64,000 nt of DNA from contig CAMBSD010000017.1 of NCBI GenBank assembly GCA_945870425.1, forward strand, positions 8,884-72,883, read 5' to 3'. Under the pieces are notes generated by a model. The model was not told where the DNA came from, ran no database searches, and saw only the letters and a list, made by a program, of their open reading frames with translations. Shown here in pieces: positions 1 through 64,000 of this stretch. This stretch comes from Chitinophaga pinensis (GTDB lineage: Bacteria > Bacteroidota > Bacteroidia > UKL13-3). A program made the translations under genes and the position numbers. How positions within the stretch are numbered: position 1 is the first letter of the stretch; each line of letters starts with the position of its first letter.

Positions 1-897
1 ATCAGCACCCACCTGTCCAATATACACTTTATTACCTGTGGCCAATCCTCCACCTGAATTAAGGAATGACGAATTTGCAAAAACCACAATCATCGAATCA
101 ATATCAGATGGTGTTTGTGGTGGAAAATTCTTATGGTACTTATAATAGAAAAGCGTACTCCTATTATTTGCACCTTCTGTAACAAAGGTTACCCATAAGT
201 CACAGGTTTGATTTATTAGCAGAGTTCTTGTACAGGCGTTATCATCCAACAATTGAGGATTACGAACTGCTACTGATTGAGCAGATGGCAATAAAGTATT
301 TATATTAGTTAGCATTTGGGTGCTCACTATATCATTAGGTACAAGAACATTGTTTGGCACACCCAATGAATTCCATCCACCTAGGCGATAAGAAAGTTTA
401 TTCACTGTTTTGCCTAAGGCAGAGGTATAACCATGATTTGAAGTTGCAGTTTTAACCTTCAATGGATTTTTGCCTCCTAGTTGCGCATATATCTTGGGAC
501 TATTGATATCTAAAATAATATCTGTTGGTATACCAATATAACTAGTGTTTAGTGTTACCTGCTTTAAACAGGTAGCCAATGAAATATTAGTTTTAAACAA
601 ACCATTTTCATCCGTAGCACCTATGGCAACAACTTCGCCTCCGTTTTCTTTACTACCTGTGCTCAAAGTAACTTTAGTAAATTTAACAGGATCGTTGTTT
701 GTACCTAAAATGCTAATTTCAAAGTTAGTTTCCTGGGTAGTTTTGTATTGAAATCCAGTAGGAACTTTAATTTCGGTAACATTGGATACATCGGCTAATG
801 GATTAATTACATTACCATCGGTTCCTGATAAACTTAATTCCTTGCGGCAAGATGCAAGCAATGATAAAGCAATGGCAATTGTTATTATTTTTTTCAT
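1..897 (-). CDS. Lipoprotein of unknown function. N-terminus is inside the window; the C-terminal part runs off the window start.
   Basis: Reverse-strand translation from the ATG at 895-897 gives MKKIITIAIALSLLASCRKE... (signal peptide plus lipobox Cys). The frame stays open to position 1. No family confidently recognised (possibly LruC/DUF4842-like). Confidence 0.5.
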   Translation of the reverse strand, partial: MKKIITIAIALSLLASCRKELSLSGTDGNVINPLADVSNVTEIKVPTGFQYKTTQETNFEISILGTNNDPVKFTKVTLSTGSKENGGEVVAIGATDENGLFKTNISLATCLKQVTLNTSYIGIPTDIILDINSPKIYAQLGGKNPLKVKTATSNHGYTSALGKTVNKLSYRLGGWNSLGVPNNVLVPNDIVSTQMLTNINTLLPSAQSVAVRNPQLLDDNACTRTLLINQTCDLWVTFVTEGANNRSTLFYYKYHKNFPPQTPSDIDSMIVVFANSSFLNSGGGLATGNKVYIGQVGAD

Positions 898-1153
898 GAT
901 CTTAATGATAGCTAAGACCATTTACCCTAAATCCATACCAAGCGAACAAACATCTAATTATCAGAAAATTAACATAAACCCAAAAAGAAATTAAATCCCA
1001 AATATGGTCATTTTTCCCATTTGGAATCAAAAATAGTATGGTAGTTCAAACTGCGTCAAATCAATTGTAAATCTCGTATTAACATTAAATTAAAATTAAA
1101 AAGGCTCTAGCTGTTTCCAACTAAAGCCTTATAAATAAATAGAGTAAATAATA

Positions 1154-1837
1154 TTAATGACTGCCCTTTAATTTTAATTTGTCTTTAAAAACCTTCTCAA
1201 GTTTCTCAACTTTAGGGGCAATCACAAATTGACAATACGATTGTTCGCTATTTTGGTTATAATAATTCTGATGATAATCTTCAGCAGAGTAATAATTATT
1301 TATTGCTGTTATCTCAGTAACAATTGGATTACTAAATGCGCCACTTGCATTTAACTCAGACTTATACTTTTCTGCTAATTGCATTTGAATATCGTTATAA
1401 TAAAATATGGCCGAACGATATTGTGTTCCAACATCATTACCCTGACGATTTAATGTAGTTGGATCATGGGTTTGCCAAAAAATAGATAACAAAGTTTCAT
1501 AAGAAACCATTTTAGGATCAAAGGTAATTCTGCATACCTCAGCATGACCAGTAGTTCCAGTGCATACATCTTTATAGGTAGGGCTCACCATATGTCCACC
1601 AGCATAACCACTTTCAACCTTAACCACACCATCTAAGAGCTGAAACATGGCTTCTACGCACCAAAAACAGCCAGCACCGAAAAGAGCTGTATCTAATTCA
1701 TTGTTATTTACTTCGTTTGTCATATTATTCGTTGTTTGGGTTATTTTTTTTTGACTATTTCTTTGACCACAGGCCGTTACAAATGTCAACAATAATATGG
1801 ACAGATGTAAAAGGTAAATTGTTTTACTATTTCTCAT
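1154..1837 (-). CDS. msrA: Peptide methionine sulfoxide reductase MsrA, lipoprotein/secreted form
   Basis: 227-aa ORF with the GCFWC active-site motif (FGAGCFWCVEAMF). N-terminal signal peptide and lipobox (LLTFVTACGQ). Confidence 0.9.
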   Translation of the reverse strand: MRNSKTIYLLHLSILLLTFVTACGQRNSQKKITQTTNNMTNEVNNNELDTALFGAGCFWCVEAMFQLLDGVVKVESGYAGGHMVSPTYKDVCTGTTGHAEVCRITFDPKMVSYETLLSIFWQTHDPTTLNRQGNDVGTQYRSAIFYYNDIQMQLAEKYKSELNASGAFSNPIVTEITAINNYYSAEDYHQNYYNQNSEQSYCQFVIAPKVEKLEKVFKDKLKLKGSH

Positions 1838-2090
1838 ATTTATATAAACGCAAAAAAAGAGGTATTGGTTTTTAAATCAGCAGCAAAAAATAAACTCTAC
1901 AATAACGACTTTAAAAAGATTAACATTTTGCCAAAAACATAAATTAAGTTGCCGAAGAAACTTCCAAACACTATTTGAGTCAATTAAGGCAAAACAAATA
2001 TAAAGCGGCAAATTATAAATTAAAATAGTATTATGAAACAGATCAAGGAGAAATCTTTGGCCTTATTCATTTTAGCGTAAACTCAATATT

Positions 2091-3221
2091 TTAAAACTTT
2101 TTCCCATGAGTCAAAGAAATAATTTGCTTTAACAATGAAGGAGTATAATTTAATAATTTTAAGCTCCACAAAGTGGTTAATCTTTTACCAAATAAGCGTT
2201 GAAGATAAAAAGCAATTTTTATTCTATTTGAAAAATTTTGATTCCATTCGTTCGTATAATTTTTGATTAATTCGTCTTTAGAAATTTTATTTTCAAAAAA
2301 CAAATGAACATGATTGGCCAATATTTTGGAGGCACGCAAGGCAATGCTCATCCCATTTCCGCAGAGCGGTGCAATGGCACCAGCAGCATCACCTAGCATA
2401 ATAATACCATGATTAAAAGCTTGTTTTTTCTCAAAACTAATTTGACTAATTACAACTGGTTTTTCAAACAAAAAAGATGATTCAGTAAAGTATTTTTTCA
2501 AATGTGGATTTTCATAAAGAATATTTTGCTCCATAAGCTTAATATCATTTTGATTTAATCTCAAGTTTTTAGCAGTTGTTAAATAACAAAGGCAATACGT
2601 ATCGTTATCAACCTTTGAAACGCCACAATAGCCATCCTTAAAATTATGCAATTCAATAATATTAAAAGGTAAATCTGTTTTGATATGATATTTTACCCCT
2701 ATGTACTTTCCTTTTTCGGTTGCCTTTTTTTGCGCTATAAACGGTGGGTTTATTTTCCCAAAACTGCCACAAACCAATTTTGATTGAAAAGTGTTTGAAT
2801 TGGATGTTATTTGATAGATTTCATCATGTAGCTTTACATCCAGAACCTTGGTATTATCAAAAATAGTAACACCCACCTCTTTCGCCTTTTTGCACAATAA
2901 ATCATCTAGTGAAAATCGGCTAATACCAAATCCGCCCAAATCTAATGGTGATTTTATTACATAACCATTTGGCGCAGAAACATGAATGGTATCGATAATT
3001 GGCAAGGATAGTTTTTCCAAAGACAAACCTAAACTGTTTAAAAAATCCCAACTTTCTAATGAAATATACTCACCACAAACTTTATGAAATGGGTACTTAT
3101 TTTTTTCAAACAAAATAACTTGGTGCCCTTTTTGTGCCAATTGAATCGACAAACTTAGACCTGCCAATCCACCACCAATAATAGCACAATCATATAGAAA
3201 AGATTGATTATCCATAAACAA
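2091..3221 (-). CDS. FAD-dependent oxidoreductase / flavoprotein monooxygenase-like (GGR/FixC-like fold)
   Basis: N-terminal Rossmann motif AIIGGGLAGLS. GDAAG motif (LGDAAGAIAP). 376 aa. Overlaps the upstream methyltransferase gene by 14 nt (operon). Confidence 0.8.
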   Translation of the reverse strand: MFMDNQSFLYDCAIIGGGLAGLSLSIQLAQKGHQVILFEKNKYPFHKVCGEYISLESWDFLNSLGLSLEKLSLPIIDTIHVSAPNGYVIKSPLDLGGFGISRFSLDDLLCKKAKEVGVTIFDNTKVLDVKLHDEIYQITSNSNTFQSKLVCGSFGKINPPFIAQKKATEKGKYIGVKYHIKTDLPFNIIELHNFKDGYCGVSKVDNDTYCLCYLTTAKNLRLNQNDIKLMEQNILYENPHLKKYFTESSFLFEKPVVISQISFEKKQAFNHGIIMLGDAAGAIAPLCGNGMSIALRASKILANHVHLFFENKISKDELIKNYTNEWNQNFSNRIKIAFYLQRLFGKRLTTLWSLKLLNYTPSLLKQIISLTHGKKF

Positions 3222-3915
3222 CTACTTCGTGTCTAAATGCCCATTTGTTTTTAACCGTATATTCTTTTGCTCCAGCTTGCTGAATCATATCAAGCCATTC
3301 ATTGTTTTTAAAGCCTCTCAGGACAGAAAGAGGCGCATCGTTTTTTACCAAATATGATTTTGAAAAAAGCATTGTTAAAAATTTGATGGAGTAATAAGCA
3401 AATCTATTTCGCTCCAAATCGTTAATGATTAAAATGGCTTTGTGTTTGATGGTAAACTGCAAGAGTTCAATAATCTGATTGGTAGTAAGGTGATGACAAA
3501 ATAAACTTGCATGAATAATATTTACTTCGTTCACATGTAAATGGATATTTCGGTAATCATCACAAATAAAATTCAAAGATTCATTGGGTTCGTTATGATT
3601 GGAATAATCAACACATGTTTTTTTTAAATCTATCCCATATAACTTGATTTCTTTATTGTTTTTTTTCGACCAATTAAAGATTGTTTTTAAAGTATCTCCT
3701 CCACCACTTCCGATATCTACCAATGTGAGTGGTTGATTATTAAACTCGATTTTCTTTAGTGCGTTTAGTGAAATTTGATAGCCACCCAATAAAGAATTGA
3801 TGACATGTAATTCTTTTAAATTCTGGAATAAATCAGTCTCAGGAATTTGCTCCGCATCTAATAATTCTTTTTTGGTACTTCTATTTTTAAACATAAGCCA
3901 ATTGCATGGTTTCAA
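3208..3915 (-). CDS. Class I SAM-dependent methyltransferase
   Basis: Motif I VDIGSGGGD. 235 aa. Overlaps the type III PKS stop and the oxidoreductase start. Confidence 0.75.
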   Translation of the reverse strand: MKPCNWLMFKNRSTKKELLDAEQIPETDLFQNLKELHVINSLLGGYQISLNALKKIEFNNQPLTLVDIGSGGGDTLKTIFNWSKKNNKEIKLYGIDLKKTCVDYSNHNEPNESLNFICDDYRNIHLHVNEVNIIHASLFCHHLTTNQIIELLQFTIKHKAILIINDLERNRFAYYSIKFLTMLFSKSYLVKNDAPLSVLRGFKNNEWLDMIQQAGAKEYTVKNKWAFRHEVVVYG

Positions 3916-5023
3916 TTGTTAAACCTGGACCAAAAGCGGCAGTGAATATAGTATTTCCGCTCGTTTTCTTTTCATTATTCCCAATCAATTCTTTCAACAC
4001 AAATAATATGGTGGGTGAAGACATGTTACCATAATTCTTTAAAACATTATAAGCAGAGGCCAATTCATTATTTTCCAAATCAAACACTTTCACAAAATCA
4101 TCCAGAATTTTTTTACCCCCAGGATGAATGGCCCAAAAGTTTATCTTATCTTTTTGAATGTTTAAATCACTCAACATTTTTGAAATATTCCCATTGATCA
4201 AATTGGAAATATAAGCCGATAAACTCATCAAAAAACCATTTTCAGAAAGTTGCCAAGCCATATCGTTTTGACCTTCGTGAATGATTAACGAATTAAATGA
4301 AGTAATTGCCAAGTCATTATATTCAGGCAAATTTTGAGGTTTGGAACTCACAATGGCTGCTGCGCATCCATCGCTGAAAAGCGAATTAGAAAGCAAATAA
4401 TCATCTGTAAAACTGTTTTGAATATGAATGGTACATAACTCTGTACAAACAATTAAAACCTTAGCGTTTGGGAGGCTATTGCAAATAGAATTGGCTTGAT
4501 TCAGTGCAATTATAGCAGCATTGCAACCCATAAAATTAATACTACTTCGTTGGGTTTTCGGATTTAAATTTAGTGCTTGAATCAACTCAATATCCAAGCC
4601 GGGAGCAAAAAGTCCGGTGCAAGTAACAGTAATGATATGTGTGATGCTACTTTTAATGGATTCAAAATTTGCTATCTTTCGAATAGCAGAAAGAGAAAGT
4701 TGCAAGGCATTTGTTTTATAAATCTCCATGCGCTTGGTTAATGAAACAGGCGGAGATAAATCCCAATTCTTTTCAAAAAAAGTAAAATCAGATGGCTGTT
4801 TGCCAAAATCAGCTAAAACAGAATAACGTGTTTGAATGCCTGATTTAGCAGCTACCATGTTCATTTTGCGTTTTATGGTAACATCCTCTGCAGTATTTTG
4901 AAAAAAAGCAGCCAATTCGTTTTGATGATATTGGTAAGCAGGAACTGCAATTTCAATGGCTGTTAAATAACTCAAAATAAATGCTTGGTTAAGAATAAAA
5001 TAATAAAACAAATGTTCATGCAA
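3887..5023 (-). CDS. Type III polyketide synthase (chalcone/stilbene synthase family; alkylresorcinol-synthase-like)
   Basis: Active-site Cys context FMGCNAAIIAL. C-terminal signature FWAIHPGGKKILD and GPGLTIETMQL (compare CHS WIAHPGGPAILD / GPGLTVE). 378 aa. Confidence 0.85.
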   Translation of the reverse strand: MHEHLFYYFILNQAFILSYLTAIEIAVPAYQYHQNELAAFFQNTAEDVTIKRKMNMVAAKSGIQTRYSVLADFGKQPSDFTFFEKNWDLSPPVSLTKRMEIYKTNALQLSLSAIRKIANFESIKSSITHIITVTCTGLFAPGLDIELIQALNLNPKTQRSSINFMGCNAAIIALNQANSICNSLPNAKVLIVCTELCTIHIQNSFTDDYLLSNSLFSDGCAAAIVSSKPQNLPEYNDLAITSFNSLIIHEGQNDMAWQLSENGFLMSLSAYISNLINGNISKMLSDLNIQKDKINFWAIHPGGKKILDDFVKVFDLENNELASAYNVLKNYGNMSSPTILFVLKELIGNNEKKTSGNTIFTAAFGPGLTIETMQLAYV

Positions 5024-5880
5024 AAGGCAGCTATTAAATTCATACGCATGGTATTTTTAAAATTAGCCGCTTTTTCATTTTTAATGGTTCTTACAAACCA
5101 CCATGCAAAGTACCCAACAATTGGTAAGAATAAAAGTTGTATCAAAAAAAAATTATTTGTATTACCTATTTGTTCAAAATATAAATAATAAAACACATTA
5201 CAGATTCCAAACATGAGTGCAGTAAAAACAAAGGTTCCTCTGTATCCTAATTGATAGCTTAATGTTTTTACACCATCCCCTAAATCTGCTTCATGCTGAT
5301 AAATTTGTGTTAATGGATAAGCACCTGCTATTTGAAAACTACAAGCTAAAAGCAATGAAATATTAGCACTTGAAAACGCGAACGAATCATTTGTAATTCC
5401 TATAACGCTCATGATATAGGTAAAGCCTCCTTGAAAAATAACCACTGTTAAAAATCCAATGATGGGATATTTTTTTAATCTAACTTGTTTGGAACTATAA
5501 GCCCTTGAAGCCAAAATATAAACAAGTATGCACAATGAAAAAAGTCTATTTACTAAGGAAAAAGCCAATATTATAGCCAATACATCTAGAACTAAAGTAA
5601 GGTAAAACAAATGAATAGTGGGTGCAGGAGGCTTTTCTATTCCACCAATACTGCCTTCATCTCTGTCAATATAACTATTATAGCCATTGCTTGCAGGGTA
5701 AACCAATAGATGAATAATGATAAAACTAAATAGCGAAGTGTAAATATTAACTGTAGACTGACTCAATGCCAAAATAAATAAAGGCATTAACAGCAGTGAA
5801 AATGGAATACGAAGTAACTGAAGCGTATTTCTAAAAACAGTATTTTTCATTTTGAAATGTTTGTATACAAACTTAAGCAC
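4972..5880 (-). CDS. UbiA-family aromatic prenyltransferase (integral membrane)
   Basis: 302 aa with about 8 hydrophobic helices. Asp-rich motif NSYIDRDEG near TM2. Overlaps the PKS start by about 50 nt. Confidence 0.6.
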   Translation of the reverse strand: MLKFVYKHFKMKNTVFRNTLQLLRIPFSLLLMPLFILALSQSTVNIYTSLFSFIIIHLLVYPASNGYNSYIDRDEGSIGGIEKPPAPTIHLFYLTLVLDVLAIILAFSLVNRLFSLCILVYILASRAYSSKQVRLKKYPIIGFLTVVIFQGGFTYIMSVIGITNDSFAFSSANISLLLACSFQIAGAYPLTQIYQHEADLGDGVKTLSYQLGYRGTFVFTALMFGICNVFYYLYFEQIGNTNNFFLIQLLFLPIVGYFAWWFVRTIKNEKAANFKNTMRMNLIAAFCMNICFIILFLTKHLF

Positions 5881-6212
5881 TTATATCACAATATGGCATT
5901 CATTCTTTGCTATCGCTTAATAACAATAATCCGCACTCGCTAGCGTCCCGCTGGTGAGTGTATTGATATGCCTCTGGCTGATTTTACAATATTACAAAGT
6001 TAAAAACTTTGCTTATCTATCCTCGCAATTGACACTGCGCTTAACACTTGTGAGAGCTTAGTCAATAAACAATTTTTCATAACAAATAAACTTAAATTTA
6101 GTATGAAGTTCTCAACCAAAACAACTCAGTTTTGGCCATCCATCACATTTTCAAACCCAATCGCTGTAACTTTTTTATATTGCTTATCGTATTAGTCTGA
6201 AATCTGCTCATT

Positions 6213-9200
6213 ATGATAAAAAAAATACTCCTCCTTTCTGTTCTATCCTTATTATTGCTAAGTATTGCCACAGCGCAAGAAAATGGCACTCCTAAAGCCG
6301 AAAAGATTCTGCATCAAACCATCATACATGGCGATACACTGCGAGATAATTATTTTTGGCTAAGGGATAAAAACAGCCCAGAGGTTATCAACTACCTATA
6401 TGCCAACAATGCTTACGCAGATAACAAAATGAAGGCGAGCAGCACCCTTCAAAAGGTATTGTTTGACGAATACAGAAGTCGGGTGAAAGAAACCTTTGAC
6501 AGCAAACCACAGAAAAATGAAGGCTATTACTACTATACCCGAAATGTAGCAGATAAAGATTATCCTGCCTTATACCGCAAAAAAGACAGTTTAAGTGCCA
6601 AAGAACAGGTGGTGCTTGACTTGAACGAACTATCAAAAGAATATTTCTATTTCTCCTTACAGTTTTTAAACTATAGCCCCGACCAATCCATCATAGCCTA
6701 TGGTGTTGACACCAAAGGAAGTTTGGTATCCACCATGTATTTTAAAATATTGGATATTGATTCTACCCTGAAGAATGAAAAAATTGATAGCGTATTAAGT
6801 GTAAGTTGGGCTAACGACAATAAAACCATTTATTATACAAAAGCCGAAGCCAAAACCAAACGTAGCTATAGGCTTTACAAACACACGCTTGGCAGCAACC
6901 CATTGGAAGATGAGTTGCTATATGAAGAGCCTGATAAAACATACGAAATAGGACTTAAACGCTCTTCATCAAAAAAATTCATTATCATGGAAGCAAGCAA
7001 AAGCCAAAGCAGCGAAGCTTGGTATTGGAGCGCAGATGATGTGCGTGCAAAACCCCTTTTGTTTAAGAAAAGAGAAGCCGCTTTGCTATACGATATCAAT
7101 CACTATGAAGGAGATGAGTTTTATATACAAACCAATTACAATGCCCTTAACCAACAATTGATGAAAGCCCCAATTAATGCCAAGTCTTGCAAAGAATGGC
7201 AAGTGGTAATTCCACACCGAAGTGGGGTTTTGTTTTCTGGTTATAGTTTATTGAAGAACTACCTTATTTGGAGCGAGCAACAAAATGTAGAACAAAGAAT
7301 TTTGATTAAACAAAGAAAAACCAATCAAATTGACACTCTAAAATCTAAAATAACATTAGGTAGCATGTCTTTCAGTATTGAAGATTATGATTACGAAAAA
7401 ACCAATGAAATAAGGTACAGCGCAGAAACCATGGTTACACCATCTGAAGAGTATAACTATGATTTAAACACAAAAAAGCAAACTTTTTATAATATGGATA
7501 GTATCAATGGGAAGTATAACCCAAGCTTGTATGCTAGCGAAAGGGTTTGGGCCAAAGCCAAAGATGGTGTGATGATACCCATTACCTTGGCTTATAAAAA
7601 AGGAATGCTTAAAAATGGCAACAATCCATTACTTCTTAGTGGCTATGGTAGCTATGGAGTTAGCTCTATGCCCGATTTCAACCAACTCAATATTAGCTTA
7701 CTTGACAGGGGTTTTATAGTGGCCACTGCGCACATCAGAGGTGGTAGAGAAATGGGTCAGGAATGGTATGACGATGGACGCATGTTGTATAAGAAAAATA
7801 CCTTCACCGATTTTATTACTTGTGCTGAACATTTGATAGCAGAAAAATATACTAGCACAGCTAAACTAGCAGTAGAAGGTGGTTCTGCTGGAGGTTTGTT
7901 GATGGGGGCTGTTACCAATATGCGAACTGATTTATTCAAATGTGTGATAGCCAGTGTGCCCTTTGTGGATGTAATCAATACCATGTTAGATGAGAGTATT
8001 CCTTTGACTACAGGTGAGTTTGAAGAATGGGGAAATCCGAAAAATAAGAAATACTATGACTACATGAAATCCTATTCACCTTATGATAACGTGGAACCTA
8101 AGACATATCCTCACATGCTTATAACTGCAGGCTACAACGATGCCCAAGTGGGCTATTGGGAGCCTGCCAAATGGGTAGCTAAGTTAAGGGAATTGAAAAC
8201 CGATACTAATATGCTTTTATTCAAAACCGTGATGGAAGGCGGACATGGCGGCTCTTCTGGTAGGTACAATAAACTTATAGAACAAGCTTACCGCACAGCT
8301 TTTGTTATGCAATGTTTGGGAGTGAAAGAAAACTACATCAGCCTAAAAGGTAAAGTGGTAGATGAATATAATGAACCTGTTATTTATGCCAATGTGTATT
8401 TAGAGGAAAGTAAAATAGGTACAACAAGCAATCAAAATGGAGAGTTTGAATTAAAAGTAAAAGAGTTTAACAATGCTACTTTGGTGGTTCAATCATTGAC
8501 CTATGAAAAACAAAAAATCAAACTTGGACTAAGAACAAGAATACAAAACTTGGTCATTAAAATGAAATCTGAAAACATTCAGATGAAAACGGTAACGGTT
8601 GTTGCCAATGCAGTTGACCCAGCTTTGGGCATCATCAAGCAAGCCATCAAAAAGCGTAAAGAAAACTACGATAGAGTGAAATCATTCTCATCGGATGTGT
8701 ATATGAAATCGAATGTAAAACTATTGGAAGTACCCAAAAACATGCCTTTCTTTTTGAAGCTAGTTGCCAACGGTGAAGTGATTGATTCAAACGATTTAGG
8801 GCTTGTATATTTATCAGAATCTTCTGCAAAATATTACTTTGAAAAACCTGACAATAACAAAGAGGAAATGATGGCAAGCAAAGTAGCTGGACAGAAGCAA
8901 GGCTTTAGTTGGAACAGGGTAAAAGATGTATTCTTCAATTTGTATGAACCTACCATAGACCTAAGCTATTACAGCGAAAGGCCATTTGTATCCCCTATTG
9001 CACCTTTGGCATCTCTTAGTTATAAATATAAATTCAAAGGCAGTTTTTATATAGATAACAAGGAGGTAAACAAAATAGAAATCATTCCCCTTCGCAAGGG
9101 TGACCCATTGTTTCAAGGTTATATTTACATTACATCAAACGATTACCAAATATATGGTGCGGATTTACGAGCCACAAAGGATGCACAAATACAATTTGTA

Positions 9201-10814
9201 GATACAGTGAATTTACAACAGGAAATGGTTAACATCAATAATACTTGGGTACCGATGCAAATGAAAATTTATAGTCATATTAAAGTATTTGGATTTGGTG
9301 CCAATGATGTGAACATGGCAAGCATGAGCAACTACAATCTCAATCGTAGTTTTCCTCCAGGTTTCTTTAGCAACGAAACTTTCAAAATAGATAGAAATGC
9401 CAACCGCAAAGACAGTATGTATTGGAAAACTACTCGAACCATTATGCTTACTTCCGAAGAGGAAAAACACTATGGTAAATCAGATAGTATTTACCAAGCA
9501 CAACATACACCTCACTATTTAGATTCTGTGTCGAGGGTCAGAAATAAAATCACATTTGATAAAATATTTTTGAGCGGATATACCTTTAGCAAGCGTAATG
9601 ATACCCTTAGCAAATCCTTATCATTTGACCCATTGTTATTTGCTTTTGGATTCAATACAGTTGAAGGTTTATACACGAATTTCAATATTAGTTACAGATT
9701 ATTTTCAGGCAGCAGTGAAGAGTACTATTTAGGAAGAGATAGAACCTATCTCACTACCACCTTAAGGTATGGATTTGCAAACCAAAACTTAGCTCCTGGT
9801 ATACAATATTTCAAAACCATAGACAATAGGACAAGTACAAGCATCTCATTCAAAGTTGGACGATTTATTGAGCAATACAACCAAGCAGAACCCATTAGTA
9901 AAATTGTGAATGCTGGCTACACTTTGTTTGATAGAATCAATTACATGAAAGTATTGCAGAAAGATGTGATATCTATTACAGGTAGAAAAGAATTGAGCAA
10001 TGGCTTATATGCCAAAGCAAATGTGCAATTTTATCAAAGAGAAGCCATGGTAAACCATACCGATTATTCTTTTTCTGACAAAGACAAAAGAGCTTATAGT
10101 TCTAATAACCCTAGTAATACATATAGTGACGCACCTGCGTTCAACTCTCACTCTACCTTAGAATATGGCATCTCTTTGCGGTATGTTATCAAACAGAAAT
10201 ATGAAATGTTTCCAAACTTTAAGAATGTTCTTGAATCAAAATACCCTGATTTATATTTCAGTTTCAAAAATGCCATCATGACGGCCAGCAACAACAATAT
10301 GAGCAAATTCAATTATATGTATTTGGAGGCAGGTACTGGAAAAGACATTAACCTAAAATTATTGGGAGAATTGAAATTTGATGTGAATGCAGGAATATTT
10401 CTGTCAACAGACAACATGCTATTTGCCGATTACAAGCATTTCAATGGCAACCAAACCATGTTTTTGCATAACCCTAAAAACTTGAATGCTACGGGTGAGG
10501 AAACAAGGGTTAGATTAACAGGATTTCATGCCTTGAACTATTATCAATTTAGCACCAACGATAAGTTTATTGAGGCACATGCCATGCAAAATTTTAAAGG
10601 TTTCTTAATAGGTAAAGTACCATTATTACGTATGATTCACGCATACGAAGTAGCGGGAGTAAATTTCCTATATACACCCAACCTTACCTACAACGAGTTG
10701 TATTTTGGCTTAAGCAATATCTTAACCTTATTAAGGGTAGATGCAGGAAAAGTAACATCCATAGGAGGCAGTAATGATTGGTTCTTACGTTTTGGAATAG
10801 ATATGGATTTCTAA
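6213..10814 (+). CDS. Fusion protein: oligopeptidase B (S9 prolyl-oligopeptidase family) joined to a carboxypeptidase-regulatory-like domain and a DUF5686-like beta-barrel-type domain
   Basis: Signal peptide MIKKILLLSVLSLLLLSIATAQ. Nucleophile GGSAGGLLMGA with Asp (GYNDAQ) and His (GGHGG) completes the S9 triad by about aa 700. Continues in frame into GKVVDEYNEPVIYANVYLEESKIGTTSNQNGEFELKV (CarbopepD_reg) and about 780 aa more. No internal stop. Confidence 0.75.
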   Translation: MIKKILLLSVLSLLLLSIATAQENGTPKAEKILHQTIIHGDTLRDNYFWLRDKNSPEVINYLYANNAYADNKMKASSTLQKVLFDEYRSRVKETFDSKPQKNEGYYYYTRNVADKDYPALYRKKDSLSAKEQVVLDLNELSKEYFYFSLQFLNYSPDQSIIAYGVDTKGSLVSTMYFKILDIDSTLKNEKIDSVLSVSWANDNKTIYYTKAEAKTKRSYRLYKHTLGSNPLEDELLYEEPDKTYEIGLKRSSSKKFIIMEASKSQSSEAWYWSADDVRAKPLLFKKREAALLYDINHYEGDEFYIQTNYNALNQQLMKAPINAKSCKEWQVVIPHRSGVLFSGYSLLKNYLIWSEQQNVEQRILIKQRKTNQIDTLKSKITLGSMSFSIEDYDYEKTNEIRYSAETMVTPSEEYNYDLNTKKQTFYNMDSINGKYNPSLYASERVWAKAKDGVMIPITLAYKKGMLKNGNNPLLLSGYGSYGVSSMPDFNQLNISLLDRGFIVATAHIRGGREMGQEWYDDGRMLYKKNTFTDFITCAEHLIAEKYTSTAKLAVEGGSAGGLLMGAVTNMRTDLFKCVIASVPFVDVINTMLDESIPLTTGEFEEWGNPKNKKYYDYMKSYSPYDNVEPKTYPHMLITAGYNDAQVGYWEPAKWVAKLRELKTDTNMLLFKTVMEGGHGGSSGRYNKLIEQAYRTAFVMQCLGVKENYISLKGKVVDEYNEPVIYANVYLEESKIGTTSNQNGEFELKVKEFNNATLVVQSLTYEKQKIKLGLRTRIQNLVIKMKSENIQMKTVTVVANAVDPALGIIKQAIKKRKENYDRVKSFSSDVYMKSNVKLLEVPKNMPFFLKLVANGEVIDSNDLGLVYLSESSAKYYFEKPDNNKEEMMASKVAGQKQGFSWNRVKDVFFNLYEPTIDLSYYSERPFVSPIAPLASLSYKYKFKGSFYIDNKEVNKIEIIPLRKGDPLFQGYIYITSNDYQIYGADLRATKDAQIQFVDTVNLQQEMVNINNTWVPMQMKIYSHIKVFGFGANDVNMASMSNYNLNRSFPPGFFSNETFKIDRNANRKDSMYWKTTRTIMLTSEEEKHYGKSDSIYQAQHTPHYLDSVSRVRNKITFDKIFLSGYTFSKRNDTLSKSLSFDPLLFAFGFNTVEGLYTNFNISYRLFSGSSEEYYLGRDRTYLTTTLRYGFANQNLAPGIQYFKTIDNRTSTSISFKVGRFIEQYNQAEPISKIVNAGYTLFDRINYMKVLQKDVISITGRKELSNGLYAKANVQFYQREAMVNHTDYSFSDKDKRAYSSNNPSNTYSDAPAFNSHSTLEYGISLRYVIKQKYEMFPNFKNVLESKYPDLYFSFKNAIMTASNNNMSKFNYMYLEAGTGKDINLKLLGELKFDVNAGIFLSTDNMLFADYKHFNGNQTMFLHNPKNLNATGEETRVRLTGFHALNYYQFSTNDKFIEAHAMQNFKGFLIGKVPLLRMIHAYEVAGVNFLYTPNLTYNELYFGLSNILTLLRVDAGKVTSIGGSNDWFLRFGIDMDF

Positions 10815-10826
10815 AAAAGTGAATGA

Positions 10827-12809
10827 CTATTTGTTTCCTTTCAGGGGCTTGTACTTTACTATTTTGTGGTACAATTCCTCTGGCTTAAATGGCTTGGTAA
10901 CAAAATCATTCATACCTGCTTCTAAAACCTTTCTTCTTGTTTCTTGGAAGGCGTCAGCAGACAGGGCTATAATTGGGATATTCCTATTCTTTACTTTGGT
11001 ATGCTCAGCCCTGATTACTTCAGTGGCTTCAAAACCACTTAATTCAGGCATTTGCAAATCCATCAAAACTAAATCAAAACTATCGTCTTTTACCAATATT
11101 TCTATAGCCTCTAAACCATTATTGGCAATAGAAATTTCATTATTCCATTTTTTAAAAAACTGTTTAGCCACAAACTGATTCATCAAATTATCTTCTACCA
11201 AAAGAATTTTGATTTCAGATAAATCAAGGATCAAATCTTTCTCTGTTTTATCTTGTTTTTCTATAGCGTCAGCATTCCCAACTTCAAACGGAATTTCAAC
11301 AGTAAAAGTTGTACCGCTGCCTACTTTACTTTTAATATTTATATAACCACCTTGCAGCGCGGTTAAGTTCTTGGTAATGGCCAATCCTAAACCAGTTCCA
11401 CCGAACTTACGTGTAGTATCGGTATAGGCTTGGGTAAAGCTCTCAAAAATCTTGTTTTGCTTGTGTTCGGGCACTCCTATTCCACTGTCTACTATTTCAA
11501 ATACAAGATTTATTTTATCTGATTCTTCGCTTTCATTTATAGATGTTTTAACTTCTACAAAACCTTTCGATGTAAACTTAATGGCATTGCCCACTAAGTT
11601 AAAGAGTATTTGATTTAGGCGGTAAGGATCCCCTTTAATATAATGCGGAATATTTTCAGGCACGGTTACATTAAATTCAAGGCCTTTTTCCTTTGCCCTA
11701 TAATCAAAAGTTTTCTTCAATTCAGCCATTCGAAGGCGCAAATCAAAGTTGATGTTCTCAAAGGTAATTTTACCTGCTTCTATCTTACTAAAATCAAGGA
11801 TATCATTTATAATTACCAAAAGGTTATCAGCAGAATATTTTATAGACTTTAAGTTCTCTAAATTTCCCCCTGTAAAATTCTCTTCTAACAACAATTCTGT
11901 TAAACCTAAAATCGCATTCATAGGTGTACGAATCTCGTGACTCATGTTTGAAAGAAAATCCGACTTAGCTTTGGCTGCAGCAATAGCATCATTACGAGCC
12001 TGCAACAAATCGTGTTCAAATTTTTTCTTTTCGGTAATATCTTGTGAATAAACTGCCACACCTGTTATCTCGTTATTAGCAACATAAATGGGATTGTAAG
12101 TAGTTTCAATATAAACCGCATTGCCCCCCACTTCAAACTCTTCTACTTGCGTAAACTGTTCTCCTTGCAAACTTCTATCAATACTCGCAACAATATTTTC
12201 CCGCTCAGAGTTTTTGAAGTTTATCATAGCAAAATTCATCCCCTCTTTAACATCAGTATTTGTTCTAGATTGTATACTGTTTTTGAAAGTTGAGTTAAAT
12301 GACAATAAATTCAATTGCTTGTCAACAGCATATATTATGCTGGTAGTGCTCTCAAGAATCGCATTAAGTTTATAATTATTAACATTGATTTCTTCTTCAG
12401 CACGTTTGCGTTGGTTCTCAACTTCCCACAAGCGAATGCCCGAAATCACCACTTTTTGAATACTATCTGGTGTGATATCAGATTTAGCGAAATAGTCAAA
12501 AGCACCGCTCTTAATCATTTTCACTGCCACTTTTTCATCTCCCTGAGAAGTTAGAACAGCAACAGGTGTAAGAACATCTTTGTCTCTTATTTTCTTTAGT
12601 AATTGAAGACCATCAATACCTGGTAATTGGTAGTCAAGAAAAATACAATCAAAAACCTCTTTACTTATAACTTCAAGGGTTTCTTGGGCATTTTTACAAA
12701 TATGTAAATTGTATACGAGTCCTGTTTTTTTCAGAGCTCTTTCAAATTGCATGATGTCAACTTCGTCATCATCAATAAGTAGTAGTTTAAATGATGCTTG
12801 ACTATCCAT
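10827..12809 (-). CDS. Hybrid sensor histidine kinase/response regulator (REC-PAS-HisKA-HATPase-REC), cytoplasmic
   Basis: N-terminal receiver (LLLIDDDEVD...FLDYQLPGIDG). H-box MSHEIRTPMNAILG. G-box GGTGLGLAI. C-terminal receiver (ILLVEDNLMNQ...LMDLQMPELSG). No TM segments. Confidence 0.85.
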   Translation of the reverse strand: MDSQASFKLLLIDDDEVDIMQFERALKKTGLVYNLHICKNAQETLEVISKEVFDCIFLDYQLPGIDGLQLLKKIRDKDVLTPVAVLTSQGDEKVAVKMIKSGAFDYFAKSDITPDSIQKVVISGIRLWEVENQRKRAEEEINVNNYKLNAILESTTSIIYAVDKQLNLLSFNSTFKNSIQSRTNTDVKEGMNFAMINFKNSERENIVASIDRSLQGEQFTQVEEFEVGGNAVYIETTYNPIYVANNEITGVAVYSQDITEKKKFEHDLLQARNDAIAAAKAKSDFLSNMSHEIRTPMNAILGLTELLLEENFTGGNLENLKSIKYSADNLLVIINDILDFSKIEAGKITFENINFDLRLRMAELKKTFDYRAKEKGLEFNVTVPENIPHYIKGDPYRLNQILFNLVGNAIKFTSKGFVEVKTSINESEESDKINLVFEIVDSGIGVPEHKQNKIFESFTQAYTDTTRKFGGTGLGLAITKNLTALQGGYINIKSKVGSGTTFTVEIPFEVGNADAIEKQDKTEKDLILDLSEIKILLVEDNLMNQFVAKQFFKKWNNEISIANNGLEAIEILVKDDSFDLVLMDLQMPELSGFEATEVIRAEHTKVKNRNIPIIALSADAFQETRRKVLEAGMNDFVTKPFKPEELYHKIVKYKPLKGNK

Positions 12810-12830
12810 TATTTACAACATAGGTAAGCA

Positions 12831-13268
12831 TTAAACAGGGAATTCACAAAGTTTCCAGTAATTGCTAAGAGTCGAAACTACGCTCATAAACTGGTCCATA
12901 GAAAGTGGTTTGAGTATATAACCCGCTACGTTTAAGTTATATGCATCAATTTTATCGTTGTCTTCGTTGGATGTAGTCATCACGAAAACACTAATATTTT
13001 TCAGATGATCGTTATTTCTTAATTCTCTTAAAAACTCAATACCACCCATTTTAGGCATATTCAAATCAAGTAGCACAATACGAGGGTAATCATGAGGATT
13101 GGTCTTGTATTCAGAATTTAAAAATTCAAGTGCTTCAATTCCGTTTCCAGCAATGTACAAAGGGTTGGTAACATTATTTTTCTTGAAAGCCCTTTTAACA
13201 TTCATTACATCTACTTCATCGTCTTCTACTAAAAGAATTTTTATAATTTTCTCTTTCATCATAATCAT
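12831..13268 (-). CDS. Single-domain response regulator (CheY-like receiver)
   Basis: ILLVEDDEVD ... LLDLNMPKMGG. 145 aa. No output domain. Confidence 0.85.
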   Translation of the reverse strand: MIMMKEKIIKILLVEDDEVDVMNVKRAFKKNNVTNPLYIAGNGIEALEFLNSEYKTNPHDYPRIVLLDLNMPKMGGIEFLRELRNNDHLKNISVFVMTTSNEDNDKIDAYNLNVAGYILKPLSMDQFMSVVSTLSNYWKLCEFPV

Positions 13269-13347
13269 TTTTCAGATGCAATATATATTTCCATTTTGAG
13301 TAAATCAAAGTGTTAAATACGCAAAATCAGAATGTGGCTAATTTTAG

Positions 13348-15024
13348 TTATTTTTCAACTGAATCTTGCCATGTAAAGTAAAATTTCGCTCCTTTACCTT
13401 TCTCAGATTCCACCCATATTTCACCATTGTTTTCCTCCACAATTTTTTTAGCAATGGCGAGCCCTGCCCCTACGCTTTCAAGCTTATCGCGGGCTTCAAG
13501 GGTTTGAAAAATAGTGAAAATTTTACTGTGGTATTCTGTAGCTATACCTAAACCATTATCAGCAATACAAAATTTGTGTTTCCCATCCACATGTTGATAA
13601 GTAATGTTGATGATCGGCTTAATGACATTAGCATATTTTATAGAGTTGGTCAACAATTCATAAAACACATCCTCTATATCTTTTCGCACCGCATTCACAA
13701 TTGGCAGAGCATCATCAAAGTATATGACATGTTTGCTCGGTGGGTTGATTATACGAAGTAAATTCAACACTAAATCACGCGAATCAACCCATTCTTTTTC
13801 ACCACCCAGTTTACCCGATCGGCTGTATTTCAATAAAGAATTGATAAGTGATTCAAGACGGAGGATTCTACCACGCATTAATTTGAAGTAGCCTTTACTA
13901 TCATCAGTCATTAAGCTACCCATATCTTCTTCAATCCACTCTGAAAGGTTATTAATTCCTCGAAGGGGACTCTTTAAATCATGTGAGGTAATATATGCAA
14001 ACTGGTCCAATTCCTTATTTTTCTTCTCTAAACTAAGTGTATATTTTTCTAATGATTTCTTAGACTCAATCTCCTTCAACATTGAATTTTTCAGATTATT
14101 ACGCATTTCAATCAAAGCTTTGCCCAATTTGTCATTTTTACCTTGAAGTTTCAGTTCTATATCATAATTACCTTTTCCGATGGCATTGGCAATATCTGCC
14201 TTGGCTTTCAGCCCTCTTATCAATGTAACAGTAGATTGTTGAATAATACCAATTTCATCTTTGCGTTGAATTTGCATTTCATAATTAATGATTTGCCCTC
14301 GCCCGACTGCATCTAGCACCTCACTCAGTTCACTTACTGGTTTAATAACAGTACTATTCGTTATCATTAATGAAATAATACTTACCACAACCAAACCAAT
14401 AAGCATGATTACAAGCAAAGAAGATAGTGTGCTATAACTTGCATATTTCTTTTGACTTAATTTTCTTGAAGAGGCAATCACCATCAATTCAACCTCTTCA
14501 ACATTAACATCCAATTTTTTTAGATCACTTTCTATCTCTTTATATATCTTATTGGCAGCATCGAATTTAATAGTGTCTTTATAATCGGCATCTTTTTGCA
14601 GGATCGACATTACTTTTCTTTCCTTTTCAATTATTTTCAGGAAGTCGCCATCCACCTTCACCAACCTTCGTCTTGATTGCTCAAGTTCAGGTTGTTGCAA
14701 TAATTCAATTAAAAATATTTTTCTCTTTCTATACTGTTTATCTAAAATTTTCTGCAGCTTTAATTTTTTATCTTTAGATGGATTGTTAATCCAATCATAG
14801 GTGTATCTGCCCGTTTCAGAAATAATGAACTCTATGTCTCTAGTAGCAGTAATGGCAGGTTCAAAATTATTTGACAACTTAAAGTCAATTTGCTTGGCAT
14901 ATTGAAGTAATAGTATTGCCGAAATACTTGTTATCAGTGCTGTAAAAATAATGGCAAAAAAACTAAGCGCAGTTCTTGTGCTTATTTTTAAGTTTACCAG
15001 CCATTTTTTTACGAATTTAAACAT
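13348..15024 (-). CDS. Membrane sensor histidine kinase (2 TM, HAMP, HisKA, HATPase)
   Basis: Two hydrophobic segments flank a periplasmic region of about 150 aa. H-box ITSHDLKSPLRGI. N-box/G-box (LLTNSIKYA, DNGLGIA). Confidence 0.85.
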   Translation of the reverse strand: MFKFVKKWLVNLKISTRTALSFFAIIFTALITSISAILLLQYAKQIDFKLSNNFEPAITATRDIEFIISETGRYTYDWINNPSKDKKLKLQKILDKQYRKRKIFLIELLQQPELEQSRRRLVKVDGDFLKIIEKERKVMSILQKDADYKDTIKFDAANKIYKEIESDLKKLDVNVEEVELMVIASSRKLSQKKYASYSTLSSLLVIMLIGLVVVSIISLMITNSTVIKPVSELSEVLDAVGRGQIINYEMQIQRKDEIGIIQQSTVTLIRGLKAKADIANAIGKGNYDIELKLQGKNDKLGKALIEMRNNLKNSMLKEIESKKSLEKYTLSLEKKNKELDQFAYITSHDLKSPLRGINNLSEWIEEDMGSLMTDDSKGYFKLMRGRILRLESLINSLLKYSRSGKLGGEKEWVDSRDLVLNLLRIINPPSKHVIYFDDALPIVNAVRKDIEDVFYELLTNSIKYANVIKPIINITYQHVDGKHKFCIADNGLGIATEYHSKIFTIFQTLEARDKLESVGAGLAIAKKIVEENNGEIWVESEKGKGAKFYFTWQDSVEK

Positions 15025-15284
15025 ATTTTTTAGGGTACTAATTTAAGGGCAGATTTCATCCCGCCTGTGCCATATCATTATCAAAACTTAATCCTTTTAT
15101 TTAAATCACTGATTTAAAGACTATTAATTAATTTCTATTTTGGGCAAAATTCCCATTTACAAACAACACTAGCACCAATGTCTAATTTTGATACACCCAA
15201 AACTAAAAAAATACTGTATGCAATTATGTCATATTTAGAAATTAGCACCAACTTTGTTTACTTGCAACCGATAACTATTAAAAA

Positions 15285-15503
15285 ATGAAGTTTATACTTT
15301 ACCTAGCATTGTTTTATTTTGTATTCAAGTTCTTGATTGGAAATTTATTTAAAGTGAAAGCTTACCATTATAACCAAAACAAGGATCAACAATCAAATTT
15401 CGAAAACGATGCAGAACTGAATGTTAACAAAAGCGATAACAATAAATCTGTAAATAAAGATAAAAACATTGGTGAATATGTGGATTTTGAGGAAATAAAA
15501 TAA
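15285..15503 (+). CDS. Small membrane-anchored hypothetical protein
   Basis: 72 aa. N-terminal hydrophobic helix. Stop lies 4 nt before the FkbM methyltransferase start. Confidence 0.3.
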   Translation: MKFILYLALFYFVFKFLIGNLFKVKAYHYNQNKDQQSNFENDAELNVNKSDNNKSVNKDKNIGEYVDFEEIK

Positions 15504-15507
15504 CAAG

Positions 15508-16254
15508 ATGGAAAAAACCATTCGTTCGATACTATTTAAAGTTTTAGGTTACCAGTCATATTTATCATGGGTAAGTGATATATACATACGACTTATTAAA
15601 GGAGGAATGCTGAAGGACAAATACCCTGAATTGTTTTACTTACAAAACCTCATAAAGCCAGGCTATACTTGTGTGGACATTGGAGCCAATGTTGGCTACT
15701 ACTCCGTATTTCTCTCAAAATATGCGGGGGTATCTGGCAGGGTATATTCCATTGAACCTGTGCCATTATTTGCCAAAGTATTTCTTAAAAATACTTACAA
15801 GCACGCCTATAATAATATCACCCTTTATCAAACAGCCCTTGGTGCCGAGAGCAAAAAGATAATGATGGGAACACCTACCATTAACGGGGTTTTCAGACAT
15901 GGTTTAACAAAGGTACTTTCTGATGATAACAAGGAAGCAGGCAAAATGCACACATATGAAACGGATATGCGAATTCCTGATGAATTGTTCGCTCCTATTG
16001 AAAAAATCGACTTCATTAAATGTGATGTAGAGGGTTATGAAATATTTGTATTCCCGCATTTAATTAATACTCTCAAAAAGCATTACCCGATAATTCAGAT
16101 CGAAATTTCGGGGGAAGAAAACCGCCAAAAGATGTTTAACATTTTGATGCCATTGGGCTATGAAATATTCAAACTTAAGAACGAAAATTTGTTTCAAATA
16201 TCAGTGGCAGAAGCTATGGAATATGAAGGAGGTGATTTCTATTTTAAGAGATAA
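15508..16254 (+). CDS. FkbM-family methyltransferase
   Basis: Motif CVDIGANVGYYSVF typical of the FkbM family. 248 aa. Confidence 0.75.
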   Translation: MEKTIRSILFKVLGYQSYLSWVSDIYIRLIKGGMLKDKYPELFYLQNLIKPGYTCVDIGANVGYYSVFLSKYAGVSGRVYSIEPVPLFAKVFLKNTYKHAYNNITLYQTALGAESKKIMMGTPTINGVFRHGLTKVLSDDNKEAGKMHTYETDMRIPDELFAPIEKIDFIKCDVEGYEIFVFPHLINTLKKHYPIIQIEISGEENRQKMFNILMPLGYEIFKLKNENLFQISVAEAMEYEGGDFYFKR

Positions 16255-16279
16255 CTTATATCATTTAAACTGAAATGCG

Positions 16280-16978
16280 TTGTTAATTCAAGCTAAAGCC
16301 TTTACTTCGTATTCAATAAAACTAAAAACATTGAACAGCTTTTGGGATTTATTTAAACCACAGGAACTTATAGAATTTGGCGGATTGGCTTTAATTCTCA
16401 TCATTATCTTTTTAGAGAATGGGGTTTTCTTTGGCTTTTTCTTACCCGGTGATTCATTGTTATTTACAGCTGGCCTCCTCGCGTATCCTTCAGCTAGTCA
16501 AGTTTTACACATTGAAATTGAAAACCTTATTTTTGGGATTGGTATTGCCGCCATTTGTGGTTATTATTTTGGCTTTTGGTTCGGGCATCGAACGGGAGAG
16601 GCTATTTATAAAAAAAAAGATACCTTTTTCTTCAAACGAAAATATATTGAAACAGCAGAGGTTTTCTATAAAAAATATGGTGGATTGGCATTGATTCTAG
16701 GTAGGTTCTTACCCATTGTGCGCACCTTCGCTCCTATTCTTGCTGGAGTTGTAAAAGTTCGCCCGCAAATTTTCTTCTTGTATAATATTGTAGGCGCATT
16801 ACTTTGGCCAAGTGTAATTGTAACAGCAGGCTATTTTGTTGGTCAATTTGTACCCAATGCTTTGGATTATTTGAATTGGATTGTAATTGCCTTTATTGCT
16901 GTAACTACGATACCAATTGCGAATACTTGGCGCAAGGAACAAATAAGAAAAAAAGCTGAACAATTAGAGAACAAATAA
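16280..16978 (+). CDS. DedA-family membrane protein
   Basis: FFLPGDSLLFTAGLLAY motif. Multiple TM helices. 232 aa (true start may be downstream). Confidence 0.7.
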   Translation: MLIQAKAFTSYSIKLKTLNSFWDLFKPQELIEFGGLALILIIIFLENGVFFGFFLPGDSLLFTAGLLAYPSASQVLHIEIENLIFGIGIAAICGYYFGFWFGHRTGEAIYKKKDTFFFKRKYIETAEVFYKKYGGLALILGRFLPIVRTFAPILAGVVKVRPQIFFLYNIVGALLWPSVIVTAGYFVGQFVPNALDYLNWIVIAFIAVTTIPIANTWRKEQIRKKAEQLENK

Positions 16979-16981
16979 CGT

Positions 16982-17659
16982 ATGGTTGAAGGCAAATTAT
17001 ACATCGTTCCAACGCCCATTGGCAATCTTGAAGACATTACAATTAGGGCACTTCGAATACTTAAAGAAGTAGATTTGGTTTTGGCTGAAGACACCCGCCA
17101 AACAGTGAAACTATTTCAACATTATCAAATTCAAAAACCACTTCAATCTTACCACCAACACAACGAGCATAAAGTGTTTCAAAACTTAGTTTCAGAGCTA
17201 AAAAGTGGTAAACAGATTGCCCTTGTAAGCGATGCGGGAACACCTGGTATAAGCGACCCCGGTTTCTTAATCATTCGCGAGTGTGTAAAAGAGGGTATTG
17301 CAGTTGATTGTCTTCCGGGTGCCACTGCCTTTGTGCCCGCTTTGGTAAAAAGCGGTCTCCCATGCGATAGCTTTTGCTTTGAAGGTTTTTTGCCTGAAAA
17401 AAAGGGTAGACAAACCATGCTAAAAAAATTGGCTGAAGAAGAAAGAACAGTGGTATTTTACGAGTCACCTCATCGCATACTCAAAACCATTGCCCAACTT
17501 ATTGAGTTTTTTGGTGCCGATAGACAAGCAAGCATTAGCAGAGAGCTTACTAAGGTATTTGAAGAAACTGTTAATGGCAGCCTTCAACAAATACTAGAAC
17601 ATTTCACCAACGGAACTATTAAAGGAGAATTCGTCATTGTTATCGCAGGTAAAAAATAA
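16982..17659 (+). CDS. rsmI: 16S rRNA (cytidine1402-2'-O)-methyltransferase
   Basis: KLYIVPTPIGNLEDITIRALRILKEVDLVLAEDTR is the tetrapyrrole-methylase-fold RsmI signature. 225 aa. Confidence 0.9.
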   Translation: MVEGKLYIVPTPIGNLEDITIRALRILKEVDLVLAEDTRQTVKLFQHYQIQKPLQSYHQHNEHKVFQNLVSELKSGKQIALVSDAGTPGISDPGFLIIRECVKEGIAVDCLPGATAFVPALVKSGLPCDSFCFEGFLPEKKGRQTMLKKLAEEERTVVFYESPHRILKTIAQLIEFFGADRQASISRELTKVFEETVNGSLQQILEHFTNGTIKGEFVIVIAGKK

Positions 17660-19256
17660 GCATTTAAAGTACTTTATTTTAAGCGGCACTTCAGCCATAC
17701 TTATGACTTTGGCTTGGCAACCTTTTAAGGTTTTGCCATTCCTATTTTTTGGCTTAATTCCCTTGTTTTATTTAGAGGCAGAGATTCGCAGAAATTACCC
17801 TCATTCCTCCAGACTACTCTTTTTTGCATATGCTTTCTTTTCATTAATGCTATTTAATTCGAGTACTATTTATTGGATTTGGAATGCCTCTCCAGAAGGA
17901 GCCATATCTGCATTCATCATCAATACGCTCATGATGACTTTGCCCCTATTCATATTCCACATTATTCAAACAAGAGAAGGAAACAGCAACAAAATGTGGT
18001 CGTTCATTTTTCTGTGGCTATCCTATGAATGGCTGCATACCAATTGGCAACTTTCTTTCCCTTGGTTAAGCTTAGGTAATGCATTTTCATACATTCCTGT
18101 TTTGGTGCAATGGTACGAATATACAGGTGTTGCAGGAGGCTCGCTATGGGTGTTATTGGTCAATTATAAATTGTACACACTTATTAGCACTTGGAAAGAA
18201 AGAACTCCATCCGACAACTATGGAAAAGTATTTAACCTAACTTTCTTTTATTTGTTCACGCCTATCTTTTTATCTTTATACATTGCTGATGACAGACAAG
18301 AAAAGGAAGCAAGTGCAAAACGACAAATGGCAGATGTGGTATTGGTGCAGCCCAATATCGACCCCTATAAAGATAAGTTTGAAGGAATGACACCCGAGGC
18401 ACAAACGGACAAGATTTTAGCCCTTGCAGAAACACAAATTGATAGCCTAACCCAATTTGTAATGATGCCCGAAACAGCCTTGCTTGGCAGTCTTGAGGAA
18501 GGCAATTTGCAAAATGCCGGAGTATATCAAAAAGTATTAGTCTTTTTAGAAAAGCACCCCAATATTGGCTTGCTTTCAGGTGCTGATACTTATCGTTTTT
18601 ATCAAGGTAGTGTTAAGCCTTCATTAACTGCAAGAAAGTACAGCGATGCCTTGTTTTATGATGTTTATAATACTGCTCTATATATAAGCAAATTTGACTC
18701 TTTGCAGATTTACCACAAAAGCAAATTGGTGCCTGGTGTTGAGCGTATGCCGTATCCTGAAATATTTGGTTTCTTAGAAAAAATTTCTATCAATTTAGGA
18801 GGTACAAGCGGTAGCCTTGCTAGCGACAAAGAAGCCAAGGTGTTTTATACTTATCAAAAAACAAAATTAGCTCCAGTTATCTGCTTCGAATCTGTTTTTC
18901 CTAATTATGTGGCCAGTTATGTAAAAAAAGGTGCTGACATTATCTGCATTATTACCAATGATGGTTGGTGGGGCAATACGCCTGGCTATCGTCAACATTT
19001 CGACTTCGCTCGATTACGAGCCATTGAAAACCGCAGATGGGTAGCCCGCAGCGCCAATACGGGTATCTCAGGTTTCATAGATGATGAAGGCAATATTGTA
19101 AGTCAATCTGAATGGTGGAAGGAAGCTGTTCTCAGGGCTAAAGTGCCTTTGCATAAAGAAGAAACATTCTTTACCCAAAATGGCGACCTTATTGGATTTT
19201 GGGCAATGGCTTTAGGGGTATTTGAAATCTTTAAACTTTTTAGAAAAAAACGTTAA
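17637..19256 (+). CDS. lnt: Apolipoprotein N-acyltransferase
   Basis: N-terminal polytopic membrane domain. C-terminal CN-hydrolase domain with catalytic Cys in VICFESVFP. 539 aa. Confidence 0.85.
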   Translation: MLSQVKNKHLKYFILSGTSAILMTLAWQPFKVLPFLFFGLIPLFYLEAEIRRNYPHSSRLLFFAYAFFSLMLFNSSTIYWIWNASPEGAISAFIINTLMMTLPLFIFHIIQTREGNSNKMWSFIFLWLSYEWLHTNWQLSFPWLSLGNAFSYIPVLVQWYEYTGVAGGSLWVLLVNYKLYTLISTWKERTPSDNYGKVFNLTFFYLFTPIFLSLYIADDRQEKEASAKRQMADVVLVQPNIDPYKDKFEGMTPEAQTDKILALAETQIDSLTQFVMMPETALLGSLEEGNLQNAGVYQKVLVFLEKHPNIGLLSGADTYRFYQGSVKPSLTARKYSDALFYDVYNTALYISKFDSLQIYHKSKLVPGVERMPYPEIFGFLEKISINLGGTSGSLASDKEAKVFYTYQKTKLAPVICFESVFPNYVASYVKKGADIICIITNDGWWGNTPGYRQHFDFARLRAIENRRWVARSANTGISGFIDDEGNIVSQSEWWKEAVLRAKVPLHKEETFFTQNGDLIGFWAMALGVFEIFKLFRKKR

Positions 19257-19377
19257 CCCGCTGTTTTGTTAAATCGTTAGTTCGTTATTGGTTTACTAGT
19301 TATGTATAAATTGAGATATTTTTTTATTTGCAAGAAGCAAGTCAATCTTAATTTGATTGAAGATTCGCAATTCCCAT

Positions 19378-19938
19378 CTATTTATTAAACTCATTCATGG
19401 TATTGGCAAGTCCTCTAAGAGCAAAGCTTTCAATGGATTTAACCGATTTGTCAATCAATTCGGGTAAGAATTTTTGCTCTTCACTATTGAATTTCCCTAA
19501 TACATAATCTACCTGACGACCTTTGGGATAGTTGTTTCCAATCCCAAATCTTAGACGCGGATAGTTTTGGGTTTGCAGCAACTCGTTAATATTCTTCAGT
19601 CCATTATGTCCAGCATCACTGCCATTGCCACGAATACGAAGTTTTCCAAAATCAATAGCAAGATCATCAACCAAAACAAAAATACTATCCACTTTAATAT
19701 CAAGTTCATTCATCCAATAACGAACTGCTTTTCCACTTAAGTTCATATAAGTATTGGGCTTGATAATATGCAATTGGCGTCCCTTTATACTTATATGGGT
19801 ATAATCAGCATGGCGCTGTGTTTCAAAACTTGCATTATGATTTTTGGCCAACTCGTCAGCTATATCAAAACCAATATTGTGTCGGGTATGGGCATATTCA
19901 TCGCCAATGTTTCCAAGACCTACTATCAAATATTTCAT
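19378..19938 (-). CDS. pth: Peptidyl-tRNA hydrolase
   Basis: MKYLIVGLGNIGDEYAHTRHNIGF is a classic Pth N-terminus. 186 aa. Confidence 0.92.
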   Translation of the reverse strand: MKYLIVGLGNIGDEYAHTRHNIGFDIADELAKNHNASFETQRHADYTHISIKGRQLHIIKPNTYMNLSGKAVRYWMNELDIKVDSIFVLVDDLAIDFGKLRIRGNGSDAGHNGLKNINELLQTQNYPRLRFGIGNNYPKGRQVDYVLGKFNSEEQKFLPELIDKSVKSIESFALRGLANTMNEFNK

Positions 19939-19974
19939 ACTCTACAATTTTAAGACAAATGCTTGTGAAATTTT

Positions 19975-20011
19975 ATACAAAAAAAAACCTTAAAGCAATT
20001 GCTTCAAGGTT
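19975..20011 (-). terminator. Rho-independent terminator downstream of rplY
   Basis: Minus-strand read: aaccttgaagc-aatt-gctttaaggtt followed by a T9 run. Confidence 0.7.
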
Positions 20012-20033
20012 TTAAGTTTATAAATTAGATAAA

Positions 20034-20627
20034 TTATTTTTTACCTTTTGCATCTTTAGCTGCAGCTGTTGCTGCTTCTGCTGCTGCACGAGTAGTTTTA
20101 ACAGCTACAATTGGATTGTTAGGAGAATCCAACAATATCATGTTTTCAACTGTAATGTCAGCCACTTTTACTGATTTACCAATCTCTAGGGTTTCGATAT
20201 TGATATCGATACTATCTGGTAAGTTTTTAGGCAATGCTCTTACACGTAGTTTTTGTGATTTAACAATCAACTTACCACCTTGACGAACACCTATTGAATT
20301 ACCAACGAATTTTACAGGGATATCGATTTCAACATTTTGTGTTTCATCAATTTCGAAGAAATCAGCATGAGTGATGGTATCATTCACTGGGTGAAACTGC
20401 ATATCTTGAAGAATAGCTTTGTATATAGTTCCATCAATGTCTAGTTGCACTCTGTAAGTATTTGGAGTGTAAACTAACATTTTGAAATCTTCGCGGTATA
20501 TGCTAAAGTGAATATGGTTTTTAGCCCCATAAAGCACACAAGGTACTTTTCCTTCGTTACGCACAGTCTTAGTTAATGCTTTACCTAATCCTTCGCGCTT
20601 GTTGCCAAACATTGCTATTGTTTTCAT
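20034..20627 (-). CDS. rplY: 50S ribosomal protein L25 / general stress protein Ctc
   Basis: 197 aa L25/Ctc-form with Ala/Lys-rich C-terminal tail. Conserved prs-rplY-pth gene order. Confidence 0.85.
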   Translation of the reverse strand: MKTIAMFGNKREGLGKALTKTVRNEGKVPCVLYGAKNHIHFSIYREDFKMLVYTPNTYRVQLDIDGTIYKAILQDMQFHPVNDTITHADFFEIDETQNVEIDIPVKFVGNSIGVRQGGKLIVKSQKLRVRALPKNLPDSIDINIETLEIGKSVKVADITVENMILLDSPNNPIVAVKTTRAAAEAATAAAKDAKGKK

Positions 20628-20639
20628 TTCTTCCTTTGT

Positions 20640-21593
20640 TTAATTGTTATCTTTAATTTCGAACAGTGAACTAATAGATCCATGTTCGGTTATGTTTACT
20701 ATAGCATCGGCAAATAACGTAGCCGTACTAAGTTGTTTTATTTTATTAGACTCTTTTCTTAAAGGCAAAGTATCACACACTACTAATTCAGTTAATACTG
20801 AATTTTCAATGGTTTCATAAGCCTTGCCCGAAAGAACTGGATGTGTACACATGGCTCTTACGCTTAACGCACCTTTTTCAAGTAAAAGAGCAGCAGCTTT
20901 AGCTAGAGTATTACCTGTGTCGATAATATCATCCACCATCACCACATGTCTACCTTTCACATCCCCTATCAAAGTCATCGAAGCGATTTCATTCGCTCTT
21001 CTTCTTTCTTTATCAACTACCACCATATCACAACTCAAAGCCTTGGCATACGTTCTTGCTCTTGCAGATGAACCCATATCAGGTGATGCTATGATAAGAT
21101 CAGCACCAATTTTTAAACTTTTAATGTAAGGGATAAAAATTACAGATGGATCTAAGTGATCGACTGGAATTTGAAAAAACCCTTGAATTTGAGGCGCGTG
21201 CAAATCCATGGTAATTACCCTACTTGCACCTACTGTAGTAAGCAAATCTGCCACCACCCTAGAACCAATTGAAACCCTCGGCTTGTCTTTTCTATCTTGG
21301 CGTGCCATTCCGTAATAAGGAATAACAGCTGTTATATAGTGTGCCGATGCTCTTTTGGCCGCATCAATCATTAAAAGTAATTCAACTAAATTGTCAGAAC
21401 TAGGAAAAGTAGACTGTATTAAAAAAATATCACAGCCCCTAACCGATTCGTTAAAATTTGGTTGAAATTCGCCATCACTAAACTTACTTATTGATAAATC
21501 ACCTAACGGCTTACCAAATGCTTCCGCTATTTTCTCAGACAAATATTTTGAATTTGTGCCAGAGAATAGCTTTACTTCGTTAGTTATTGACAT
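20640..21593 (-). CDS. prs: Ribose-phosphate pyrophosphokinase
   Basis: 317 aa. PRPP-binding region DLHAPQIQGFF. Ribose-5-P loop. Confidence 0.92.
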   Translation of the reverse strand: MSITNEVKLFSGTNSKYLSEKIAEAFGKPLGDLSISKFSDGEFQPNFNESVRGCDIFLIQSTFPSSDNLVELLLMIDAAKRASAHYITAVIPYYGMARQDRKDKPRVSIGSRVVADLLTTVGASRVITMDLHAPQIQGFFQIPVDHLDPSVIFIPYIKSLKIGADLIIASPDMGSSARARTYAKALSCDMVVVDKERRRANEIASMTLIGDVKGRHVVMVDDIIDTGNTLAKAAALLLEKGALSVRAMCTHPVLSGKAYETIENSVLTELVVCDTLPLRKESNKIKQLSTATLFADAIVNITEHGSISSLFEIKDNN

Positions 21594-21661
21594 TTGTTTT
21601 TCAATTACTTAAGATATAAAACGTTTAAAACAAACGTATTAACTCTTTCAAATTTATTTTG

Positions 21662-21734
21662 TTGTCCGACTAGGGCTCGAACCTAGACTCTACTGAACCA
21701 AAATCAGTCGTGTTGCCAGTTACACCATCAGACA
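21662..21734 (-). tRNA. tRNA-Gln (anticodon UUG)
   Basis: Hand-folded cloverleaf on the minus strand. Acceptor TGTCTGA/TCGGACA with U1:A72. D-stem GTGT/ACAC. Anticodon stem ACTGA/TCAGT with loop TTTTGGT. T-arm CTAGG-TTCGAGC-CCTAG. CCA not encoded. Confidence 0.75.
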
Positions 21735-21891
21735 ATTTATAGGGCTGCAAAAATATAAATTTTTGATAATTTGTAAAGAGGTTTCGAAAAAAAAATTAAA
21801 AATAATTGTTCTCTTTACTATTCAACCCTTTATACTTATACAAGTTTGTGTGCATATAGTTTTCAGATAAGCCCGTTTTAATTGACAAATT

Positions 21892-23100
21892 TTGCTCAAG
21901 ATTATGCTCAGCGATTTATACTGTATAGCTTTGGTGGTGCCCAACACGGAAAATAGGTTATTTACCTATGCCCAATTTTATGCAGAAATGCTAATGAAAC
22001 TTGGCAAAAAAGTGGTGGTGCTATGCCCCGATTTTGACGAAATGGAATTCACACTAAGAAGAAATGTTCCAAAATTCGCCAACAATGTACTTTGTCGCCC
22101 CATTGACAGTGAGGAGTTTGAGGATAACAAACCCAGCATTATCAATACCATTGGAAGATGGAATTATGTGAGCAAGCAAATTCAGGTAGCCGAGAAAGGA
22201 ATTGGCGCCAAAGTGGAATTTGTTTTGTTCTGCCCTATCGACAATATGCTGCGCAATTCTGTAAATTTAAGTTTACTGAATTGGAATTTTAACTATAAAT
22301 GGAGCGGACTGTATTTAAATCCAGAACCCTACAAACTCAATCAACTGAAATTAAATGTGGATCCTAAATTTAGCGACCCTGATTATTTGTTCAGGTCAGA
22401 AAATTGTGTCGGGGTTTGCATCCTTGATAGGTTTATTTTGGATTCGGTTCGTAGCAGGGTTTATAAAAAAGTGGTGGTATTCCCAGAATTAAGCAACCTG
22501 AGTATATCAGACAATGGCATGCACTACCCCCAAGAAATTCATAAACAAGCGCTTGGAAGGGTCATTGTAGGTCTTTTAGGAGTAGAAAAAAACGAAGGTA
22601 TATTGGCACTCATCCGCTTGATAAAATTGGTGGAGGAAGAAAAGTACTTCTTTGTGTTTGCAGGCAAAATCGATATGAGTGAGTTTGACGATACACAGCG
22701 TGAGGAAATTGAAAGCTTTATCCAACTCAACCAAGACAATGCCTTGTTCATCATTAAAGAACTGTCTGAAGAGGAAATAAACACGCTTTACAAATCAATT
22801 GATATTAGCTATTTGTATTTCTATAACTATATCAGTTCAAACAATATGCTGACCAAGGCTGCCCACTTTAACAAACCTGTTTTGGCTAATAAAAACTATT
22901 GTGTGGGACAAACTGTAAAACAATTTAAGATTGGACTCAGTGTAAATGGCAAGATTGAAGAAAGTGTGCAAGCCTTAGAATTTATGAGCTTAGATAGAAT
23001 GAGCTTCCGCATCTTTGATAAAACCAATTTTGAAAGATATACCGAATTGCAAAACGAAGATTACCTAGAAATGGCTTTTGAGCAGATTACACAATTTTAA
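21892..23100 (+). CDS. Hypothetical cytoplasmic protein, possibly glycosyltransferase-like (Rossmann-type C-terminal half)
   Basis: 402-aa ORF with no signal peptide. Only weak resemblance to GT1/GT4 C-terminal domains. Confidence 0.4.
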   Translation: MLKIMLSDLYCIALVVPNTENRLFTYAQFYAEMLMKLGKKVVVLCPDFDEMEFTLRRNVPKFANNVLCRPIDSEEFEDNKPSIINTIGRWNYVSKQIQVAEKGIGAKVEFVLFCPIDNMLRNSVNLSLLNWNFNYKWSGLYLNPEPYKLNQLKLNVDPKFSDPDYLFRSENCVGVCILDRFILDSVRSRVYKKVVVFPELSNLSISDNGMHYPQEIHKQALGRVIVGLLGVEKNEGILALIRLIKLVEEEKYFFVFAGKIDMSEFDDTQREEIESFIQLNQDNALFIIKELSEEEINTLYKSIDISYLYFYNYISSNNMLTKAAHFNKPVLANKNYCVGQTVKQFKIGLSVNGKIEESVQALEFMSLDRMSFRIFDKTNFERYTELQNEDYLEMAFEQITQF

Positions 23101-23282
23101 AATCAGTGATTTTTTAAAAAAAAGAGCGAGCAACTGGTACACATTTGTTTGGTAACTCTGCGCTAAAAGTCGAGCATAGGCAAATTATTGTTTGGTTTAG
23201 TTTTTTGCAATAAGGCAAATATATAAATCTTCTTTAATTCATAATCTTTGAAGACTTACATATTTGCCTTTTGTTTTGAGTT

Positions 23283-26200
23283 TTAAGGTTTTATTGTTAA
23301 AACTCCTAATGAGCTATTACTATCCAATATTGGATAATCATTAAAATCAACTGATGCATCTCCATTCAAATCGGTTACAAAATATCCTAAGTCTCCAATG
23401 TTACTTGAAATATCTAATGCTGGATAATCATTAAAATCAACTGAACCATCTTGGTTTATATCTCCAGTATAAATCATAAAAATACCTGATCCGTTATCGA
23501 CCAAATTATTACCAAATGCTTTTGATGCACTAGTAGTAAAATTATATGAAACATTATTTGAACTAAAAGTAATTGGATTTGCACTCCACGTTTCAATTGA
23601 ATTGCGGTGTTTAACAACTACATAATAAGAGTTACCAATAATTGAACTAGGGAACTGAAAATTACCATTTCCTTCAATATTGATTACTGATTTACATGTA
23701 TAAATAGAGTTAAAAGGTGTTATTGACGAATGCAATTCTACAACTATGGTATCAGCAATATTTGATAATCCAGATACAGTTGCTGCTTTGGGAGAAGCAA
23801 TCATATTACCATTTCCAATGTTTAATCCTTGTAAAAATGCCGTTAAATTTAATGTTGTTCCTGAAGTTAAAAATGAGTTATAGGTATCTGGATTATACAT
23901 TGATAAAATTTGTCCACCTTCTACTTGCTCGCCACCAACGCCATAATGTGCTTGGTCTACCATTAAAAACATACCTGCTCCTAAGATTGATTGCATGTCT
24001 ATGATACCAGAAGCTTCTTCATCTTGTGTTAAGTAGTTTGCCGCGCCATTGATAAATCTGGTTGAATCATGGGTAGCGATTAATTTTAATTCATCCGTGG
24101 CAGTAGTGTACTGCCAAATTTTTCCTAAATGAACATTGTTTCCTACATCCTCTTGCAATAAGACATGACCATAATTATCAATAGTCATATTGTCCATCAT
24201 CTTTGGACCTTCAGTTCCATCTAAGACTGCGGTGATAGTTCCACCTGATTCTGGAGTATTGATATCCGAAAGGCGCAATCTCCATAAACGACTTGGTGCA
24301 GTGAATGAATTAGTAGTTACAAAATAGAAATCGTTCGGATTACTTGGATCCCAATGACCATCTTCTGGACGTAAGAAATTAGTTACTCCCAAAGCATTAC
24401 TTTTTGTATTTAAAGCTGCTCCTGAAGAATCTCTTACAATACCTAAATCAACCATAGTAAAGGCCGTATTGGCACCAGGAATTGAAGCACTAACTTCTGT
24501 TGTTAAACCTGTTACTGCAACTCCATATAAACGACCATTGCTTAAACCAGCTTTCTCAATTTCTGTTCCTGTATTGGTTTTGGTTCCAATGTAGAAATAA
24601 ACCTGACCTGGAGTTGCATCATCTGTACCCACAACGATTGTTTTGTTTTGAGCAACTGGTGAGGCAATTGAATTTTCCCATGAGAATTTACCTAAGTAAG
24701 GCAATTCATAAGTAGTTCCTGCATTTGCTCCTGTTACAATATGACCAAAAGCACGTCCTTCAGCGCCTGCTTCTTCACCATTCATAAAGATTCTTTCTTG
24801 TGTTCCTAATCCGCTTGTTGCATTATAGAATGCACTTACTGGTGGTAAATCAGAAGAGCAGAAACGGTTGAATGCTTTTTTGCTTGCAGTATCTGCAGGG
24901 TTATATAAAGTATAACCTGTTCCATTCCATAAATTAACTTTTTGAATCAAATCTGAACCACTAACTACGCTTAAATCAGATTTGTTGATTACCCATTTAG
25001 AAACAAATGCACCCTTAGCACCATGTGCTCTGTTTACTCCTAAGGTATTACCAAACTCATGACTTACTAAAAACGTAAAAGTACCGTTACCATTGTCGTA
25101 AGCACCTGTTCCATCTGGTGTTCCAGCCATCATGTAATTTCCTACTTTATCGCCTGCTGTTAATATCGCAGTAGTTGTTACTCCAGAAGCAACTGGCAAT
25201 AAATAAGGTGATTGTGAACTATTAGCACCAGCATTTGGAACAATAACAGCATCAAGTCTATTGCTTAATGATTGAATTCTTATATCACCTTTAATAGAAG
25301 TATCTCTTAAATTATATGGAGTACTTGTGTAGAAGTTACCCATGTATTCCGCGAAAGCATCTTGCTCTTTACCAGTTGTAGAAAAAGTTGCAATACCTGT
25401 AGATTTAATTGCGGTATCTAAATTAACTCTATTTGTAGCATTTGCAGGGAAAGGATAATTATCACCACCAGTAAATAAGAAGTCTAAAGTTACAAATTTG
25501 ATGATTCTACTAGTATCGCCAACCAAAGCACCATTTTTAACAATAGTATCTAATCTGTTTCCTAAAGAATCAACTAAAACCATTGAACGAATTCTGTTTC
25601 CAGCACTTAGGTTCACATTGTAACTGAACATAACACCACCAACTTGTGGGAATTGACCTGGAGTTGCACCAGCAGTAGTAGCAGAAATTCCATGTTCTAA
25701 AATTCTTTTTAATCCTGCAGCATTTGTTCTAGCAACAACTAATCCATTGTTGAATCTTAAAGAGTTTTCAATGTCTAATTGAGAGATATCACCTTTAGCT
25801 TTGCCAGCAGAAGGATTTGCAAGTGTATTTTCTAAGATTGTAGTGTTTCCAACTGCATTGATATTTCCAATTGCAGAGCGGATACCACCGCCATTTTTGA
25901 TAGAAACTTTTACTCCAGAATCTGCCAATTTAGCATACCATAAGTTAGCATCAGCAGTTAAGTTACCGAAATTTGTTTCTTCAGTTCTAACAAAATTTCT
26001 TCTTCCTTCTAAGAATACATTTGTTTTTCCAAATTTGTTACCGTCTTTATTATTTATAACTGTAGCAATTTGTGAAGTTAAAGTTCTAACATTTGCACCT
26101 TTACTTCCATTAGTAAAACCAGCAGTATAAGTACCATATAAAGTAGTAACCATAGCTGTATCAGCTGCATAAGCACCGTTGATAGTAGAATCTAAAAAGT

Positions 26201-28850
26201 TTGGTAATAATCTTCCTAAAGAATCGAAATCGCAAACAAAACGACCCACATATTTCCATTCAGCAGTTGTATTTAAAATAGCTAATGGCTCGTTGTCGTT
26301 GTTTACAGTTAAAATTGGATACGTATCAGCCACTGGAATGCCTGCTCTTAATCTGTCATTGCCATCAGCACATAATGAATGTGAACCACCAGCAATAATA
26401 ATATCAACACCTTTTAATAAGGGAGCCAAAGCTTTTTCGTTAGCCAATTGTTGTAAATGACTCATAACAATAATTTTGTTGATTCCCATTGTTCTTAAAG
26501 AATCAATAACTGGTTGTAATACTGCAGCTAAAGCAGGCATATCATTTACGTTAGCACCAATTACTGTAGTAGCACCTGGAGATGAAATAGAAGCTAATAC
26601 TTGCGTAGTAGCACCAACAATACCTACTCTTTCGCCATTCATTGCAATAATAGCTGAAGGTGCAATACCTTTCTTTTGGCTGTTTGCAGTAATGTTTACA
26701 GGAGTTTTAAAACTATCAACAAGCAAACGTTGGTTAGTAGTTAAGTAACTTAAATTAATATCGTTTGCAAAGTTTAAGTTAGCACTTAAATATGGAAATT
26801 GAGCACCAATCCAACGTTTATCAGCACCATTACTTCTAATATCAACACCTATGATACTATTTACCTCAGGAGTTCCTAAATCAAACTCGTGGTTACCAAA
26901 AGCCGAACCCTGGAAACCCATAATATTCATCATAGCAATATCTGTTCTACCAATGGCTGGTCTGATTGATTGTGTTCCTGCATAATAACTGCTAGCCGTA
27001 TTACGTAAAGGAGTTTGCATACTAGCATCTTCACCAGCGCTTAAAAACGGACTAGGAATATAACAATCACCAGAAGCTAACTTTACAGTATTAGGGTAAG
27101 TACCTTCTAAAGTATCTAATACAGCAGCAAAGTTTGGTGCATCTATGGGAGCATCAATTCCGCTTTCCATATCCGAAGCGTGTAATACTTGCATTTGGAA
27201 TGCACTACGAGAGTTTACTTGAAATACAGCAACTGTTCCACTTACTTCATTAGATAATAAAATCAAATCTTTTCCATTTGGACTTTCATTACGTGGTATG
27301 AATACAATTCCCTCTGGACCTAAGTCACCAACTGTAGCCAAATTAGCTTGACTTGGACTAACAGCAAAATTTCTTGTATTTATGTATTGCACAAAATATG
27401 GGCTATTTGGATTTGTGATATTGTAAATCATAATACCACCAATTCTTTCTAATGCTACAAAAGCATAAGTACTGTCTAATATTTTACCGATAGTTACTGA
27501 CTCTGGTTCAGGACCTTTGTTATCACTCCTATTATCTAATGCATTAGAAGAATGATTTGCATTAAAGTTTGAAGGATAAGCAGCTAAAGTTTTTCTTTCA
27601 AACTCATCTTTACTATCCCAAACTAATGAACCAGTTGAACCATTCCAAATAGAAAACGAACGACCACCAAATGCAAAAATGGTATCGAATAAACCGTCAG
27701 CATTATTATCACCAAATAATTTAGTAACAGTTAATCTTCCAATTCCTGTATTTGCTTTTAAGGCTGTTACCCTAGCTGCACCTCCAAAATTAGTTGGATC
27801 TAAATTATATGAACCAGAACCAACTGAAGTTTCTTCATTGTTAGCTGCACCCCAATCTGCTCTTGCATCACCTTCATTAGCGGTAACAAAATAAGTTTGG
27901 TTTCCAACTTTATAAGAAGAAATACCATCAGGTAAATACATTCCTAAAACTGGGAAAGTATCAATTTTGGCTAAAGCCGCATTTGAAGCACCATCTCTAT
28001 CAGAACCATCAAAAGCATTTTCCAATAAAGCATGATTTTTATAACCTAAAGGCAATAAAGATGTAATAGTAGCTGTATTTATATCTACAACAGCAACACA
28101 ATTGTTTTCTTGACAAGTTACCCATGCAGTATTGTTATCATCAGAGATACTTATGTATTCTGGTTCCAAATCTTCTGCAACAGTTGAGTTCCTTAAAAAT
28201 GATCCACCTGATTGAATTTTTCCGAAAATACGAATTTTTGAGTCAATTACAGTAGGAGCATTAAATGCAGTAAAACCAGCAGTTTGCACATTAGATTGAG
28301 TTAATCCAGCAAAACCACCTGAAACATCAATAATTGAAACCGAACCTTCTGGATCGATGGTGTAACCATTGTTTGGCTCACCTTCGTTAGCTACTAAAAC
28401 TTTGTTTCCATTTGGTGTGAAAACCACATTGTCGGCATTAGCACCCACTTTTACTTTACTAATAAAGTTTCCATTGATGTCTAAAAATACGATGCTACTT
28501 GCGTTTGTTTTACCATTCGAATCTAAAATGGCAGCAGCAATAATTCCTTTTTTGTTACAAGCTACCGAAGTAATGTCACTTCCATAAGGAGCCATTGAAA
28601 TAGAACTAATTTGAGCTGGGCTAGCAGGATTAGCCATGTTTACAATCCTCAAAGAATTGTCTGGACCGTTTGTAACAAACATTCTTTTTGAACTTGGGTC
28701 GTAAGCCGAAATTTCAGCTACTCCTCCATCTTGGTTGTAAGTTCCTATGGAGTACCTTCCAAGGAGTTGCGCATTGATTTGCGCTTTAATTTGTGAACCT
28801 ACAGATAATAAAAGCAGGGCACATAAAAATTTGTAAATTGTTTTTTTCAT
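23283..28850 (-). CDS. Giant secreted multi-domain phosphoesterase: beta-propeller N-domain, 5'-nucleotidase/metallophosphoesterase, phytase-like domain, novel dockerin-like C-terminal module
   Basis: 1855 aa. Signal peptide MKKTIYKFLCALLLLSVGSQIKAQ. Metallophosphatase motifs LHASDMES and GNHEFDLG. Phytase-like region. C-terminal ...[15 protein letters not shown]...[14 protein letters not shown]... with no canonical T9SS CTD. Confidence 0.8.
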   Translation of the reverse strand: MKKTIYKFLCALLLLSVGSQIKAQINAQLLGRYSIGTYNQDGGVAEISAYDPSSKRMFVTNGPDNSLRIVNMANPASPAQISSISMAPYGSDITSVACNKKGIIAAAILDSNGKTNASSIVFLDINGNFISKVKVGANADNVVFTPNGNKVLVANEGEPNNGYTIDPEGSVSIIDVSGGFAGLTQSNVQTAGFTAFNAPTVIDSKIRIFGKIQSGGSFLRNSTVAEDLEPEYISISDDNNTAWVTCQENNCVAVVDINTATITSLLPLGYKNHALLENAFDGSDRDGASNAALAKIDTFPVLGMYLPDGISSYKVGNQTYFVTANEGDARADWGAANNEETSVGSGSYNLDPTNFGGAARVTALKANTGIGRLTVTKLFGDNNADGLFDTIFAFGGRSFSIWNGSTGSLVWDSKDEFERKTLAAYPSNFNANHSSNALDNRSDNKGPEPESVTIGKILDSTYAFVALERIGGIMIYNITNPNSPYFVQYINTRNFAVSPSQANLATVGDLGPEGIVFIPRNESPNGKDLILLSNEVSGTVAVFQVNSRSAFQMQVLHASDMESGIDAPIDAPNFAAVLDTLEGTYPNTVKLASGDCYIPSPFLSAGEDASMQTPLRNTASSYYAGTQSIRPAIGRTDIAMMNIMGFQGSAFGNHEFDLGTPEVNSIIGVDIRSNGADKRWIGAQFPYLSANLNFANDINLSYLTTNQRLLVDSFKTPVNITANSQKKGIAPSAIIAMNGERVGIVGATTQVLASISSPGATTVIGANVNDMPALAAVLQPVIDSLRTMGINKIIVMSHLQQLANEKALAPLLKGVDIIIAGGSHSLCADGNDRLRAGIPVADTYPILTVNNDNEPLAILNTTAEWKYVGRFVCDFDSLGRLLPNFLDSTINGAYAADTAMVTTLYGTYTAGFTNGSKGANVRTLTSQIATVINNKDGNKFGKTNVFLEGRRNFVRTEETNFGNLTADANLWYAKLADSGVKVSIKNGGGIRSAIGNINAVGNTTILENTLANPSAGKAKGDISQLDIENSLRFNNGLVVARTNAAGLKRILEHGISATTAGATPGQFPQVGGVMFSYNVNLSAGNRIRSMVLVDSLGNRLDTIVKNGALVGDTSRIIKFVTLDFLFTGGDNYPFPANATNRVNLDTAIKSTGIATFSTTGKEQDAFAEYMGNFYTSTPYNLRDTSIKGDIRIQSLSNRLDAVIVPNAGANSSQSPYLLPVASGVTTTAILTAGDKVGNYMMAGTPDGTGAYDNGNGTFTFLVSHEFGNTLGVNRAHGAKGAFVSKWVINKSDLSVVSGSDLIQKVNLWNGTGYTLYNPADTASKKAFNRFCSSDLPPVSAFYNATSGLGTQERIFMNGEEAGAEGRAFGHIVTGANAGTTYELPYLGKFSWENSIASPVAQNKTIVVGTDDATPGQVYFYIGTKTNTGTEIEKAGLSNGRLYGVAVTGLTTEVSASIPGANTAFTMVDLGIVRDSSGAALNTKSNALGVTNFLRPEDGHWDPSNPNDFYFVTTNSFTAPSRLWRLRLSDINTPESGGTITAVLDGTEGPKMMDNMTIDNYGHVLLQEDVGNNVHLGKIWQYTTATDELKLIATHDSTRFINGAANYLTQDEEASGIIDMQSILGAGMFLMVDQAHYGVGGEQVEGGQILSMYNPDTYNSFLTSGTTLNLTAFLQGLNIGNGNMIASPKAATVSGLSNIADTIVVELHSSITPFNSIYTCKSVINIEGNGNFQFPSSIIGNSYYVVVKHRNSIETWSANPITFSSNNVSYNFTTSASKAFGNNLVDNGSGIFMIYTGDINQDGSVDFNDYPALDISSNIGDLGYFVTDLNGDASVDFNDYPILDSNSSLGVLTIKP

Positions 28851-29119
28851 TATTCTTAAGAAATTAGTGCGACAAAGAAACCTAAATCGTATTAACGAAT
28901 CGCACTCTTGAGATTAACAAATAATCACGAAATATTAAATTGGCGTTTAAGAAAATGTAAAGAATGTTAATTTAAGATTAATTAAACAAATCAAGAATGC
29001 CTCTCATAAAGTTTTTTGTGAATAAAATTAGAGAAACATAAAGTTAATAAAATAAGGCTTTAGCTTGTAACTATGCGTCCGCAAAATAAGAATGTTAACT
29101 TAATATCATATAGAATTTC

Positions 29120-29162
29120 AACAAAAACAAAGCCCGTTTAACTTGCGTTAAACGGGCTTTTG
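29120..29162 (-). terminator. Rho-independent terminator downstream of the small GG-tail gene
   Basis: aaagcccgtttaac-ttgcg-ttaaacgggcttt hairpin. T-run on the minus strand (gtttttgt). Confidence 0.65.
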
Positions 29163-29191
29163 TCTTATGTTTTTGATTGATAATCTTTCGA

Positions 29192-29389
29192 TTATTTTTT
29201 GTTTCTCTCTTTTAGCTTTTTGATACCGTATCCGATACCTGCTACTGCTAAAATCGACAAGCCACCATCTACGGGTACATCGATTGGATCATCGCCAAAT
29301 CCTCCTCCGCCTCCACCTGGTTGTGCTTGTGCTGCTACAGCTAACATCAACATGATGGCTGCACTTAGTATGTTTCTTGCTGTTTTCAT
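29192..29389 (-). CDS. Tiny secreted protein: signal peptide, Gly6, acidic motif, then GG-hydrophobic helix-basic tail (sortase-substrate-like C-terminal signal)
   Basis: MKTARNILSAAIMLMLAVAAQAQ | PGGGGGGFGDDPIDVPVDGG LSILAVAGIGYGI KKLKERNKK. Own terminator downstream. Confidence 0.5.
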   Translation of the reverse strand: MKTARNILSAAIMLMLAVAAQAQPGGGGGGFGDDPIDVPVDGGLSILAVAGIGYGIKKLKERNKK

Positions 29390-29442
29390 ATTCGTTTTGT
29401 TTTTGTTATTTTTTGTTGTTGTTACTATTTTTTGTTTTTAGC

Positions 29443-31887
29443 TTATTTCACAAATTTAACTGTGTTTACAAAGCCTGTTTCCATGTTGCTTACTCTTACG
29501 AAGTAAACACCACTGCTCAATTTCTGTATGTCTAAGCTCTTTTTGTTACCCATCATGTTGTTGTTCATCACTTCTACACCTGATACGCTGAAGATTGATA
29601 CTTCTGATTGTTTGAAGTTTGCATTGGTAATCTCTACGTTCAATACATCTACTGCTGGGTTTGGATATACAGTCATATTTGCTGTTCTACCTGCCAATAC
29701 GCTTTCGATTGAGCTGGTTTTGTTTACAAATATTAACTCTAATCTACCATCCATAGTTGATGCTGGTTTTGAATCTACTGTGAATGCATATTTGTTGTTT
29801 TGACGTAAGTCTGTGATGGTATTGCTGTAATTATCTTTCAAATAGATATTGATGTTGGCATCAAATCCGTCTACTTGATTGAAGTTTAGGTCATACGTTC
29901 CTTCTTCTGCTACTGATGCGCCTAATGGAATTACTTTTGCATCCATGCTCTTTGTATTCATATAGTTTACAATCGCATATTTGTCTGTGCCAAAGTATGA
30001 GCTAATGTTTACACTTGGGTTCATCATTGGTTTTGCAACATCATCTGAATAGTTAAATTCATCTGATTTGTTATCCATAAAACGTACTACTGCTTCATCG
30101 CTTTCTGTTGCATCTTTTACTAAAGTCATTCTTAATGAATTTCTTTCTGCTGCTTTAAACATGTTCGATGGCGTATTGCTTACTTTTACTGATTCGCCTG
30201 CGCTTAATGCTGGTGATGAACCTGTAGCTTGTACAAAGAATGCTTGTCCGCTTGCTAAGTAACGAGTTACACTGTTTGTTGGTGTTGTTCCATCAAATGA
30301 TCCATATGAATTTGTGATTGGGTTCCAAACCCAAATAGTTCCTCCTACATTGGTTTTTGTCCATCCTGTAGAAGCGCTCCAATCAATTGGAGATGGGTAA
30401 GGATTTCCTACCAAGTTCCAACCATTACCTAAACTTGCATTGTAAGTTACTGGCATGCTCACTGGGCTTGATGGATTGCTTCCGCTTACCCATAAAGTAG
30501 TTGCGTTATTGGTTGTATTTACTGTAGTTAATGATATGCTTCTATCGCCTCTCACAAACACACGGTAACCTCTACCATTTGCTAAAGCTGAATTTCCATC
30601 AATAGCTTCCCATTTAGCGTTGATGTTGCTTCCACCTACTGCTGATGATTCGTTATATCCATAGGCTGATGATGAATTATTTGATGATGCATCTACAGTT
30701 CCTGTTGCACCTGTGATGTGAGTTCCGATACCTGAAGTACTTCCTGCATTGTCTCTCCATTGTAGAGTTGTTCCTCCTGATACTGGTGAGGCTAAGAATC
30801 TCCATCTACGTCCGTTTGCTGGAATATAACGCTCTGCGGTGATGGTTCCTGTTACTGCTGAACCTGAACTTAATTGATCGATTCTTGCTGTTCCTGCTGC
30901 TGTTGATTTTAATGTCAAACCATTTGTTGCTAAAATAGCTGTTCCTGTTTGGCTTACTGCGCCTGTTACTACTGCTGGCATGCTTAATGTTTTTGTTCCA
31001 CTTGATGCAAATCCTAAGTTTGTAACTGACAATGATGACAATGAACCTCCTACTGTTTGGCTACCTGAGCCTGTTAAGTTTAATGTGGCTGAGCTACTTG
31101 TGAATGTTCCATCTACTGTCATATCTCCACCTACGCTCAATGTATTTGAACCTAAATCGTGGCTTGTGCCTGACAATGATTTGTATGCTCTGCAAGACAA
31201 GTTACCTGATTGAGTTAATGTTCCTGCTGCAAAAATATTTACATCTTGACTTGAAGTTGGAGCTGCTGTACTTACTGATCCTGCTGTTCTTGAACCTGTA
31301 TTCCATGCACTGCCTGTCCAATAGGTTGGTGTATAACAAAATGCTTGGTTGGCTAGTACTGCTGCTGTTCCTGTATTTGATACTACTGAAACGTTGGCTC
31401 CTCCATTGTCATAGTTAAATCCTGCTGCTGGAGCTGCGTTGAATTTCCATGCAAAGTTTGGTGTTGATGTGGTTGAGTAATCTACTGTGTTTGTTAAAGT
31501 GATGGTGAAACATTTTACGCGTGATCCTGCTGGAATACTTGTTCCTGTTCCACTTCCTACTGAAGTGATAATCTTTCTGAAATAAGCTGGGGCGGTTGCT
31601 GAAAAACTCGCTGTACTTGCTCGTTGGCCTGCTACCAAACCGCTTGATGGTGTTGCTACCGTTAAGGTTCCGCCACTCGTCCATGCTGTGTTTACTAAGA
31701 AGGCTATCGTGCCTCCTCGTAGCTCAAATGAACTTGCTCCTGTGTTGTACAAGTATACATCTAAACTGTATACCTTTGAGCTTACTAATTGCTCATTCTC
31801 TAACCTCCACTCAAAGGTTGGTAGCTGCGCATATAATGTCGCGCCTAGCGTCATTAATAATGCAATTGTGGTAATGATTCTTTTCAT
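29443..31887 (-). CDS. Ser/Thr/Gly-rich secreted surface protein with a T9SS type-A C-terminal sorting domain
   Basis: 814 aa. Signal peptide. C-terminus VYPNPAVDVLNVEI...LSSGVYFVRV...VKFVK matches the Por secretion CTD pattern. Confidence 0.8.
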   Translation of the reverse strand: MKRIITTIALLMTLGATLYAQLPTFEWRLENEQLVSSKVYSLDVYLYNTGASSFELRGGTIAFLVNTAWTSGGTLTVATPSSGLVAGQRASTASFSATAPAYFRKIITSVGSGTGTSIPAGSRVKCFTITLTNTVDYSTTSTPNFAWKFNAAPAAGFNYDNGGANVSVVSNTGTAAVLANQAFCYTPTYWTGSAWNTGSRTAGSVSTAAPTSSQDVNIFAAGTLTQSGNLSCRAYKSLSGTSHDLGSNTLSVGGDMTVDGTFTSSSATLNLTGSGSQTVGGSLSSLSVTNLGFASSGTKTLSMPAVVTGAVSQTGTAILATNGLTLKSTAAGTARIDQLSSGSAVTGTITAERYIPANGRRWRFLASPVSGGTTLQWRDNAGSTSGIGTHITGATGTVDASSNNSSSAYGYNESSAVGGSNINAKWEAIDGNSALANGRGYRVFVRGDRSISLTTVNTTNNATTLWVSGSNPSSPVSMPVTYNASLGNGWNLVGNPYPSPIDWSASTGWTKTNVGGTIWVWNPITNSYGSFDGTTPTNSVTRYLASGQAFFVQATGSSPALSAGESVKVSNTPSNMFKAAERNSLRMTLVKDATESDEAVVRFMDNKSDEFNYSDDVAKPMMNPSVNISSYFGTDKYAIVNYMNTKSMDAKVIPLGASVAEEGTYDLNFNQVDGFDANINIYLKDNYSNTITDLRQNNKYAFTVDSKPASTMDGRLELIFVNKTSSIESVLAGRTANMTVYPNPAVDVLNVEITNANFKQSEVSIFSVSGVEVMNNNMMGNKKSLDIQKLSSGVYFVRVSNMETGFVNTVKFVK

Positions 31888-31969
31888 GTTTTTTAACTTT
31901 TAATTAATTGAATTAACTTAAAAATCAATCACATTACTAGTAATACCAATAATGTGATTGATTATTTAT

Positions 31970-34900
31970 TTATGGTGTCATTGTCAATGTTCCAAGATTA
32001 CTGTTGATATCTAACAATGGATAATCACTAAAATCAACAGAGGCATCGCCATTTAAGTCGGTTACATAATATCCTAAATCTCCATTGTTACTGCTAATAT
32101 CTAAATCAGGATAATCATTAAAGTCAACCGAACCATCTTGGTTGATATCTCCAGTATACATAATGAATACACCATTTCCATCATCAGCCATATTGCTTCC
32201 AAAAGCTTTACTTGCTGCATTTGAGAAATCATAATTATTTGTTTGACCTAATACAATTGGATTTGCTGACCAAGTGGTTATTGAGTTTCTATGTTTGATT
32301 ACTACAAAATAAGCATTACCCATCAAGGTTCCTGAGAAACTGCTTGAAACCATACCTGAAGTAGAAACAGATGATTTGTTAGTAGCAATTAAAGTATGGC
32401 TGCTGGTGGTATCATGCAATTCAATTGTTATGGTATCTGCTATAGTGCTTGGGCTAATTCCATCTGCACTAAATGGGGCAGCTATCATTGCGCCATTGCC
32501 CAGGTATAAGCCTTGTAAATATAATTTCAAGTTTAATTGTGCCGAAGCTGCAATTACATTAAGAGTTAAAGTAGCCGCACTATCACAACCTGCTGCATTG
32601 GTTAAATGTGCAGTTTGTGTTCCTGCTGCATTAAAGGTTAAACCGTTCCAATTGTAAGGCAACTGGTTTGAGTATATAGTTACGTTATTACTTGATGTGG
32701 TTGGTGTGCAAACTGAAACTACAGTTATATTAACAATGGCGTTGTTAGTACCACCACAATTATTTGCAGTAACGGTATAGTTTGTTGCAACCGAAGCAAC
32801 AGTTGGCGTGCCACTAATAACACCTGTAGTAGTGTTTAAACTTAAACCTGCTGGTAAGCTAGGGGTTACGCTATAACTACTTACCGCTCCACCGCTCATA
32901 TCAATTTTATAAACTTCAGAGTTATCGTCATCAGCCACATACACATTACCTGCTGCATCTAATGCAACACCCCTAGGTGCACTAAAACCAGAACCGATAC
33001 TGCTAATATTTCCGTTTGGAGCAACCACTTTGATAACACCATTTGAATTTGCACCATCAGCCACATAAACATTATCATTAGCATCTACAGCAATAGAACT
33101 CATATCATCAAAGCCTGTGGCTAAAACAGATATAGCGCCATTGGTAGTCATCTTTTTTAATACTCCTCCGAAACCAGTACCAGAATAATCTCCTACATAA
33201 ATATTACCTGTTGCATCTACAGCTATGGCTTCTGGATAAACAAATCCTGAACCTATAACTGTTATAATTCCACTGGTATTTATTTTTTTAACTTTATTAT
33301 TAAAGTTATCTGTTACATAAATATTACCTGCAGCATCAACTGCAACAGCCCTTGGGTTATTAAAACCAGTATAGGTATTTAACAAATTACCATTTGGCGA
33401 AATTTTTAATACTTTATTGTAGTATTGATTTGTAACATATACATTACCTGCTTTATCGGTAGCAAGGCCTCTTGCTTTTTCTATACCTGTGCTATAAAAA
33501 GTGGTTTCATTACCATTTTTATCTATTTTTTTAATTACGTCGTTGTCATAGTCAGAAACAAACACATTGCCTGCAGTGTCTACGGCAACACCATAAGGAT
33601 CGTAACCTGATGTAATTGTAGAAACATTGCTTGGGCTTAGTGGCGTTATGCTGCTATTTTGTGTGAATACATTAGGTGTATTATAGCTAAAAGCATTAGG
33701 TGCTTGTGTAACGGTTAAATTTAATGTTACCACACTATCGCAACCTGCTGCATTCGTTAATAATATTGTATCTGTGTTATTACTTGCAGTATATACTTTA
33801 TTGCCTTTGGCTACCCAAGTGTAGCTGCCACAAGCAGTATCCGTGAAAATTGACACCGTTGGTGTGCAAACAACACAACTAGATAATTGCATAGGGCTGG
33901 TTTTATTGCCAGCAGTACCAATACCTAATGCTGCTCCCGCGAAATTAGCCCCCCAAACCCATAAACTGCCATCGGTTTTAATGGCTAGGCTATGATCATA
34001 ACCTGCACTAATGCTTGCCCAATTGGTGGCAGTGCCTATTTGCACGGGGGTGTGTCTACCGGTAGTAGTTCCATCGCCCAATTGCCCTTGATAATTTACA
34101 CCCCAAGCCCATAAACTGCCATCAGTTTTTTTTGCCGTGGTATAATACCCACCTGCACTAGTGCTAGCCCAATTTGTTGCAGTGGTTATTTGCACAGGGC
34201 TGTGTCTATCGGTAGTAGTTCCATCGCCCAATTGTCCATCAGTATTTAATCCCCAAGCCCATAATGTGCCATCGTTTTTAACGGCAACATTGTGCATTCC
34301 ACCTGCATCAACGCTTTTCCAATTGGTGGCAGTGCCAATTTGCACAGGGCTGTTTCTTTGGGTAGTAGTTCCATCGCCCAATTGCCCAAATCCATTATAG
34401 CCCCAAGCCCATAATGTGCCATCGGTTTTTGTGGCTACGGTACTACTATATCCTACACTAATGCTTTTCCAATCGGTCGCAGTGCCTATTTGCACAGGGC
34501 TGTTTCTTTGGGTAGTGGTTCCATCACCCAATTGTCCGTTTAAATTTTTACCCCAAGCCCATAATGTGCCATCGGTTTTAAGGGCCATGGTATGTTCAGA
34601 AATACCACAAATAATTGTTTTCCAATTGGTGGCAGTGCCTATTTGCACTGGGCTGTTTCTTAGGGTAGTGGTTCCATCACCCAATTGTCCGTTAAAATTT
34701 TTACCCCAAGCCCATAATGTGCCATCATTTTTTATGGCCATGCTATAATCATTCCCACCCACAACGGTTTTCCAATTCCAATTGGTGGCTGTGCCTATTT
34801 TCACAGGGCTGTTTCTGGTGGTTTGAGTGCCATCTCCCAATTGTCCCCAATTATTATAACCCCAAGCCCATAAACTGCTATCAGTTTTTATGACAATGCT

Positions 34901-37867
34901 TGCATATGTACCTGCACTAACGGCTTGAATACAGCTTTCAGAAAAGGTTGTTCTAATAGTAATACCACCCGATATAGCACTAGTTACATTGCTGCAAGCA
35001 TTGCTTACTTTACAATAGTAATAAAGCGTTCCACCTTCAGTAGTAGCTGGTGTATAGCTTGCACTAGTGGCACCAAGAATAGGACCACCATTAATGTTTG
35101 CAGTAGTGTTGCTATACCACTGATAGCTTAAAGTGCCTGCACCTGTTGCAGTTACTGATAAAGTAGTAGCAGTTGCATTAAGTCTTAGTGAACGAGTTGT
35201 AGTATCAGGCTGCCCTGTAATAGCTACCATACCCGGTGGCGGTGTAATTGTTACCGAACCTAAACTGCTTAAAATTGAACAATGAGTTCCATTACTAATA
35301 CGTGCACGCACATTATAAGTAGCTGGATACACATTGGTAAAATGAGGATCTTCGGTATAATATTGACCATTGATAGTGTATTGGATACTATTGTCTTTAA
35401 TGACTACATTTTTTACAGAATGGTAATTGTTTGCCCCTCCTCCGCATCTTGCAGCAAGAGCATATTGCCAACTAGATTTGTTATCGGTAGTATAAGCTGC
35501 TGGCAATTGGTAATTGCTACAAATAGTAGTATCACCGTGCACAATGGTTAGTTTTCCATCGTATGTTACAGATATAGCAACTGATTTATAACTATTTGTA
35601 TTTAGGGTTGCACTATAAGACTGAAGCTCAATTTTATTATAATAAATTTTAATGGTATTGAAATATTCGATAAAGCCAATAGCCAAACCACTGTTTACCA
35701 TTCCAGATTCTGCCGCACCTGCAGTACCGGCAGTATTTAAATTTCCATAGTTAAAACTAATTCCATCTCCTCCGTTTCCTCCTCCTACAAATACATCATA
35801 GTTGGCAGCAAAAGCATTGGGTTTAGCTACCGTTGAATTAAAAGCAATATAACCAGCCCTGTTGCTAGTATTTGGTGTAAGCACTAAATCGCCAAATCCC
35901 CCCCATATAGGGTTACAACAAGTACCCAAATTGCCAATAGTAGCAGCACCTAGTTGTTGATTAGTCAAACTAATATTTACTAAATCGTAGGGTGATGATA
36001 GACCGTGAGATACATTGCTAATAGTAACAGTACCACCTGTAGTTGTACAAGTAGTTGGGCTAGTAGAAGCTAGAGTTCCCGTAATATCTGGTGTATAAGT
36101 AATTGTTGCAGTTCCTATTTGAAAAGTATTTGAGCAATGAACCCCATTGCTTTTACGAGCAAACACGGTATACTGCCCAGGGGCTACACCAGTTAATGTT
36201 GTAGCTGAAGTAAAATTACCATTACCTAAAAAATATTGAATATCGTTGTCTTTAATGACTACATTTTTTACAGAATGGTAATTGTTTGCCCCTGCTCCGC
36301 ATCTTGCAGCAAGAGCATATTGCCAATTAGATTTGTTGTCAGCAACATAAGCTGCTGGTAATTGGTAGTTGCTACAAATAGTAATACCACCATGCACAAT
36401 GGTTATTTTTCCATCTTGTGTTACCGTTATAGCAACTGATTTATAACTACCTGTATTTAGGGTTGCACTATAAGACTGAAGCTCAATTTTATTATAATAA
36501 ATTTTAATGGTATTGCTATATTCGCTAAAGCCAATAGCCAAACCACTGTTTACCATTCCAGATTCAGCGGCACCTGCAGTACCTACAGTATTTAATACCC
36601 CATAGTTAAAGCTTAAACCATCTCCTCCGTTTCCTCCTCCTACAAATACATCATAGTTGGCAGAAAAAGCATTGGGTTGGGCTTCATTTGTACCAAAAGC
36701 AATAAAGCCAGCCCTATTGCTAGTATTTGGTGTAAGCACTATATCACCATTACCCCAATAAGGGTTACAACAAGTACCCAAATTACCAATATAAGCACCA
36801 CCAAGTTGATTGTTAGTTAGACTAAGATTTACTAAATCGTATGGAACAAAATTATGCGTTACATTGCTAATAGCAATAGTACCAGTACTTGTGCAAGTAG
36901 TAGGATTATTAGGGGTTATAGTTGCAGCAACAGATAAACTAGTAATAGTTTGTGTACCTATACTAGCTGTTGAATTATAACCATTAGCATTATAAGCAGC
37001 ATTACCAATTCTGGCATAAGAGCCATAAGTACCAGGGTTTAAACCAGAAAAATTATTATTTGTAGTAAAATTGGTACCATCTAAACTATATTCCCAAGGT
37101 GTGCGATCTTTTATGACTACATCATTTATGGAGTGATAATTATTTAATGCACCGCATCGTGCAGCAAAGCCATATTGCCAGTTGGTTTTATTATCGGTAA
37201 TATAAGCAGCCGGTAACTGATAGTTGGTGCAATAAACGTTGCCACCATGGGAAAGCGTAAGTTGTCCGCTTCCGGTAATTTCTATGCTAACTGATTTCCA
37301 GCCACTATTATTTAGAGTGCCATTTACATTATAAGATGTAAGTTGAACTTTGTTATAATAAATTATTATTTTGTTACTATAATCATTAAAACCAATAGCC
37401 AAGCCACTATCTATCATGCCAAATTCTCCATAGTTTCCACTACTAGTGTTTACTTTACCATAGTTAAAGCTAGTGCCATCTGCACCAGAGCCACCACCTA
37501 TATATATGTTAAAGTTGGCAATAAAATTAACGGGTTTCAATGCTGTTTCAGCAAATGTGATAAACCCTCTTTTGTCATTTGAATTTGGTGTTAGCTGCAA
37601 CCAGTGAGACGCACCAGGAGTGAATGCTGGCGTATAGTTCACCCCTCCCACTACTGCACCCACAGGCAAAGAAGATAAATCGGAATTTACTAAATTGTAA
37701 GGGGCTGCACTTGTTGCAGTATTAATTGTTATGCTACCGGTCCCCGAACAAATAGCAGAAGTTGTAGTGGCACTTCCCGTTATAGTCGGTGGTGTTTGAG
37801 CCTTGGCAAATGTGCCAAAGAGGAACAGCATGACTACTATCCAAATGGTTTTAAAGTTTGATTTCAT
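31970..37867 (-). CDS. Giant secreted surface protein: 3-4 L-type-lectin-like domains, RCC1 beta-propeller repeats, NHL repeats, dockerin-like C-terminal module
   Basis: 1965 aa. Signal peptide. Repeated about 290-aa units (…[25 protein letters not shown]…YQLPAAY…[14 protein letters not shown]). RCC1 repeats ([27 protein letters not shown]) about 7 times. NHL repeats (AVDxAGNVYVxD). C-terminus homologous to the 1855-aa protein. Confidence 0.8.
33880..34900. repeat. Intragenic tandem repeats of about 153-159 bp encoding RCC1 blades, with several copies near-identical
   Basis: The antisense ORF track shows [21 protein letters not shown] four times. The sense strand encodes repeated [21 protein letters not shown]. 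Confidence 0.8.
35250..37330. repeat. Intragenic tandem duplication of about 860-bp units (lectin-like domains). Two copies about 93-95% identical at DNA level, a third more diverged.
   Basis: Near-identical stretches begin near 35388 and 36245 (e.g. ...tgtctttaatgactacattttttacagaatggtaattgtttgcccct...). A diverged copy begins near 37110. Confidence 0.8.
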
Positions 37868-37994
37868 TTTTTAGTTTTGGTATTAATTTAGGCTACAAAA
37901 ATGGTCAAAACATATTATGTGGACTACAAGGGTTAACCCTTGTATTTCAATAGCCCTGTTTTTAGTGTTGTAATTGCAATAAAAATAAATAGTT

Positions 37995-39614
37995 TTGAAT
38001 ATAATGAATAGTATTTTTCACAACCCAAAATGTGTTGTTAAGTATTTTATACTTGGTATTTTTAGTTTGCTATTATATGTTGATAATGTAAAAGCTCAAA
38101 CAAAAGCTGAAAAGGAATTAAAGGAAATTGTTTATAGATATAACAATGGACTTCAGTATGACTCAGCAATCCTAGCTATTAATAAGTTTATAAATCAAAA
38201 TAATAGTAGCAATCAAAATAAGTTTTATGCTAACTTATTCATGTCTTTTATATACAAAAGATTGCAAGATTATGCGCAAGTGAATAAATACTTAGATAAA
38301 GCTATCAGGTATGGCATACAAACCAAAAATAAAGATTTTTTTCTAGCCTTATATTACTGCCAAAAATCATTTGCTTATTTTGACATAAGTGATTTCTCTA
38401 ATGCCGACAGCCTGATGAAACCATTAATAGCAAATAACTACAAGTATTTAGAAAATGAGGATAAAGGTACATTGATGATACAAAAGGCATTTTTACTTCT
38501 GCGCAAAAATAAATATGATGAGGCTGCTGAGATGTATAAAGTTGCAGAAATTTTTATGCAGCAAAATTGCCCTTGTGAATTGCCAATAGTTTATGCAAAT
38601 AAAATACAATTTTATGAGGCTACGAGGCAATTTGACAAGATGGAAGAATGTTATAGAATGGGGATGGCTAGCGCTGAAAGTTGCGGAATATTAAAATATA
38701 AAATGATGTGTACCCAAAACATGTATTATTTTTATCGTAAGAATGGCTATTTTGAAAAGGCTATATATTATTCGAAAGCATGGGACAGTATGAATTTTAT
38801 TTTTAAAACTAATGAAAATATACAAAAACTGAAAGATGTTGATATTCAACTTAAAGAAAAGGCAATAAAAGAAATCATTGATAAACAAAATAACATCATT
38901 TTACAAAATAAAATACATACAAATAATTTAGTCATTTATACCTTAATCATAATTTGCATCACCATTTTATTTATATTTTATTATGAAATGAGAAAGAGTA
39001 AGTTCAAACGTCAACAACGTATGCAATTTACTAAGCAGCTTTTTGAGAAGATAGAAGAAGAAAGAAAAAGAATAGCAAGCGACCTACATGATGGTATAAT
39101 TAATGATTTGATTTCTCTCAAAAAAACCAAACAGGAATTACCTAACCATCTGGAAAGCGATATAGATACCACAATTGAAAATATAAGAAGCATAAGCAGA
39201 AATTTACATCCTGTAATGTTTGAAAGAGTTGGACTTAAAACCACAATAGAACAGTTAGTGGGGAAGATTCAAAGCACAGATCAATTCTTGATTACATCCG
39301 ATATATCATATAATTGCAGCTTGGATAACAATACAGAATTACAATTATTTCGTATTATACAGGAAGCTTGCAGCAATATGATAAAACATTCGATGGCCGT
39401 TGCTGGCAGGGTTTCAATAATTGATGAGCAGAAAATAGTAAATATAATTATAGAAGACAATGGAAAAGGATTTAATGTGAGCCAAAAATTAAATGATAAC
39501 AATTCCTATGGAATACATAATATCATATTAAGAACAAAATTACTTGGAGGTAAAATTCATGTTGAATCAAATTCCTTGGGAACAAAAATAAACATATCCA
39601 TACCTAAAAAATAA
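37995..39614 (+). CDS. TPR-containing sensor histidine kinase (HisKA_3 / NarL-type)
   Basis: Signal peptide. TPR-like helical region. TM helix (LVIYTLIIICITILFIFYY). H-box ASDLHDGIINDL. HATPase (EDNGKGF). Confidence 0.8.
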   Translation: MNIMNSIFHNPKCVVKYFILGIFSLLLYVDNVKAQTKAEKELKEIVYRYNNGLQYDSAILAINKFINQNNSSNQNKFYANLFMSFIYKRLQDYAQVNKYLDKAIRYGIQTKNKDFFLALYYCQKSFAYFDISDFSNADSLMKPLIANNYKYLENEDKGTLMIQKAFLLLRKNKYDEAAEMYKVAEIFMQQNCPCELPIVYANKIQFYEATRQFDKMEECYRMGMASAESCGILKYKMMCTQNMYYFYRKNGYFEKAIYYSKAWDSMNFIFKTNENIQKLKDVDIQLKEKAIKEIIDKQNNIILQNKIHTNNLVIYTLIIICITILFIFYYEMRKSKFKRQQRMQFTKQLFEKIEEERKRIASDLHDGIINDLISLKKTKQELPNHLESDIDTTIENIRSISRNLHPVMFERVGLKTTIEQLVGKIQSTDQFLITSDISYNCSLDNNTELQLFRIIQEACSNMIKHSMAVAGRVSIIDEQKIVNIIIEDNGKGFNVSQKLNDNNSYGIHNIILRTKLLGGKIHVESNSLGTKINISIPKK

Positions 39615-39616
39615 TA

Positions 39617-40243
39617 ATGACTATTTTAATCGCAGATGATCACCCGCTGACATTATTGGGAACAAAAAACTATGTTGAATCAATAGGCTATAAAGTGGAT
39701 TGTATCTGTTCAAATGGCATAGCGGCATACAACAACCTTTGTACTAAAAATTTCAGCCTTGCGATTTTGGATATAAATATGCCAGGTATGGATGGCTTGG
39801 AATTACTTGAAAAAATGTATCAAAGTAAAATGCGTACTAAAGTTATATTACTTACCATGCACCGTGAAGTAAGCATATATAAAAGAGCAAATGAAATTGG
39901 TGTGTATGGATATTTATTAAAAAATCATTCAGAAAGTGAGTTAGAACGATGTATTCAATCTGTTATCAACAATAAACAATACATAAGTCCTTTAATAAGT
40001 AATGAACTTGTTTTCGATACCCTTGAAAAGAATGATGATGTATATTCAATTCTAACCTTAACAGAAAAAAAAGTATTAGAAATGGTGGGTAGGCAATACA
40101 ATACCAAGCAAATTGCGAAACTACTTTTTATTGCTGAAAAAACAGTTGAATGGCACAGAAGAAATATTATTGAAAAACTAGGATTACCCAAGGAGAAAAA
40201 TGCTTTATTACATTGGGCATTAAAAAATAGTATGAATTCTTAG
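39617..40243 (+). CDS. LuxR/NarL-family response regulator
   Basis: Receiver (ILIADDHP...LAILDINMPGMDG) plus HTH_LuxR (LTEKKVLEMVGRQYNTKQIAKLLFIAEKTVEWHRRNI). Start is 3 nt after the HK stop. Confidence 0.88.
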   Translation: MTILIADDHPLTLLGTKNYVESIGYKVDCICSNGIAAYNNLCTKNFSLAILDINMPGMDGLELLEKMYQSKMRTKVILLTMHREVSIYKRANEIGVYGYLLKNHSESELERCIQSVINNKQYISPLISNELVFDTLEKNDDVYSILTLTEKKVLEMVGRQYNTKQIAKLLFIAEKTVEWHRRNIIEKLGLPKEKNALLHWALKNSMNS

Positions 40244-40348
40244 CAAAAAAATAAAATGCCTAGTTATAGGTAGGCATAAGATATATCCAATCCATATCTT
40301 CGTAGCGAAGTGTAAGACACAGCAATTACATTTTTTCATAGTTAGGTT

Positions 40349-40383
40349 AAACGGAGTTATTTTATAACTCCGTTTTCTATTTA
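40349..40383 (+). terminator. Rho-independent terminator of the HK-RR operon
   Basis: aaacggagttat-ttta-taactccgttt followed by tctattt. Confidence 0.65.
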
Positions 40384-40442
40384 ATGCACCCCTCAATTGG
40401 TTTGTAAAAACTTTTTCGCAAAATCATAGTTAAATCTTTCGT

Positions 40443-41228
40443 ATGAATGAACGTATAAATCGAATAAATAACTTGCTAGCGCCTTTAAAGCAACAAATTG
40501 TAAATCATAAACTATATAATTCAATCAAGACAATTGAAGATTTGCATGTGTTCATGGAATTTCATGTTTTTGCGGTATGGGATTTCATGTCCTTGCTCAA
40601 ATCACTGCAGAATAATTTAACTTGTACAAGCACCCCTTGGGTTCCTATTGGGGATGCCGAAACCCGATTTTTAATTAATGAAATTGTGGTAGGAGAGGAG
40701 TCGGATGTGGACATGGATGGAAATCGAAAAAGCCATTTTGAATTGTATATGGATGCGATGAACCAAGCAGGAGCTAATACAGAAACAATTTCAAAGTTTA
40801 TTGATAGCATAAGAGAAAATAAGAGTGTAAAGCAATCCATTCAATTATGCAATGTGCCTCATGCTGCTGAAGAGTTTGTTAATTTTACTTTCAATACCAT
40901 TGCCAGTTTTAAAAATCATCTATTGGCCTCTGTATTTACTTTTGGCCGTGAAGACTTAATCCCTGATATGTTTTATTCGATCGTGGCAGATATTGATAAA
41001 ATAAGTCCTAATAAAATTTCCATATTTAAATATTATTTGGAACGACATATAGAAGTTGATGGAGGACATCATGGATTACTAGCCTTGCGCATGGTTGATA
41101 ATTTATGTGGTGAGGATAATATCCTATGGCAAGAAGTTGAAAGCATAGCTATTCAATCTTTGCAAAAGAGAATTCAATTATGGGATGGAATTTACGAGCA
41201 ATTAAATAATAAGACAGTTGCTAGGTAA
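40443..41228 (+). CDS. Hypothetical protein, possibly DUF3050-like (helical, heme-oxygenase-like fold)
   Basis: 261-aa ORF with no signal peptide. HVFAVWDFMSLLKSLQ region recalled from the DUF3050 family. The assignment is from memory only. Confidence 0.45.
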   Translation: MNERINRINNLLAPLKQQIVNHKLYNSIKTIEDLHVFMEFHVFAVWDFMSLLKSLQNNLTCTSTPWVPIGDAETRFLINEIVVGEESDVDMDGNRKSHFELYMDAMNQAGANTETISKFIDSIRENKSVKQSIQLCNVPHAAEEFVNFTFNTIASFKNHLLASVFTFGREDLIPDMFYSIVADIDKISPNKISIFKYYLERHIEVDGGHHGLLALRMVDNLCGEDNILWQEVESIAIQSLQKRIQLWDGIYEQLNNKTVAR

Positions 41229-41314
41229 ATTATTTTTAGGTAGGTTTTGTAAAGTACTTAATTGGTCTGCAAATACTTGCATAGAATAAATTGGTTTCAC
41301 ATTGCACATTGAAT

Positions 41315-41680
41315 TCATAGTCGTAATTGTGGCAATTTTTTTACAATTAAAGAGTCCAATTCCCAAACTATTTTCAATCTCCTTATGGAATTTTTATAAG
41401 CTCTAATGTCCTTGGTTTCAAATCTACTTATGTTATTGCATTTGTTTGATACTTCAAAAAACATGGCACCACTTTGATTTTTTGTAAGGCTTACCTTGAT
41501 TGTGCTTGTTCCATATTTCATTGAATTACCAATGAGTTCATCAAACACATATTTGATTAGTTCAAAATTTCCCTTCACGCTTGAAATTTCATCGGCTGTA
41601 ACTTTGCATTCAATCTGATTGTACTTGAGAATAAATTTCAATTTGGCGTATATCATCAACTTTTGAATATTTTTTATCAA
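41315..41680 (-). CDS. GHKL/HATPase_c-like fragment (N-box ELIGNSMKYG) lacking G-boxes and without an ATG start. Possible sensor-kinase remnant or pseudokinase.
   Basis: The frame is open from 41860 with no ATG until aa about 60. The track start is a TTG. N-box-like DELIGNSMKYGTSTIKV. No GxGxG. Overlaps the end of the upstream receiver gene in another frame. Confidence 0.3.
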   Translation of the reverse strand: MIKNIQKLMIYAKLKFILKYNQIECKVTADEISSVKGNFELIKYVFDELIGNSMKYGTSTIKVSLTKNQSGAMFFEVSNKCNNISRFETKDIRAYKNSIRRLKIVWELDSLIVKKLPQLRL

Positions 41681-41835
41681 TGAATAACTTGATGTTGAAA
41701 GTTCAGTTGAAACAATCCTAGCTGTTTCCCGGCTTAATTCATTTTGGTCGTTAATTAAAATATTTGCTTTGTCAATAAACCCATTAAGTGGGTCTAAATA
41801 TTTGTTTTTGAAATTGTATGATAATAAGCTTGGTA

Positions 41836-42258
41836 CTATACTGCCAAATCTGATATGCGTCTAGATTCAATATTTCTTTGTATTTCCAACCTTGATTGAA
41901 TAGCTTTGATAATGGTTTCAGATGTAAAGGGTTTCGTAATATAATCATCTGCACCTTCATTCATTCCTCTTCTAACATCTGAAGGGTCAGCAAATGCAGT
42001 TAAGAAAATAAATGGAATCTTATATTTTTCATTATCATCTTTAACAATTTTCAATATATCATAACCCAACATATCTGGCAACATGATATCACATAAGATT
42101 ATTTGTGGTTTTTTCTCTTTGATATATTGTAAGCCCAATACGCCATTGTTTGCTACAATAACATTTATGTTATTTAAATTAAGAATGGTTTCCAATACAT
42201 GTGCAATTCCCGGATCATCCTCAATTACCAAAACTAGTTCATCCTTTGGTGTCTGCAT
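41836..42258 (-). CDS. Single-domain response regulator (receiver only)
   Basis: LVLVIEDDPGIAHV...CDIMLPDMLGYD. The start was chosen at the internal ATG (MQTPKDELVLV) 16 nt downstream of the HK stop. The longer 42315 start would overlap the HK gene by 77 nt. Confidence 0.8.
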   Translation of the reverse strand: MQTPKDELVLVIEDDPGIAHVLETILNLNNINVIVANNGVLGLQYIKEKKPQIILCDIMLPDMLGYDILKIVKDDNEKYKIPFIFLTAFADPSDVRRGMNEGADDYITKPFTSETIIKAIQSRLEIQRNIESRRISDLAV

Positions 42259-44146
42259 GTTTTGTATCGTTAACATTATTAATAGGTATATAAGTGGTGA
42301 TTGTTGTTCCTTCACCCACTTTGCTATCTAGTTCAATCCTTCCATTGTGGGTTTGTATGGCATGCTTAACAATCATAAGTCCCACACCAGTTCCTGAAAT
42401 ATTGCCTACATTACTTGCCCGATAAAATGTTTGAAAAAGATTTTCCATATCTTTTTTAGGAATCCCGATGCCATAGTCTTTCACACTTATTTTTAATTCA
42501 TTTGCAGTTTGTAAAACTTCTAAAATAGGGGCAGGCTTATTTGGTGAATATTTAAAGGCATTTTCAATCAAGTTTAGAATCACATGCCTCATTAAATTTT
42601 TATCAAGTTGAACTTTTCTACCGTCCTCTTGCACCCGATAATCAATACTTCTTCCATCTTTATAGGTAGAATAATTCTCCGTAACAATTTTTTCGATGTA
42701 TTCTTTTATATTGACTGGTTCTGGTTTGAACTTTATTTTGCCAGATTCAATCTGACCTACAATTAACAAATCGTTGAGGATGTCAGTTATTCTGTTTACT
42801 TCTGCAAGAATTTTATTGGTATAGTTTTCAGGTTTTATTTTTTGGTCCAAATTAGGCTTACTAAGAATCATGTCGATTATTTCTGCTGACGACATGATAA
42901 CAGCTAGTGGCGTCCTTAATTCGTGTGATGTGATATTTATAAAATGTGATTTTAAATTATTGAGCTCTTTTTCTTTATGAATAATGCTGTTTAAGTCATT
43001 TTCACGCAATTTTTGAAGAGTAACGTCCGATATTCTGCCAATTACACAATCGCCATCTACAGGGTTGCTAGAAAACCAAAAGTAGTAATCGATGTATTTT
43101 ATACTTTTATCTTTAAATTCAAATGCAAGGATTCCATTTTCACTTGCTTGGTTAGCAGCTACTTTTTTAAATAACCTGTATAGGTTATCAATACTTTTGT
43201 TTGTTAAATTACTAATAGTTTTAAAATCAAAATAACCCAATAAATTATTAACATCACTTTTTATGATATTTAATATGGCATGATTATAAAAAATGAGTTT
43301 GCCGTCAACGCCTATTTGGAAAACCCCATCTGTTAATCCATTGATAAGTTTTTTAAACCTAAGATTTTGATTTTCGATAAATATGGCAGTCTCATACTGG
43401 TCAGTTATATCAATACCATAGCCAACCACATAAGTCAATTCATTTTGTTTATTATAGATAGGATGAAAAATTCTTAATACATATTTTATAGTACCATTAG
43501 GTTTTTTAACTTCATCTACCTTTTGAAAAGGTTTGTGATTATTTAAAGCTTCATTGAACCAAGATCTTCTCAAATTTGCAAGTTTGGAGTCAATATTTTT
43601 ATGCTCACAGTATTCAAAATCATCTTTACCTATCAACCAATTTCTAGTTTCTTCATTTTCAACTGCAATTCGATTTAAGTATAAGTATTTGTGCTTGTCG
43701 TTAAAGATTGCAATATCTGCGGGTATTTCGTTTAGAATATTTAAGTAAAATTCTTTTTGTCGCTCAATTTCAAGCGATTTTTCAACAGTAATTGTAACAT
43801 CTTGGTAGACCCAAACATTATCATAGGATCCATTTTCTAAAAAAAAAGCCGAGTACATTCTTTTAAAATAGCTGCCATTCGCCATTTGAATGATTTCATC
43901 TGTTGGCAAACATTTTTTTGGGATATCGATTATGTCGAATTCAAATTTATCAGGGTCGGCAAATAAATGCTTTGCATATTTTGCAGTCAATGCACAATCG
44001 AGTCCTACCATATCTTCTGGTTTTGAATCAATTTGCATAAATTCAACAAACTTTTGATTGGTAAATTTAATCTTCCTATTAGCATCCTCAACCAATAGCC
44101 CCATACCAGAAATATCAAATATTTTATTGATGCTGCTGATTTCCAT
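42239..44146 (-). CDS. Cytoplasmic multi-PAS sensor histidine kinase
   Basis: 635 aa. PAS-like regions. H-box ITSHELRTPLAVIMSSAEII. N-box LNLIENAFKYSP. G-box GTGVGLMIVKH. No TM segments. Confidence 0.85.
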   Translation of the reverse strand: MEISSINKIFDISGMGLLVEDANRKIKFTNQKFVEFMQIDSKPEDMVGLDCALTAKYAKHLFADPDKFEFDIIDIPKKCLPTDEIIQMANGSYFKRMYSAFFLENGSYDNVWVYQDVTITVEKSLEIERQKEFYLNILNEIPADIAIFNDKHKYLYLNRIAVENEETRNWLIGKDDFEYCEHKNIDSKLANLRRSWFNEALNNHKPFQKVDEVKKPNGTIKYVLRIFHPIYNKQNELTYVVGYGIDITDQYETAIFIENQNLRFKKLINGLTDGVFQIGVDGKLIFYNHAILNIIKSDVNNLLGYFDFKTISNLTNKSIDNLYRLFKKVAANQASENGILAFEFKDKSIKYIDYYFWFSSNPVDGDCVIGRISDVTLQKLRENDLNSIIHKEKELNNLKSHFINITSHELRTPLAVIMSSAEIIDMILSKPNLDQKIKPENYTNKILAEVNRITDILNDLLIVGQIESGKIKFKPEPVNIKEYIEKIVTENYSTYKDGRSIDYRVQEDGRKVQLDKNLMRHVILNLIENAFKYSPNKPAPILEVLQTANELKISVKDYGIGIPKKDMENLFQTFYRASNVGNISGTGVGLMIVKHAIQTHNGRIELDSKVGEGTTITTYIPINNVNDTKHADTKG

Positions 44147-44223
44147 TTATGTCAGACATTTTATTTTTTATTGGAACAAAATTGGGTTGTAAATTAGCAT
44201 AGCTATAATTCATAGGAGGTTTT

Positions 44224-44880
44224 CTATGAAATTTTAAAGGAATTATTTATTTCTGCAATCAGTTTTGATTTTGAATTAACATCCATTTTATGGTATATGT
44301 TTTTGATATGATGATTTACTGTGTGATATGATATTTTTAGTTTTTCGGCTATTTCATTATAAGACATGCCTTGTCTAAGAAGTTCAACAATTTCGCTTTC
44401 TTTCATGGTGAAAGAATAGGTCGTTTTAATTGAACTGCTTGGCTTCCTGCTATTATTTATTAAGTTAAGCAGTGATGTGGTGGCCACTGGGGATAGGAAG
44501 CTTCCATCTTCAAAGGTTTTATTCATCGCCTTAATCAATCCTTCCATTTCGAATGGTTTGTTAACATAGCCTTTAGCACCATTTTCTAATGCTTTTAATA
44601 TGTTTTTTTCATTCAAATCTCCCGTCATAATTAATATGTAGGTATCAGGAAATTTTTGTTGTAAGCTTTCTAAGTTATCTAGGCTATTTTCCCCTTTTAG
44701 ATGAATATCTAATAAAATAATTTCCGGCTTTATGCTTAATTTTAAATTGTTTAAATTTTCAATTGATGATACATCAAAAACACTAAAATAATTATCAGAA
44801 AGATAAATGTAATCTGCGATATTCGTTCTCAGTGAGGTGTTATCTTCAATAATTCCAACAGGTTTAGGGTACTTTTGCAT
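44224..44880 (-). CDS. LuxR-family response regulator
   Basis: Receiver (ILLDIHLKGENS) plus C-terminal HTH_LuxR (MSYNEIAEKLKISYHTVNHHIKNIYHKM). Confidence 0.8.
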   Translation of the reverse strand: MQKYPKPVGIIEDNTSLRTNIADYIYLSDNYFSVFDVSSIENLNNLKLSIKPEIILLDIHLKGENSLDNLESLQQKFPDTYILIMTGDLNEKNILKALENGAKGYVNKPFEMEGLIKAMNKTFEDGSFLSPVATTSLLNLINNSRKPSSSIKTTYSFTMKESEIVELLRQGMSYNEIAEKLKISYHTVNHHIKNIYHKMDVNSKSKLIAEINNSFKIS

Positions 44881-45140
44881 TTGTTTCGTTGTTAATCATA
44901 CAAATTTAAAATATAGCAATTAATAGACATAGCTATAATTAGGGGTAAAACTAGGGACTTAGAATTGATTTTATTTCAAATTGTTAAAAATTTCACATAA
45001 AAATTTCATAAATGTTTGTTTATTAAATATCTAGAGTATTTAACATAAAAGATTAACTCAAGTAATTTATCAGGCTAATTTCAACTAATTTCTCTACGAA
45101 AGTTTAAAATAATTACTTTTGTAGAATAATACTAAACAAG

Positions 45141-45710
45141 ATGAATGAAGAAAAAGATTTTTTGAATGTATATGCTGAGCAAACTCCTAATCCCGAGACG
45201 ATGAAGTTTGTTTTTAATAAAATGATTTTGCCAGATGATGCTCTAGATTTTCCGAATCAAAAAGCAGCACAGGTTTCTCCTTTAGCCAAAAGTTTATTTG
45301 AATTCAGTTTTGTAAATGGCGTTTTTATTATGAATAATTTCATTACCATAACCAGGGTGGCCGGATCCGAATGGGAAGAAATTATTCCAATAATAAAAGA
45401 ATTTTTGAAAGCCTATGTGGAAGCTGACGAAACCATTGTGCATAAAACAGATAGGTCAAGCATTCCGGGTGCGGATAATATTATTGTGGCTCAAATTTTA
45501 GATATTTTGGATACCTATGTGAAGCCTGCGGTTGAAACAGATGGAGGTATGATCAGTTTTAAGTCGTTTGAGGACGGTGTGGTTACTGTACAAATGAAAG
45601 GTTCGTGTAGTGGTTGCCCATCTTCAACTGTTACGCTGAAACGCGGAATTGAAGGCATGCTAACCCGCATGATTCCTGAAGTGAAAGAGGTTGTAGCTGA
45701 AGCTGTATAA
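45141..45710 (+). CDS. NifU/Nfu-type Fe-S cluster assembly protein
   Basis: C-terminal NifU domain with CxxC (GSCSGCPSSTVTLKRGIEGML). Nfu N-terminal domain. Confidence 0.85.
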   Translation: MNEEKDFLNVYAEQTPNPETMKFVFNKMILPDDALDFPNQKAAQVSPLAKSLFEFSFVNGVFIMNNFITITRVAGSEWEEIIPIIKEFLKAYVEADETIVHKTDRSSIPGADNIIVAQILDILDTYVKPAVETDGGMISFKSFEDGVVTVQMKGSCSGCPSSTVTLKRGIEGMLTRMIPEVKEVVAEAV

Positions 45711-45724
45711 TACGCCCAAGCATA

Positions 45725-45762
45725 AAAAAGCCCATTTGAAAATTTTCAAATGGGCTTTTTTA
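45725..45762. terminator. Bidirectional rho-independent terminator between nifU-like (+) and GT2 (-)
   Basis: aaaaaagcccatttgaaaattttcaaatgggctttttt. A-run on one side, T-run on the other. Confidence 0.75.
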
Positions 45763-45796
45763 ATTCATTTAATTGAGAATAGTTTGTCAAAAAAAT

Positions 45797-46918
45797 CTAG
45801 TAATTTCTGTTTTTCCAATCCATTTTTTTTGCAGAAAAATAGAAAGCAAGTACAGCGCTGCTGCTAATAATATAATAGGGTTCTAATAGCAATAAATCCA
45901 AGTATCTGGTTTTAAGTTTAAGCCTACTGTTAAGTAATATAATTATAAATGATTGAAGCAAAAATTTCAAAGACCACATCACCAAGGCAGACTGCAAAGA
46001 GAAGAAGGCCAAAATAAAAACCATTAGATAGAATGATCCAAATACCACGAAAATAAACTTCCAAATTAAGTTTAACTCTCTTGCGCCAATGAGCCAACGC
46101 TTGCGCTGATGTAAGAATTGATTGAATTGGGTTTGGGCATTTGAAAAATTTAAACTTTCAACTTTTAAAGTGTTTTTAGTTTGATAACCTGCTTTGCGAA
46201 ATGTGTCGAACAACTTGAAATCTTCAGTCACCGAAAAATCTATGTTTTCATAGCCACCCACACTGAAATAAGCTTCTCTTGTATATGACATATTATTGCC
46301 AACTGCGGTACCTTTCAAACCCAATTTATCGAATGCTATTAATAATCCTGATGAATAGAGCCATTCAAGACCCTGCATTCTCTCAAAAAGAGTTTCCCCC
46401 TTCACGATGGTAGTGCCCGAGACAATGGCAATATTTGGATTGTCAAATTCATTTACTAAAGTCATTAACCAATCTGGTTTAACCGCTATATCTGCATCTG
46501 TTACTGCAAATATTTCCCCTTTAGCAAAATGCGCTAAATTAGCTAAGACATTGGCCTTAGCCTTTGCTTTGCCCAAGTTTTCTGTAATTGGAATGAGTTT
46601 GAAATTGGTTCTTGATTGAATCAAATTTTGAACTATTTCAGCGGATTTGTCAGTTGAAGAGTCATCACCTATCAATACTTCAAATTTGTTTTGTGGGTAG
46701 TTCAACTCAAAAATACTTTCGATACATCTATGTATTTGATGTGCTTCATTCCTTGCAGGAATGAGGATGCTTACAAAAGGCAGCTTATTTAAATCATCGT
46801 TTGTTACATACTTCTTTTTTTGTTTCTCTTCATGGTTTTGCAAGGTAATACAAAGTGTAACTTGTATTAAAACAAATACATATACAAAAAAAATAGCGAT
46901 GAGTTCTATGTATAGCAT
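45797..46918 (-). CDS. Membrane glycosyltransferase family 2
   Basis: GT2 motifs (ILIPARNE, DDSSTDKS, DADI). N- and C-terminal TM helices. 373 aa. Confidence 0.8.
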   Translation of the reverse strand: MLYIELIAIFFVYVFVLIQVTLCITLQNHEEKQKKKYVTNDDLNKLPFVSILIPARNEAHQIHRCIESIFELNYPQNKFEVLIGDDSSTDKSAEIVQNLIQSRTNFKLIPITENLGKAKAKANVLANLAHFAKGEIFAVTDADIAVKPDWLMTLVNEFDNPNIAIVSGTTIVKGETLFERMQGLEWLYSSGLLIAFDKLGLKGTAVGNNMSYTREAYFSVGGYENIDFSVTEDFKLFDTFRKAGYQTKNTLKVESLNFSNAQTQFNQFLHQRKRWLIGARELNLIWKFIFVVFGSFYLMVFILAFFSLQSALVMWSLKFLLQSFIIILLNSRLKLKTRYLDLLLLEPYYIISSSAVLAFYFSAKKMDWKNRNY

Positions 46919-46920
46919 GC

Positions 46921-47538
46921 TTATTTCTTGCCTAAACTATCAAACGTATAACCAAGCTCGCTAAAATGCATGAGCAATTGTGGCAATAGAATTTTTAAAT
47001 TTTTTTCTGCCTTTTCACTGTCGTGGAAAACAAAAATATGACCCGTACTTACATTTTTTTTCATGGCATCTAGGCTTTCATTGATATCAAGCTTGGGGTC
47101 AAAATCTCGACTCAGCTTGTCCCACATAATAATCTGATAAGTTTTTTTAATGTGATTTAGTTGTGTAAGGCTTAGCTTTCCAAATGGTGGTCTAAATAGA
47201 GAAGAGTCAATATACTTGGCACATAAATATATGTTTTCGAAATAACTTTTATGGTTATGCTTCCAACCGTTGATATGATTGAAGGTGTGATTGCCAACAG
47301 CATGCCCTTCATCCAATATTCGCTTATAAGTTTCAGGGTATTTACTGACATTATCTCCTACACAAAAAAAGCTTGCTTTGGCTTGGTATTTAGCCAATTC
47401 ATCCAAAACCCATGCTGTTATGTCAGGATGTGGTCCATCATCAAAAGTAAAGTACAATTTCTTATCATTGGTTTTTACCTTCCATGTGCAAGATTTGCCC
47501 ATTAGTTGAACTAATTGTGGTATTGTGTATCGAAACAT
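46921..47538 (-). CDS. Polysaccharide deacetylase (NodB homology domain)
   Basis: TFDDGPHPD motif. 205 aa. Immediately upstream of and co-oriented with the GT2 gene. Confidence 0.8.
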   Translation of the reverse strand: MFRYTIPQLVQLMGKSCTWKVKTNDKKLYFTFDDGPHPDITAWVLDELAKYQAKASFFCVGDNVSKYPETYKRILDEGHAVGNHTFNHINGWKHNHKSYFENIYLCAKYIDSSLFRPPFGKLSLTQLNHIKKTYQIIMWDKLSRDFDPKLDINESLDAMKKNVSTGHIFVFHDSEKAEKNLKILLPQLLMHFSELGYTFDSLGKK

Positions 47539-47594
47539 TATTTTTGTTAACGTTAAGCAAAAATAGTTTTAGCCATTAAAATAAAAATAAAACT

Positions 47595-49034
47595 TTGAAA
47601 ACATTTATCAAAATTAGCATTAGCGCTTTTGCTCTTATTATCAGTACCAGCTTACAAGCCCAGAAATCATGGACTTTGGAGGAGTGCATTAATCAGGCCA
47701 TCAGCAGCAACATACAAATTCAACAGCAAGCGCTACTAACCCAAAGCGCCAAAGCTGATGTGTTACAAAGTAAATTACAAGCTGCTCCGAGTATTAATGG
47801 CTCGGCTGCCAACAATTGGCAAACGGGTTTCAATATCAATCCTAAGACCAATTTACCTGAAGAAAATCTAGCTTTTAGAACCAATTCATTTGGAGCTTCG
47901 GCTAATATGCCTTTGTTTAATGGTTTTCAAACTGTAAATAATATGCGCTTGAAGGAAAGTGATTATAAAGCCAGCCAGTTTGAATTGGAGAATACTAAAA
48001 ATACAATAAGTTTAAATGTAGCCAATGCATATCTATCAGCTTTGCAACAAACAGAGATTTTGGCTGCCTCTAGCTCGCAAGCTGATGCCACCAGAAAAAT
48101 ATTAGAAAGACAACAAAAACTGTATGATTTAGGTGGCTTGAATCGCAGTAAACTATTACAATTGAAAGCCCAATTGTCGAACGAAGAGTATGCCATCATT
48201 AATAACCAAGCTAATTTGAATCAAGCTTACCTTAATCTATGGCAACTGATAAATGTTGAACCTAATGATAAAAATAGCATCGAAAAGCCAAACCAAATGA
48301 CACTTGATGTGAAAGACGAGGTGAAAACTGTAGATGCAATTTATAATGAATTTGAAAAACGCAGTCCTGATGTGGTGGCTGCACAACATCGTTTGCGTTC
48401 AGCTGATTTGCAGCACTATGTGGCCCTTGGTGGTCGTAGTGTGAGGTTAAGTGTTACTGGAACTGCGAGTTCATTTTATACGACATTAGGAGTTACAAGT
48501 CAATTTGCAACCATAAATAATCCTCCTATTGGCTATTATCTTGACGGGACTGGGGCAAAACAAAGTGTGTTTTCAACTTCATCTTTCAGTATTCCTGTAA
48601 GCAGTGTTGAAACTCCTTTTGCTGATCAATTTAAAAAGAATTTTGGAACGAGTTTGGGGTTAACTTTAAGTGTTCCCATTTTCAATGGATGGAATGTAAA
48701 TACCAATATACAAAAGGCAAATATCCAACAGATGAATGCCAAGCTCAACGAAAAACAAGTGAAGTTGAATGTTTATAAAAATGTCAACCAATCGTATTTA
48801 AATTTTAAAAATGCTATCAAGCGTTATGAAGCTTCTCAAGAAACTATGGATGCCAATAAAGAGGCTTATGAAATCAGTGAAAAGCAATTTGAATTAGGTG
48901 CTTTGAACATAAGCGATTATATTTCATCGAAAAACAGTTTTAATAAATCTCAAAACGATTATTTACAAGCCAAATACGAAGTGGTGTTTAGGCGTAAAGT
49001 CCTTGATTTTTATGAAGGAAAACCATTAAAATAA
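47595..49034 (+). CDS. TolC-family outer-membrane efflux protein
   Basis: 479 aa. Signal peptide. Two-repeat OEP architecture, Q/N/L-rich coiled segments. Confidence 0.85.
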   Translation: MKTFIKISISAFALIISTSLQAQKSWTLEECINQAISSNIQIQQQALLTQSAKADVLQSKLQAAPSINGSAANNWQTGFNINPKTNLPEENLAFRTNSFGASANMPLFNGFQTVNNMRLKESDYKASQFELENTKNTISLNVANAYLSALQQTEILAASSSQADATRKILERQQKLYDLGGLNRSKLLQLKAQLSNEEYAIINNQANLNQAYLNLWQLINVEPNDKNSIEKPNQMTLDVKDEVKTVDAIYNEFEKRSPDVVAAQHRLRSADLQHYVALGGRSVRLSVTGTASSFYTTLGVTSQFATINNPPIGYYLDGTGAKQSVFSTSSFSIPVSSVETPFADQFKKNFGTSLGLTLSVPIFNGWNVNTNIQKANIQQMNAKLNEKQVKLNVYKNVNQSYLNFKNAIKRYEASQETMDANKEAYEISEKQFELGALNISDYISSKNSFNKSQNDYLQAKYEVVFRRKVLDFYEGKPLK

Positions 49035-49137
49035 ATATTGAATTGTTGATTGGGTATTCCCCTTCCGTTAGCTAACGGAGGTTAGGGGTGGGTTTAAACA
49101 AATTGTAAACATAAACTTTTAATTAAAAATTAAAAAA

Positions 49138-50472
49138 ATGAAAAAGAATAAAAAGTTAATATACTTGTTGACTGGTGTCGTTGTTTTGATAGTCATTGCT
49201 GTGGTCGCCCGTAAAGCAGGCTGGGTTGGTGGAGATGAAGGCACAAAAGTAAGCATGGCTAAGGTGGAGAAAAAGACCATCATTGAGACTGTATCTGCTA
49301 ATGGCAAGGTGCAGCCCGAAATTGAAATCAAGATTAGTTCTGATGTGAGTGGTGAGATAAAAGAATTGTATATACACGAAGGTGATTCTGTTTATGCAGG
49401 ACAATTGCTAGCCCGCATCGATCCTGAGTTGTATCAATCATCTTTGGATAGGGCAGAGGCATCTCTGAATAATGCAAAAGCCAACAATGCCAATGCCAAA
49501 GCTCGTTTGCTGCAGTCGGAGGCTAAGTTTTCTGAGATAGAAAAGTCATACAGCCGTAATAAAAACATGCACGACCAAAAGCTGATTTCAGATGCAGAGT
49601 TTGATGCTTCTAAATCTGCATACCTAACAGCTAAGGCTGATGTTGAAGCATCAAGACAAACCATTGTAGGAGCTGAGTTTAATGTTAAGAGTTTTGAAGC
49701 AGGATTGAAAGAAGCTCGCAAAAACTTAACTCGTACTGAAATATTTGCACCTAACAGCGGCATCGTTTCCAAATTGAATGTAGAAAAAGGAGAGCGTGTG
49801 GTGGGAACATCTCAAATGGCTGGAACAGAAATGATGCGCATAGCCAACCTGAATGATATGGAGGTGAGTGTGGATGTGAACGAGAATGATATCGTAAAAG
49901 TAAGCATTGGTGATACCACCATGGTGGAGGTAGATGCTTATGGTAATAGAAAGTTTAAGGGTGTGGTGACAGAGATTGCCAATTCGGCCACCTCAAGTGC
50001 TGCAAGTACGAGCGACCAAGTAACCAATTTTGTTGTTAAAATTCGCATACTTCGTTCAAGCTATGCTGATTTGATGAAACAAAAAAAGAATGGAGTTTTT
50101 AAACCAGGCATGACTGCCAGTGTGGATATTCAAACTGAAATTGCCAAAGATGTGATAGCCGTCCCTATTGAAGCAGTGACGGTGCGAAACAAAGAAGCTT
50201 TGGATACCACAAGCAATGAAACAACAAGCAGTAAAAACACTGAATCAACTAAAAACGATTTGGAAGTGGTGTTTTTGAACAATACCAACAAAGCCAGCAT
50301 CAGATCTGTATCCACAGGTATTCAAGACGATAAATGGATTGAAGTAAAAGAGGGATTGACTGAGAAAGATGAAGTAATTAGCGGTCCTTTCAATATTGTT
50401 TCAAAAACTTTGAAGCATGGCGACAAACTAAAAAAAGTGAGCCGTGAAGAATTGTTTGAAGTGAAGAAATAG
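49138..50472 (+). CDS. HlyD/MacA-family periplasmic adaptor (membrane fusion protein)
   Basis: N-terminal TM anchor. Long coiled-coil. Lipoyl/beta-barrel domains. 444 aa. Confidence 0.85.
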   Translation: MKKNKKLIYLLTGVVVLIVIAVVARKAGWVGGDEGTKVSMAKVEKKTIIETVSANGKVQPEIEIKISSDVSGEIKELYIHEGDSVYAGQLLARIDPELYQSSLDRAEASLNNAKANNANAKARLLQSEAKFSEIEKSYSRNKNMHDQKLISDAEFDASKSAYLTAKADVEASRQTIVGAEFNVKSFEAGLKEARKNLTRTEIFAPNSGIVSKLNVEKGERVVGTSQMAGTEMMRIANLNDMEVSVDVNENDIVKVSIGDTTMVEVDAYGNRKFKGVVTEIANSATSSAASTSDQVTNFVVKIRILRSSYADLMKQKKNGVFKPGMTASVDIQTEIAKDVIAVPIEAVTVRNKEALDTTSNETTSSKNTESTKNDLEVVFLNNTNKASIRSVSTGIQDDKWIEVKEGLTEKDEVISGPFNIVSKTLKHGDKLKKVSREELFEVKK

Positions 50473-50605
50473 TTACGATTTGAAAATGTGTGAATGCACA
50501 GATGTGTGAATGTGTGTATTTGAGAATGTGAGAGTGGGTATACAAATTTATTTTGGTTGAGTTGTCAGTTGTTGTGTCTCCTGACCAAAAAATATAAGCG
50601 AGCAG

Positions 50606-51217
50606 CTAGCCCAAAACCCCTTTTCCTTCTCTCACCACTACAATTTCTTCTTCGGTGCAATCAACTATGGTGGATGGAACAATATCACCCACTCCGCCAT
50701 CAATCACACAATCCACTTGGTATTCAAATTTATCATGAATTTCAGTAGGGTCGGTCATATAATCTACTATCACATCATCGTGATGAATGGTGGTAGCCAC
50801 AAGTGGAACGCCTAATTCGCTAATAATGGCTTGGGCTATGGCATTGTTGGGCACACGGATACCAATGGTTTTCTTGTTACCTGCAAAATATTTAGTTACG
50901 TTGTTGTTTGCTTTCAAAATAAAAGTGAATGCACCAGGTAGGTTGTTTTTCATCAACCTGAAAACAGCCTTGTCAAGCACGGCTGTATATTCTGCAATGT
51001 GCGATAAACTCTCACAAATCAAAGAGAAATTTACTTTCTCAACCTTTTTGCCCGTAATCTTACACATGCGCTCAATGGCTTTTTTGCTATCTAGTCTGCA
51101 GCCCATGGCATAAATGGTATCCGTTGGAAAAATAATCACCCCATCTTTATTCAAGATGTCGATTACCTTTTTCAAATCTCGGGGGTTTGGATTTTTTGAG
51201 TGCAGTTCGAGTATCAT
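50606..51217 (-). CDS. L-threonylcarbamoyladenylate synthase family (Sua5/YciO/YrdC)
   Basis: YrdC domain motifs (IIFPTDTIYAMGC, IGIRVPNN). 203 aa. Confidence 0.85.
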   Translation of the reverse strand: MILELHSKNPNPRDLKKVIDILNKDGVIIFPTDTIYAMGCRLDSKKAIERMCKITGKKVEKVNFSLICESLSHIAEYTAVLDKAVFRLMKNNLPGAFTFILKANNNVTKYFAGNKKTIGIRVPNNAIAQAIISELGVPLVATTIHHDDVIVDYMTDPTEIHDKFEYQVDCVIDGGVGDIVPSTIVDCTEEEIVVVREGKGVLG

Positions 51218-51678
51218 TATTTAACCGAATTTAATTTTGAGCTTTGGATGTAGTTTGTGTCCACACTAATAACGGCAGAGTGTGGCAAAGAGTCGACCAT
51301 ATATTTTTTGAGTTTGAGGTCTTCCATATTCAAGTTCTCTAGCACTTTTACATAGATGCTATCCATATCGGCAGGGTTGTTTAAGTAGTATTGAAAAGTG
51401 TTATTGAAATCATTGGCTGTCACAGCATATTTCCTATAAATGAAATCATAATAATCGCTTGAAAGTTTTTTTGCAGAATCAGCCGCTAAATTTTTTTGGT
51501 TAATAAGCGCATCCACAAAATGTAATTCACTTAGCATCTGTTGCATTTTTTCAGGTGATACCAAGTTGTTTGGTTTTTCGGCTGTGTTTTGTTTTCCATC
51601 CTGACAAGCGAAGAGCCCCATCAAAAAAGCCGATAAAATCAATGACAGAAATATTTTGTTATTATTCAACATAAGCAT
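51217..51678 (-). CDS. Hypothetical lipoprotein (DUF4296-like?)
   Basis: Lipobox LMGLFACQDG after an internal Met (MLMLNNNK...). The track ORF extends further upstream to 51738. Confidence 0.5.
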   Translation of the reverse strand: MLMLNNNKIFLSLILSAFLMGLFACQDGKQNTAEKPNNLVSPEKMQQMLSELHFVDALINQKNLAADSAKKLSSDYYDFIYRKYAVTANDFNNTFQYYLNNPADMDSIYVKVLENLNMEDLKLKKYMVDSLPHSAVISVDTNYIQSSKLNSVK

Positions 51679-51694
51679 TTTAATTTCGCACAGT

Positions 51695-52351
51695 ATGATA
51701 GCTGCAAATATTGATAAAATAAAGCAACAAATAGGCATGGGTGTGCAACTAATTGCTGTAAGTAAAACAAAGCCCCTGCCAATGCTAATGGAGGCCTATC
51801 AGGCAGGGCAGAGAGCATTTGGTGAAAATAAGGTGCAAGAGCTATTGGCTAAGCAAGCCGAAATGCCTGCCGATGTGGAGTGGCATTTGATTGGTCATTT
51901 GCAAAGCAATAAGGTTAAGCCGATTGCACCTTTTGTGTATTTAATTCATTCGGTAGATGGATTTAAGCTATTGGAGGTGATTAATAAAGAAGCTCTTAAA
52001 AATAACCGTGTTATCAATTGCTTGTTGCAGATTTTCATTGCTGATGAAGAAACCAAATTTGGTTTGTCTGAAGCAGAGGCCGAAGAATTGGTGCATAGCA
52101 CTGCTTTTGAGCAAATGGCAAACATTAAGATTGTTGGTTTGATGGGTATGGCAACTAATACAGATGACGAGACCAAAATAACAGCAGAATTCAAAGGTCT
52201 AAAAATCTTTTTTGATAGATTGAAAGAACATCGCAGCGCTAACTTCGAACTCTCAATCCTAAGCATGGGGATGAGCAGCGATTATATGCTGGCTGTGGAA
52301 GCGGGAAGCAATATGGTTAGAGTTGGGAGCTCTATATTTGGAACGAGATAA
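51695..52351 (+). CDS. yggS: YggS-family pyridoxal-phosphate homeostasis protein
   Basis: HLIGHLQSNK motif. Alanine-racemase N-terminal fold. Start taken at MIAANIDKIKQQ. Confidence 0.88.
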   Translation: MIAANIDKIKQQIGMGVQLIAVSKTKPLPMLMEAYQAGQRAFGENKVQELLAKQAEMPADVEWHLIGHLQSNKVKPIAPFVYLIHSVDGFKLLEVINKEALKNNRVINCLLQIFIADEETKFGLSEAEAEELVHSTAFEQMANIKIVGLMGMATNTDDETKITAEFKGLKIFFDRLKEHRSANFELSILSMGMSSDYMLAVEAGSNMVRVGSSIFGTR

Positions 52352-52424
52352 AATTGATGGCAATTAGCTCTGAGAAATTTATTTGATAAATCCCTCAAAA
52401 GTGTCCATTTTTGAAGCCAATTAA

Positions 52425-53813
52425 TTGAGTATGAAAATAGAACAATTGTATACAAACTGCTTAGCACAAGCAGCTTACTATATTGAGTCAGATGGAGAGG
52501 TAGCTATCATTGATCCATTGCGCGATTACCAGATGTATATTGATAAAGCGGCTGCAGATGGGGCAACCATTAAATATATTTTTGAAACACATTTTCATGC
52601 TGACTTTGTAAGTGGACATATCGATTTGGCTAATAAAACGGGTGCTAAAATAGTTTATGGACCCACCACGCAAACCAGTTATCCAATTCATGTAGCTGAG
52701 GATGGGGAATTATTGCCTTTGGGTAAAATAAAAATAAAGGTACTTCATACACCCGGACACACACCTGAAAGTTCCTCTTTTTTATTGATTGATGAAAAGG
52801 GTAAAGACCATAGCGTTTTTACGGGTGATACCCTTTTTGTAGGTGATGTTGGAAGGCCAGATTTGTTAGATGGAATTATGACCAAAGAGCAGTTGGCAGG
52901 GATGATGTATCATTCATTGAAAAAACTTATAGCCTTAGCTGACGAGGTAATTGTTTATCCCGCTCATGGTTCCGGAAGTGCGTGTGGTAAAAACATTGGT
53001 AAAGAAACTTTTAGTACCATCGGTCAACAAAAGGGAAATAATTATGCTTTACAACCTATGACTGAAAGCGAGTTTATTGATATTGTAACTGATGGTATCT
53101 CTCCTGCACCTGCCTATTTCTTCAAGGATGCTAAATTGAACAAACAAGGTTATGTCAGTTTTGAAGAAGTGATTGAAAGAGGTTCTAAAGCCTTAAGTGC
53201 AGTTGAATTTGATGAAGCAATAAAAAAAGGTGCTAATATTATTGATACCCGATTGCCAGATAATTTTGAATTAGGCTTCATACCAGGAGCAATTAATTTT
53301 GGATTGAATGGACAATACGCCATATGGGCTGCTACCATCCTTGATATACATGCTCCCATTTTATTGGTTGCCAAACCGGGCACTGAAAAAGAATCACTAG
53401 AACGCTTAACCCGTGTTGGTTTTGATAATATCATTGGATACCTAGATGGTGGTTTTGAAGCTTGGGTTGGTGCTGACAAAAAATATGATATGGTGATTTC
53501 CATATCTGCTGAAGAGTTGGCTCTGGACTCAAAACATAATCCCAATGCAAAGATAGTGGATGTGAGAAAACCTACCGAGTTCAAGACAGCTCATGTAAAA
53601 GTAGCTGAAAATATTTCTTTGGCTGAATTGCCCCAACAAGTTGAAAGCCTTGATAAATCAGGCGAATATTTGATTCATTGTGCAGGTGGATACAGAAGCA
53701 TGGTGGCCGCTAGTTTTATGAAATCAAAAGGCATCCGCAATGTGAAAAATGTGTGGGGCGGTTTTGATATGATTAAAAAAGAAGAAGTAGAGATTATAGA
53801 AGCTAAGGCTTAA
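52425..53813 (+). CDS. MBL-fold persulfide dioxygenase fused to two rhodanese domains (CstB-like)
   Basis: THFHADFVSGH metal-binding motif. Second rhodanese has the active Cys (CAGGYRS). First rhodanese lacks Cys. Confidence 0.8.
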   Translation: MSMKIEQLYTNCLAQAAYYIESDGEVAIIDPLRDYQMYIDKAAADGATIKYIFETHFHADFVSGHIDLANKTGAKIVYGPTTQTSYPIHVAEDGELLPLGKIKIKVLHTPGHTPESSSFLLIDEKGKDHSVFTGDTLFVGDVGRPDLLDGIMTKEQLAGMMYHSLKKLIALADEVIVYPAHGSGSACGKNIGKETFSTIGQQKGNNYALQPMTESEFIDIVTDGISPAPAYFFKDAKLNKQGYVSFEEVIERGSKALSAVEFDEAIKKGANIIDTRLPDNFELGFIPGAINFGLNGQYAIWAATILDIHAPILLVAKPGTEKESLERLTRVGFDNIIGYLDGGFEAWVGADKKYDMVISISAEELALDSKHNPNAKIVDVRKPTEFKTAHVKVAENISLAELPQQVESLDKSGEYLIHCAGGYRSMVAASFMKSKGIRNVKNVWGGFDMIKKEEVEIIEAKA

Positions 53814-53959
53814 ATTGGATTTGCCTTATAACGTTTAATGCAAAACTTATTCAATTGCAGTGTTTATAAAAGTCAGTCAGAGTCATTATTTCCTTTCGTT
53901 TTTTATTGTTTTATTTGCTAAAGCATATACCAAGAAATAAACCTTACAAACAAATAACT

Positions 53960-55363
53960 ATGTATACCATTAAATTTGGAACAGACGGCTGGCGAGGAAT
54001 CATTGCCGATGAATTTACAGTTGAAAATGTTAAACGTGTAGCACAGGGTACAGCCCAATACATTAAAAATAAACATTCTGATAACTTAAGCATTGTGCTG
54101 GGCCATGATTGTCGTTTTGCAGGTGAGTTGTTTGCCGAAACTACTGCCAAAGTAATGTGTGCCAACGGTATTAAAGTAAAATTGGCCAAAAATTTTGTTA
54201 GCACACCTATGATAAGTTTAGGTGCTGTTAAACACAAAGCCGCTTTAGGAGTCATTATAACTGCTAGTCACAATCCCCCTGAATACAACGGTTTTAAATT
54301 AAAAGCTCATTATGGCGGTCCTTCTAGCCCTTCTACTATTGATGAAGTGGAAAAAGCCATACCTGAAACAGTTAATGCCAATCTGAAATCAATGGAAGAA
54401 TTGATAAATGAAGGCATGATTACTTATGTTGATTTAGAAACTCTTTATATTGACGAGGTTAAAAGTGGTTTTGATTTAAACGCCATTAAAGAGTGTGGCA
54501 AAAAATGGGGTTATGATGCCATGTATGGAGCGGGTCAAAATGTTATGAAAAACATTTTCCCGGAAATTACCTTATTGCACTGCGATTATAATCCAAGTTT
54601 TAGAGGACAAGCACCTGAACCTATTCATAAAAACTTAAAAGAATTTAGTGCATTAATCGAAGCGAGTAAAAACATCGATTGCGGATTGGTTACGGATGGA
54701 GACGCGGATAGGATAGGGCTTTATAATAAAGCGGGTAAATTTGTAGATTCACATCACATTATTTTGTTATTGGTGCATTACCTTCATAAATACAAAGGTT
54801 TGGATGGAAAAGTAATTACCACTTTCAGTGCCACATCAAAAATCACCAAATTAGCTGAAGCTTATGGATTACCAATTGAAATTACCAAGATTGGTTTCAA
54901 ATACATCTGCGAAAAAATGGTTACCGAAAACGTGTTAGTAGGTGGGGAAGAGAGTGGTGGAATTGCTATTAAAGGATTTATTCCGGAGCGTGATGGTATA
55001 TGGATAGGCCTTACTTTATGGGAGTTTATGGCCAAAACAGGTAAAAGTTTGGATGAATTAATACAAGAAGTATATGATGTGGTTGGAAGCTTCTCTATGG
55101 GAAGAATAGACTTACATATTACCGAAGAAATTAAACAAAATGTTTTGGCCAATTGTAAGTCAGGTAAATACACTACCTTTGGCAACTATTCAATTGAAAA
55201 AACTGAAGACTTAGATGGATTTAAATTCCATTTTGGAAACGGAGAATGGGTAATGATTCGCGCAAGCGGAACAGAGCCAGTTCTAAGGGTTTACAGTGAA
55301 TCTTCAACTGAAGAGAAAGCCAATGCTGTTTTGCAAGCTTGCAAACAAACAATTTTGGCTTAA
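53960..55363 (+). CDS. Phosphoglucomutase/phosphomannomutase-family protein
   Basis: GTDGWRG start region. Active-site TASHNPPEYNGFK. Start taken at MYTIKFGTDG, 54 nt downstream of the track start. Confidence 0.85.
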   Translation: MYTIKFGTDGWRGIIADEFTVENVKRVAQGTAQYIKNKHSDNLSIVLGHDCRFAGELFAETTAKVMCANGIKVKLAKNFVSTPMISLGAVKHKAALGVIITASHNPPEYNGFKLKAHYGGPSSPSTIDEVEKAIPETVNANLKSMEELINEGMITYVDLETLYIDEVKSGFDLNAIKECGKKWGYDAMYGAGQNVMKNIFPEITLLHCDYNPSFRGQAPEPIHKNLKEFSALIEASKNIDCGLVTDGDADRIGLYNKAGKFVDSHHIILLLVHYLHKYKGLDGKVITTFSATSKITKLAEAYGLPIEITKIGFKYICEKMVTENVLVGGEESGGIAIKGFIPERDGIWIGLTLWEFMAKTGKSLDELIQEVYDVVGSFSMGRIDLHITEEIKQNVLANCKSGKYTTFGNYSIEKTEDLDGFKFHFGNGEWVMIRASGTEPVLRVYSESSTEEKANAVLQACKQTILA

Positions 55364-55408
55364 TTCGACTTTATAGAAGTATTATATTTGGAGTATCAAT
55401 AAAATTAA

Positions 55409-56389
55409 ATGAATTCAACAAAATCATTAACAAGAAGCGAAGTAATGTTACACATCGGAAAAGATGTGGACCAATACACTTCTGAATTTTTAAAACCGAT
55501 AGAATCTAATTGGCAAGCATCTGAATTGTTGCCACTGACATCTGATAGTGCCTTTATTGCTGACTTGAAAGTTATACAAGAACAAGCGGAAGGATTATCA
55601 TACGATTTACTTGCGGTGCTTGTGGCTGACACCATTACTGAAGAAGCTTTACCTACTTATGAAACATGGTTGGCAGGCGTAAATGGTATCGACCAACATA
55701 ATAACAATGGATGGATGAAATGGTTAAGAGGATGGACTGCTGAAGAAAATCGTCATGGAGATGTGTTAAACCGTTATTTATACTTATGCGGACGCATCAA
55801 CATGAAAGAGTTTGAAGCATCTACCCAGTTTTTGATTGCCGATGGATTCAATAATGGCGCGGGAAGTGACCCTTATCGAAATTTTGTTTATACCAGTTTC
55901 CAAGAAATGGCTACCAATATTTCGCACCGCAGGGTAGCCACTATAGCCAAGCAAGAAGGAAGCAATATTCTTTCAAAACTGTGTGGACTAGTGGCAGCTG
56001 ATGAAGCCCGTCATGCTAAGGCATACAAAACTTTTGTGACTAAAATATTTGAAATTGATTCTAACGAAATGATGTTGGCATTTGAGGATATGATGAGACA
56101 GAAAATTGCTATGCCTGCGCAATATTTGAGAGAGATGGGTGATAAGATTAATACCTTTTCAAACTTTAGTGATGCGGCACAAAGAATTGGAGTTTATACC
56201 TCATTAGACTATGTCGATATTTTAAAATCCTTAATTGAAGAATGGGAAATTGATGGCATTCGTGGACTAAACGAACAAGGCGAAAAAGCCCGTGATTATC
56301 TGATGAGACTGCCAGATAGATTAACACGTCTTTCTGAAAGAATGCGCATTCCTGATACCGAATTTAAATTTAATTGGATATTAGCATAA
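55409..56389 (+). CDS. Soluble acyl-ACP desaturase (diiron, stearoyl-ACP desaturase family)
   Basis: EENRHGD and DEARHAKA di-iron ligand motifs. 326 aa. Confidence 0.85.
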   Translation: MNSTKSLTRSEVMLHIGKDVDQYTSEFLKPIESNWQASELLPLTSDSAFIADLKVIQEQAEGLSYDLLAVLVADTITEEALPTYETWLAGVNGIDQHNNNGWMKWLRGWTAEENRHGDVLNRYLYLCGRINMKEFEASTQFLIADGFNNGAGSDPYRNFVYTSFQEMATNISHRRVATIAKQEGSNILSKLCGLVAADEARHAKAYKTFVTKIFEIDSNEMMLAFEDMMRQKIAMPAQYLREMGDKINTFSNFSDAAQRIGVYTSLDYVDILKSLIEEWEIDGIRGLNEQGEKARDYLMRLPDRLTRLSERMRIPDTEFKFNWILA

Positions 56390-56392
56390 ATA

Positions 56393-56432
56393 GAAAAGGC
56401 TTCTCAACGAGAAGCCTTTTCTATTTATTTTA
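56393..56432 (+). terminator. Rho-independent terminator after the desaturase
   Basis: gaaaaggcttctc-aacg-agaagccttttc followed by tatttatttt. Confidence 0.75.
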
Positions 56433-56655
56433 GATAAATATTGAATAAGAATTAGCTTGACTAGTCTAATATTTAATCAATTTATCTTTTTTTAAACATA
56501 TGCGTGCTCTCACCAGTATTTGAAAACGCTCACAGATAAGAGTTTTCATAATATGTAATTAGCCCTCTTTATTTGTATTATCTTCTTTTCGTCAAACTTT
56601 CTTTCTAAGCATTTGCATAGCCTATCCTTTTGTTTATTTTTGATAAACCAAGGAC

Positions 56656-59241
56656 ATGAAAAAAATACTTTTAATAGCCATCGCTAGTTTGATAAGCAGT
56701 ATTGCTTTTTCACAAATTAGTAAAACACAAATAGATGCAGCTCTTCAAGCCAAAGGCCTTGATCCATCAGAAAATGATGCCTATAATATTACCTCGCAAT
56801 CAAGCTCCAAAGACATAGGTGTAAGTCATGTGTATTTGCGTCAAACAATCAATGGTATTGAAATATTTAATGGCAATCCTGCCCTGCATTTTGATAAAAA
56901 TGGCAATGTGTTTAGTTTTAGCAATGCTTTTATAAAGTCAGCCAAAAGCAAGCTAGTTGTTTCAAATAACAACACTTCTTACAATAAAGCGATTGAAATA
57001 GTTGCCAAGCAATTGGGATTAAGCGTTAATTTCTCTGTAAATAAAACCAATTCCCAAACCAATGAATACATTGTTTTAGATAAGAAAGCTTCTAGTCAAG
57101 ACATCAAAGCCAAATTGTATTATTTGTTGTTGGACAAAGAGATAAGACAAGTATGGAATATTGAGTTTTTTTTAGATAAAACAGGTGATTGGTGGAACAA
57201 ACGTGTGGATGTGAATACAGGTAAAATAATTGATGAAAATAATTGGACCACTCAGTGCGATGTGAAACAAACCAGTAAAAGGATAAAAAAAAACGATAAA
57301 TTTAGCTTCGTTTTTGAAGACAAGGAAACCCTAATGAAAACAGGAAATGGTTCTTATAAAGTTTTTCCTATTCCTGCTGAGAGCCCGCAAAAGGCTGCCC
57401 ACCAAATAGTGAACAATCCAGCCAATGCAACTGCTTCACCATTTGGTTGGCATGATGTAGATGGATTGGCAGGTGCCGATTATACCATCACACGCGGAAA
57501 TAACGTCTGGGCAATGGAAGACACGCTCAATACAAATGACGCAACTGGATTCGCCCCAGATGGTGGGACAACATTAGATTTTGATTATTCTTATGATTCT
57601 AAACTAGGAGTTAACCCAAGAACAAATCTAAAAGCGGCTATTACCAACTTGTTTTATTGGAATAATGTAATTCATGATGTTTTTTACCAATATGGTTTTG
57701 ATGAAGAGTCTGGAAATTTTCAACAAACCAATTATAAGCAAATAGGATTAGGTAATGATTTTGTGTTCGCAGATGCACAAGATGGAAGTGGCAAAAACAA
57801 TGCAAACTTTGGCACACCACCTGATGGATCTAATCCTAGAATGCAAATGTATGTGTGGCAAATAGGTTCTGATACCAATGTGTTTCATGTCAATAGCCCA
57901 AGTTTTTTGAAAGGAAGATTTACTTCCTCATTGGCTAGTTTTGGTCCTTATCCAATGATGCCTGGCGTTAAGGCAGATTTGGTAATCGCTCAAGATGCTA
58001 CGGCCAATCCTAGCCTTGCTTGCGAGTCTATTGTGAATGATGTGTATGGTAAAATAGCAGTAATAGATAGGGGTTCATGTTTGTTTGTAGATAAGGTATA
58101 CAACGCTCAGCTTGCAGGTGCAAAAGCTGCCATAATAATTAATAATGTGCCCGGTCCTTCCTTTTCAATGGGTACATCTAGCACAGACAAAGATGCATTA
58201 ATCAATATTCCATCTATTATGATTAGCAAAGATTTGGGTGATTCTTTAAAACAATATTTACAGAATTCAGTAGCTATTAATGCAAGCATCTCAGATTCGC
58301 TTGGCCCAAAATTTACTGATAGTGATTTCGATAATGGAGTGATTGTACATGAATATACACATGGACTATCAAACAGATTAACGGGTGGTGCTGGTAATAC
58401 TAGTTGCTTAAGCAATGCAGAACAAGGAGGAGAAGGTTGGAGTGATTTTTTTGCATTGGCTTTAACTTCTCACTCTTATGATAACCCTCAAATGGGTAGA
58501 GGAATAGGAATGTATTTACGTGGTGAAGATACAACGGGTTTAGGAATTAGATCCTATAGGTATAGTCGAAGTTTAGACATCAATCCTGTTACTTATGATA
58601 GCATCAAACGCAGAGAAAGTAGCGAGGTACACTATATTGGTTTTGTTTGGTGTTCAATGTTGTATGATATATTTTGGGATATGTCTGATAAATATGGATT
58701 TAGTAATGATATTTACAATGGCAATGGTGGAAACAATAAAGCTATGAAATTGGTGATGGAAGGTCTTAAGCTGCAGCCTTGTTCTCCAGGATTTATTGAT
58801 GCAAGGGATGCTATTTTGCTAGCAGATTCTCTTTTGAATAATTTTGCAAATAAAGATTTGCTATGGAAAGCCTTTGCTCGCAGAGGTTTAGGATATGGTG
58901 CTGATCAAGGATCTTCCCTTGACATTAAGGATGGTATTGAATCTTTTAAACTTCCTCCACCTCCTAAACAAACTACTAGAATGGATGAAACCTTGAGTGA
59001 GAAATCAGTGAAGCTTTATCCAAATCCTAACAAAGGGACTTTTACCATTGAGACTGAGAGCGAACTTATAATGAATGCAATTAAAGTGTATGATATTTCA
59101 GGTAAGCAGGTTTTTAGTGAAGAAATGCAAAAGGAAAATAGGATTCATCAATTGAAGGTAAATTCACTAGAAACTGGTATATACATAGTTCAAATTGAAA
59201 CCGAAAAAGGCAGCATTTATAAGAAAATGATTGTTGAATAA
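56656..59241 (+). CDS. M36 (fungalysin) family metallopeptidase with PA domain and T9SS C-terminal sorting domain
   Basis: VIVHEYTHGLSNRLTGG (HExxH of M36). PA-domain insert (GKIAVIDRGSCLF...AAIIINN). CTD VKLYPNPNKGTFTIE...GIYIVQIETEKGSIYKKMIVE. Confidence 0.88.
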   Translation: MKKILLIAIASLISSIAFSQISKTQIDAALQAKGLDPSENDAYNITSQSSSKDIGVSHVYLRQTINGIEIFNGNPALHFDKNGNVFSFSNAFIKSAKSKLVVSNNNTSYNKAIEIVAKQLGLSVNFSVNKTNSQTNEYIVLDKKASSQDIKAKLYYLLLDKEIRQVWNIEFFLDKTGDWWNKRVDVNTGKIIDENNWTTQCDVKQTSKRIKKNDKFSFVFEDKETLMKTGNGSYKVFPIPAESPQKAAHQIVNNPANATASPFGWHDVDGLAGADYTITRGNNVWAMEDTLNTNDATGFAPDGGTTLDFDYSYDSKLGVNPRTNLKAAITNLFYWNNVIHDVFYQYGFDEESGNFQQTNYKQIGLGNDFVFADAQDGSGKNNANFGTPPDGSNPRMQMYVWQIGSDTNVFHVNSPSFLKGRFTSSLASFGPYPMMPGVKADLVIAQDATANPSLACESIVNDVYGKIAVIDRGSCLFVDKVYNAQLAGAKAAIIINNVPGPSFSMGTSSTDKDALINIPSIMISKDLGDSLKQYLQNSVAINASISDSLGPKFTDSDFDNGVIVHEYTHGLSNRLTGGAGNTSCLSNAEQGGEGWSDFFALALTSHSYDNPQMGRGIGMYLRGEDTTGLGIRSYRYSRSLDINPVTYDSIKRRESSEVHYIGFVWCSMLYDIFWDMSDKYGFSNDIYNGNGGNNKAMKLVMEGLKLQPCSPGFIDARDAILLADSLLNNFANKDLLWKAFARRGLGYGADQGSSLDIKDGIESFKLPPPPKQTTRMDETLSEKSVKLYPNPNKGTFTIETESELIMNAIKVYDISGKQVFSEEMQKENRIHQLKVNSLETGIYIVQIETEKGSIYKKMIVE

Positions 59242-59328
59242 TATACAAATCATTCATTTGGCATTTTCGTTGACTTAAGCCAACGAAAATGTCAAAAATA
59301 GGCAGAACAAAAATCACCCTTTAAATAT

Positions 59329-59766
59329 ATGAGCTGGGTAAGAGTTTATATACATATTGTCTTTACTACAAAGAACAGAGAGCCTTTTCTAAATTCTGTC
59401 GAACTTAGAAAGCAGGTTTTTCAACACATAAAACAAAATGCACTCGATAAAGATAATTGGCTTGATTGTGTAAATGGTTATAGCGAACATGCTCATTGTT
59501 TAATTTCATTGAAAAGAGATCAAACAATTAGTAAAGTGGTTCAATTAATTAAAGGCGAATCTTCCTTTTGGGTCAATAAGAATAAACTGACTGAAAATTA
59601 TTTCATGTGGCAAGATGATTACTGGGCTGTTGGTGTCAGCGAAAGTCAAGTAGAAAGGGTGAGAAGATACATTCACAACCAAGAAATTCATCATGCTAAA
59701 AAATCTTTTACTACAGAAATAAATGAGTTTATAGAAAAATATAATTGTAGCAATTCTGAGAACTGA
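59329..59766 (+). CDS. IS200-like / REP-associated tyrosine transposase (RAYT, Y1 HUH)
   Basis: 145 aa. WVRVYIHIVFTTKNREPFL. HUH motif EHAHCLIS. Flanked on both sides by palindromic repeats. Confidence 0.8.
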   Translation: MSWVRVYIHIVFTTKNREPFLNSVELRKQVFQHIKQNALDKDNWLDCVNGYSEHAHCLISLKRDQTISKVVQLIKGESSFWVNKNKLTENYFMWQDDYWAVGVSESQVERVRRYIHNQEIHHAKKSFTTEINEFIEKYNCSNSEN

Positions 59767-59785
59767 TATTCTTTAAAGGGTATAA

Positions 59786-60000
59786 TCTATTGCCATGAGA
59801 TTTAGCTAAAAAGAAATAAAAAAGGATTTTATCCTTACCATGAGCTTTAGCTAAAAAAGAAATAAAGAAGCATTTTATCTATTACCATGAGCTTTAGCTC
59901 ATGGAACAAAAATAAATAGCAAATGGGCTTTAGCCATATTTAATATTTGGCTAAAGCCAATCGGAGTATTTGATTTGTGCAGTTGGCTAAAGCCAACTGA
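59786..60000. repeat. REP-like array: three copies of ccatgag(a/c)tttagct(a/c)... units plus two further perfect hairpins
   Basis: ttgccatgagatttagctaaaaagaaataaa / ttaccatgagctttagctaaaaaagaaataaa / ccatgagctttagctcatgg. ggctttagcca...tggctaaagcc. cagttggctaaagccaactg. Confidence 0.7.
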
Positions 60001-60026
60001 AATTTATAAAAAGAATAATTTTCAAA

Positions 60027-60338
60027 ATGGATTCAATAAAATCAAACCAAATTAAACAAGAAAGAAAAATTCTAATTATGTCTCTTTTCCTTTTGTCTGT
60101 TTTGATTATTATATTTGGATGTTGCTCAAATTGGAATGGAAATATATTTTATACAGGTATTATCATTTCTATACTTGTTGTTTTGGGTATTTATATTTAT
60201 TGGCCAAGACAATGCTGCAAATGCAAGCAGCATATGCATAGGAAGGTTATTAATTATTTTTTGGTTTTTGAATTTTCGAAATGTAACAACGCTTTCAGAA
60301 CTCATTTCATCGTTGATTCAAATTCATTTATTGGTTAA
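60027..60338 (+). CDS. Small hypothetical membrane protein (doubtful gene)
   Basis: 103 aa with two hydrophobic segments and a Cys-rich tail. AT-rich region. Overlapping alternative frame 60115..60414. Confidence 0.25.
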   Translation: MDSIKSNQIKQERKILIMSLFLLSVLIIIFGCCSNWNGNIFYTGIIISILVVLGIYIYWPRQCCKCKQHMHRKVINYFLVFEFSKCNNAFRTHFIVDSNSFIG

Positions 60339-60401
60339 AAATGCTATTTTGCATACTGATAAAATCATTACCATCATCTATCAATCAAAAACTATCCCGC
60401 C

Positions 60402-61436
60402 TTGCCACATATAAGTAAGAAAAAAGTTAGCTTTGGCATTAGCCACCATTTGCGAAAATACCTCGACTCTTGCGGCCGTGCCACCAATATTCCTCTGCAA
60501 TATGCTGACTTGAAAAACTTCAAAGAAAGTGTTGCCTTATATGATAAGAAAGGAAAAGACACACTATGGGAAACCTGCATATATGCCCCTTCTGATATTG
60601 AACATATCCATAACGATTTGATTCAGATTTATGCCTTGCTAAAAGTAGGCGGAGATGTGGAAGTGATGAAACACTTGTATATCGAACGTATTGACAATTG
60701 TTTGTATGGAAATACCGCCCCATTCAGGGTGCGCGTGGTAAATAAATTGAACGATAATTTTGATTATTTCTATGTGAAAAATGCAGATGCCTCAAGGATA
60801 TACGGTTTGGAGCTAGAGCATCTGCTTTCCCCTAATCGTATTCATTACCTTGTGAGTGGCAATACCTTAATAGAAGAGCATATTGCGGGTATTCCAGGAG
60901 ATGATTTTGTTAGAAATTATTTTGATAAAGAAAATTTCAATCCCATTCGATTATCTAAGGAGTTTGTGAAATTTAATGAGCGATGCCTTATCATTCTTTT
61001 GGGCGATATGCATTCAAGCAATTTTGTAATTCAAATTACTCCTGATTTTGAAGAAACCAATTACCGCATACGCTCCATCGATTTTGACCAACAAGCCTAT
61101 GAAGGCAGAAAAAATATTTATTTGCCACAGTATTATAAGCAAAACAAAGCCTATATCGAATTGGTTCAAAAGCATATCAGCCTTGAAAGTATAAGACAAT
61201 ACCAACGTGAAGAAAGAGCAGTGATGGTAAGCAGAATGCGGTCATCAAAAAAAGTTATTTTCGACTTATTAAAAGCCATGAGTCATGATGATATTGCACC
61301 TAATGAAAATATTAACAACCTAAAACAAGAACTAGCAGCACATTACCAAAGCGATAGATTTTTGAAAGCACGCAGCATGGGAGATATTGTAAGATGCAGT
61401 TTATTACATTTGCTCCGAACCAATAAAAGAAGCTAA
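60402..61436 (+). CDS. Hypothetical protein with protein-kinase-like fold signatures
   Basis: LLGDMHSSNFVI (HxD...N catalytic-loop-like) then IDFD about 18 aa later (DFG-like). 344 aa. No signal peptide. Confidence 0.45.
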   Translation: MPHISKKKVSFGISHHLRKYLDSCGRATNIPLQYADLKNFKESVALYDKKGKDTLWETCIYAPSDIEHIHNDLIQIYALLKVGGDVEVMKHLYIERIDNCLYGNTAPFRVRVVNKLNDNFDYFYVKNADASRIYGLELEHLLSPNRIHYLVSGNTLIEEHIAGIPGDDFVRNYFDKENFNPIRLSKEFVKFNERCLIILLGDMHSSNFVIQITPDFEETNYRIRSIDFDQQAYEGRKNIYLPQYYKQNKAYIELVQKHISLESIRQYQREERAVMVSRMRSSKKVIFDLLKAMSHDDIAPNENINNLKQELAAHYQSDRFLKARSMGDIVRCSLLHLLRTNKRS

Positions 61437-61548
61437 TTAATTACGAAATGAGAATTAATAATTACGAATTAGGAGTAACCTATAAATAACTAACGTATAA
61501 CCCAATAACGAAATAACGCATTAACCAATAACGATTTAACAAATAACA

Positions 61549-63210
61549 ATGACCAACTCAGATATAGCCGATATTTTAAAACATTATGCCGACCTATACG
61601 AATTGCATGACGGCAACCCATTTAAGGTGAAACAATTTGCCAGTGCATCTTTTAGGGTAGATAAAATGGGAGTGACCCTATTTGGTAAAAGCAGTGAAGA
61701 GCTTGAAAAAACAGAAGGATTGAACAAGGGACTAGCTGCCAAAATTTTTGAGATTTGTAATATAGGTAGCTTTGCAGACTTAAATGATTTATTGGCAAAT
61801 ACACCTGAAGGAATCATTCAAATTATGCGTATTAAGGGCATTGGTCCTAAAAAAGTAGCGCATATATGGAAAGAGCTGGGTATTGAAAGTATTGGTGAAT
61901 TGCTATATGCATGTAAAGAAAACCGCTTGGCACAAGCAAAAGGGTTCGGACTAAAAAGTCAGTTGAATGTTATCAAAGAGATTGAATTTATTTTTGCCAG
62001 TGCTAATAAGTTTCACTATGCCAAACTCGAACCCATTGCCAATTTATTAATAAACGATTTACAAAAACACATCACTGGTATTAATCAAATCTCGATAAGT
62101 GGAGATATGCGCAGACGCTGTGAAGTGATTGAAAGAATTCAAATAACAGCATCAGTGGCTAATAAGGAAGAAGCTATTGAGAGTATAAGTCAACAGCCAT
62201 TGTTTTCATCTGTTCTATCCAATGACAATGGACTTTCAGGTAATTATGGAGGATACCCTTTTGATTTGATGATGTGTGATGATAGCGAGTTTGCTTATCA
62301 ATTATTTTTAAATACTGCCACGCAAGAACATTTAGCACAATTAGGTTCACTACCACATAGCATACAAAATCTTACGAATGAAAATGAAATGTATGCAGCA
62401 CTCAACATGCAATACATTGAACCCGAGATGCGTGAGGGTAGGGGAGAAGTGGAAAAAGCCAAAAGCCATTCACTACCTAAACTTATTGAACTAAGCGATT
62501 TAAAAGGGCCATTGCACAACCACTCTAAATGGAGTGATGGTTTGTTTACCATTGAAGAAATGGCAAAACATTGCATAAGCAAAGGCTACCAATACCTTGG
62601 CATGGGCGACCACTCTAAAAGCGCCTTTTATGCCAATGGAATGAAGGAGTTTCAGATAATTGAACAACACAAAGAAATAGATGCTTTAAATGCTAAATAC
62701 CCTGCCTTCAAAATTTTTAAAGGCATTGAGTGCGATATCTTATACGATGGCAGCATGGACTATGAAAATGATGTGCTTGCTTCATTTGATTATGTAGTGG
62801 CCTCTGTGCATAGCATATTAAAAATGACCGAAGAAAAAGCCATGCAGCGATTGATAGGAGCCATTGAAAACCCCTATACCACCATATTAGGCCACCCAAC
62901 TGGGCGCTTATTGCTAATGCGTGAAGGGTATCCCATCGACCATAAAAAAATGATTGATGCCTGTGTGGCCAATCGGGTGGTAATAGAAATTAATGCCAAC
63001 CCATACCGATTGGATTTAGATTGGCGATGGATAGACTATGCCCTAAACAAAGGCGCTATGCTAAGCATAAACCCTGATGCCCACGATTTAGACGGTTTTG
63101 CCGATATGTATTTTGGTACCCTAGTGGCCCGCAAAGGCGGACTAACAAAAGAGCATTGCCTAAACGCCATGAATGTGGAGGAGATTACAGCTTATTTTAG
63201 TAGGAAATAG
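61549..63210 (+). CDS. polX: DNA polymerase X family with PHP (3'-5' exonuclease) domain
   Basis: HhH/pol-beta-like N-terminal half (IKGIGPKK). PHP motifs LHNHSKWSDG and GMGDHS. 553 aa. Confidence 0.88.
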   Translation: MTNSDIADILKHYADLYELHDGNPFKVKQFASASFRVDKMGVTLFGKSSEELEKTEGLNKGLAAKIFEICNIGSFADLNDLLANTPEGIIQIMRIKGIGPKKVAHIWKELGIESIGELLYACKENRLAQAKGFGLKSQLNVIKEIEFIFASANKFHYAKLEPIANLLINDLQKHITGINQISISGDMRRRCEVIERIQITASVANKEEAIESISQQPLFSSVLSNDNGLSGNYGGYPFDLMMCDDSEFAYQLFLNTATQEHLAQLGSLPHSIQNLTNENEMYAALNMQYIEPEMREGRGEVEKAKSHSLPKLIELSDLKGPLHNHSKWSDGLFTIEEMAKHCISKGYQYLGMGDHSKSAFYANGMKEFQIIEQHKEIDALNAKYPAFKIFKGIECDILYDGSMDYENDVLASFDYVVASVHSILKMTEEKAMQRLIGAIENPYTTILGHPTGRLLLMREGYPIDHKKMIDACVANRVVIEINANPYRLDLDWRWIDYALNKGAMLSINPDAHDLDGFADMYFGTLVARKGGLTKEHCLNAMNVEEITAYFSRK

Positions 63211-63295
63211 TTTAACGGTTCACGGTTTTACATTTTACGGTAATCAGTCAAACTGTGAACTGATATACTGAGAACCAGTTACCTTAAAACAAAAA

Positions 63296-63320
63296 ATCCC
63301 GCCATGCGGGATTTTTTGTT
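63296..63320. terminator. Bidirectional rho-independent terminator between polX (+) and the OMP-like gene (-)
   Basis: aaaaaatcccgc-catg-gcgggattttttgtt. Confidence 0.8.
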
Positions 63321-63387
63321 TGGTATTTTAGAGGCGAAATGTTTTTTGATTTTATTTAGTTGGTTAGGAAGAAATACCCAACTTCAC

Positions 63388-63900
63388 TTAAAACTTTAAC
63401 TTCTTTGCTTTGAATGCATAGCCAAAACTAATTGCTGGCCAAGGTAATATGGGTGTTCCGAAAAGCTTTGTGTTTGGCATTAATAATCCACAAACGCCTG
63501 CTCTAAACATAAACCCGCCATCTGATGGCATTCTTCTATAACCAATTCTAATTGATCCAAGAGGACTTCCTATATCATTCGGGGATATTGTTAATCCCCC
63601 GCCAACTTCAAAATATTTTATATTTTTACCCCACATCCAATCGTATTCTATAGGAATAATGATATCTGAATTGAATAACTCAATACCTACCCTTATATTT
63701 GTCCACCTGACATCAGTAAGTTTCATCCTACTTTCGTAATTTAATGAGTACAAAAGACCATTGCCCAATATTTCCGCATTTAACCCACTTTGCTGCATAA
63801 TTGGCTTTTTATAGGTAAATTGTGAGCTAGCTTTATAAGAGATAGAATTAATTACTAACAGGGCTAATATTATTTTGATTTGTGGGTATATTTCTTTCAT
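63388..63900 (-). CDS. Hypothetical small outer-membrane beta-barrel-like protein
   Basis: Signal peptide after an internal Met (MKEIYPQIKIILALLVINSISYKASSQ). Alternating-hydrophobic strands. C-terminal aromatic (…KKLKF). Confidence 0.5.
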   Translation of the reverse strand: MKEIYPQIKIILALLVINSISYKASSQFTYKKPIMQQSGLNAEILGNGLLYSLNYESRMKLTDVRWTNIRVGIELFNSDIIIPIEYDWMWGKNIKYFEVGGGLTISPNDIGSPLGSIRIGYRRMPSDGGFMFRAGVCGLLMPNTKLFGTPILPWPAISFGYAFKAKKLKF

Positions 63901-64000
63901 AATTAAGTGTTTTTGTCTGAAGCGCTCTAAAATTTGATTGTTCAATACAACAAAATCGACTGATTATTTCAGTTATGCAATAACTTATCCATCTAACATG

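Follow-up and report, generated by a model that had tools for sequence, protein, structure and literature searches.

A conserved UbiA prenyltransferase and type III polyketide synthase cassette of Bacteroidota that probably makes a prenylated phenolic or quinone membrane lipid

A block of minus-strand genes in the 64-kb stretch of DNA analysed here (the window) encodes a UbiA-superfamily prenyltransferase, a type III polyketide synthase (PKS), a SAM-dependent methyltransferase (MT) and an FAD-dependent flavoprotein, and the four-gene operon that they form is confirmed (Table 1). We consider that this cassette, acting as a single operon, probably makes a prenylated, methylated and hydroxylated phenolic or quinone membrane lipid, most likely one not yet isolated from Bacteroidota. 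A prenylated, methylated resorcinol/quinone-type lipid had been predicted by the sequence-only reading of this DNA, and that prediction is supported by the protein families, the co-conservation of the genes and the fusions between them.

Table 1. Genes and upstream region of the cassette, with the basis of each assignment
Feature	Coordinates	Strand	Basis
UbiA-superfamily membrane prenyltransferase, 292 aa	4972..5850	-	PF01040, helices, Asp-rich motifs, fold matches
Type III polyketide synthase, 362 aa	3887..4975	-	CHS/STS N and C domains, triad, PDB matches
Class I SAM-dependent methyltransferase, 228 aa	3208..3894	-	Weak Pfam MT domains; PRK06202; PKS-adjacent homologues
FAD-dependent oxidoreductase, 374 aa, probably a ring hydroxylase	2091..3215	-	GxGxxG and GDAAG motifs
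Divergent intergenic region upstream of UbiA, likely promoter region	5851..6212		TAnnTTTG matches

All four overlapping ORFs described by the sequence-only reading are present where it had placed them, although the gene ends it gave were those of the longest possible ORFs; the starts have since been refined from a reading of the junctions and from the lengths of homologues (most PKS homologues have 362 aa). The longest UbiA ORF starts at GTG 5880, the preferred start being ATG 5850. The PKS starts at TTG 4975 and its 4-nt overlap with the UbiA stop reads TTGA, whilst the MT (ATG 3894) and the flavoprotein (ATG 3215) each overlap the preceding gene by 8 nt (ATGTTTAA and ATGGATAA respectively); equally tight junctions were also found in relatives. 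A terminator search across positions 1700-6300 found none, so none lies inside the operon. Upstream of UbiA the minus strand carries two matches to TAnnTTTG (6002-5995 and 5875-5868) against approximately 0.3 expected, a sigma-70 scan gave scores at background level, and an Rfam search of the intergenic region returned no match.

Using the PKS alone, 80 genome loci were found, 74 of them complete enough for all four genes to be assessed, and the order UbiA-PKS-MT-flavoprotein is kept in 73 of these 74 informative Bacteroidota loci (the exception is L022), with flanks that vary. Co-conservation of the four genes in related genomes was looked at in these loci and held across three orders, the Cytophagales, Flavobacteriales and Chitinophagales, and by the count of two PKS peptide patterns no fewer than 363 species-level genomes from environmental Bacteroidota have the cassette. 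Among the Dyadobacter loci examined, most encode UbiA and the PKS as a single fusion protein of about 650 aa (652 aa). The gene arrangement is far beyond chance. A reading in which the four genes are adjacent by chance, or in which the 'PKS' is a FabH-like ketosynthase, so that there is no dedicated pathway, could appeal to weak FabH-domain matches on the PKS, such as any type III PKS shows; it is refuted by the conserved order, the fusion proteins and the family scores below, and we give it practically no credence.

The PKS matches the Pfam domains Chal_sti_synt_N (PF00195) and Chal_sti_synt_C (PF02797) at 94.5 and 83.4 bits (cutoff 27), two to three times the scores of the FabH domains PF08541 (37.7 bits) and PF08545 (25.8 bits), and in NCBIfam the match to DpgA (154 bits) likewise exceeds that to FabH (53 bits). 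A FabH-like assignment had been set beforehand as the outcome that would overturn the reading, and the type III assignment came through that comparison. The PDB matches listed (the best 60 of 69) are all type III PKSs, with PKS18 at the top (1.9e-44) and HsPKS1 another of the best. The catalytic triad Cys151 (GCNAA)-His284 (WAIHPGG)-Asn317 (GNMSS) is invariant in 20 homologues. Also invariant is Trp241, which aligns with CHS Gly256 and PKS18 Leu266, the position of ArsB Trp281 and ArsC Gly284 that switches the product from pyrone to resorcinol (PMC6274091). The ArsC G284W mutant 3VS9 is listed against the Trp241 segment; the wild-type 3VS8 does not figure among the best 60 of the 69 matches. 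From Trp241, resorcinol cyclisation by the PKS is likely, but not certain because M. tuberculosis PKS11, named an alpha-pyrone synthase by its PDB depositors, also has Trp at the ArsB-281 position. The closest solved enzyme, PKS18, takes long-chain acyl starters.

The UbiA protein matches PF01040 at 68 bits (Pfam cutoff 34) and has eight or nine hydrophobic helices together with two Asp-rich motifs, N58-S-Y-I-D-R-D64 (NSYIDRD, 58-64) and D189-L-G-D192. Its AF2 model (pLDDT 87) finds DGGGPS, ApUbiA, UBIAD1 and AfUbiA as its best PDB folds in Foldseek (TM 0.56-0.73), all 14 of the 14 best matches being UbiA-superfamily structures, whilst the sequence found no match in the PDB, a profile search included. 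The subfamily is small, a search at E<=1e-3 matching 723 of 1.84 billion representative clusters, and a plasmid collection searched with UbiA gave no match. UbiA had been described from the sequence as an addition to a PKS-MT-flavoprotein set, a view that the comparison with relatives contradicts: identity is 60-69% for UbiA versus 54-62% for the PKS, and the two are fused in Dyadobacter as described above. A type III PKS also adjoins UbiA homologues of 34-44% identity in four of five sampled contigs and metagenome UbiA loci in 67 of 80, most of the others being too short to judge. UbiA is thus a core part of the cassette, at least as conserved as the PKS.

The family claims for all four genes were confirmed by domain searches or motifs, and the motifs quoted earlier (FMGCNAA, FWAIHPGG and LGDAAGA) are present in the sequence. 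The MT has class I MT domains with weak Pfam scores and an NCBIfam match to PRK06202 (120 bits, under the cutoff of 243), and it has homologues, encoded beside a type III PKS, in Novosphingobium (3e-30), Psychrobacter (9e-29) and Deinococcus (3e-21). The flavoprotein has an FAD Rossmann domain with GxGxxG and GDAAG motifs and lies under every cutoff of the curated families. Its best NCBIfam match is the geranylgeranyl-reductase (GGR) subfamily TIGR02032 (94.3 bits versus a cutoff of 158.8, mostly over residues 10-156), with weak full-length matches to QhpG and LodB, whilst PF01494 (36.6 bits) covers residues 11-129 only and C149-G-S-F-G-K stands where classic hydroxylases have their DG motif for NAD(P)H. 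The fold neighbours of its AF2 model (pLDDT 87.5) are flavin halogenases, PqsL, 3HB6H and GGR, each at approximately 16% identity. Two assignments were rejected, membership of the curated family TIGR02032 on its sub-cutoff score, and a flavin-dependent halogenase, which has a similar fold but from which the protein departs in having I74 at the position of CndH K76 and no WxWxIP, its G195-Y-C-G-V-S-K-V segment being without Trp. BLASTP at E<=1e-3 gave no match between the window flavoprotein and the PF01494 enzyme encoded in the PKS-MT-FAD operon of Deinococcus, and on sequence grounds the window protein is best placed in a separate GGR/halogenase-like family rather than with the PF01494 hydroxylase of the Deinococcus operon type.

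What this flavoprotein does is suggested by the company it keeps. In all genome loci and in six metagenome loci the gene following the MT encodes a window-type flavoprotein, but in 33 metagenome loci this slot holds a 530-aa aromatic-ring hydroxylase (PF01494 plus Rng_hyd_C) with a full PF01494 match of 242 bits. Two near-identical loci from soda-lake (anoxic) sediment have no flavoprotein and instead carry, between UbiA and the PKS, a protein like U32, the family to which the O2-independent ubiquinone hydroxylases UbiU and UbiV belong. The exchange of the flavoprotein for a ring hydroxylase or a U32-like protein suggests that the conserved step is ring hydroxylation, and the flavoprotein is probably a ring hydroxylase. 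We infer hydroxylation from context only, because the family scores are below cutoff, the DG motif is missing and the invariant K45-V-C47-G-E-Y contains a K-V-C47-G-E motif that resembles the catalytic-Cys motif of GGR.

That motif, with the GGR subfamily as best curated match and the name 'menaquinone-9 beta-reductase' given by JGI to some homologues, would fit a GGR/MenJ-type reductase that saturates a prenyl double bond, the product then being a dihydroprenyl methoxy-resorcinol with no added ring oxygen. A dihydrogeranyl group is indeed found on the Actinoplanes product, as named in a title cited in PMC10896814. We nevertheless hold such a reductase to be unlikely: its score is far below the cutoff with coverage mainly of the FAD-binding N-terminus, and a bona fide aromatic-ring hydroxylase occupies the same slot in the 33 loci above. 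On alphaproteobacterial plasmids that carry no UbiA, moreover, members of the flavoprotein family come after type III PKS (and MT) genes, and a homologue at 40% is located in an isonitrile-synthase cluster, which together make a prenyl chain an unlikely substrate.

With the flavoprotein taken as a hydroxylase, the PKS would join a fatty-acyl starter to three malonyl units and close the ring by aldol condensation, giving a 5-alkylresorcinol that the flavoprotein would hydroxylate to a hydroxyquinol or quinone precursor. The MT would O-methylate the hydroxylated ring and UbiA would place an isoprenoid chain on the ring or a ring oxygen, from a position in the inner membrane where it may be coupled physically to the PKS, a link that is covalent in Dyadobacter. 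The predicted product is a prenylated methoxy-alkyl-(hydro)quinone or resorcinol lipid, by the same logic as in agqABCD and srsABC/pkqABC. We infer the starter length, step order, regiochemistry and prenyl length, as well as a physiological role as a membrane-protective or redox lipid.

The agqABCD operon reportedly proceeds from an alkylresorcinol through hydroxylation and O-methylation to prenylation. It is a characterised type III PKS, hydroxylase, MT and UbiA operon of Actinoplanes missouriensis (Awakawa 2011, cited in PMC10896814, PMC7692728, PMC4044012), its products being, by the title of that paper, alkyl-O-dihydrogeranyl-methoxyhydroquinones (Awakawa et al. 2011, ChemBioChem 12:439, cited in PMC10896814), and because of it prenylation of phenolic lipids is not new in kind. 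Compared by class and not by sequence, the same four enzymes stand in one operon, but agqABCD comes from another phylum than the window's cassette, and the agq-type order (PKS, hydroxylase, MT, UbiA), as judged from the Micromonospora los table in PMC7587189 and the consecutive agqA-D genes in PMC7692728, differs from UbiA, PKS, MT, FAD in the window. The los cluster comprises UbiA, MT, 'acyl-CoA dehydrogenase' and PKS (PMC7587189); the agq-type hydroxylase is annotated as acyl-CoA-dehydrogenase-like, whereas the window has a GGR/halogenase-like FAD protein in which Pfam found no acyl-CoA-dehydrogenase domain. UbiA-PKS fusions and YceI partners were seen in the Bacteroidota cassette only.

The alkylquinone/polyketide-quinone operons srsABC (Streptomyces griseus) and pkqABC (Mycobacterium smegmatis, Streptomyces sp. 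MNU77) (PMC9927152, PMC10896814) share the order PKS, methyltransferase, flavin oxidoreductase (PMC9927152) and yield an alkylresorcinol-derived methoxy-quinone lipid (PMC9927152, PMC10896814), but are without a prenyltransferase. Deinococcus radiodurans likewise has the PKS-MT-flavoprotein order. The srs-like pathway first proposed for the window stands as to gene order, and its flavoprotein, of a distinct family unlike the Deinococcus PF01494 counterpart, would be no more than a tentative equivalent of SrsC. The hidABC hierridin cluster of picocyanobacteria and an MT-oxidoreductase-PKS operon of Planctomycetota also combine a type III PKS, MT and FAD oxidoreductase, the Planctomycetota PKS having been shown to produce C15/C17 alkylresorcinols (PMC10896814, PMC8086630); these differ in gene order and are without UbiA, save one Raphidiopsis cluster with a prenyltransferase (PMC8086630). 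We found no paper on the Bacteroidota cassette members in the literature searched.

The cassette also resembles the ubiquinone core (UbiA; UbiH/F/I or UbiU/V; UbiG/E) in combining a membrane UbiA with ring hydroxylation and methylation, and in the U32-like alternative of its anoxic variant, but takes its ring from a polyketide synthase rather than from chorismate; none of the window proteins reached any cutoff of the Ubi families. This parallel in enzyme set raises the reading of the product as a respiratory quinone, ubiquinone- or plastoquinone-like and present beside menaquinone, in which the aromatic head group would come from the PKS instead of from chorismate by way of 4-hydroxybenzoate, UbiA would attach a (poly)prenyl tail, and the redox potential would be tuned by hydroxylation and O-methylation. 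The enzymology would be shared with our main proposal, the function and possibly the origin of the chain being different. Besides the U32-like protein between UbiA and the PKS, it is favoured by CydA and CydB (cytochrome bd) genes directly after the UbiA gene in one locus, by DoxX-UbiA fusions and DoxX neighbours, by a gene of the YceI-like (polyisoprenoid-binding) family adjoining the cassette in 9 of the 23 loci outside Dyadobacter, which speaks for our main proposal too, and by polyketide quinones that carry electrons in Mycobacterium and Streptomyces (PMC9927152). The CydAB link, however, was seen in a single locus out of 172 and the U32 link in two near-identical ones, the 64-kb window has no cyd, DoxX or YceI gene, the cassette is without a polyprenyl-diphosphate synthase, and the long-chain acyl starters of PKS18 point elsewhere, so that we regard a respiratory quinone as rather unlikely.

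Phenolic lipids from type III PKSs serve to harden cyst coats, change how well antibiotics are tolerated and, in actinobacteria, act as electron carriers in hypoxia, and the cassette is a strictly conserved, uncharacterised version of the operons that make them. To our knowledge menaquinones are the only quinones of Bacteroidota. We raise, as a rather unlikely prospect, that the phylum may hold a second, polyketide-headed and prenyl-tailed respiratory or redox quinone, whose hydroxylation slot would be filled according to habitat by interchangeable enzymes, either O2-dependent (two unrelated flavoprotein families) or possibly O2-independent (U32-like). The cassette offers leads for enzymology in its natural UbiA-PKS fusion enzymes, in a remote UbiA subfamily for which sequence searches detect no solved relative, and in one pathway slot served by non-homologous enzymes, and it provides a well-defined target for a new class of membrane lipid in a phylum whose lipid and quinone inventory is considered simple.

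The four consecutive open reading frames between window positions 2091 and 5880 all lie on the minus strand and encode, in order, a UbiA-superfamily prenyltransferase (UbiA), a type III PKS, a class I SAM methyltransferase (MT) and an FAD-dependent flavoprotein, which together form an orphan, widely conserved biosynthetic operon. We refined the gene starts from the junction sequences and from PKS homologues, most of which are 362 aa long: the TTG start of the PKS overlaps the UbiA stop as TTGA, the MT start overlaps the PKS end as ATGTTTAA, and the flavoprotein start overlaps the MT end as ATGGATAA. The sequence-only reading had thus recognised the correct four frames, with ends that corresponded to the longest possible ORFs and needed trimming. 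A terminator scan found no terminator-like sites in the cassette interior, Rfam families gave no matches within or around the operon, and a sigma-70 promoter scan of the region remained at background level. Two TAnnTTTG motifs, which we take to match the Bacteroidota -7 box consensus, occur 5' of UbiA, and because the second falls within the extension to a GTG at 5880, the ATG at 5850 is favoured as the UbiA start. We rejected msrA as an operon member since it lies 3' of the cassette in two close relatives only (directly in L007, and ~2.5 kb downstream in L002).

Coordinates of the cassette genes, other window features and features of homologous loci (L-numbers); identities are tblastn values against the window protein in relatives' loci
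Sequence	Feature	Position	Strand	Details
Window	UbiA-superfamily prenyltransferase	start ATG 5850	-	PF01040, 68 bits; 60-69% identity
Window	Type III PKS	start TTG 4975	-	Chal_sti_synt_N and Chal_sti_synt_C; 54-62% identity
Window	Class I SAM methyltransferase	start ATG 3894	-	NCBIfam PRK06202, 120 bits, under its cutoff; 57-67% identity
Window	FAD-dependent oxidoreductase (flavoprotein)	2091-3215, start ATG 3215	-	Family scans; 50-64% identity
Window	TAnnTTTG motifs	6002-5995; 5875-5868		5' of UbiA
Window	msrA	1154-1837		
Window	S9/DUF5686 protein	6213-10814	+	1533 aa
Window	Choice-of-anchor I + 5'-nucleotidase + PhoX protein	23283-28850		1855 aa
Window	RCC1/NHL repeat protein	31970-37867		1965 aa
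Window	M36 fungalysin	56656-59241		Type IX secretion tail
L002	Region of extra bases in the MT gene	2660-2866		MAG Bacteroidia EUL_060
L002	Insert between cassette and msrA	4338-6692		MAG Bacteroidia EUL_060
L027	Carotenoid-like genes	9949-12640		Dyadobacter sp. CY312
L029, L031, L032, L036, L045, L067	UbiA-PKS fusion, about 652 aa	~6128-8090		Dyadobacter
L082	Isonitrile synthase locus	2132-7146		Hymenobacter swuensis plasmid pHsw1
L092	UbiA and cytochrome bd genes	6001-9302		JGI metagenome 3300029990
L160	U32-peptidase-like protein	4383-5606		Soda-lake sediment
L166	U32-peptidase-like protein	6590-7330		Soda-lake sediment

A survey that took a single genome for each GTDB species and looked for two PKS peptide patterns found 363 relatives, and the best 80 were all Bacteroidota, including Dyadobacter, Cytophaga, Crocinitomicaceae with Fluviicola, Saprospiraceae with Haliscomenobacter and many MAGs, several with lake or pond labels. 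When the four window proteins were compared by tblastn with these 80 loci, 74 held enough sequence for all four genes to be judged, and 73 of them had the UbiA-PKS-MT-FAD order with the genes joined just as tightly; the sole exception, L022, has TPM-domain genes where UbiA would be. The proposed four-gene operon is borne out by the reading frames, the family scans and co-conservation in related genomes. The flanks differ from lineage to lineage, which means that the four genes move together as one block. In 80 further metagenome loci, PKS lies directly 3' of UbiA in 67, most of the rest being too short for judgement. In the nearest relative (a Bacteroidia MAG, 94% identity) the MT gene has ~155 bases more than that of the window, among them a 52-bp direct duplication, and ~2.35 kb is inserted between cassette and msrA; each could be a small insertion or an artefact of assembly.

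The window itself has a G+C content of 35%, and proteins bearing type IX secretion sorting domains are among those it encodes. Divergent from the cassette is a gene combining an S9 prolyl-oligopeptidase (propeller and catalytic domain), CarbopepD_reg_2 and a full DUF5686, with no counterpart adjoining the cassette in flank comparisons of other genomes. Three very large secreted or surface proteins are also listed in the table.

The PKS matched Chal_sti_synt_N and Chal_sti_synt_C at 94.5 and 83.4 bits versus 38 and 26 bits for FabH domains, confirming it as type III and ruling out a FabH identity. Cys151, His284 and Asn317 are invariant among its homologues, and its best solved relatives are the long-chain alkylpyrone synthase PKS18 of M. 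tuberculosis and plant or algal type III PKSs. Trp241 is also invariant and aligns with CHS Gly256 and PKS18 Leu266. A PDB search using a 71-residue fragment around Trp241 listed the ArsC G284W mutant (3VS9), whilst the best 60 of 69 matches did not include wild-type ArsC (3VS8); since the two chains differ at residue 284 alone, ArsC position 284 aligns with Trp241. In Azotobacter, ArsB Trp281 and ArsC Gly284 decide resorcinol versus pyrone cyclisation (PMC6274091). Trp241, placed at this position, predicts from sequence an aldol, resorcinol-type product, with the caveat that PKS11, whose deposition describes it as alpha-pyrone synthase-like, has Trp here too.

Judged by sequence, the UbiA enzyme is remote: 723 of 1.84 billion representative proteins match it at E<=1e-3, and it had no match in the PDB, by single sequence or profile, or in the plasmid collection. 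Its sequence contains eight or nine hydrophobic helices and both Asp-rich motifs (N58-S-Y-I-D-R-D64 and D189-L-G-D192), most residues of which are invariant in 23 homologues, and every one of the 14 best PDB fold matches to its confident AF2 model (pLDDT 87.3) is a UbiA-superfamily enzyme (12-17% identity). Five loci sampled from distant members of this subfamily (34-44% identity to the window UbiA) comprise UbiA-PKS-MT (L089, 43%), YceI-UbiA-PKS-MT-FAD (L091, 38%), a PKS transcribed away from UbiA, accompanied by YceI and an unknown gene (L090, 44%), a lone UbiA (L087, 37%), and L092 (34%), in which UbiA, with cytochrome bd subunits I and II (CydA-CydB) immediately 3' of it, is divergent from a FAD(PF01494)-PKS-MT operon. 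This cytochrome bd adjacency was seen in L092 only, 1 of 172 loci.

UbiA and PKS are a single 652-aa ORF in most Dyadobacter loci examined, which argues strongly for a joint function of the two proteins; in Dyadobacter sp. CY312 they are separate with a 4-nt overlap. Other fusions join UbiA to DoxX_2 (homologues P0273 and P0283, 418 aa) or to a YdbH-like lipid-transport domain (P0479, 920 aa). A gene resembling YceI, a polyisoprenoid- and lipid-binding family, is the immediate same-strand neighbour of the cassette in 9 of 23 loci outside Dyadobacter and also adjoins two more distant cassette versions; DoxX genes or DoxX-UbiA fusions are present at some relatives' loci, and an SRPBCC protein is an accessory gene in Cytophaga. 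None of these accessory genes occurs in the 64-kb window. Just downstream of the Dyadobacter cassette, convergent genes were read by eye as carotenoid genes (a lycopene-cyclase-like membrane protein, a CrtZ-like hydroxylase, IPP isomerase (idi) and phytoene synthase (crtB)); being convergent and seen solely in a Dyadobacter-dominated locus set, they were rejected as cassette members, and the adjacency is probably genus-specific synteny.

The flavoprotein is the cassette member with the least certain function. It falls under every curated family cutoff, the best match being a geranylgeranyl (GG) reductase subfamily (94 bits versus a cutoff of 159); QhpG and LodB also matched, weakly, along the full length. 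Its confident AF2 model (pLDDT 87.5) superposes about equally, at ~16% identity each, on several groups, namely flavin halogenases (PltA, ChlB4, FasV, Mpy16, CndH, Bmp2 and PltM), PqsL, 3-hydroxybenzoate 6-hydroxylase and a GG reductase-like protein. A halogenase function was rejected, as Ile74 occupies the position of the CndH catalytic Lys76 and WxWxIP is lacking. The motif K45-V-C47-G-E-Y is invariant in the family and resembles what we take to be the catalytic-Cys motif of GG reductases. Seven Cys residues (C10, C47, C149, C197, C208, C210 and C285) are invariant or nearly so; a metal or redox site is one possible role for them.

Judged by genomic context, ring hydroxylation is more likely than prenyl reduction, because the family adjoins PKS without UbiA, sits in an isonitrile locus, and occupies a slot that varies. 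On alphaproteobacterial plasmids a flavoprotein-family gene lies 3' of a type III PKS (and MT) with UbiA not nearby (Novosphingobium homologue, E=1e-34), and in Hymenobacter swuensis a 40% homologue lies 3' of an isonitrile synthase and a TauD/TfdA dioxygenase, so the family also serves a different aromatic pathway. The fourth gene of 33 metagenome loci with UbiA-PKS-MT order is a 530-aa PF01494 + Rng_hyd_C aromatic-ring hydroxylase (242 bits), and two near-identical soda-lake loci without the flavoprotein have, between UbiA and PKS, a U32-peptidase-like protein of 407 aa that carries a CxxxxCxxCxxC cluster in its C-terminal part. We take U32 to be the family of the O2-independent hydroxylases UbiU, UbiV and TrhP, and this protein may be an O2-independent ring hydroxylase. 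The occupation of a single slot by unrelated enzymes suggests a shared role for them.

In the literature searched, nothing relevant turned up on a Bacteroidota type III PKS/UbiA cluster. The closest characterised system, compared by published description rather than sequence, is agqABCD of Actinoplanes missouriensis, which encodes a type III PKS, monooxygenase, methyltransferase and UbiA-like O-prenyltransferase; its products are alkyl-O-dihydrogeranyl-methoxyhydroquinones (cited in PMC10896814, PMC7692728, PMC4044012); a related Micromonospora cluster lists UbiA, MT, 'acyl-CoA dehydrogenase' and PKS (PMC7587189). The cassette has the four enzyme classes in common with these, but its gene order, hydroxylase family, phylum, fusions and accessory genes are different. 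Without UbiA, srsABC and pkqABC share the PKS-MT-oxidoreductase order (PMC9927152), and hidABC (PMC8086630) and a planctomycetal operon (PMC10896814) are similar three-gene systems. The earlier proposal of an srs-like phenolic-lipid pathway extended by prenylation is supported, with corrections. The PKS would form an alkylresorcinol, followed by ring hydroxylation by the flavoprotein, O-methylation by the MT and prenylation by the membrane UbiA enzyme, to give a membrane lipid, probably a prenylated methoxy-alkyl-(hydro)quinone or resorcinol; we infer the step order, regiochemistry and chain lengths. The product might instead be a respiratory quinone, for which the evidence is thin: the Ubi-like logic of the enzyme set, linkage to CydAB at a single locus, the variant with U32, and the presence of DoxX and YceI as partners in relatives. 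Were the product a respiratory quinone, the cassette would be of considerably greater interest.

Follow-up and report, generated by a model that had tools for sequence, protein, structure and literature searches.

[quoted passage not shown] The family itself is on record; its linkage to a T9SS adhesin is undescribed, and this near-obligate pairing with a RemA/RemZ-like adhesin, which is the main feature of the locus, was missed in the first-pass annotation of the window (the whole stretch of 64,000 nucleotides that we analysed). The pairing points to a dedicated helper role of the mini-protein. The best overall explanation, which we consider moderately probable, is that a PID-CTERM gene and a gene for a RemA/RemZ-like cargo form a unit, and that the peptide, predicted to be exported, is likely processed by an enzyme encoded at an unlinked locus.

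A short, probably exported protein of the PID-CTERM family

In the list of open reading frames the mini-protein has 65 residues, MKTARNILSAAIMLMLAVAAQAQPGGGGGGFGDDPIDVPVDGGLSILAVAGIGYGIKKLKERNKK, running from an ATG start to a stop codon at 29192..29194. Read by eye, residues 1-22 (29324..29389, minus strand) are a predicted Sec signal peptide with the n-region MKTARN, the h-region ILSAAIMLMLAVAA and the c-region AQA, followed by Q; cleavage is predicted between AQA and Q, which agrees with the Q-rule of Bacteroidetes (PMC5837995, PMC10653852). The same n/h/c layout is, by eye, common to the family, and of 75 distinct PID-CTERM members about 70% have A-Q at the predicted cleavage site. The predicted mature peptide (29195..29323, minus strand) comprises 43 residues beginning with Q, and not about 42 beginning with P as first annotated: an exported Gly/Asp-rich part of about 20 residues that runs into the motif VPVDGG, a Gly-rich and unusually short hydrophobic segment of 13-15 residues (LSILAVAGIGYGI) and the basic tail KKLKERNKK.

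The earlier description of a protein made up of only a signal peptide and a C-terminal tripartite tail was borne out, and the tail matches a curated protein-sorting domain model, NF046080 (PID-CTERM), in NCBIfam release 20 (the library used by NCBI for annotation; matches were listed to E <= 10). Residues 38-62 (PVDGGLSILAVAGIGYGIKKLKERN; 29204..29278, minus strand) align with profile positions 1-25 of 25 at 43.5 bits (cut-off 26, E 2e-11); by this score and by the C-terminal placement of the match, the mini-protein is a member of the PID-CTERM family. The Pfam label PF28310, carried by the identical protein and by all its public homologues, comes from precomputed annotations only, our local Pfam scan of the mini-protein having given no match; one source names a homologue 'PID-CTERM protein-sorting domain-containing protein'. 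The earlier suggestion of a GlyGly-CTERM-like signal found no support in the same NCBIfam release, in which neither the GlyGly-CTERM model, nor the PEP-CTERM model (the motif here is P-V-D, not P-E-P), nor the PEF-CTERM model matched the mini-protein at E <= 10. The PFE-CTERM model (E 0.2; 12.3 bits, cut-off 24) and the model for XrtJ targets (E 0.83) both matched below cut-off. We found neither the term 'PID-CTERM' in the literature nor a published function or sorting enzyme for the family.

An exhaustive search (E <= 1e-3) returned 2275 clusters of the family at 50% identity, and in size, layout, VP[IV]DGG signature, Gly-rich hydrophobic segment and Lys/Arg cluster the mini-protein is like the rest. 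Its sole difference is an insertion of 3-6 Gly/Ser/Thr residues behind the N-terminal QPG, a feature of its clade; the N-terminal Gly run is restricted to the clade and is not conserved family-wide. All of the best 150 of the 2275 clusters have 40-124 residues with the match at the C-terminus, and the 85 tails that a motif search located in 89 loci all sit in open reading frames of 40-109 residues, several of them N-terminally over-called or ended by a contig edge. No large protein with a PID-CTERM tail was found among these 85 locus tails, among the best 120 word-indexed matches or among the best 150 exhaustive ones. Because every visible member has 40-124 residues, a tail without a passenger appears to be the norm. 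In the family profile (75 distinct members) the exported part (Q to PxD) has a median length of 14 residues and a net charge of -5, an invariant GG opens the hydrophobic segment, and this segment has S, L, A, G, Y and G positions conserved at 97-100%, with a Gly-x-Gly-x-Gly face. Chitinophagaceae genomes carry many PID-CTERM copies; the best 80 genomic matches come from Chitinophagaceae, Sphingobacteriaceae and unclassified Bacteroidota MAGs, none being labelled Flavobacteriales. A second PID-like tail was not found within the 64-kb window, and a tblastn search of a plasmid collection with the consensus mature peptide gave no match.

Comparison with the loci L011, L012 and L013, from three related genomes, bears on selection. 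Over the 43 mature codons (129 nt) these differ from the mini-gene at 17-19 nucleotides and at no amino acid; all five replacements seen in the comparison (5/5) fall within the signal peptide, and the adhesin encoded beside the mini-gene in these loci is only 62-68% identical. Judged by these codon comparisons, the mature peptide is shown to be under strong purifying selection, and the mini-peptides are more strongly conserved than their partner adhesin. Sequence conservation confirms 29192..29389 as a genuine gene, far beyond chance; the identical mini-protein is present in 301 blocks of a public assembly index.

Pairing with a RemA/RemZ-like adhesin

The gene directly upstream of the mini-gene (29443..31887, minus strand) encodes a protein of 814 residues that profile and HMM matches identify as a RemA/RemZ-like T9SS cargo of type A. 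Its residues 740-814 match Por_Secre_tail (PF18962, 55.4 bits) and TIGR04183 (47.7 bits), its fold matches the C-terminal domain of mirolase (8qb1), and the AF2 model has a pLDDT of 81 and a pTM of 0.73. Compared with the PDB, the profile of the adhesin family matches F. johnsoniae RemZ (E 1.5e-22) and RemA (E 8e-21) at positions 467-811, a relationship that is seen with the family profile only, the single 814-aa sequence matching just a C-terminal domain. On the strength of these matches we class the protein as a T9SS type-A cargo with a RemA/RemZ-homologous C-terminal half. What the 814-aa family has in common with RemA and RemZ, which are gliding adhesins of F. johnsoniae and T9SS type-A cargo (PDB 8gl6, 8gl8), is a C-terminal region of about 345 positions bearing the motifs NL[IV]GNPYPS, GYI..GQ.FF, VPLG and VYLEDK in addition to the C-terminal domain; the N-terminal parts are unlike. 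In the literature we found no mention of the genes beside remZ and remA, namely Fjoh_0802, 0804, 0807 and 0809.

We then counted how often this arrangement recurs in the 89 loci. For 63 mini-genes the available sequence extends 1500 nt or more upstream; in 57 of these the gene immediately before, on the same strand, encodes a homologue of the module found in the 814-aa protein, and 42 of 43 distinct upstream proteins carry Por_Secre_tail within their last 110 residues. The arrangement of adhesin and mini-gene is still seen with a partner that is only 31% identical. The other T9SS cargo of the window (861 residues) has the C-terminal domain alone in common with the 814-aa protein and is not accompanied by a mini-gene. 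Minimal substrates of this kind had been expected to mark sorting-system loci, an expectation that failed: in a clustering of neighbours over the 89 loci, the T9SS cargo family is the only one that recurs (119 members, 71 loci), and no sorting enzyme does. Of 32 multi-pass open reading frames listed near related loci, six small ones gave no NCBIfam exosortase match. The earlier statement that the window holds no sortase gene stands, as neither a sortase, an exosortase nor a rhomboid was seen in its 64 kb; the multi-pass reading frames tested are UbiA, VTT/DedA and GT2, a further one is matched to Lnt through homology with the L001 locus, and two small reading frames have no family match.

The 814-aa gene, the mini-gene and a terminator make up, in that order, a cassette of 2.78 kb (29116..31894, minus strand), recognised by its copies elsewhere and present at least four times, at about 99% identity, in one genome. 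One 3.25-Mb contig carries the cassette at four places, two of which, L002 and L004, are 99.2-99.3% identical to the copy described here; L005 and L006, both on other contigs, are 98.7% and 91% identical to it. Between the two genes is an A-rich spacer of 53 nt with no terminator inside (29390..29442, minus strand), the gap being 53-57 nt in all cassette copies and 1-131 nt in most related loci. At the 3' end of the unit, and inside the repeated cassette, is an intrinsic terminator-like hairpin (29129..29160, minus strand) with a 14-bp stem, a 4-nt loop and a T-run; the minimum free energy of the 101-nt region is -31.7 kcal/mol (z = -8.9 against shuffles). Because no terminator separates the genes, a strong one follows the pair and the repeat unit covers both, we infer a two-gene unit in which the mini-gene is promoter-distal and one terminator serves both genes. 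The first-pass annotation had given the mini-gene its own terminator and, with it, independent expression; the hairpin ends the two-gene unit and not the mini-gene alone, and the terminator-free spacer and the duplication and conservation of the pair as a unit speak against independent expression. A TAAATTTG box at 29458..29451, 62 nt 5' of the mini-gene ATG, could be an internal promoter element, but matches to the Bacteroidetes-type TAnnTTTG occur at chance frequency; Sigma-70-type promoter matches were also at chance level only.

The mini-gene had also been described as lying between two giant genes, which is correct on one side. Directly downstream is a giant gene encoding a choice-of-anchor I / 5'-nucleotidase / PhoX-like protein of 1855 residues (23283..28850, minus strand); directly upstream is the 814-aa gene, and the second giant, an RCC1/NHL-repeat protein of 1965 residues identified with Pfam (31970..37867, minus strand), is one gene further, upstream of the cassette. 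A 19-bp hairpin between that gene and the cassette (31923..31963, minus strand) is a possible terminator of the giant gene. The giants have a C-terminal domain in common (31973..32542, minus strand, in the 1965-aa protein, where it has about 190 residues and two DxNxDGxVDFxDYP repeats; 23286..23855, minus strand, in the 1855-aa protein), and it forms the C-terminus of each protein encoded ahead of a cassette copy. Since the genes upstream of the copies share this homologous domain, duplication or gene conversion seems a more likely origin of the repeats than a mobile element. A cohesin-dockerin pairing between the N-terminal domain of the 814-aa protein and the C-terminal domain of the giants is no more than a lead, the matches being weak (Dockerin_1, E 0.39; EF-hand/dockerin chains, E 0.1-1.2). 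Foldseek gave CBM3/CBM2/cohesin-like folds at E 1e-4 to 5e-3, the matched region not being reported, and L011 and L013 keep an N-terminal domain of the 814-aa type without an upstream gene that bears the C-terminal domain of the giants.

Probable processing by an unlinked enzyme, or a possible intact partner

Under the explanation that we favour, the precursor of the mini-protein would be exported by Sec and cut by signal peptidase I between AQA and Q, and the new N-terminal Gln would probably be cyclised, as in other exported proteins of Bacteroidota. The short Gly-rich hydrophobic segment would keep the 43-residue peptide in the inner membrane, with about 20 acidic/Gly-rich residues in the periplasm and the KKLKERNKK tail in the cytoplasm. 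An integral membrane enzyme, encoded elsewhere, would recognise the nearly invariant DVP[IV]DGG together with the conserved face of the helix, cut at the motif and, by analogy with PEP-CTERM and exosortase, transfer or release a short acidic peptide. The peptide would probably serve the export, surface attachment or release of its adhesin rather than be a free-standing product, an adhesin-specific role that is suggested by the one-to-one pairing of mini-gene and adhesin gene.

The resemblance to PEP-CTERM proteins extends to the Sec signal peptide, the C-terminal motif, the hydrophobic segment and the basic tail (PMC7468200), and to the presence of many substrate genes per genome with the enzyme, if there is one, encoded elsewhere. 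Both the three-part tail of PEP-CTERM type and the many copies with no linked enzyme (a many-to-one relation) support the sorting-signal analogy, and from this analogy we infer that the mini-protein may be processed by an unlinked exosortase-type enzyme. The differences are that the motif is P-I/V-D-G-G and not P-E-P, that the mini-protein has no passenger domain, and that the mini-genes stand beside T9SS cargo genes, with no link to exopolysaccharide loci seen in the 89 loci. Against processing, the exported part of about 14-20 residues offers nothing obvious to sort, and the conservation of the whole mature peptide, including the segment before the motif, would suit an intact peptide at least equally well.

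XrtF, an orphan exosortase class described from Bacteroidota and with no known targets, would be the obvious candidate for the processing enzyme; in F. johnsoniae, deletion of xrtF or of its partner gives the same surface-colonisation/biofilm phenotype as deletion of porU or porZ. We regard as doubtful the more specific proposal that XrtF, or some other intramembrane enzyme encoded at an unlinked locus, has its missing substrates in the PID-CTERM mini-proteins and that their processing is required, in a cargo-specific manner, for the anchoring or release of RemA-like adhesins. Two further points tell against the explanation that we favour: XrtF has been studied in Flavobacteriales, an order to which none of the best 80 genomic matches is assigned by label, and the adhesin finishes outside the outer membrane, at a distance from a peptide predicted to be in the inner one.

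It is possible, if on the unlikely side, that the peptide is not cut at all and is an intact single-pass membrane subunit, which would bind either its cognate adhesin in the periplasm or a part of the T9SS/gliding machinery, and escort, tether or time the export of the adhesin. The one-to-one gene pairing and the probable co-transcription fit such a subunit, as do the conservation of the entire mature peptide (0/43 amino-acid changes), the Gly-x-Gly-x-Gly face, and the lack of a passenger domain and of a linked protease. There is a parallel in type-B T9SS cargo (SprB-SprF, Fjoh_3952-Fjoh_3951), where a large adhesin gene is followed by a small dedicated partner, one per cargo, and where the cognate shuttle gene immediately downstream is apparently needed stoichiometrically (PMC12618676). 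However, the cargo here has a type-A C-terminal domain, and cargo of this type, RemA included, is served by the general carrier PorV; the known type-B partners are PorP/SprF-like beta-barrels of the outer membrane and not 40-aa peptides, and the partner here, a single-pass peptide of about 43 residues, is unrelated to them in sequence. The tail also mirrors the motif/hydrophobic/basic layout of cleaved sorting signals, and was filed as such by curators, and the hydrophobic stretch of 13-15 residues is short.

Quite unlikely, in our estimation, is that the peptide itself becomes the membrane anchor or acceptor of the adhesin after removal of the C-terminal domain, as a protein alternative to the glycolipid anchor of Porphyromonas. 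As PMC7468200 describes it, the C-terminus of type-A cargo in P. gingivalis and T. forsythia is joined to the linking sugar of a glycolipid anchor. The one-to-one pairing, the unusual shortness of the hydrophobic segment and the N-terminal Gly run of the clade would suit an acceptor of this kind, but cyclisation, expected for the N-terminal Gln, would block its amine, and the Gly run is a feature of the clade and not of the whole family. We also know of no route that would take a helical peptide to the outer membrane.

We give very little weight to a GlyGly-CTERM-like substrate that would be cut at GG by rhombosortase or by another rhomboid-type intramembrane protease. The likeness is that an invariant GG at the membrane boundary opens the hydrophobic segment, with basic residues behind it, and rhombosortase in Vibrio does cut at GG, attaching a moiety that contains glycerophosphoethanolamine (PMC7468200). 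The failure of the GlyGly-CTERM model to match at E <= 10 tells against it, however, and we saw no rhomboid-like gene in the window and none that recurs near family members. Rhombosortase systems are, moreover, mainly proteobacterial. Finally, a chance reading frame, or a small secreted peptide rich in Gly (a bacteriocin, for example) with no relation to its neighbours, is effectively refuted by the conservation data: the frame is short and of low complexity, and small reading frames are plentiful in AT-rich genomes, but the substitutions in the mature region are all synonymous, synteny is conserved, the HMM match is significant and thousands of homologues have the same architecture, and the hydrophobic segment and basic tail speak against free secretion.

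Implications for type IX secretion

The mini-gene itself is not new, being typical of a family for which NCBIfam and Pfam already have models, and the useful result is its context, namely that these peptides are almost always encoded right behind a RemA/RemZ-like T9SS adhesin. Two ideas follow, and both are open to genetic and mass-spectrometric tests in Chitinophaga species, or relatives, that can be cultivated. For type-A T9SS cargo the general carrier PorV is considered sufficient, so a dedicated partner encoded downstream would add to the pathway a layer that has gone unrecognised. If XrtF processes this partner, an orphan enzyme with a biofilm/colonisation phenotype would gain its first substrates; an exosortase-type pathway would then have both a physical and a functional connection with type IX secretion and gliding, which would explain the porU/porZ-like behaviour of F. 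johnsoniae xrtF mutants.

The mini-gene and its family

The mini-gene is a 65-codon open reading frame on the minus strand (29192..29389; translation MKTARNILSAAIMLMLAVAAQAQPGGGGGGFGDDPIDVPVDGGLSILAVAGIGYGIKKLKERNKK), as the first-pass annotation had reported, and its product runs from a signal peptide ending in AQA through Q, a Gly run, an acidic stretch, VPVDGG and a short Gly-rich hydrophobic segment to a Lys/Arg-rich end. The window has a G+C content of 35% and holds no second tail of this type. The index of public assemblies lists an identical protein in 301 blocks. In three related genomes (L011, L012 and L013) the 43 mature codons differ from those of the window at 17-19 of 129 nucleotides with no amino-acid change; all five replacements fall within the signal peptide, and third codon positions hold 24-26 of the 32-34 nucleotide differences in the mini-gene. 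The large gene that adjoins it in these same genomes has a protein identity of only 62-68%, indicating that the mini-protein is more conserved than the adjacent adhesin. The mini-gene is a real, constrained gene.

We searched the mini-protein against NCBIfam, where it matches NF046080 ('PID-CTERM protein-sorting domain-containing protein') at 43.5 bits (curated cut-off 26) over the full 25-position model (residues 38-62). The earlier reading of the tail as a sorting signal thus agrees with a curated sorting-domain family, but none of the models proposed for it (GlyGly-CTERM, PEP-CTERM and PEF-CTERM) was returned even at E <= 10; by these tests the mini-protein belongs to PID-CTERM and to none of the other three. 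The other NCBIfam rows, both under cut-off, were PFE-CTERM (E 0.2) and an XrtJ-target model (E 0.83). A local Pfam scan gave no match, and the precomputed label PF28310 (PID_CTERM) is carried by the identical protein and by public homologues. The name is used in one NCBI record (a family member), and the term was found in no paper of the literature searched; the family is catalogued, with no published function found for it in that literature. The mini-gene is a new member of this known, uncharacterised family.

The product had been described as only a tail, which is borne out but is the norm for PID-CTERM proteins. With a profile of seven mature regions (A1), a word-indexed search at E <= 10 returned over 6000 clusters, and the best 120 of these are all 40-88 aa long. 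When 1.84 billion representatives were searched exhaustively with HMMER, 2275 clusters passed E <= 1e-3 and 142 passed E <= 1e-10; the top 150 are 40-124 aa long throughout and match at the C-terminus. A motif search in the 89 related loci placed 85 of 85 tails in open reading frames of 40-109 aa; in several of these the N-terminus was over-called or a contig end truncates the frame. Since the visible members are all mini-proteins, the tail-only form is a family rule and not a peculiarity of this locus; large carriers, if any, may be rare and lie among the lower-ranked matches. The family consensus reads ...A, then QPGF[GD]DDVxDVP[IV]DGGLSLLVAAGVGYGAKK[LI][RK]..., with the D-V-P-x-D-G-G positions and six positions of the hydrophobic stretch (S, L, A, G, Y, G) each 97-100% conserved. 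The exported part, from Q to PxD, has a median length of 14 aa and a net charge of -5. It carries a short Gly/Ser/Thr insertion in the clade of the window's mini-protein, and five members (P0258, P0294, P0360, P0251 and P0279) have a second copy of the PGF[GD]DD..DVP segment or, ahead of the motif, an acidic low-complexity stretch of 40-60 aa, so the exported part can expand while the tail stays fixed.

Pairing with a T9SS cargo gene

[quoted passage not shown] All four elements form one minus-strand repeat of 2.78 kb (31894..29116). Two of the four copies on one 3.25-Mb contig match it at 99.2-99.3% identity, a copy from a different contig at 98.7% and a more distant copy at 91%; among these copies the mini-protein is identical, with third-position changes only. 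The layout of the two genes is operon-like, and the independent expression that had been suggested from a terminator of the mini-gene's own is not supported: the hairpin ends a two-gene unit, with no terminator in the spacer and both genes in one repeat. The repeat begins some 7 nt upstream of the ATG of the 814-aa gene, just past a 19-bp perfect hairpin followed by TTTTTAAG (31923..31963, minus), which lies after the stop of the upstream 1965-aa giant gene and may act as a terminator or attenuator. Between this hairpin and the ATG, no promoter box of the Bacteroidetes type was seen; a TAAATTTG box that precedes the mini-gene ATG by 62 nt could be an internal promoter element, such boxes occurring at chance frequency.

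The cassette follows a different large gene at each of its four places on the 3.25-Mb contig. Upstream, the window resembles locus L003 (RCC1 giant gene, 93% identical), and downstream it resembles L001 (choice-of-anchor I gene, prs, L25 and pth; 89-98%); L005 joins the upstream side of L001 to the downstream side of L004. These mixed contexts arose either because cassette copies recombined in related strains or because the assemblies were joined across the repeat.

The pairing extends well beyond the cassette. A one-genome-per-species scan for mini-genes returned 79 loci, mostly from Chitinophagaceae MAGs, the others being further Chitinophagales, one Sphingobacteriaceae MAG and Bacteroidota MAGs without classification; many of the genomes hold several copies (at least eight in UBA1930, at least nine in nzgw143). 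Where at least 1500 nt of upstream DNA was available, 57 of 63 mini-genes lie directly downstream of, and on the same strand as, a gene for a protein homologous to the module of the 814-aa protein, with gaps of 1-131 nt in most loci. Exceptions to the pairing are L009/L010, L021, L032, L033, L052 and L081. Conversely, 57 of 68 cargo proteins precede a mini-gene that matches the strict pattern, and 5 more precede slightly divergent ones. The partners are 380-2800 aa long, their C-terminal ~500 aa being homologous to residues ~250-800 of the 814-aa protein, and Por_Secre_tail lies in the last 110 aa of 42 of the 43 distinct upstream proteins; even a partner of only 31% identity (E 2e-54) retains the arrangement. 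In neighbour clustering the cargo family is the sole recurrent neighbour (119 members in 71 loci), the next cluster being generic response regulators. The window's other T9SS cargo, an 861-aa protein with a type-A-like C-terminal domain (56656..59241, plus), matches the 814-aa protein in BLASTP through that domain only (E 1e-4), and its gene, an internal negative control, is followed by no mini-gene. The linkage was absent from the literature searched; curators' notes for NF046080 or PF28310 may record it.

Typical Chitinophagaceae-type pairs also occur on contigs titled Bosea thiooxidans, Rhizobium sp. Q54, Asaia bogorensis or Methylacidiphilales MAGs (oddly titled contigs: L023, L024, L032, L042, L045, L050, L055, L056, L058, L062, L063 and L073; also L017), and bins with such titles are probably mislabelled or contaminated. 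Two loci of one lineage (L007 and L008) have a glutaminyl cyclase-like gene (PF05096; 6179..6964) about 1 kb upstream of the pair, which may be coincidence or may be relevant to cyclisation of an N-terminal Gln.

The cargo partner and neighbouring genes

The 814-aa protein ends in a T9SS type-A C-terminal domain (PF18962, 55.4 bits; TIGR04183, 47.7 bits), with no Pfam domain ahead of it. A single-sequence search reaches only a C-terminal domain, and the relationship to Rem proteins emerges with a profile of 34 homologues (A2), which matches the Flavobacterium johnsoniae PDB chains of RemZ (8gl8_D, E 1.5e-22) and RemA (8gl6_D, E 8e-21) over ~345 positions, well past the C-terminal domain, with NL[IV]GNPYPS, GYI..GQ.FF, VPLG and VYLEDK in common. 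The gliding adhesin RemA and its homologue RemZ are both type-A substrates, and in the SprA translocon they bind PorV (PMC10994853). The AF2 model (pLDDT 81, pTM 0.73) is all-beta, with an N-terminal sandwich, a beta-helix-like stretch, further sandwiches and the C-terminal domain; Foldseek returned the mirolase T9SS C-terminal domain and CBM3, CBM2 and cohesin-like sandwiches (matches to the whole model, the matched region unreported). Homologues fuse the same module to varied N-termini (DUF3494/ice-binding, autotransporter-type beta-strand repeats, FG-GAP).

The N-terminal sandwich (31380..31820, residues ~25-170) is extra to the 814-aa protein and its closest relatives, shorter homologues being without it. 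A ~190-aa C-terminal domain ends every protein upstream of the cassette copies (L001-L006, L064), namely RCC1, Ig_7, fn3/GEVED and 571-aa proteins, and also the 1855-aa protein; in the window it ends the 1965-aa (31973..32542) and 1855-aa (23286..23855) proteins, and a version with 32% identity occurs in the Beta_helix_4 protein encoded one gene further upstream. It holds two DxNxDGxVDFxDYP repeats (EF-hand/dockerin-like) and is without a T9SS C-terminal domain; the dockerin assignment comes from weak matches (Pfam E 0.39; PDB chains E 0.1-1.2, the dockerin at 1.2). The sandwich could be a docking site for the dockerin-like tails of the giant proteins, but L011 and L013 have the sandwich without an upstream gene of this kind. 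The domains of the 1855-aa protein (23283..28850, minus), choice-of-anchor I (513 bits), a 5'-nucleotidase C-terminal domain, a PhoX-like region and the dockerin-like end, suggest a surface phosphatase/nucleotidase. Elsewhere in the window, a UbiA-family prenyltransferase gene (4972..5880, minus; eight predicted membrane segments) is one of four to five consecutive genes on the same strand (neighbours 2091..5023).

Possible roles of the mini-protein

Sorting systems usually comprise many substrate genes with the enzyme encoded elsewhere. XrtF is the exosortase class reported in Bacteroidota and has no known targets. From established knowledge, the mini-protein precursor would be exported by Sec and cleaved between AQA and Q; a Gln at +1 follows the Bacteroidetes 'Q-rule', under which cyclisation turns the newly exposed N-terminal residue into pyroglutamate (PMC5837995, PMC10653852). 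The basic tail would hold the C-terminus in the cytoplasm and leave ~20 acidic/Gly-rich residues in the periplasm. PEP-CTERM has the same three-part tail (motif, hydrophobic segment, basic cluster), and the proposal there is that an exosortase of the inner membrane cleaves close to the motif and attaches the resulting C-terminus to an unidentified compound (PMC7468200). Deletion of xrtF or its partner gene in F. johnsoniae gives the colonisation/biofilm phenotype of deletions of porU and porZ, which are T9SS attachment genes (PMC10936215), and XrtF would be a candidate enzyme for PID-CTERM processing. The reading we favour is that the mini-protein may be a cargo-dedicated substrate of an unlinked membrane enzyme, its processing serving the upstream adhesin.

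That the mini-protein is instead an intact small membrane subunit fits equally well: it offers nothing to be sorted, and conservation covers the mature peptide as a whole, the segment before the motif and one face of the hydrophobic stretch included. A precedent comes from type-B T9SS cargo, which has a dedicated partner, the product of the gene immediately downstream, that seems to be required stoichiometrically (PMC12618676); those partners, however, are barrels of the outer membrane, and the present cargo is of type A. No sorting enzyme was found in the window, in line with the first-pass annotation, or near relatives of the mini-gene in the loci examined, and the top 80 genomic matches carry no label from Flavobacteriales, where XrtF has been studied. 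For these reasons (nothing to sort, whole-peptide conservation, the type-B precedent and these two absences) we regard the substrate reading as only moderately likely. The mini-gene is ordinary for the PID-CTERM family, and the family is large and unexplained, now with a specific, testable partner.
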